Assembly (NCBI GenBank): GCA_027036135.1
Contig: JALVSY010000032.1
Coordinates: 1 to 22,806 of the forward strand
Reading direction: 5' to 3'
From: Pyrodictiaceae archaeon
GTDB taxonomy: Archaea > Thermoproteota > Thermoprotei_A > Sulfolobales > Pyrodictiaceae
Length of the DNA stretch: 22,806 nucleotides
Shown here: in pieces, positions 1-22,806 of the stretch
Numbering within the stretch: the first letter of the stretch is position 1
How the letters are laid out: each line of letters opens with the position of its first letter
Notes under the pieces: generated by a model
Database searches by the model: none
The model's input: only the letters and a program-made list of their open reading frames with translations
Told to the model about the DNA's origin: nothing
Made by a program: the position numbers and the translations under genes

Positions 1-895
1 TCCTTGGCTGCTGGGCTGGCTGGGGAGGGACGCTTGTCAGTGGCTCCACTGGCTTCATCTCCGGCCGCTCGCCGTGCAAGTACTTCTCCGCTATATCGAA
101 CACCCTGTTCAATAGAGCGTTCCAGTCCACCTCTCCCCCGGGCTTAACGTACTCCTCACGCTTGATGCCTAGCTCCCTCGCGGCCTCCTCGAAGACGCTG
201 CGTAGCTCCTTGTACGTGGTTATCATTTGTCTGAGCACTTGTAGGGTATCTGGCTGCTTTTTCACGGTCTCCGCTAGCTGGGCCATGTACCGTGCCAATT
301 GCTCCCTATCCCTCATGACCTCCTGTATCTCTCGCTTCATCTCCTCGGCTAGCTTAGCGTAGGCCTCCCGGAGCTCGTCTATCTGTTGTTGTTGCTGCTG
401 GAGCTGCTGGCCCACAGTCTGGGTTATCTGCTGAGTGATCTGCTGCACGGCTTCCTCGGTCTTCCTACCCATGAGGAGCTGGAGCATTAGTTGCTGTAGC
501 TTCTCCTGCTGCTGTAACTGTTGTTGCAGGAGCTGAGTCATCAGATTACTATTATCGTTGCTATTGCTCTTGCTAAGGTTCTGCAACAGCATAATAGTCA
601 TGGGGTCGGGCTGGAACACCATCCTTAGAGCAACTATGGCCATTATCTTGTTGAGGTCGATGTCATTCCCGTTCATGAGTAGCTGCTTAGCAAAACTGTA
701 CTTTAGGAGGTCGTCCAGGTTGAGCTGAGAGAGCTTGGCGAGGCCCTCCAAGGCACTATGTGGGCTTGATTGCTTCTTTAGCGCGGCCTCCAAGAGGGCC
801 TCGATTACCTTGTCCTTTGGGATACCTAGCTTCTTGGCTACGGCTTCAAGCTTCTCCTCCAAGCCAGGCAATTCTTCCACCCGAAGGGAACACAC
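1..895 (-). CDS. Gln-rich coiled-coil protein with N-terminal RHH-like segment, 3' end outside window (not in ORF track)
   Basis: Manual translation is open to the window edge: VCSLRVEELPGLEEKLEAVAKKLGIPKDKVIEALLEAAL...QLLQQQLQQQEKLQQ...QQLQQQQQQIDELREAY...PQPAQQPR. Start may be GTG 895 or GTG 880. Confidence 0.85.
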   Translation of the reverse strand, partial: MCSLRVEELPGLEEKLEAVAKKLGIPKDKVIEALLEAALKKQSSPHSALEGLAKLSQLNLDDLLKYSFAKQLLMNGNDIDLNKIMAIVALRMVFQPDPMTIMLLQNLSKSNSNDNSNLMTQLLQQQLQQQEKLQQLMLQLLMGRKTEEAVQQITQQITQTVGQQLQQQQQQIDELREAYAKLAEEMKREIQEVMRDREQLARYMAQLAETVKKQPDTLQVLRQMITTYKELRSVFEEAARELGIKREEYVKPGGEVDWNALLNRVFDIAEKYLHGERPEMKPVEPLTSVPPQPAQQPR

Positions 896-938
896 TTGTA
901 TACTCCAGTCTAACAAGTGTATACACGGGTATACAAGT
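892..938. promoter_or_regulatory. Divergent control region with three GTATAC boxes
   Basis: GTATAC at 898, 919 and 929; inverted pair ACTTGTATAC (894-903)/GTATACAAGT (929-938); palindrome GTGTATACAC (917-926). Confidence 0.6.
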
Positions 939-952
939 CTTGGGGTGACAAG

Positions 953-1219
953 ATGCCTACCAGGAAGATACATAACCTGGTCAATAAGCTAGTGCTAGGC
1001 AATGACTATGACTGGCTCAACAGGCTAATCGATTACCCTAGCCGCTGGCTCGGCCCCAGGCACAGGGTACTATTCCACGACGAGAAACACGACCCCTTGG
1101 TAACGTTCCTGCTGACAAGGGATCCCGGGGCTGCGCTGGCCCATTATCTCCACATCAAGCTCGACAAGGACAGGGAGCTACGCGAGAAGCTACTCTTGCT
1201 AGCCCTGCTAATGGGGTGA
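953..1219 (+). CDS. Small His/Asp-rich putative metal-binding protein (possibly a metal-dependent hydrolase)
   Basis: ATG 953 follows GGGGTGA; spaced H, D, HR-xxx-HD and H-xx-H-xxx-D residues (RKIHN, LIDYP, RHRVLFHD, AHYLHIKLD). Confidence 0.7.
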   Translation: MPTRKIHNLVNKLVLGNDYDWLNRLIDYPSRWLGPRHRVLFHDEKHDPLVTFLLTRDPGAALAHYLHIKLDKDRELREKLLLLALLMG

Positions 1220-1223
1220 GACC

Positions 1224-1916
1224 GTGAGCGAGAGACGCAGGTACATGCTGAGCACGGTTGACCTCCCATACCTCGATGCTTGCCTAAAGATACAGGAGCT
1301 CGACACTCTCTGCTACGAGGTATTGAGGTGCAAGGCCCAGGGTAACAGCTACCGCGACTGTGCCAAGAGGTTTGGGAGGAGCCGGCCCTGGTACGCGATG
1401 ACGCTGAGGACTTGTTACGACAAGTACGAGGTCTGCAAACCCAAGGTAATGAACATAGTGCGCGCGTACCAAGACCAATACGAGAGCAAGCCAGAGGAGC
1501 CAAGGAAGGAGGAACCAGCGAGAGAAGAGGAACCCAGGCAAGAGAGGATCGAGGAACAAGTCATAGAAGTGGTCAGCAAGGAGCCCGAGAAGAAAGAGCG
1601 GCCCAAGAGACAGGACAAGGAAGAGCTCAAGACAGCCTCGAGGGTAAGCCCCGAGAGACTAGCAGAGTCAGCGGCCTTGAAGAAAGTCGGCCTCATAGCA
1701 GCGAAGCAGGCAGAGAAACTAGTAAGCCTCTACCAGCGGATCGGGCAGCTCTTCTACGAGAAGTTCATAGAGATAAAGGAGACGACAGGCAAGGAATGGG
1801 AAGAACTAGTAGAGGAGGCATATCAAGCATACATAAACCACGGAATAGAAAGAGAAGAAGAAATAGACGAATACGAGATACTAGCAACACTAATACAAAT
1901 AGCACTACAAGAATAA
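1224..1916 (+). CDS. HTH-containing protein with charged central linker
   Basis: GTG after GGGGTGAG; LDTLCYEVLRCKAQGNSYRDCAKRFGRSR resembles a sigma-70 region 4/LuxR-type HTH; E/K/P-rich linker and helical C-terminus. Confidence 0.7.
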   Translation: MSERRRYMLSTVDLPYLDACLKIQELDTLCYEVLRCKAQGNSYRDCAKRFGRSRPWYAMTLRTCYDKYEVCKPKVMNIVRAYQDQYESKPEEPRKEEPAREEEPRQERIEEQVIEVVSKEPEKKERPKRQDKEELKTASRVSPERLAESAALKKVGLIAAKQAEKLVSLYQRIGQLFYEKFIEIKETTGKEWEELVEEAYQAYINHGIEREEEIDEYEILATLIQIALQE

Positions 1917-2002
1917 AAAGAATAGAAAGAAGAGAAGAGAAAAAGGGGAAATAAGAAGGGTATTCGCTTGTATTCATTTGTTTTGCAGGTGTGTTCCTGT
2001 GA

Positions 2003-2029
2003 CTAACAAGCGTATTCACAGGTATACAA
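2003..2029 (+). repeat. Second copy of a 27-bp direct repeat (first copy 910-936)
   Basis: CTAACAAGCGTATTCACAGGTATACAA vs CTAACAAGTGTATACACGGGTATACAA: 3 mismatches in 27. Confidence 0.85.
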
Positions 2030-2039
2030 CGTTAGGAGG

Positions 2040-2237
2040 AGGCCTAACAGAATAGAGGAACCCCGACTAGTTTCTCGCCGGGGAAGAAAGAAGCAAGGGA
2101 GAAGTAGAGAGAATAACAGAGTACACTAGACAGAAGCAACGTATAAGAGAAGTATAGAGTAGATTAGCACGAGGATAGACAGAGACTAGATAAGGAGAGA
2201 AGAGTATAGAAAAGAAATAGCGGGAGAAAATGGAAAG
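2040..2237 (-). terminator. Long T/C-rich tract on the minus strand between convergent genes, likely termination zone
   Basis: Plus strand is strongly purine-rich (AGAGTA-like units), so the minus-strand transcript downstream of 2238 is U/C-rich. Confidence 0.4.
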
Positions 2238-2837
2238 CTAGCAGTCGCAGGCACATCCTAAGATACCGCCCTTATTGTAAAGCATTTTGAGATATAATAG
2301 AGTAGCTTTTAGGAGATCATAGGCCTCCTCGGCGATATCAATGTATGTCCCGTTCCCCAGCGACGGTGCTGGCTCACTTGCTCGCTCTATTGCCTTCTCA
2401 ATCTCTACTAACTTATCCTTACTAATCAACGGGAAGCAGTCAATAGGTATAGATACTTCTTCGCCCCGCATCCTCAGAGCAAATTTAAGAACACCAGCAA
2501 TATCAGCAATATAACTAACAGCGCTGCAGCATATTGTTTTTGTATCACCCCTGTAAACCTCAGCAACTTTTTCGAGAAATAGTTCCTGTTGCTTCTTTAA
2601 GAGCTCTAGTGCCTTGAGGAATGGCTTTGTTGGGTAGTCGAGGCGCCTAGTGTGCGCCTCCGCTATATGCGAGATGCTAACATCTTTGCTTTGTGTAATC
2701 AGTACTAGTGGTTCGTCATGACGCTTTAGTACATGTACGTGCACAGGTTTCCAGTCTGAGTCGTGGACAGTAATAATATAGTATGAATGAAACCCCAGCT
2801 CACGGGGTTCTACTTGTTTAAATCCTACTCTTATCAT
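2238..2837 (-). CDS. Hypothetical protein under the shared early promoter (candidate anti-defence gene)
   Basis: 199 aa ORF; ATG after GGTGAGAAC; visibly more AT-rich than neighbours. Confidence 0.8.
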   Translation of the reverse strand: MIRVGFKQVEPRELGFHSYYIITVHDSDWKPVHVHVLKRHDEPLVLITQSKDVSISHIAEAHTRRLDYPTKPFLKALELLKKQQELFLEKVAEVYRGDTKTICCSAVSYIADIAGVLKFALRMRGEEVSIPIDCFPLISKDKLVEIEKAIERASEPAPSLGNGTYIDIAEEAYDLLKATLLYLKMLYNKGGILGCACDC

Positions 2838-2840
2838 GTT

Positions 2841-2905
2841 CTCACCGTTTTCTATACTGGGCAGGGAAGCGGTATAAAAATCTTAGCCCGTAAGTGTTCG
2901 GGTGG
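2841..2905 (-). promoter_or_regulatory. Repeated promoter, copy 1 (TTTTTATA TATA box)
   Basis: 37 bp at 2855-2891 (plus strand TACTGGGCAGGGAAGCGGTATAAAAATCTTAGCCCGT) identical to 5748-5784; reads TTTTTATACCGCTTCCCTGCCCAGTA...GGTGAG on the minus strand. Confidence 0.85.
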
Positions 2906-2912
2906 TGTTGTT

Positions 2913-3113
2913 TCATTTCTTGCATATCATGTTTACTAGTCTCTGTAGTTCTTGGTGGGTCTCCTTTGCTATTTGGTAGAGCCTCTGTATTTCGGGGTCC
3001 CTGGGGTAGAGCCGTGCTAGTAGCTCTGCGCGTGCCAGTATCGCTGCTGTGTTCTCTAGTTGCTTGATGAGCTCACGGCAGTACCACTCATGGAACTGTT
3101 TATGGGCCTCCAT
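2913..3113 (-). CDS. Small helical hypothetical protein
   Basis: 66 aa, translationally coupled (TAATG) to the upstream gene. Confidence 0.7.
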   Translation of the reverse strand: MEAHKQFHEWYCRELIKQLENTAAILARAELLARLYPRDPEIQRLYQIAKETHQELQRLVNMICKK

Positions 3114-3382
3114 TACTTGTCCCTCCTTGCTCTGAGTATGTATGGTGGCTTGTAGTCTCCTTCGACTAGTTCTTCGCGGAGGATTGGCGTGGGCTCCTTG
3201 AGGCAGTATAATCCACGTGTGGGCCTGTACATGTCCCCCTTCTTCACTAGGTAGCGTAAGCGGTACTGTGCCTCCCTGTTGCTGATACCCAGCTCCATGG
3301 CTACCTCGTAGACCGTTATGCAGCCCCCACGCTCCCTGGCTAGGCGCTTAATGATAGGGGTCAGGACTACGCGGTCACCCAT
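3113..3382 (-). CDS. Winged-helix DNA-binding protein
   Basis: Likely start ATG 3382 (GGAGG upstream, TAATG coupling); GGCITVYEVAMELGISNREAQYRLRYLVKKGDMYRPTRGLY is a typical wHTH. Confidence 0.85.
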   Translation of the reverse strand: MGDRVVLTPIIKRLARERGGCITVYEVAMELGISNREAQYRLRYLVKKGDMYRPTRGLYCLKEPTPILREELVEGDYKPPYILRARRDK

Positions 3383-3789
3383 TATCTCATCCTCCAGTTC
3401 TTCACTATGCTCTCTATGTCTCTTATAGAGTTGTAGCCCAGTATGCGCCACAAGGGCTGCTCGAATACTATTACGTGTACTCCCTCGTAGCCTTCCTGGT
3501 CGTGTGAGATAACAAGGGCCCCGTCCTCTCGCACGTAGACCCTGTTATTGGTGCCGCAGTCTCCCATCGCTACCCAGCGGCTGCTTATGTAGACGTGCTT
3601 CTTTTGCTTCATAATGTATTTGTGATAATAGTCCCAGTCATGTGCCTCTATCCACCGTATGTGCTTCACTAGGTCACCCTTGAGAGCGCAATCCGGGTCT
3701 ACAGGACTGGGGCACTCCAAGCGGAGAGGAACAGGTAGGGCCAGGTTGCCTTTCCCGTGTTCTTCTCGTAGATCAATCACACAACCCAT
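3382..3789 (-). CDS. Hypothetical protein
   Basis: Likely start ATG 3789 (MGCVIDLREE) after GGAG; coupled to the wHTH gene. Confidence 0.75.
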   Translation of the reverse strand: MGCVIDLREEHGKGNLALPVPLRLECPSPVDPDCALKGDLVKHIRWIEAHDWDYYHKYIMKQKKHVYISSRWVAMGDCGTNNRVYVREDGALVISHDQEGYEGVHVIVFEQPLWRILGYNSIRDIESIVKNWRMR

Positions 3790-3864
3790 TCTCCTGCCCC
3801 TGGACGAGTGTTCGGGTGGAGAAGGCGGTTTGACGAACATTGAAAAAAGACTCGGGTATAGGGC

Positions 3865-4428
3865 TTAGCGAACCTGTTTCGGTCGGTTGTTCGTTTTCCC
3901 TTGTTTCCTGCTGAGCACTTGTTCGAGTGTTAGCTCCTTCTTCTCCCTGGCAAGGTCTAGTATCTCTGCTATCTTCTCCGGGGTGAAGAACCGTGTTAGC
4001 TCTGGCTTCTCTAGCAGAGAGGCCGCTACGTCGAGTAGCATTGCTGCTACGCTGGCTGCTAGCTCTCGCTCCCTGTCCCAGAGCACCACTCCATTATCGT
4101 CTCTTAGCTCTACCCTGCCGCTTGGGGAGGCCCTTAGGCCCCCCGCTATGCTCCTAAGTGTCCTCACTATCAGCCTAGTGTCTGGGAGAAACACTTTGTT
4201 TACCTCGTTGAGCCACTCAGCCGTCATCCACTTGTTACGCTCCATCACCAGTAGCAAGGCCTCGTAGAGCTCCCTTGCGCTGAAAGTATCCTGTACCCCT
4301 TTCATAACGTTGTCCTTCTCGATCAGCATTATTAGTAGCACGCGGTCGCTGAGCTCCTCTGGGTGCTCGATGAAGAGACTACTGTTGCCAGCAATCTCAC
4401 CGACCCTGGACTGGACACGGATAATCAT
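3865..4428 (-). CDS. Hypothetical protein
   Basis: ATG 4428 after AGGTGAT; in operon order with 4442-5146. Confidence 0.75.
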   Translation of the reverse strand: MIIRVQSRVGEIAGNSSLFIEHPEELSDRVLLIMLIEKDNVMKGVQDTFSARELYEALLLVMERNKWMTAEWLNEVNKVFLPDTRLIVRTLRSIAGGLRASPSGRVELRDDNGVVLWDRERELAASVAAMLLDVAASLLEKPELTRFFTPEKIAEILDLAREKKELTLEQVLSRKQGKTNNRPKQVR

Positions 4429-4441
4429 GCCTATCACCTAG

Positions 4442-5146
4442 TTATATTATCTCGTTCTCCTCCATGTCCTCATAGTCTCTCAGCACTACTGCATTCTTCT
4501 CAGCGTCGAAGAGTATCTGCTTCTTCTCTACTATTGTATCGCATTCTCCCCTGTAAGGCCCCGTATCCTTGCTTATCTCTAACACCGTGCCAGGCTTGGC
4601 AATGACTAGGCAAGCCGCTACGCTATCAATCCTAGTGCTGGTTGAGTCGCACCATGCATAGCCCTCCCCCTTCACTACTTTTACATTCAAGCCAGCATCA
4701 CATGTACGTGAATGTACATAGTTCTCAATGATATGTACTACAGCATCGTAGTCCCTGCTACCAGTTACCCTGTACTCCCCGCTCCCAGCTCTCTCGAGCA
4801 CTATGTAGCCATCAACACTTATAGTTGGCCCAATATAGCCCGGTGCCTTGCCATACTTAATGACTCCGTATGGCAGCTTCCTTACCCAGTCATCTCCCTC
4901 TTTGAACAGCCTTATCCCTCCCCGCATAAGCTCCCTGCTACGGAACATGAACCTGTGCTTAGCCCCAGCAGCGAAGTCCCTGCTCCTCAGCGGCCACTTC
5001 TTAACCACGACTATCCTAGCGTCATCCTTCTCAGACAACAGCCAGCTCTTCACCCACTCTCTTCCATTCCACTTGCTGTAAAAAACCATGTCTAGGGGGA
5101 CTAGGACGCGGGGGTATTTTAGCTCGAAATCAACGAACCAAGTCAC
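4442..5146 (-). CDS. Beta-rich hypothetical protein under the shared early promoter (candidate anti-defence gene)
   Basis: The ORF-track N-terminus (5147-5218) is the promoter repeat; the real start is probably GTG 5146 after GGTGAGAACC. Confidence 0.8.
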   Translation of the reverse strand: MTWFVDFELKYPRVLVPLDMVFYSKWNGREWVKSWLLSEKDDARIVVVKKWPLRSRDFAAGAKHRFMFRSRELMRGGIRLFKEGDDWVRKLPYGVIKYGKAPGYIGPTISVDGYIVLERAGSGEYRVTGSRDYDAVVHIIENYVHSRTCDAGLNVKVVKGEGYAWCDSTSTRIDSVAACLVIAKPGTVLEISKDTGPYRGECDTIVEKKQILFDAEKNAVVLRDYEDMEENEII

Positions 5147-5149
5147 GGT

Positions 5150-5207
5150 TCTCACCCGGGTCTCGCTCGCTCCGGGTTCCTTACTGGGCAGGGAAGCGGT
5201 ATAAAAA
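5150..5207 (-). promoter_or_regulatory. Repeated promoter and leader, copy 2
   Basis: Shares TCTCACCCGGGTCTCGCTCGCTCCGG (5150-5175 = 5717-5742) and TACTGGGCAGGGAAGCGGTATAAAAA (5182-5207) with copy 3. Confidence 0.85.
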
Positions 5208-5233
5208 GATTGGGGCATACATGTTCGGGGTTC

Positions 5234-5713
5234 TTACTCTATGTAGAAGTAGAGCCAGAGTACTATGTCTCCGGGCTTTATGTCCTTGATGTCCCCTGGT
5301 TTTTCTAGGCGCTTGTTGAGCCTCGCTACTATGGCTACATCTCCCTCCCATGGCGTATACATTGTTCTATTGACTGGCACGTTTACTCCGAGGAGCCTGC
5401 TCAATAGCTGCGCTGTTGCTGGGTGCCCTATGTAGCTGAGGATGGGTTTGTTATTGTTTCTGAAGTACTGGGCTACTCGCTTGGCTATGTCTGGCGTTAC
5501 TGTGCCGCCACACATCAGGATACCGTACGCTGGTACCAAGGCGTTTAGAAGTACTAGGCGCTTGTATTTTGGCAGGACGTAGCGCTCAACCTTCTCATAG
5601 TCGCCTGCGAAGCAGTGCCATCCACCGTAGAAACCAGATGGGTCTGTAATGAATACGGGGTGAAAAACCTCGGTCTCGGGGGTCTTAGCCTCGAGGACTT
5701 GGGCCTGGGACAT
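5234..5713 (-). CDS. acrIII-1: DUF1874 (STIV B116-like) AcrIII-1 ring nuclease, anti-CRISPR type III, with N-terminal extension
   Basis: Family pattern LLNA...SYIGHPATAQLLSRLLGVNVPVNR...GD.AIV.RL..RL with the catalytic GH and conserved NR; ATG 5713 after GGTGAGAGCC. Confidence 0.88.
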   Translation of the reverse strand: MSQAQVLEAKTPETEVFHPVFITDPSGFYGGWHCFAGDYEKVERYVLPKYKRLVLLNALVPAYGILMCGGTVTPDIAKRVAQYFRNNNKPILSYIGHPATAQLLSRLLGVNVPVNRTMYTPWEGDVAIVARLNKRLEKPGDIKDIKPGDIVLWLYFYIE

Positions 5714-5716
5714 GGC

Positions 5717-5784
5717 TCTCACCCGGGTCTCGCTCGCTCCGGTTCTCTACTGGGCAGGGAAGCGGTATAAAAATCTTAGCCCGT
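5717..5784 (-). promoter_or_regulatory. Repeated promoter and leader, copy 3 (acrIII-1 promoter)
   Basis: Composite of the segments shared with copies 1 and 2; TATA box TTTTTATA at 5773-5766. Confidence 0.85.
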
Positions 5785-5994
5785 GTGTTTTCGGATTCCC
5801 TTTTTCTCGCCTAGCCTGTAGAGCCTGCATAGCTCCCACTCGCGTATCTCCTTGCCCAGGGACTCGCTGTATATTGCCCCACAGCACCTATCCGGGACGA
5901 CTACGCACGTGCCTCCCCCATCCCTGCACAATCGTAGCTCTATGGCTACGAGGCAATGACCGTGCTCCAGGAAGGGGCAGCAGCGCCTAGGCAT
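5776..5994 (-). CDS. Small Cys-rich protein
   Basis: 72 aa with 8 Cys; overlaps the methyltransferase stop. Confidence 0.6.
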   Translation of the reverse strand: MPRRCCPFLEHGHCLVAIELRLCRDGGGTCVVVPDRCCGAIYSESLGKEIREWELCRLYRLGEKKGIRKHTG

Positions 5995-6550
5995 TGCTGA
6001 GTAGCCCCCACCACGTGGTGGGGTTCTCCTTGTTGTAGTCTATATACCTGGTTACTGGTAGCCACTTCTCCTCTGCCACGACTCTGAAACCCTCTGGGAC
6101 CCACGTGGTCTTGTAGTGCACGAAGAGGTATCTGGCTCCGAGCTCTCTAGTAGCCCTAGCCGCTGCTTCGAGGATGAGCCTGTGGGACCCTAGTGCTTTG
6201 TCCAGACCGAAGTGGCGGCGCTTGCTATTACCCCTCTCTATCCATGGTGGATCCACAACTACTACGTCTACGTGTATGCCTAGCTTCTTCACTGTTTTCC
6301 ATGACTGCCACGCTGGCTTTTTGATAAAGATGTCTGGCTCTACCACCCAGTCTAGGCACGCTATATCTGCGCCGATTAATAGGCTCGGCCTCGAGGCCGC
6401 CCAGAACCGGCCCTCCCCATAGGTTGTATCGAATACCACTAGCTCGGCGGGGCTGAGCCCAGCCCTCTCCAACAACATCTTAACCATGCACGATACGGGC
6501 GCTCTTGCACACGGTCCTCCTAGTTTCTGTACCTCAAGCTGGGTTATCAC
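5987..6550 (-). CDS. Minimal SAM-dependent amino-methyltransferase (N6-adenine/N4-cytosine type)
   Basis: Motif I VFDTTYGEGRF, motif II GADI, motif IV VDVVVVDPPW. Confidence 0.85.
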   Translation of the reverse strand: MITQLEVQKLGGPCARAPVSCMVKMLLERAGLSPAELVVFDTTYGEGRFWAASRPSLLIGADIACLDWVVEPDIFIKKPAWQSWKTVKKLGIHVDVVVVDPPWIERGNSKRRHFGLDKALGSHRLILEAAARATRELGARYLFVHYKTTWVPEGFRVVAEEKWLPVTRYIDYNKENPTTWWGLLSNA

Positions 6551-7292
6551 AGTCCCATCCCTCTAGCTTGCCCAGGTACCTGCACAGGATGGAGAGGTAG
6601 TGCTTGAATAGGAGGTCTCTCTGCTCCTGGTTCTTGGCGCTTATGGTTCCCAGTTTCTTCTTTAGCTCGGTGCTGGTGACCCGTGTCCACGACGTGGTGT
6701 CCATGCTCTTTACCCGGGTGAAGGCTGCTACACGCTTGGCGGCTTCCAGGCTCGGGGCCAATAAGTGCAGGTCTACGTGATGCCTCCGGGCCACGTGGTC
6801 GGCAATGTTGATTATCCTTAGCTGTAGGAGGGGCTTCACTAGTACCCTCCTACCCTTTGCCGAGTAATAGTAGCTCGTGGGGAGCTTCAACGGCACAGCG
6901 TACAAGTCTACAAAATCAATATCGGTCATATATGTGTCGAAGACGTCCTCTAGTATCGCTGAGTCGGTCTCGTTGTAGTGCATAACGACTATGCACTTGT
7001 AGGCCTTGCAGAGGTACCTCGCACGTCTAGCGGCCATGATTGTTCTCCAGGGCTCGTTGGGATAATCCGGCAGCACTACGTAGAGCTCCTCAGCTCTCCA
7101 CCGTAGCTGGGCTGCTCTCCTAGCAATCTGCGCTACCCACAGGTCTAGTGGTGGGTACTCTCCTCGCTGATAGTAGTTGAATGCCCCGTTATCTAGGATG
7201 ATGCTCTCAACCCTGCGACTGGGAGCCGCTCCCCGGGGCTTAACAACCCAATAAGGCCACCAAGACGGGGGATTAGATGCGTAGAGCCTCAC
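6534..7292 (-). CDS. TGT-superfamily (DpdA-like) guanine transglycosylase
   Basis: IILDNGAF (DSGGF-like), VLPD, LHLLA and SMDTTSW (SxDxxxW) in TGT-barrel order; likely start GTG 7292 after GGAGAGGA, overlapping the upstream TGA. Confidence 0.8.
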   Translation of the reverse strand: MRLYASNPPSWWPYWVVKPRGAAPSRRVESIILDNGAFNYYQRGEYPPLDLWVAQIARRAAQLRWRAEELYVVLPDYPNEPWRTIMAARRARYLCKAYKCIVVMHYNETDSAILEDVFDTYMTDIDFVDLYAVPLKLPTSYYYSAKGRRVLVKPLLQLRIINIADHVARRHHVDLHLLAPSLEAAKRVAAFTRVKSMDTTSWTRVTSTELKKKLGTISAKNQEQRDLLFKHYLSILCRYLGKLEGWDCDNPA

Positions 7293-7609
7293 TCCTCTCC
7301 ACCCTGTAGGTGGTCTAGCAGGGCTCTCTGGCCAAGGTAGGCGTGGAAGACCACGTGTCTTACTCCATTGACCAGGGTGTAGGTCACTGTGTAGCCCAGC
7401 TCCTCTAGGGCCTCGTTGGTAGACCACAGGAGCTCCTCGCATACCCTGGGCTCATCGTTGCATATCCACTCTCCCTGTAGCTCCCAGCCGAGGTGTAGCA
7501 GGAGACGCCTAGCCCCAAGGGGCCTGCACCGCTGCAGCAACGCCTTCTCCTCTGCGGCCCACAGCCTATCACTTATCTCCAGGAGGTCTGGGGGCCGTGC
7601 CCGCGGCAA
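7289..7609 (-). CDS. Hypothetical protein
   Basis: Probable TTG start at 7609 after GAGGGAG; the 5' part of the track ORF (to 7813) overlaps the next gene. Confidence 0.6.
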   Translation of the reverse strand: MPRARPPDLLEISDRLWAAEEKALLQRCRPLGARRLLLHLGWELQGEWICNDEPRVCEELLWSTNEALEELGYTVTYTLVNGVRHVVFHAYLGQRALLDHLQGGEE

Positions 7610-7845
7610 CCCAGCTCCCTCTTGTCGCGTACTTCTCGTCCACGGGTGAGAGCGACGTAGAACGCGGCTGTCCTGCCCCCGTAGTTCTCGTAGAGGTAGG
7701 CCCTGCCCCTGTAGATTACCGCTATTATTCCCTCCCTTGCAAAGAAGTTCTCCGGTATCTCGCAGGGATCGAGGGAGCCCAGGTACTTGGTGGTGGCGGC
7801 TACCCTTGTCCACTCCTCCGCGCTAGGGTTCTCCAGGACATACAT
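7573..7845 (-). CDS. Hypothetical protein
   Basis: ATG 7845 just downstream of the RHH stop, after GGGGTAG. Confidence 0.7.
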   Translation of the reverse strand: MYVLENPSAEEWTRVAATTKYLGSLDPCEIPENFFAREGIIAVIYRGRAYLYENYGGRTAAFYVALTRGREVRDKRELGCRGHGPQTSWR

Positions 7846-7856
7846 CGCTACTACCC

Positions 7857-8030
7857 CTAGCTGAGAAGCCTCACGTACTTGGGCTGTGGCTCGAACCTGT
7901 AGTTCTCGAGGCGGAGATACAGCTCCAGGGCTTTGCGTATCAGTTCGCTCCTCGTCACTCCCTTGACCCGGGCAAGAGAATCAAGCCTCTCTACCAAGGG
8001 CTCCTCTGCCTTGAAGGTTATGACTCGCAT
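7857..8030 (-). CDS. Ribbon-helix-helix protein, aCcr1-like (57 aa, below ORF-track cutoff)
   Basis: Manual translation MRVITFKAEEPLVERLDSLARVKGVTRSELIRKALELYLRLENYRFEPQPKYVRLLS; RBS GAGGGTGAG. Matches the MRVVTFK-x-EE...RSE-x-IRKA pattern I recall for aCcr1. Confidence 0.9.
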   Translation of the reverse strand: MRVITFKAEEPLVERLDSLARVKGVTRSELIRKALELYLRLENYRFEPQPKYVRLLS

Positions 8031-8134
8031 GGGCTCTCACCCTCTGGGAGGAGCTGGCGTGTAATACTCTGGGTTGCCTGGGTACTTATCGTTACCTTGG
8101 GTGGAGGAGCAAGGGGCTAGGTAACACCCGTGAA

Positions 8135-8245
8135 AGAAGGGGCCCCGGGGCGGCGGCTGATAGGAACCGCCGGCACCGTGTCGGGTGCAACACTCCTCAC
8201 AGGCGCTAAGATCCAATTGTGCCTCTCTGGGCCCCCGGGGCCCTT
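8135..8245 (-). ncRNA. Candidate ~110-nt structured ncRNA (closed multibranch fold)
   Basis: 11-bp terminal stem (8140-8150 with 8233-8243) enclosing three hairpins; TTATAT box at 8274-8269 about 25 bp upstream and CTTCTTT just downstream on the minus strand. Confidence 0.55.
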
Positions 8246-8321
8246 GTATAGAGGGTATGAATGCCAAGATATAAGAACTTATAGCCCCTAGTGCTCTGGA
8301 TATGAAAAGTGGTGAAAAGGT

Positions 8322-8633
8322 GTGGCCGAGCAAGTAAAAAACAATGAGAACAACGAGCTAGAGGTAAAGCACTTAAGGAACATGCTGATATACGGGCTAA
8401 TATTCGCTGTCCTGTTCTTCGCCGGTGGGATAGGGCTAGCCGCTATACTCAAGATAGCTGGAGTACAGGAGCTACTGAGCAGCAGCCTGTTCAACACAAT
8501 GGGGTATAAGACTACTGCGCAGGTACTACAAGCCAGCGGGCTCAACGACTTCGGCATGGCTGGCATCATTAAGTGGGCACTGACAGCAATAGGGTTCACT
8601 GTTGGTGCCTTAATAGGCTGGAAGAAACAATAA
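8322..8633 (+). CDS. Membrane protein with two hydrophobic helices (possible virion membrane protein)
   Basis: GTG after GGTGA; hydrophobic segments LIYGLIFAVLFFAGGIGLAAIL and GIIKWALTAIGFTVGALIGW; TATA-like CTTATA upstream. Confidence 0.8.
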   Translation: MAEQVKNNENNELEVKHLRNMLIYGLIFAVLFFAGGIGLAAILKIAGVQELLSSSLFNTMGYKTTAQVLQASGLNDFGMAGIIKWALTAIGFTVGALIGWKKQ

Positions 8634-8635
8634 CC

Positions 8636-8899
8636 CTAGAGCCTAGTCCCCATCTTTTTTGCTTTTCTCCAGGCGCTCCAGAACCTGGCTCTCAGCTCTC
8701 TCATGCTCCTACCGCTGGCTACCTGGCTGCCGTTCATGTAGAGCCTTAGTACTCTTTGCTGCCTCGAGCGCGGCTTGTAGGCTCTCTCCCTTATGCAGCC
8801 TAGCCCGAAGTAGTTGCCGAGCTCCAGCACTATCTCCGCTATCTCGTCCTTGTCCCAGTCCTCGGGAAAGTACAGGGTGAATAGCCTCTTGCATCTCAT
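8636..8899 (-). CDS. Small basic hypothetical protein
   Basis: 87 aa, ATGA-coupled to 8896-9588. Confidence 0.7.
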   Translation of the reverse strand: MRCKRLFTLYFPEDWDKDEIAEIVLELGNYFGLGCIRERAYKPRSRQQRVLRLYMNGSQVASGRSMRELRARFWSAWRKAKKMGTRL

Positions 8900-9588
8900 C
8901 CAGTGTCACCGTTGCCTGGGTCTATGAGTACCTGCGTGTTGGTGGTTACTGCCTCGGCCAGCTCCACAGCCTCATCGACGCGTATCAGTTGTAGGCCGAG
9001 ATACCTCGCTATCTCTGCTAGTATGAGTGCTAAGAGGGCTACGGGGCCCCATATCCTCTTGCCCGCTAGGGCTGCTCGTAGCCTTTGCCACCGCTTCTCG
9101 AAGAACCTGGCCACTAGGCCTAGTAGGTCTCTGGCCCCGCGAGCCACGAGTATGCCTGCTTTCCTCAGGGAGGCGTAGGCTCCACGGGTAGCTCCTTTCT
9201 CGGCCACGAAGCCGTGAACCACTTCTCCCCGTAGCTTCTTGCTTACAGAGAGCAATGCCTTGGTTATGGATGCGCTCTGGTATGGTCTCTTCCGGCTCCT
9301 CTGCCCAGACACGTAGAGGACTAGGTGGAAGTCGCTGAGCTTCGGGTCTAGGTTGCTGAGGAACAGGCTTATCCTGGCAACGGGGCTCCGGCTCCGGGGA
9401 TCGAAGTCTATCTCCACGAGCCTGGCTAGACCAGGAGACAGCCTCCTGGCAACCGTGCCTGTAAGGCTCTTGGCGCGCAGATAGTCGGCAGCGTATCTCC
9501 TAAACGGAGCCGCTACCTCGTTGAACAGGATAAGCCTCCTCTCATAGACCAATAGCTTTTTATCCCGCCGCACTTGACCCTCCACCAT
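8896..9588 (-). CDS. Basic hypothetical protein, weak resemblance to Mrr-like restriction-endonuclease fold
   Basis: 230 aa; EID...HGFVAEKGATRGAYASLRKAGILV recalls the Mrr C-terminal pattern, but no clear (E/Q)xK motif. The ORF is solid; the function is speculative. Confidence 0.65.
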   Translation of the reverse strand: MVEGQVRRDKKLLVYERRLILFNEVAAPFRRYAADYLRAKSLTGTVARRLSPGLARLVEIDFDPRSRSPVARISLFLSNLDPKLSDFHLVLYVSGQRSRKRPYQSASITKALLSVSKKLRGEVVHGFVAEKGATRGAYASLRKAGILVARGARDLLGLVARFFEKRWQRLRAALAGKRIWGPVALLALILAEIARYLGLQLIRVDEAVELAEAVTTNTQVLIDPGNGDTG

Positions 9589-9758
9589 GGGTGGAGACCC
9601 TCCGTCGTAGAGGTAGCCTTATTTTGTATAGCGAGGTGTCTTGTGGGGGCCCTTGCCCCCACCTCTTCTCCTAAATTGTGGCCTCTACCACGCTATACTG
9701 TATCCTCTCGGCCCCGGGATAAAACACTTACCAGTCAATTCTTTATAGAGCACTAAAT

Positions 9759-9941
9759 CTAGTCATCGCTGTCTATCACTATGTAGACCTTGACCTTCTT
9801 GCCCTTGGCGTGTAGCTCGCTCCAAAGGTCATTATACATTGTGGGCAAGTAGATCTTGTAGCGCTTGGTCTCCTTTACTATACCTCTCCTGCCAAGATAT
9901 AATGATGTAGCTCTAACAATTAGGCTTGAATCGGTACTCAT
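9759..9941 (-). CDS. Small swapped-hairpin (AbrB/SpoVT-like) DNA-binding protein
   Basis: 60 aa; RYKIYLP...KGKKVKVYIVI pattern. Confidence 0.65.
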   Translation of the reverse strand: MSTDSSLIVRATSLYLGRRGIVKETKRYKIYLPTMYNDLWSELHAKGKKVKVYIVIDSDD

Positions 9942-10080
9942 GTGCTACACACCGTGTATATGATTATGTGAGCACGAAAATAAGTGTTTCTGGCACTTTT
10001 TTGTTCTGTGTATCCGGATACAGGCACATAGAGGAGGCCTGCGAAAATGAAGAATCAGTGTAAAGCCTTGTGTCCCTGGA

Positions 10081-10250
10081 ACCCCCTATGCACTAGTCCG
10101 CGATGACCGGGAAGGTATATGCACTGATCGCGCGGTCAGCCCAGGGAGCCCGCGAAGCAAATACAGGACAGTAAGCATTATAGCACACCGTCGTGGGAGA
10201 ACTGGGCCACCAAGTAGGCTGATGAGAGGAGACCCCCTATGCACTAGTCC
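10081..10250 (+). repeat. 19-bp direct repeat ACCCCCTATGCACTAGTCC (10081-10099, 10232-10250)
   Basis: Exact match by eye; partial third copy TATGCACT at 10118. Confidence 0.9.
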
Positions 10251-10476
10251 CCAAGCGGAGTTGCAAGGCTCTTATATTTAACAAAGAATTATTCTACTTA
10301 CTATACTATACCTAGAGTATTCTTTGCTCTGGGTGCTTTGTTGCCTCTCTTCTCCTTTTTTCTCCCGGGGTGGGGGTGCGGGGGAGGGGTTAGCGAGTCG
10401 GCTAACCTGTGAACTATGTTTTTGCAAAATACTTTTTATTGTTTGCTTTGTCTATTTATAGAGTGGTGAGCGAGAG

Positions 10477-10734
10477 ATGCACCCGGATCTGTCCCCTGTG
10501 ATGCGCATCCTCCTCGTGCTAGAGAATGGACCAGCGTCAGCGAAGGAGATTGCTGATAGAGGCGGGCTAGCCTCTGTCTACAAGTATCTATCAATACTTA
10601 GGGCGACTGGCCTGGTCAGATCGCCTAGGCGCGGGGTCTACGAGCTAACAGGGGCTGGGAGGGAGGAGCTGGAGAGGCGCAGGAGAGAGCTCTGCAGAGT
10701 ACTGGGGTGCGGAGGCGAGGAGAATGAGCATTGA
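10477..10734 (+). CDS. ArsR/MarR-like winged-helix regulator
   Basis: RILLVLENGPASAKEIADR...VYKYLSILRATGLVRSPRRGVYELTGAG; RBS GGTGAG; TATA-like TTTTTATT upstream. Confidence 0.88.
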   Translation: MHPDLSPVMRILLVLENGPASAKEIADRGGLASVYKYLSILRATGLVRSPRRGVYELTGAGREELERRRRELCRVLGCGGEENEH

Positions 10735-10942
10735 GGAGTTCCTAGGGTTCCTCGCGCGCGACCCGGAGGCGGCTAGGCTAGTGAACGAGGTATTCGATGA
10801 GACCCGGTGCCGCACCGAGTCCTGCAAGCACTGCGTAGAGACAGGGATAGACTACTGGTACAAGATGTGGCTCTTCGGCGCGCTGAGAGACCCCGTGCGC
10901 GCAGCCCGCGACATACACGAGTGCATAGAGAGGTGGAGATAA
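10724..10942 (+). CDS. Small hypothetical protein with C-x4-C-x2-C
   Basis: 72 aa, overlaps the wHTH stop; GAGGAG RBS. Confidence 0.7.
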   Translation: MSIEEFLGFLARDPEAARLVNEVFDETRCRTESCKHCVETGIDYWYKMWLFGALRDPVRAARDIHECIERWR

Positions 10943-10972
10943 CGTGGCCAGGCTAATGGTCGCTCTCCCGGG

Positions 10973-11224
10973 GTGAGTCTCTTGGCACTGGACCTGTTGG
11001 AGGAGGCCTCCATGTCCAGGGAGGAGGCCATAGGGGCCAGCCTCGTGGTAGAGGATGCCACGGGCTACAGGGCAGTAGTGGCCCGCCTAGTAGAGGCACG
11101 GGCTGAGAACGGCAGGGTGAGAATAGTCCTAGAGGCAAGGACACTTAGCAGAGAGGCCAGGGAGCACCTGCGCTTCACGGACAGGTACATAGTACTAGTG
11201 GGCAAACCAGCTAACTATGGGTGA
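10973..11224 (+). CDS. Hypothetical protein
   Basis: In operon order; start may be TTG 10982 after GGGGTGAG. Confidence 0.65.
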   Translation: MSLLALDLLEEASMSREEAIGASLVVEDATGYRAVVARLVEARAENGRVRIVLEARTLSREAREHLRFTDRYIVLVGKPANYG

Positions 11225-11463
11225 GCACCATGTTCATATTATGTAATGATAGGTTATTAGAGGAGCTATTAGAGGAGGTTGAGAAGCCTAATTTCCGTGG
11301 AAGGCTGCGCTTCTACAGGCTAGTGAGCGAGGCACTTAACTACTTCCTGTACTGCGAGATATGCATGGAATTCGATCCTTTCTGCGAATGCGACACAGAG
11401 AAGCTAAGACTAGTGGCGGAATTAGTGAAAAACCTACTAACACCAAACATGGACAAACAATAA
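11221..11463 (+). CDS. Small Cys-containing hypothetical protein
   Basis: GTGA coupling; CEIC...CEC. Confidence 0.7.
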   Translation: MSTMFILCNDRLLEELLEEVEKPNFRGRLRFYRLVSEALNYFLYCEICMEFDPFCECDTEKLRLVAELVKNLLTPNMDKQ

Positions 11464-11474
11464 CCACACATTTT

Positions 11475-11569
11475 TCCATTCAAACCAGCGAAATCCATTC
11501 AGACAGGGTGACGGGGAGTAGGCATCCCCATGGAATTATTTTTCTGAATGGAGTAACAGGAGTGAAAGA
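11475..11569. repeat. Symmetric TCCATTCAG-box element, copy A
   Basis: TCCATTCA at 11475 and 11494, GTGACGGGG at 11508, ATGGA at 11530, CTGAATGGAG at 11544; homologous to 16428-16524. Confidence 0.85.
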
Positions 11570-11582
11570 TGGGCGGTGCTCA

Positions 11583-11723
11583 ATGAGTGGCTCCACGATA
11601 ACATATAGGTTCCTCCGTCTCTGCTGCGTGGCCTACGACGACGTAGCCATTATATGTTATTCCACAACCAGCTATGCCTGCCCAAGCGTGGAGATAGTTG
11701 AGAGACACGAGTTCACGGGGTAA
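11583..11723 (+). CDS. Possible 46-aa protein
   Basis: ATG after GGCGGTG; MSGSTITYRFLRLCCVAYDDVAIICYSTTSYACPSVEIVERHEFTG. Confidence 0.4.
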   Translation: MSGSTITYRFLRLCCVAYDDVAIICYSTTSYACPSVEIVERHEFTG

Positions 11724-11885
11724 GGTGGATTGGAGAACAATTTCCGAGAGCATACTAGTAGCCGAGCACGAGGCATAGAGCCATGCTCACCAACAACACA
11801 CCTTACTGGGGCTACAGGTGCTGGTGGAGTAACGGAGTAGGAGTGGTCTGCACCCTTACCTGGCCACGGGTAGTGGTGGGCAGGA

Positions 11886-12110
11886 ATGAACCCCCTAACA
11901 AGCCTTAAGAAGCTGGCTCACTACGCCTGGGGCCTACTAACAGCACTAGTAGCACTAGTGGCACCCGTGCTCTCGGCACTAATGTTCCTAGGCTTCATAG
12001 TCTACGAGCTAGACGAGGAGTGGCACATACGGGACAAGAGCTACAACGATATACGCGAGATGCTCATAGGAATGGGGATAGGAGTAGTAATAGCAATACT
12101 CATAGCATAG
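11886..12110 (+). CDS. Small multi-pass membrane protein
   Basis: 74 aa with 2-3 hydrophobic segments and conserved-looking polar residues (KKLAHY, YELDE, DIRE). Confidence 0.75.
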   Translation: MNPLTSLKKLAHYAWGLLTALVALVAPVLSALMFLGFIVYELDEEWHIRDKSYNDIREMLIGMGIGVVIAILIA

Positions 12111-12173
12111 ACAGGCAACAAGAAGGAGCAAGAGAAGAAAGAAAACCAGCCAAGTAGTGAGCCAGCTTCTTTA

Positions 12174-13607
12174 TCATGATAGCTGTACCTTGTACATCTT
12201 CTTAGCCGCTAGGTCTACCACTACTAGGTAGTAATAGGTACCATCATAGTACAGTAGATGAGGTATCCATGGGCTCAGCGGGTACAGTCCAGCATCGAGC
12301 TCGCTCTGTATAGTGTTTAGCTGGTCGGTTCCATATACTCCTACGTCTGACAGGTTAACGTCTAGCCATATCTTAGCCCAAGCTGTGTTATATGTAGCAT
12401 TAGCAATCACGTTGCCAACGATTATGTTGTGCTTCGCGTAGTCCCACACGTATATCGCGTAGTCCGGGGTCTTGTCCTCTGGGTCAAGATAGTTGAACGC
12501 CACCAAGTTGTGCTCGAACCTAGCCTCCTCCGAAGCACCAGTCGCGTAGATACCAGTACCACTGAACCTCCTTATCTGGTTGAAAGCTATCAACGAGTTC
12601 TTTACACTCCACGCGTTTATACCAGTACCAACATCGGATATATAGTTGCCAATTATTATGTACCTGCCGTTCGCTATCGGGTACAACCCAATACTAAAGT
12701 TACTAATAATATTATTCGCTATTACTGCCTTGTTGATGGCGGCGTTCCCGCGTATGAACGCTGTCCTACCAACCGTACCAGCGTACGGGTACCCATCCGG
12801 TACCATACCATCAATAATGTTCTCCGTGAACACGGTCTCCAAGCAATCTAGATAATTAGCCGAGAACACGTAGTTAGGGTGCTTGCCAGGGTCACCGTTT
12901 GCATTATTTCCTTTAACAATGTTGCGGCTAAATATTATCTTGTCATATGCCTCAGCGGTAACACCATACGCTACGTTCTCGAAATAATTATCAACGATTA
13001 TTATCTCCTCGTGGTCTATTATCCCGCTCTCACAATCAACACACGTTATCCAAATCGCCTCCCTAGCCATGTCCTTGAACACATTGCCAATGAATTCAAC
13101 TTTCCGTGCTCTGAGTACACTAACTCCTACATGAACCGGGGCTCCGGCAGCCTCGGTGTACTTCTGTGATATGTTTCGCTCATTACCATCAAAGTAGCAG
13201 TTAATGAACCTCACTGGTCCATCTAGTAGTGGCTCCCCCTTGTTATTCCCAACATTGAAGAAGCTATGGGAATTAGTACCAATGCTTGGGTCTCTAACGA
13301 ACTTGCCTCCAACAATTGTCAATGGCTTCGTTATACTGACCTGCCCCTTGAACAAGAAATCTCCGAGACCAGCTACTACTCCATGGTCTGGAGCCGCCTC
13401 GACTGCCTGTCTCCAAACACTCGCGTGGTCAGTTGACTCCGCTATCTTGTTGCCGTGCTTGTCTACTGCTACTGCGTTACCATTATCATCCAGGTAGACT
13501 ACCACGTCGGCTGTTTTGAGGGCTATGTTACGCATCCTGTCATAGTCTATGGGGCCGTATACCCCGCGGTGCTCCATGTCGTAGTCGAATCCCCCGTATA
13601 GGCTCAC
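12174..13607 (-). CDS. Parallel beta-helix (pectin lyase-like) spike / receptor-binding protein 1
   Basis: Repeated I/V-x-x-N-x-F/I rungs (FIGNVF, IVDNYF, IANNII, IIGNYI, IAFNQI); N-terminal module shared with the gene at 21365-22806; likely start GTG 13607. Confidence 0.85.
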   Translation of the reverse strand: MSLYGGFDYDMEHRGVYGPIDYDRMRNIALKTADVVVYLDDNGNAVAVDKHGNKIAESTDHASVWRQAVEAAPDHGVVAGLGDFLFKGQVSITKPLTIVGGKFVRDPSIGTNSHSFFNVGNNKGEPLLDGPVRFINCYFDGNERNISQKYTEAAGAPVHVGVSVLRARKVEFIGNVFKDMAREAIWITCVDCESGIIDHEEIIIVDNYFENVAYGVTAEAYDKIIFSRNIVKGNNANGDPGKHPNYVFSANYLDCLETVFTENIIDGMVPDGYPYAGTVGRTAFIRGNAAINKAVIANNIISNFSIGLYPIANGRYIIIGNYISDVGTGINAWSVKNSLIAFNQIRRFSGTGIYATGASEEARFEHNLVAFNYLDPEDKTPDYAIYVWDYAKHNIIVGNVIANATYNTAWAKIWLDVNLSDVGVYGTDQLNTIQSELDAGLYPLSPWIPHLLYYDGTYYYLVVVDLAAKKMYKVQLS

Positions 13608-13933
13608 CAGTAGCCCCACCTCCGCAGCCTCTCCTCTATCCTCTTGTCAAGGATTGGGTAGATTTGCCTCAGCTCCCCTATCAGTATTCTTCCATGGTAC
13701 CTGCTACTACTCAGCGACTCGTACTCCTCCCGGCTAACCGGTACCCCGAACGTTGTCCACCAGTCCGTGGCCGGGTCCTTCATGTGGACGTCGCAGTGCA
13801 GGAAGCCCTGCGATGCACGGTAGCACCGGAAATCGTGCAAGAGTAGCGGCTCGCTTGTGAACGGGCTGTAGAGCGGCTCCCTGGGCAGGATAACGTAGTC
13901 GTTGTTTACCCGCTTTATCTCCCAGAAACGCAT
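13604..13933 (-). CDS. Hypothetical protein
   Basis: 109 aa, GGGGAG RBS, coupled to spike 1. Confidence 0.75.
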   Translation of the reverse strand: MRFWEIKRVNNDYVILPREPLYSPFTSEPLLLHDFRCYRASQGFLHCDVHMKDPATDWWTTFGVPVSREEYESLSSSRYHGRILIGELRQIYPILDKRIEERLRRWGYW

Positions 13934-13944
13934 GCTCCCCGCCC

Positions 13945-14523
13945 TTAGAACTCTAGAGCCGCTATATCTACTGACACGGTTGCGCTGGTGCTTGTCGCGG
14001 AGCTCTCCACGCTCACGTCTATCTCCACTATCCTGGAGCCATCAGCCAGTACCGTGAAGTCGAGGTCAGCTATAGTCAGTGTTACCGCGGCGCTCACACC
14101 GCTCTTGCTTGCAAGTGTGTAGCTATTACCGCTCTGATCCTTCGCTATTATATCGATGGTTAGTGTCTCGGAGGTGCCTAGTCCGCTTGGGGTTAGCTTG
14201 ATAGTTAGAGGCAAGAGGTTGTAATAGTCGGTGTCGGTGCCGAGAACCTTGGTTGTCACCGGGCTACCGGATGCCCCGGCGCTCGCAGTTATCCCTGTAG
14301 CCACGTGGTACCTGCTGACACTGCTCCAGTCTATCGGGTCTGCCCCTCCCCTGTCGTGCCTAGAGCCGTGGCTCGCCAGCTCTATTCCGCCCGGGTATAT
14401 CTTAGTACTATCCATTAGTGATGGGTCGCTGCTGCTCTGCCAGCTACTAAGCTGAGAGCCAGAGTGGTCCAGGCGCAGGTCCTCGCTGCCAGGGGGTATG
14501 CGCTTCAACTCCCCTATCACCAC
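13945..14523 (-). CDS. Putative virion spike/vertex protein
   Basis: HGSRHDRGGADPI (H-x3-H-x2-GG-x-DP, a motif I associate with viral fibre proteins) followed by a S/T-rich beta-sandwich. Confidence 0.7.
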   Translation of the reverse strand: MVIGELKRIPPGSEDLRLDHSGSQLSSWQSSSDPSLMDSTKIYPGGIELASHGSRHDRGGADPIDWSSVSRYHVATGITASAGASGSPVTTKVLGTDTDYYNLLPLTIKLTPSGLGTSETLTIDIIAKDQSGNSYTLASKSGVSAAVTLTIADLDFTVLADGSRIVEIDVSVESSATSTSATVSVDIAALEF

Positions 14524-14554
14524 TTATACAGCTAGCAGGCTAGGGGGATAACTC

Positions 14555-15517
14555 TTACCCACAGAGAGGCCCAGTGCAGACATCCCGGAACCTTATCTCC
14601 TTGAGGAGAGCCGCGCACGTGGTAGGGCTCCACTCCCTGTAGCAGAGCCTTATCCTCACAGTGTTGACGCAGATGCATCCCTGCCCAGGATGCCTCTTGA
14701 TAACCACCCTTACCGGCCCTGTATCGCTCCCGCTAAGCCTCGCCTCCGCTAGCTGTATGAAGCCTAGCTCTGGATCGGTCTTGCCCACGACTACATCGTA
14801 CCAGAGACCACTATTGCTCGGTAGCTCCGGGAGCCCCTCCACGTCTATCACTATCTCGTCCCCCGTCCCCTCGGCGCCCACTACCCTTACACTGCCTATG
14901 TCAAGGACGCTGTACACAGCGCGGTAGCCCCTCACCCCACTAGTATCCGGCACAGCCTCCACGACCAGTGTGCCCGGCCTAAGCATGTACGGGTACAGGT
15001 CTATCACCGCGTAGCTGTTTATCCCGGAGCAGGCGTGCCTGGTGACCAGCAGCCTATCGTTATTGTATATCCTAATAGTCGAGCACACCGTCTTATCAGG
15101 GTATCCTGCGACCGTGTAGTGCACCGGCACCACGGCCATCCTGTGAGCAGTACCGTTGACTGCGTCGAACCAGATGTACTCGTCACTAGACCTATCAATA
15201 ACCACTAGGTGGTCAAGGGAGTTAGCGACACTGACTATTACCATGTAGGGGAGATAGTATAGCTCCGCATAGGTCTTGACACGATAGGTGCCTGGCTCCC
15301 GGAATACTAGGCTAAAACTATACGTCGCGGAGCCACCGCTAATGTCCTCGGTCAGTGTCTTAACCGGCTTAGCGAAGTCGTTCACGTATATCTCTACGTA
15401 TAGCTGGCCCAGCTTGACGGTCTCGCTGAGCCGCACCGACCCAGTGAAGTTGACTGGCTCGCCTACCCCCACCCTCGTCTTATCCGGCTTAATCGTGTTA
15501 GAGACCACTTCTGCCAA
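14555..15517 (-). CDS. Multi-domain Ig-like protein (putative fibre tip/adhesin)
   Basis: Likely TTG start at 15517 after GGAGGGAGAGG; first domain IKPDKTRVGVGEPVNFTG...FSLVFREPGTYRV is paralogous to 15679-16026. Confidence 0.75.
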   Translation of the reverse strand: MAEVVSNTIKPDKTRVGVGEPVNFTGSVRLSETVKLGQLYVEIYVNDFAKPVKTLTEDISGGSATYSFSLVFREPGTYRVKTYAELYYLPYMVIVSVANSLDHLVVIDRSSDEYIWFDAVNGTAHRMAVVPVHYTVAGYPDKTVCSTIRIYNNDRLLVTRHACSGINSYAVIDLYPYMLRPGTLVVEAVPDTSGVRGYRAVYSVLDIGSVRVVGAEGTGDEIVIDVEGLPELPSNSGLWYDVVVGKTDPELGFIQLAEARLSGSDTGPVRVVIKRHPGQGCICVNTVRIRLCYREWSPTTCAALLKEIRFRDVCTGPLCG

Positions 15518-15678
15518 GTCCTCTCCCTCCGGGAGTAGAAAGGCGGATAGGAGAGAGATATGGGTAGCGGGGAGAGGGTACACCCAAGCGAAACTGCTCT
15601 GTACAGGTCCCCGAGGAAATGGGCTGAAGAAAAACACGGGTATAGGGTTTCAGCCGCCCCGGGAATAGTTTCGGTTAA

Positions 15679-16026
15679 TCAGAGCATCGCTCCAGATCCT
15701 CTTATGCCGCAGGGCCCCGTGTACACGTATGCCTGTACAGTGTACTTGCCGGGCTTCTCGAATACCAGGCTGAAGCCTATGTTCGCGCTCCTGGCTCCCT
15801 CGGAGTAGCTGCCTACCAGTACGCCGCTTCTCTGCTTAGAACCGTTCACGTAGATGTCTGCGTAGACGCATCCGGGGCCGGGGGCTGGGGCAGTGAACCT
15901 TGCATAGCCACTGAACGCCACTGTCTCCCCGGGAGAGACCGTGCTCTTGTCCGGGGCTATGTAGGCGCTCGCTACGTCGAACTCCTCCTGCACGGTTACC
16001 TCTACCTCGTTGCTCCAGGCACCCAT
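15679..16026 (-). CDS. Single Ig-like (PKD/CARDB-type) domain protein with N-terminal WSNEVEVTV strand
   Basis: IAPDKSTVSPGETVAFSG...IYVNG...FSLVFEKPGKYTVQA. Confidence 0.8.
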   Translation of the reverse strand: MGAWSNEVEVTVQEEFDVASAYIAPDKSTVSPGETVAFSGYARFTAPAPGPGCVYADIYVNGSKQRSGVLVGSYSEGARSANIGFSLVFEKPGKYTVQAYVYTGPCGIRGSGAML

Positions 16027-16180
16027 GCTCTCAACCGGATAGGAGTATGCAAGAAACGGGATAGATAAGCCCTACCGTGGCGCCCAAGCCCACCTATATA
16101 TTTTGCGCACCCGTTCATATCCACACGGGTGAGCAGTGTTGACAAGCAAGCCCCTTGGCCAGGGAGACCAGGGGGAGGGA

Positions 16181-16426
16181 TTGCGCGACGAGGAGATAGC
16201 CTCGAGGCTCTCGAGCCTAGAGACACGCGTAGAGTACATGGAGAAGATGCTACAGGACATCTATAACAGGCTAGACAACATGGATAAGCGGATAACAGAG
16301 CTAAGCGACCGCATAGCAACCATGGACGTGAACCACGTCTCGGTAAAGTGGCTGATATACATGGTTGTTATACTGCTGAGCTTCGTGGCAGCCATGTTTG
16401 GTCTCGGGTGGCGCCCGCCGCACTAA
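16181..16426 (+). CDS. Coiled-coil protein with C-terminal transmembrane helix (XhlA-like architecture)
   Basis: Probable TTG 16181 after GGAGG; heptads RLSSLETRVEYMEKMLQDIYNRLDNMDKRI; TM WLIYMVVILLSFVAAMFGLGW. Confidence 0.75.
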   Translation: MRDEEIASRLSSLETRVEYMEKMLQDIYNRLDNMDKRITELSDRIATMDVNHVSVKWLIYMVVILLSFVAAMFGLGWRPPH

Positions 16427-16427
16427 C

Positions 16428-16524
16428 TCCATTCAGATACTCGTACTCCATTCAGAAAAAGTGACGGGGTACTAGGCGCTGTGATGGAGTTCGGGGACTG
16501 AATGGAGGAACAGGGACTGAAAGA
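16428..16524. repeat. Symmetric TCCATTCAG-box element, copy B
   Basis: TCCATTCAG at 16428 and 16447, GTGACGGGG at 16461, ATGGA at 16484, CTGAATGGAG at 16498. Confidence 0.85.
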
Positions 16525-16526
16525 AG

Positions 16527-17003
16527 CTATAGGCTGTAGAGCTTGAGGATTATCAGCCAGGCCTCCAGGAACTTTATTGTGGCTGGAGTATTGCTCGGGT
16601 TAACTATCCTCGCTACAGCCCTTGACCGGAACGGGACGCCTAGACCTCCCTGCGGAGAGTACCCTATCACGTAGACGTTGTTGGTGGAGTCGTACCTGTA
16701 GAGAGTTATTATGCCTGGGTTGGTGCCCACTGCTCCTAGCTCGTAGAGATCCCGTGGACTAACATCTATCTCCAGCCTACCGTCGGCGTGCAGGTCTACC
16801 TGTAACCGTGTATCAGGGTTATCCGTCATCAATATGACGTAGTAGAGCCAGCCACTGGCGCTCCTATCCCATATAGTCCACTCCTTGCCGGGGCCTAGCA
16901 CGTAGTTGTTCTGCCTATAGACCTCCCATCTCCACAGGTCACTGGCTGGGAAGAACCCGAGCCCGGGCGGGTAAAAAACGGTCTGGGACACGCTCTGCGC
17001 CAA
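16527..17003 (-). CDS. Beta-rich putative virion protein (possible jelly-roll)
   Basis: TTG after GGAGGTGA; alternating hydrophobic strand pattern; last gene of the structural operon. Confidence 0.7.
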   Translation of the reverse strand: MAQSVSQTVFYPPGLGFFPASDLWRWEVYRQNNYVLGPGKEWTIWDRSASGWLYYVILMTDNPDTRLQVDLHADGRLEIDVSPRDLYELGAVGTNPGIITLYRYDSTNNVYVIGYSPQGGLGVPFRSRAVARIVNPSNTPATIKFLEAWLIILKLYSL

Positions 17004-17009
17004 CTAGTG

Positions 17010-17357
17010 TCACCTCCACTCTATCTCGACTACTACCTGCACCTTGTTAGCAGTTATCGCCTCACCTGTCTTAGCATAGATGCTGGCTAGGCTGGTGCTG
17101 GTGCTCGCGGCCTCGGCGGCTGGCAGGTCTCCCTCGCTGAGAACCACGGTGGAGCCAGCCACTGCCTTTATCGCTGGCAGTAGCTGCTTAAAGGTAGAGG
17201 CATCCCCATTCGTTATGCTACCTATTAGCACCGTGTGGTCAGCACTATCGGCATTGTATATCATTATCTTCCTGACAACGGCCTTCCTCTCCGGGGGCAC
17301 TGTTAGTAGAGCAGCCCCCGTGTCATCTATCTCTACCAGTGGAGACGCGGCCCTCAC
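17010..17357 (-). CDS. Beta-sandwich putative virion protein
   Basis: LLTVPPERKAVVRKIMIYNADSADHTV resembles small jelly-roll penton/minor capsid proteins; RBS GGGGTGA. Confidence 0.7.
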   Translation of the reverse strand: MRAASPLVEIDDTGAALLTVPPERKAVVRKIMIYNADSADHTVLIGSITNGDASTFKQLLPAIKAVAGSTVVLSEGDLPAAEAASTSTSLASIYAKTGEAITANKVQVVVEIEWR

Positions 17358-17363
17358 GGCTCA

Positions 17364-17933
17364 TCACCCCGAGCTGCTCGGCGGGTAGCCAGCGACCGGT
17401 ATCACTGTGTACTTCTCCGGCTCCGCGCTGACCTGGCTAATTACGTACCGGAACCCGTACATCATTATCCTTGCCACTGGTTGCTCAGTGAACAACGGGT
17501 TGAGCGGCTGCACTGTAGGCACGTACTCTGAGCCATACGTGTATATCTCAGCTAGCTGCTCCTTCCCGATGGCATTGTCTAGTGGGCTCACTGGTGTCTG
17601 CTCGCTAGCGGTCTGGTACTTTGGCATAGCCCCGGGCAGGTTAACGTCTAGCAGGAAGTCGTCGAGCACCACTAGTCTCCACTGGCCCCACTCGCTGCTA
17701 CCAAGCTTCATCTCGTCGAGCCTCGCAGTCGGGCCCGGCATGGGCCAGGTACTGGTACTGGCGGCTGGGAGTGGCCCAAGATCCCTTACCATTGGCTGTA
17801 TTGGCTCAATGTAGACTACTCTGCCGTAGACCGGCTTGCTCCCGGTGCCCAGGTATAGCTTGACGTAGTCCCCTATCTTGACTATTGGCTCGAACTCCTT
17901 CTTGTATAGGACGTACTGCGCCGTGACGCTCAA
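17364..17933 (-). CDS. Putative capsid protein (beta-rich)
   Basis: Probable TTG 17933 after GAGGTGAT; about 190 aa, beta-rich, in the structural operon. Confidence 0.65.
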   Translation of the reverse strand: MSVTAQYVLYKKEFEPIVKIGDYVKLYLGTGSKPVYGRVVYIEPIQPMVRDLGPLPAASTSTWPMPGPTARLDEMKLGSSEWGQWRLVVLDDFLLDVNLPGAMPKYQTASEQTPVSPLDNAIGKEQLAEIYTYGSEYVPTVQPLNPLFTEQPVARIMMYGFRYVISQVSAEPEKYTVIPVAGYPPSSSG

Positions 17934-17975
17934 GGGTCTATCACCTCTCTCGCTCACACATGTGTAAAAAACACG

Positions 17976-18290
17976 TTACATGCCTATCGCTATTATCTTG
18001 AAGCCTACGCTGCTTAGATCCGTGTTAGCCGCTACCTCCTCTGCTGGGCCAGCCGCCGTGGCCGGGTAGTTGAAGTCATAGACCTTTATCGTTACCGTGT
18101 TACCGCTTATACTGGCCACTTCTGCCATGTAGCCAGCGCTGGCTACTACTATTGCTTCCTCTACTCTCTCGAGCTCGTCAATGGTTACCGTGAAGCCGCC
18201 AGTGGAGTAGCTACTGGGCCCAGTAACGGTCTTTACCACTAGCTTTGGCCTGGCCTTCCCCCTTGCCCTGGATAGGTTATAGGCTGGCGT
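17976..18290 (-). CDS. Small virion decoration/fibre-like protein, possibly initiating at ACG
   Basis: YSTGG...EEVAANTDLS pattern seen in viral structural proteins; the frame is open upstream of track start 18239 to ACG 18290, which follows GGTGAGCGAGAG. Confidence 0.7.
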   Translation of the reverse strand, partial: TPAYNLSRARGKARPKLVVKTVTGPSSYSTGGFTVTIDELERVEEAIVVASAGYMAEVASISGNTVTIKVYDFNYPATAAGPAEEVAANTDLSSVGFKIIAIGM

Positions 18291-18313
18291 CTCTCGCTCA
18301 CCCCGCTACCTGT

Positions 18314-18850
18314 TTATGCGCCGGTCACTACCTCGCCCTTTGGCTCAGCCTTGAGCGCTAATAGGAATACTTTCTCGTTCGCTGGCGTGGTTACGCCGCT
18401 TGGCAGGTAGAGCTGCACGAGTAGCTTATCGCTCTCACTGAATACCAGTGGGTTGGTGAAGTAGCCCTCTGGCTCCTGCTTGACGTAGAGCTTCTCGAGC
18501 TCCACTAGGTATATCGGTGTAGCGCCCTTGAATATCTTCATTGCAGTCGCGACTGGGTTGTCGTTGTTGTTGCCGACGCCGAATATGACTATGAACTCGT
18601 CGTCCCCTAGTGTATAGTTTATCACTGTGTTCCAGGCGCCGGCTGTGTCCAGTGTCTCCTCCCACTTGTTATCGCTCATTCCTAGGTCGTCCTTGGGCAG
18701 GACGTCTCGTATGATGTAGTCCGCTGGGTTCTTGCCCTTGGCGCGTATAGCGTTCATCAGTGCCTCTATGGCTTTCTCTCTTAGTAGTTTCTTCTCCTCG
18801 TCTTTTAGGGCGTCCGAGCCTAGGACGTATGACACGGCTGCCTCCGCCAC
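18314..18850 (-). CDS. Putative major capsid protein (single jelly-roll with helical N-terminus)
   Basis: First gene of the operon with a perfect GGAGGTGA RBS before GTG 18850; N-terminal helix then about eight strands (NTVINYTL, FIVIFGV, AMKIFKG, PLVFSESDKLLVQLY, KVFLLALKAE). Fold is inferred. Confidence 0.6.
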   Translation of the reverse strand: MAEAAVSYVLGSDALKDEEKKLLREKAIEALMNAIRAKGKNPADYIIRDVLPKDDLGMSDNKWEETLDTAGAWNTVINYTLGDDEFIVIFGVGNNNDNPVATAMKIFKGATPIYLVELEKLYVKQEPEGYFTNPLVFSESDKLLVQLYLPSGVTTPANEKVFLLALKAEPKGEVVTGA

Positions 18851-18859
18851 GTGGTTCAC

Positions 18860-18951
18860 CTCCTACCCGTCTCGTGTAGATATGAAAGGAGGCGTGGGGA
18901 GACATATCTAGGGCCGTGCAGGGGTATACACCTGTACACGGAGTGGGAGAC
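18860..18951. promoter_or_regulatory. Divergent promoter between the capsid operon and the AbrB operon
   Basis: Inverted pair TAGATATG (18877-18884)/CATATCTA (18903-18910); GTATAC-N4-GTACAC at 18924-18939. Confidence 0.55.
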
Positions 18952-19143
18952 ATGGTTGACGTGTCCCGCGCGATAGGGATAGCCAGGGTGGATGGGAGGC
19001 AGAGAATAGTCCTGCCCAAGATTATACGCGAGGAGCTGGCCCTCAAGACAGGGGACTACGTGGTCTTCTACCTCAACGATAACGGGGAGATATGCATAGC
19101 GAAGGCACGGTACCCTGAGCGCGTGAAAGCAGTGCTTATCTAG
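18952..19143 (+). CDS. AbrB/MazE/SpoVT family DNA-binding protein
   Basis: ARVDGRQRIVLPKIIREELALKTGDYVVF is the canonical AbrB pattern; ATG 18952 after GGGAG. Confidence 0.9.
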   Translation: MVDVSRAIGIARVDGRQRIVLPKIIREELALKTGDYVVFYLNDNGEICIAKARYPERVKAVLI

Positions 19144-19178
19144 AGCCGTTCTTGCAACTCTAGTAACTGGTGAGGAGG

Positions 19179-19352
19179 ATGGGTAAGTGGAGCAACGAGG
19201 TAACAATAACCGTTACTGCTCCCGGTAAGCCGCCGGTGAAGCAGCCAGTGGAGACCCAGCAGGTAGCTCCTAGCAAGAAGCCCAGCCTAGGAGCAATAGT
19301 AGCGCTCGGGGTCATAGCCGCGCTGTTCGCCTATATGCAGAAGAAGAGGTGA
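19179..19352 (+). CDS. 57-aa membrane-anchored peptide: WSNEVTITV strand, Pro-rich linker, TM helix
   Basis: ATG 19179 after GGTGAGGAGG; TM LGAIVALGVIAALFAYM followed by QKKR. Confidence 0.8.
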   Translation: MGKWSNEVTITVTAPGKPPVKQPVETQQVAPSKKPSLGAIVALGVIAALFAYMQKKR

Positions 19353-19358
19353 CGCTGC

Positions 19359-19820
19359 TTGCCGGTAACGAGCGGCATCATCATCAGAGGCGCCTACGAG
19401 TACCCGAGCGGCCTAACAACCGTGGTGAGGGTAGCGGCTGTACCAAGCTCCGGGGACGAGTACGCCTCCCTGCTACGCGGGCTGACGAGCGGCAAGTCCT
19501 CCAACAGGGTGCCCCAGCTCATAAGGGCCCGCGTGTACTACTACGCCGCGCTCACCAGCTACGAGCCCTGGCCCAACGCTCCCAAGTACTGCCCAGTAGT
19601 CATTGACCTCGTGGGCGTGGAGTGGACTGGCAAAGAGTACCTAGCAGCTAGGATACCGTTGTCGCTGGACAAGAACGTTGCAAGGGGAGTAGTGGACGTC
19701 ACTGAGCACTACAGGCTCCCACCGCTCCTATTGACCCCGTGGAGGCTCGAGATAGGGGTTGACTGCCGGAAAGCAGTCCTAGGCCTATACATAGCTCTCT
19801 ACGTCGAGTGGGGGTGGTAG
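19359..19820 (+). CDS. Beta-rich hypothetical (putative virion) protein
   Basis: TTG after GAGGTGA; 153 aa. Confidence 0.75.
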   Translation: MPVTSGIIIRGAYEYPSGLTTVVRVAAVPSSGDEYASLLRGLTSGKSSNRVPQLIRARVYYYAALTSYEPWPNAPKYCPVVIDLVGVEWTGKEYLAARIPLSLDKNVARGVVDVTEHYRLPPLLLTPWRLEIGVDCRKAVLGLYIALYVEWGW

Positions 19821-19821
19821 C

Positions 19822-20361
19822 GTGGAGCTGGTGTGGAGCGCTGGTCTGGAGCCCCCTGGCGAGGTAAGGGAGCTCTGCACCGGCAGTATGAGCAACTGTC
19901 AGCAATACTACCTAGAGCCCGGCAGGCTCTACCACGTAGAGGTAGTGGTGAAGGGGGACCCCAGGGGCCCCGAGAGCCTCTACGAGCTCCTCCGGAGACT
20001 ACTCGAGGAGTACCCTGGGGTCTACCTAAGCTACATAGCTGTCTACAGGATGGATAACGAGAAGTCGAAGATAGTCATAGAGGTGTTCGACCCACCGCTC
20101 GGGGAGAGCCTGGTACTAGTAGAGATAATAGCGATACTAGCCCTAGTCATAGGGATAATAGTTGCGATAAAGGTTGCTGGCCTCGAGGACGCTGTCGAGA
20201 ACGTGAGCATCGGCCTAAAGTACCTCGGCGAGGCCGCCGAGGAGGCAGCCAAGGCGTTCTACAGGTACATGGAGAGCCACCCGGTACTGGGCGGGCTGAG
20301 CCTATCAATACTACTTATAGGCCTAGGCGCCTTTCTATTACTAAGGGGTGGGGAGAGGTGA
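19822..20361 (+). CDS. Membrane protein with two TM helices
   Basis: LVLVEIIAILALVIGIIVAI and VLGGLSLSILLIGLGAFLLL. Confidence 0.8.
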   Translation: MELVWSAGLEPPGEVRELCTGSMSNCQQYYLEPGRLYHVEVVVKGDPRGPESLYELLRRLLEEYPGVYLSYIAVYRMDNEKSKIVIEVFDPPLGESLVLVEIIAILALVIGIIVAIKVAGLEDAVENVSIGLKYLGEAAEEAAKAFYRYMESHPVLGGLSLSILLIGLGAFLLLRGGER

Positions 20362-20822
20362 GCGAGGCACTCGCGAGGGCACGGGAGTACGCTGGAGAAG
20401 CACTGGGTAGGGCGAGGCAGTACGCCGCCAAGGCGTACAGGTACGCACGGGAAGAGATAGGGCTGGAGAGCCTGCTCGGCCTAGGAATAGTGCTTGGGGG
20501 CCTAGCCCTCCTAGCCAAGAGCATCCACGCCGGGGAATCCAATGAGAAGAAGATACACATCCACGTAGACGCAGACGGGTACCAGGGAGCCTACGCCGCC
20601 TTCGTGCTCACCAAGTGCACGGGTAGCGACTGCTACCTGGAGGCCGGGAGCCAGAAAGTAACCCAGCCATGGCACATGGTACTGATATGGTGCACTGGGT
20701 GCACGGCTCTAGACGAGACCGTCACCGTGAAGTGGAGGGACTGTGACTGGTACCTGGAGCTAGGCGTGTGCCAGGACAGCTCCTGCACCGAGAGGAAAGC
20801 ACTGAAGCGGGTAACCCCCTAG
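20358..20822 (+). CDS. Single-TM protein with Cys-rich beta domain
   Basis: GTGA coupling; TM LLGLGIVLGGLALLA; several Cys pairs. Confidence 0.8.
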   Translation: MSEALARAREYAGEALGRARQYAAKAYRYAREEIGLESLLGLGIVLGGLALLAKSIHAGESNEKKIHIHVDADGYQGAYAAFVLTKCTGSDCYLEAGSQKVTQPWHMVLIWCTGCTALDETVTVKWRDCDWYLELGVCQDSSCTERKALKRVTP

Positions 20823-21157
20823 CCCATGCACTCTTTTCTTATCCTCTCCCATGCCTTTTCCGCTACCTCCTCACTGAGGGAGCCTGTATCCAGGCCACCA
20901 GCCCCCTCCCTCACAGATACCCCTAGCTCGGAGAGAACCCGCTTCACGCAACCATAGTCAGCCAGCACCAGCACCTCCACCAGGTCCCGTGGCCTCCGGG
21001 GCACGCTCGCTCTGAGCCTCTCGGCCTCCTCCCCGTTCACCTTGTTCTTCTCGACGTTCACCTTCCTGTAACAGTTTGGACATGTAGCGTACATCTTGTT
21101 GCCCCTGTAGAGCCAGACATGCCCGCAGTACGGGCACCTAAGCCAGACACCACCCAC
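20819..21157 (-). CDS. Zinc-ribbon DNA-binding protein
   Basis: CPYCGHVWLYRG...ATCPNCYRKV; RBS GGTGAG. Confidence 0.85.
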   Translation of the reverse strand: MGGVWLRCPYCGHVWLYRGNKMYATCPNCYRKVNVEKNKVNGEEAERLRASVPRRPRDLVEVLVLADYGCVKRVLSELGVSVREGAGGLDTGSLSEEVAEKAWERIRKECMG

Positions 21158-21322
21158 TACCCACTCACCACCTACTACTAGCCACCCACTACTAGTTTAA
21201 ATAACCTACTACCTACTACCCACTCACTAGCCACCCACCAGGCTACTAGCCAGCCACCTACTACCCACTACCCACCAGTACAGGAGACGACGACGAATAC
21301 TACTGGTGACGACTACTAGTCA
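21150..21322. repeat. Imperfect CCACTAC/CCTACTAC tandem array around a TATA box
   Basis: Many CTACCCACT, CCTACTA and CTAGCCACCCAC units flank TTTAAATAA (21196-21204). Confidence 0.75.
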
Positions 21323-21364
21323 GCACAGCCTAGAAAGAGTAAACAACTAGTAGAAAAAGAGACT

Positions 21365-22806
21365 CTAGACCTCCGCCTCCCAGTACAAGCAGACATTATC
21401 CGTGCCGCTCGGTGGCGCTGTGCTATAGTTCACGTAGATATAGGTGTCATCAACCGTGACGTAGAACTCACCAGCAGCATCAGCGCTACATGGAGTAACC
21501 ACTACCTTTGATGGAGCCGCCACCAGTCCATGCGCTATCTTGAACTGGGTAGTACTGCCATCCCCGCTGAATACTGCCTTGCCATAGTTACTTCCGCGCT
21601 TAGATGTACTATAATAGTTTACATTATGGGAGAATTTCTTGAACGTTGTTGAAGCACTCACACGTATTATTCCGTAACCTCCAAAGTCGTTATCTAATAT
21701 TGACAAGTTCTGTGCAGGATTCACGCCTGTGTCTGTGCTTGCATCATATATTGCTATAAACACGCTGCTGTATCCAACAAACTTGTTACCAACAATATCA
21801 ACATCATCAGTAGCTCCATATCCCCCGACACCGATAACTCCTACCAAGGTCTCATTGTATGGTGAGCAGTTAACGAATATGTTGTTTATTATCTTTCCAT
21901 ACTGGACTCTCTCAAAGTTAACCGTTATCCTGCCAGCAACGTTGTCAAACAAATTGTTCGATACTATGACATAGTATGACATCGGCGGGTCACTACCAAT
22001 AGCCGAGCTCTTGGTATTATAGAAGTAGTTCCCGTGTATCACTACATATTTCGCGTTCGGGTCTGTCGCACTACCACTACCAAGCACAATATTGTTTCCA
22101 CCAGTGGCGTTTCTGAAGATATTGCCTATGACTAGCACGTTTACAGCGCGCTCAATGCGGAGATTATTCGGCGCCTTACCGCTTATCGTCTCCTCATTGT
22201 CGAACACGTTCCCAACAATAATCACATTACTAGCATGAGCGGTGGTGATTCCGTCATCCGTTGAGTCAAGTATCCTGCTATTAGCAACAATTACTTTCTC
22301 AGAGCCAGTCCACAACGTGCCATGCCTAATCACCGAATTAATTATTGCTAGAAGCGAGTAGCCAGAGAAGCATCCTTGCACAAACACTACTCCTTTGTTA
22401 TAATAATCAATTGGGTCAATGATCACATTATCTAGTATTACATGTCCACCACTTGGTTGCTCCCCCGATCCACAACCACACATACATGAGTTGTTGCTTA
22501 TCTACACGTTTCTGAACCATATGCCTTTAAACACTACATTCTTTCCATTGAGATATATGAATCCATTGCTTGCAGTAGTCGGTCTATATAGTACTGCACC
22601 ATAGCCCTCGATTACCACGTCATGTGTAATTGTTATCTTCTCTGTTATAGTGTACGTTCCACCGAGTAGCACTATTTTCCCATTCTCTGGTGCGTAATCG
22701 ATACCGCTCTGTATCACGGCTGAGTGCTCTGTGCTCGGCCCTGCTACGCGGCGAGCGTACCTATCTATTGCTACTGCTCTGCCGTACTCGTCTAGGTATA
22801 TTATTG
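21365..22806 (-). CDS. Parallel beta-helix spike protein 2, 5' end outside window, interrupted by in-frame TAG at 22502-22504
   Basis: Track ORFs 22502-22717 and 21365-22483 share a frame, which stays open to the window edge (IIYLDEYGRAVAIDRY...STEHSAVIQ, paralogous to spike 1); C-terminal FKIAHGLVAAPSKV fibre-type domain. Confidence 0.8.

Follow-up and report, generated by a model that had tools for sequence, protein, structure and literature searches.

The contig examined here, 22,806 nucleotides long and called the window throughout, is a circular archaeal mobile element (22.8 kb). One reading frame runs closed across both contig ends, and the element is matched by 21 of the 75 CRISPR spacers found in its assembly. 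A STIV_B116-like domain with matches in rudi-, lipothrix-, bicauda- and fuselloviruses is encoded on it, together with an AbrB/MazE-type protein and two beta-helix proteins. A search of 10 window proteins against PHROGs returned no capsid family, and the sole match was a weak tail-fibre match of a 481-aa beta-helix protein. Nothing in a phage collection was matched by positions 12000-22806 (megablast) or by the 115-aa protein described below, a 197-aa protein and a 179-aa protein (tblastn). Related-locus searches found no relatives in viral contigs, with either the 115-aa protein or its counterpart from a related element as the query, and none in metagenome or genome contigs with alignment A1. 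In the protein atlas, the 181-aa protein of the capsid module resembles unnamed viral clusters (0.98) at a recognition value below the mark set for it, and the 197-aa capsid-module protein gave nothing usable; the two are leads only. All 30 bins of positions 14500-19400 are covered by four DNA metagenome runs belonging to one study; since these consist of contigs, they do not allow gene levels to be ranked. No RNA run containing the region was listed.

Three genes of this element are the subject of this report. An earlier note had proposed that they encode a three-part donor-strand fibre consisting of a membrane anchor, a repeating subunit and a tip, and all three reading frames are found where it had placed them. 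The subunit (P0001, 115 aa) is encoded at 15679..16026 on the minus strand and comprises, based on its translation, an AF2 model, alignment A4 and a three-copy model, a donor strand, a 5-aa linker and a six-strand Ig body A-F that lacks strand G. Its N-terminal sequence is MGAWSNEVEVTV, and the protein begins straight with the acidic strand MGAWSNEVEVTVQEE (codons 1-15, 15982..16026, minus strand), delimited by the three-copy model and homologues. These 15 residues are invariant or conservatively replaced across three close homologues. The Ig body (codons 17-104, 15715..15978, minus strand) contains, in the three-copy model, a groove between strands A (17-25) and F (91-103). AF2 places strands at residues 6-14, 18-25, 35-44, 52-60, 63-74, 80-88 and 94-104, with no strand after 104 and a disordered tail at 110-115 (pLDDT <50); the Ig domain has nothing past strand F that could serve as G. 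The match of P0001 to PKD is weak (E 0.009, 16.4 bits against a Pfam cut-off of 23.5). Foldseek with its model against the PDB gave weak generic beta-sandwich matches only (best E 0.016, TM ≤0.48) and no help in deciding between strand insertion in cis and in trans.

The 57-aa protein (P0002; 19179..19352, plus strand), with the N-terminal sequence MGKWSNEVTITV, is a strand-only anchor as judged from its translation, its hydrophobicity and the homologues P0011 and P0012. Its strand (residues 1-12, 19179-19214) is followed on the same strand of the DNA by a Pro-rich linker (residues 13-35), a transmembrane (TM) segment (residues 36-53, 19284-19337; Kyte-Doolittle mean 2.2) and the C-terminal tail QKKR. 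Both homologues keep this type of strand and the TM segment, and the linker varies.

The 320-aa protein (P0003; 14555..15517, minus strand) starts with TTG preceded by a GGAGG-like motif, and three database homologues are called from the same start. According to BLASTP and AF2, it contains an Ig domain, two more beta-sandwich domains and a Cys-rich C-terminal hairpin; the AF2 model (pLDDT 87) is all-beta with about three sandwich domains. The proposed paralogy of its first domain with the Ig domain of the subunit is upheld by 34/84 identities (40% over 84 aa, E 2e-13). P0003 lacks an N-terminal strand of the P0001/P0002 type, and the earlier note had made it the donor-less tip of the fibre. 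This role is not supported by the AF2 model, in which its own strand 92-97 begins four residues after F (80-87), and P0003 has no counterpart in the related element L039. Foldseek with the P0003 model found only generic tandem Ig/FN3/macroglobulin arrays (TM ≤0.33). P0003 was set aside as a strand-accepting cap since its first domain appears complete in the model, and the window yielded no acceptor-only cap.

The N-terminal strand of the subunit and the anchor

The 115-aa and 57-aa proteins have in common the N-terminus MG[A/K]WSNEV..TV, as had been noticed from the sequence at the outset. Eight of the 11 residues after the initiating Met are identical, and the next best among 4,095 N-terminal pairs (ATG-started ORFs of at least 40 aa in the window) shares five. 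In a motif scan, the window and L039 each gave two N-terminal donors and no more. The motif is kept in homologues of both proteins and, in an exhaustive profile search, lies at residues 3-7 in 22 of 31 matches of ≤160 aa. The 5' leader of P0001 (16027..16076, minus strand) resembles the P0002 leader (19129-19178, plus strand) in alignments A3 and A5, and both leaders contain a GGTGA/GGAGG-like ribosome-binding motif. The possibility that the strand is the tail of a broken upstream Ig gene was rejected: the region upstream of P0001 is a leader with a TATA-like box, the stop codon of the AbrB-type gene precedes P0002, and in 22 clusters the distance of the strand from the start is only 3-7 residues.

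L039, a distantly related element, has five genes in common with the window (33-69% identity). Its subunit of 111 aa starts with MVRSNTITIHV, and its anchor of 48 aa, 414 nt from the subunit, starts with MRSNTITITV and continues with a linker, a TM segment and KKR. The two strands co-vary between the elements, with WSNEV in the window and RSNTI in L039. Of the three genes, the subunit and anchor pair recurs in L039, and the 320-aa gene is absent there. The co-occurrence of anchor and subunit is seen in two elements; in three shorter contigs of 2.6-7.4 kb (L005, L040, L041) the subunit is present and the anchor was not found.

Relation to tandem Ig arrays

On the basis of alignments with tandem arrays, the strand of P0001 and P0002 is a homologue of the last (G) strand in PKD/CARDB-like tandem Ig domains, in agreement with the assignment made in the earlier note. 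In these arrays (P0029, P0030, P0044, L042) the pattern SN-x-h-x-h-x-h follows strand F after a turn of 2-3 residues, and the next domain comes after it. A 913-aa frame of a cellular homologue gives eight abutting matches to the family profile, each to positions 3-102, so the repeat period equals the strand plus strands A-F. The profile matches many multi-repeat Ig proteins, and a weak alignment of this kind is also obtained with two tandem-Ig proteins, FCRL5 and T4 Hoc. Among the 27 members of alignment A4, PKD (PF00801) is matched at E ≤0.01 by nine (best E 8.4e-5) and CARDB (PF07705) by five (best E 6.2e-6).

Compared with such arrays, P0001 corresponds to one repeat, cut so that a G strand comes first and its own domain lacks one, and P0002 corresponds to the C-terminal end of an array, with G strand, Pro linker, TM segment and basic tail. 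The covalent array of L042 ends in just this order (Ig, VKSNVITITV, Pro linker, TM, RRRT), and a fused form (P0087) consists of an Ig domain followed by KWSNEVTIVV, a linker, a TM segment and KALKR. The linker is 5-11 aa long in all 27 members of A4, and in 20 of the 27 no more than 14 residues follow the Y of G-x-Y; the C-terminus of P0091, another member, is the G-like TSNIQLV. In P0085 and in a 164-aa ORF of L043, an extra N-terminal strand precedes complete Ig domains and a TM segment; the extra strand has no groove in cis. An N-terminal TM segment in P0042, P0073 and P0084 would put the Ig domain on the opposite side of the membrane, so the topology is not uniform across the family.

Assembly model and alternatives

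A homotrimer of P0001 was predicted with ESMFold2 from its own alignment (A4). In the model, residues 1-15 of one copy are inserted between strands A and F of the next, antiparallel to F (contact pairs 101:5, 98:8 and 95:11) and parallel to A (22:5, 25:8 and 29:11). The donor residues touch acceptor residues 17-25 and 91-103 and are the only residues of a copy that contact the next copy; the whole acceptor interface comprises residues 17-25, 27-32, 34, 36, 38, 42, 56, 87, 89 and 91-103. The ipSAE values of the runs, which express the model's own confidence, are 0.78, 0.79 and 0.77, compared with 0.23 for the best of three controls; at least 98% of contacts are common to the runs, with a partner pLDDT of at least 85. 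In a calibration based on two copies rather than three and on other alignments, 20 of the 30 proteins solved as pairs reached the ipSAE mark, as did 1 of the 23 solved as single chains. The model may simply be repeating what is known from the many tandem-Ig and pilus interfaces already solved. The claim that the N-terminal strand fills the open groove of a neighbour in trans is borne out in silico, in the canonical orientation, as strand insertion modelled between copies.

These lines of evidence slightly favour the reading, at a probability of about 0.55, that P0001 and P0002 are separated parts of a tandem-Ig surface array that are rejoined by non-covalent donor-strand complementation. P0001 would be the repeat unit in a shifted phase, with the G strand of the preceding domain first, then the 5-residue linker and strands A-F. 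Because the linker is very short, a canonical insertion of the strand into the groove of its own domain would be out of reach; the strand would instead be donated to a second P0001, where it would lie antiparallel to F and parallel to A and stack the two domains head to tail as in the covalent array. The P0002 strand would fill the groove of the membrane-proximal P0001 and so anchor the chain, the distal end of which would then carry a free N-terminal strand. The role of P0002 as strand donor is supported computationally by its strand-only, membrane-spanning layout and by the recurrence of the pairing in L039 and in the fused forms. A signal peptide is absent from all three proteins, so the assembly would be on the cytoplasmic face of the membrane; this location would fit the envelope of a virus that is built intracellularly, P0002 being a tail-anchored protein of it. 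Binding of P0002 to P0001, the chain length, the membrane topology and the placement on a virion are inferred, and the assembly may be a long fibre or a short chain. Of the three-part fibre originally envisaged, computation supports the strand homology, the G-less subunit, the insertion in trans and the gene pair, and does not support the tip.

A simpler arrangement of the same parts is an anchor with one subunit and no fibre, in which the P0002 strand completes a single P0001 to give a split, membrane-tethered Ig domain, and the strand of P0001 itself stays free or docks onto another virion or host protein. The fused form and the array end support only the anchor-Ig pairing, and the window has two donor types, one acceptor type and no cap, as this arrangement would have it. 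It is nevertheless rather unlikely, as the three-copy model shows a confident subunit-subunit interface of the same kind, the subunit is one period of a multi-repeat array, and the strands of P0001 and P0002 are nearly identical, so that a groove taking one should take the other. P0001 could also be a circularly permuted monomer, a soluble single-domain Ig protein whose strand completes its own domain in cis and whose likeness to the P0002 N-terminus reflects common descent only. The AF2 monomer partly bears this out: strand 6-14 folds back as a hairpin beside strand A (18-25), which makes a self-complemented monomer possible. However, residues 1-10 have a low pLDDT of 62, and with a turn of just 3 residues the strand has to take the reverse direction to its homologue, strand G, in tandem arrays. 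The strand-only P0002 and the extra strands of P0085 and L043 have no cis groove at all, and the three-copy model prefers insertion in trans, which leaves the permuted monomer somewhat less probable still than the single tethered domain.

The likeness of the two N-termini may also be that of a duplicated 5' cassette or of a tag for a third factor (membrane targeting, packaging or regulated translation) rather than of a structural strand. In the window the two genes do resemble each other as DNA from roughly -50 to +36, with identity at 28 of the first 36 coding bases. In L039, however, the strands are kept as protein: subunit and anchor use different codons at 4 of 8 identical residues, which argues for selection on the peptide and not for recent copying, and their leaders share little beyond the GGTGA motif. 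As the segment is also homologous to a structural strand of Ig arrays, a cassette or tag is improbable.

The preferred reading of a split and rejoined array can be extended, tentatively and with doubt about the whole, to a modular, secretion-independent and chaperone-free donor-strand kit on mobile elements of hot-spring and vent archaea. Such a kit would have arisen by phase-shifted fission of covalent tandem-Ig surface arrays. Its parts would be strand-only or strand-tipped tail anchors as donors, strand-plus-Ig subunits as both donors and acceptors, and G-less Ig proteins as acceptors, which would join on the cytoplasmic face of the membrane to form surface fibres of enveloped virions assembled in the cell. 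A free monomer may guard its own groove with the strand folded back in reverse, and would thereby act as its own chaperone until exchange.

Comparison with known strand-donation systems

Donor-strand complementation is known from secreted bacterial pili and a few archaeal cell-surface filaments, and type 1 and P pili of the chaperone-usher class polymerise through a strand-donating N-terminal extension. The Ig-like subunit of these pili, described in part in PMC9715654, lacks its last strand, and the N-terminal extension fills the groove of a neighbour antiparallel to F. The P0001 trimer model predicts the same geometry. Unlike chaperone-usher subunits, P0001 has no signal peptide and is related in sequence to PKD/CARDB-type repeats and not to pilins; the anchor is a strand-only TM protein, the genes are on an archaeal mobile element, and no chaperone or usher family was found among 30 window ORFs scanned against Pfam. 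The thread of Sulfolobus acidocaldarius (Saci_0406) is described in PMC9715654 as assembling head to tail by donor-strand complementation through an N-terminal strand with no known chaperone, from subunits that are Sec-secreted with cleavage of the signal peptide, glycosylated, isopeptide-cross-linked and encoded by cellular genes. P0001 as modelled resembles this archaeal thread in head-to-tail N-terminal strand donation, but it is encoded on a mobile element and lacks a signal peptide, whereas thread genes are cellular and the subunits secreted. A search of the A4 profile against PDB sequences (E ≤1) listed 11 sequences, none of them a thread or a pilin. Cannulae (CanA), bundling pili and Tat-fimbriae are likewise listed as polymerising by strand donation without a chaperone; these are cell-surface structures of cellular origin with other folds or families, and none among those listed is on a virus-like element.

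Covalent tandem PKD/CARDB-like arrays with a C-terminal TM segment (G629:C28, L042) belong to the same sequence family, have repeats at profile positions 3-102 and end with a G strand, Pro linker, TM segment and basic tail, the exact layout of P0002. Each domain of these arrays receives its G strand from the same polypeptide, whereas in the window the array appears split into separate genes. This suggests a simple evolutionary route to strand-donation filaments, in which a covalent tandem-Ig array is cut one strand out of phase. Strand donation would here occur in a different setting: a 115-aa PKD/CARDB-related subunit without a signal peptide, a membrane anchor made of nothing but a strand, a linker and a TM helix, and a vent archaeon's mobile element, targeted by CRISPR spacers, as the carrier of the genes. 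The man-made SpyTag/SpyCatcher pair is an engineered Ig-like domain in two pieces, a one-strand peptide and a remainder, which reassemble and are locked by an isopeptide bond; unlike this pair, P0001 and P0002 show no sign of a covalent lock. If the assembly sits on a virion, archaeal viruses would have in it an appendage of a new kind, and it would serve as a self-assembling protein connector of very small size and probably high thermostability.

Three genes and the origin of the strand that two of them share

The subunit P0001 (15679-16026, minus strand) is a 115-aa protein with the N-terminus MGAWSNEVEVTV, and P0002 (19179-19352, plus strand) is a 57-aa protein with the N-terminus MGKWSNEVTITV, which is followed by a Pro-rich linker, a hydrophobic segment at residues 36-53 (Kyte-Doolittle mean 2.2) and QKKR. 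P0003 (14555-15517, minus strand) is a 320-aa protein with a TTG start preceded by a GGAGG-like motif, and its start is called at the identical position in three database homologues. The N-termini of P0001 and P0002 are identical at 8 of the 11 residues after Met; the next-best pair among 4,095 ORF pairs of the window has 5 residues in common. Residues 3-83 of P0003 align to residues 17-100 of P0001 with 40% identity (E 2e-13). The three frames, the common N-terminus and the paralogy of P0001 and P0003 were all described in the earlier note and are borne out.

A search of 1.84 billion representative proteins with a profile built from P0001 and three close homologues gave 84 matches at E 1e-3 or better, of which 31 have a length of 160 aa or less. 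An S/T-N-x-h-x-h-x-h segment is found 3-7 residues into 22 of these short proteins; behind it come a linker and an Ig body, and the chain ends soon past strand F. Linker length across a 27-member family alignment (A4) is 5-11 residues, and the Y of G-x-Y is followed by 8-27 residues, at most 14 in 20 members; one member, P0091, carries the G-like TSNIQLV at its C-terminus. The remaining matches are multi-repeat Ig proteins. A 913-aa frame in the genome of an archaeon from the same phylum contains eight abutting matches, each to profile positions 3-102, so that one repeat period comprises the strand together with strands A to F. The SN segment in multi-repeat arrays follows strand F after a 2-3-residue turn and precedes the next domain, and FCRL5 and T4 Hoc, both weak matches, are aligned as in the tandem arrays. 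P0001 thus has at its N-terminus a homologue of strand G, the last strand, of a preceding domain, in support of the last-strand identity first proposed for the SN segment. Judged from these alignments, P0001 reads as a single repeat unit cut out of phase.

Two cysteines of P0001, C53 and C106 (window about 15709-15870), are invariant in the protein and its three close homologues and are also found in the homologues P0013 and P0014, though not in more distant family members. One lies where strand C begins and the other directly past strand F, and the pair may form a disulfide staple beside the groove.

Proposed strand exchange between polypeptides

The evidence for the assembly is computational throughout. 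The AF2 monomer of P0001 (four sequences; pLDDT 82) has a disordered tail and strands at residues 6-14, 18-25, 35-44, 52-60, 63-74, 80-88 and 94-104. Completion of the domain by its own strand has this model partly on its side, as the N-terminal strand folds back onto strand A through a three-residue turn; against it stand a mean pLDDT of 62 for residues 1-10 and the modelled hairpin itself, which gives the strand a direction opposite to that of the homologous G strand. Three copies of P0001 were also modelled with ESMFold2, using alignment A4 and three controls, and reached ipSAE values of 0.78, 0.79 and 0.77 compared with 0.23 for the best of the controls, with a contact agreement of at least 98% between runs and a partner pLDDT of at least 85. 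Calibration of the score gave 20 passes among 30 proteins solved as pairs and 1 among 23 single-chain structures. It was made with two copies and the tool's own alignments, and a pass can reflect resemblance to complexes of known structure. The scored copy contacts its neighbour through residues 1-15 only, and the contact residues of the neighbour are 17-25, 27-32, 34, 36, 38, 42, 56, 87, 89 and 91-103. The best contact pairs are 101:5, 98:8 and 95:11, antiparallel to strand F, and 22:5, 25:8 and 29:11, parallel to strand A, so that the donated strand is placed in the canonical G slot of the model. The groove of the scored copy has no confident occupant, and the modelled chain is thus open-ended and not a ring. 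The three-copy model favours complementation in trans in the A/F groove, short of demonstrating it, and to that extent supports the subunit-subunit pairing expected in the earlier note.

The anchor and other combinations of the same modules point in the same direction. One of the tandem-Ig arrays described above (L042, whose frame has an unresolved X run further up) ends in an Ig domain, VKSNVITITV, a Pro linker, a TM segment and RRRT, a layout that P0002 reproduces as a separate protein. Among the database homologues, an Ig domain of P0087 precedes KWSNEVTIVV, a linker, a TM segment and KALKR; both ends of P0050 carry a strand, and a TM segment is present; and P0085 has an N-terminal strand, complete Ig domains and a C-terminal TM segment. 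A 164-aa ORF of another locus (L043, G674:C5; 1480-1974) combines an N-terminal strand, PPPP, an Ig domain, strand G and a TM segment. P0042, P0073 and P0084 consist of an N-terminal TM segment and an Ig domain of strands A to F only (G-less), and P0064 and P0065 have a C-terminal G-less Ig domain without a donor strand. One family thus includes both groove-less donors and donor-less grooves, an arrangement that is sensible only with strand exchange between polypeptides.

The pairing of anchor and subunit recurs in L039, part of a 29.6-kb contig from another genome of the same order that has five genes in common with the window (33-69% identity). Within 900 bases, L039 encodes a 111-aa subunit with the N-terminus MVRSNTITIHV, a 107-aa donor-less Ig protein (8335-8658) and a 48-aa anchor-like protein in which MRSNTITITV precedes a charged linker, a TM segment and KKR. 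Anchor and subunit strands, both of the RSNTI type in L039, thus co-vary between the two elements. The DNA likeness of the P0001 and P0002 5' ends in the window spans about -50 to +36; the codons of the L039 subunit and anchor differ at 4 of 8 identical strand residues, which speaks for selection acting on the peptide rather than for a merely copied 5' cassette. A 307-aa protein of L039 (10925-11848) is composed of an N-terminal domain, an Ig domain, strand G, a PQ-rich linker and a TM segment.

The expected co-occurrence of all three genes holds in part. P0006 and P0007, homologues of P0001, and P0009 and P0010, homologues of P0003, come from contigs of matching sizes (3402 and 6609), and this equality suggests that close relatives carry both genes side by side on one contig. 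The anchor and subunit are paired again in L039, where no P0003 homologue is present, and no anchor was found on three shorter contigs (2.6-7.4 kb) with the subunit. The role of P0003 as the tip of the fibre is not borne out, both for its absence from L039 and for its AF2 model (pLDDT 87), in which a strand at residues 92-97 (YMVIVS) lies four residues past strand F (80-87). The first domain therefore appears to own a G strand, without an obvious groove; a further two domains of seven strands each and a hairpin rich in Cys come after it. Some relatives, P0036 and P0064 among them, resemble donor-less acceptors; P0003 as modelled does not look like one.

Proposed topology and comparison with known systems

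No signal peptide is evident on reading the sequences of P0001, P0002 and P0003, and P0002, P0085 and P0087 have what appears to be a tail-anchored layout. Assembly would take place on the cytoplasmic face of the membrane, and the chain would come to lie outside an envelope acquired inside the cell, in the order P0002, P0001 copies and a free N-terminal strand from the membrane outwards. Strand donation is established in chaperone-usher pili and archaeal threads (PMC9715654), and also in cannulae, bundling pili and Tat-fimbriae. The window proteins differ from these systems in that they have no secretion signal, no chaperone or usher family appeared among the 30 window ORFs scanned against Pfam, the subunit corresponds to an ordinary Ig-array repeat shifted in phase, the anchor is a strand-only TM protein, and the genes are located on a mobile element. 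A full-text literature search, as judged by titles and the opening of abstracts, returned no strand-donation fibre of an archaeal virus, and a donor strand, a virion and an Ig-like domain were not found together in full text.

The element

The window spans an entire contig, C32 (22,806 bases), one of 40 in a 2.2-Mb assembly whose rRNA genes have their best matches in the archaeal Rfam models. A minus-strand frame runs off both contig ends (window 1-973 and 22502-22806) and closes in frame over 430 open codons, which makes a complete circular contig probable. The product of about 425 aa opens with a Q-rich coiled coil, and its C-terminal part resembles the N-terminal region of a 481-aa beta-helix protein. 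The GC content is 0.533 compared with 0.497 in the rest of the assembly, and the tetranucleotide correlation with the chromosome is 0.81 compared with 0.98-1.00 for three large contigs. Crude extraction from the same assembly (contigs C7, C9, C36 and C40) gave 75 CRISPR spacers, of which 21 hit the window (E 1e-3 or better), many along their full length and many with 100% identity. Five of the matching spacers come from a 1.24-Mb contig, and the targets include 16361-16402 and 19015-19052. Metagenome contigs carry pieces of the window flanked by the CRISPR repeat.

Pfam matches comprise a STIV_B116-like domain (5234-5722), an AbiEi-type HTH and an AbrB/MazE-type protein directly upstream of P0002. 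The B116-like protein is 27-44% identical to those of rudiviruses, lipothrixviruses, bicaudaviruses and fuselloviruses. Two right-handed beta-helix proteins (12174-13619 and 21365-22483, minus strand; Pfam Beta_helix, E 1.8e-13 and 8.2e-8) may serve as receptor-binding or depolymerase-like fibres, and an L039 ORF shares 69% identity with the C-terminal part of the second. Ten proteins of the window matched no PHROG capsid family, and four queries against the phage collection matched no described virus. The window is judged to be an archaeal mobile element, and probably a virus of an undescribed group.

Five small genes on the minus strand (16527-18859; 181, 87, 197, 115 and 158 aa, the 115-aa one not being P0001) have no Pfam or PHROG family and may form a particle-forming module; the 197-aa and 115-aa genes are 43-44% identical to adjoining genes of L039 (4975-5882). 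Between this conserved module and the subunit gene lies a spacer-targeted 96-aa ORF (16136-16426, plus strand), whose N-terminal part is a coiled coil and which has a single TM segment at the C-terminus. A 187-aa ORF (5987-6550, minus strand) has no Pfam match at E 0.1 or better and contains VVVDPPW, which we take to resemble the catalytic motif of N6/N4 DNA methyltransferases. Summed contig word depth over 14500-19400 is about 1,700-4,100 in one metagenome run compared with 36-107 and 1-12 in others, and the element may be very abundant in that run, contig depth being distinct from copy number.
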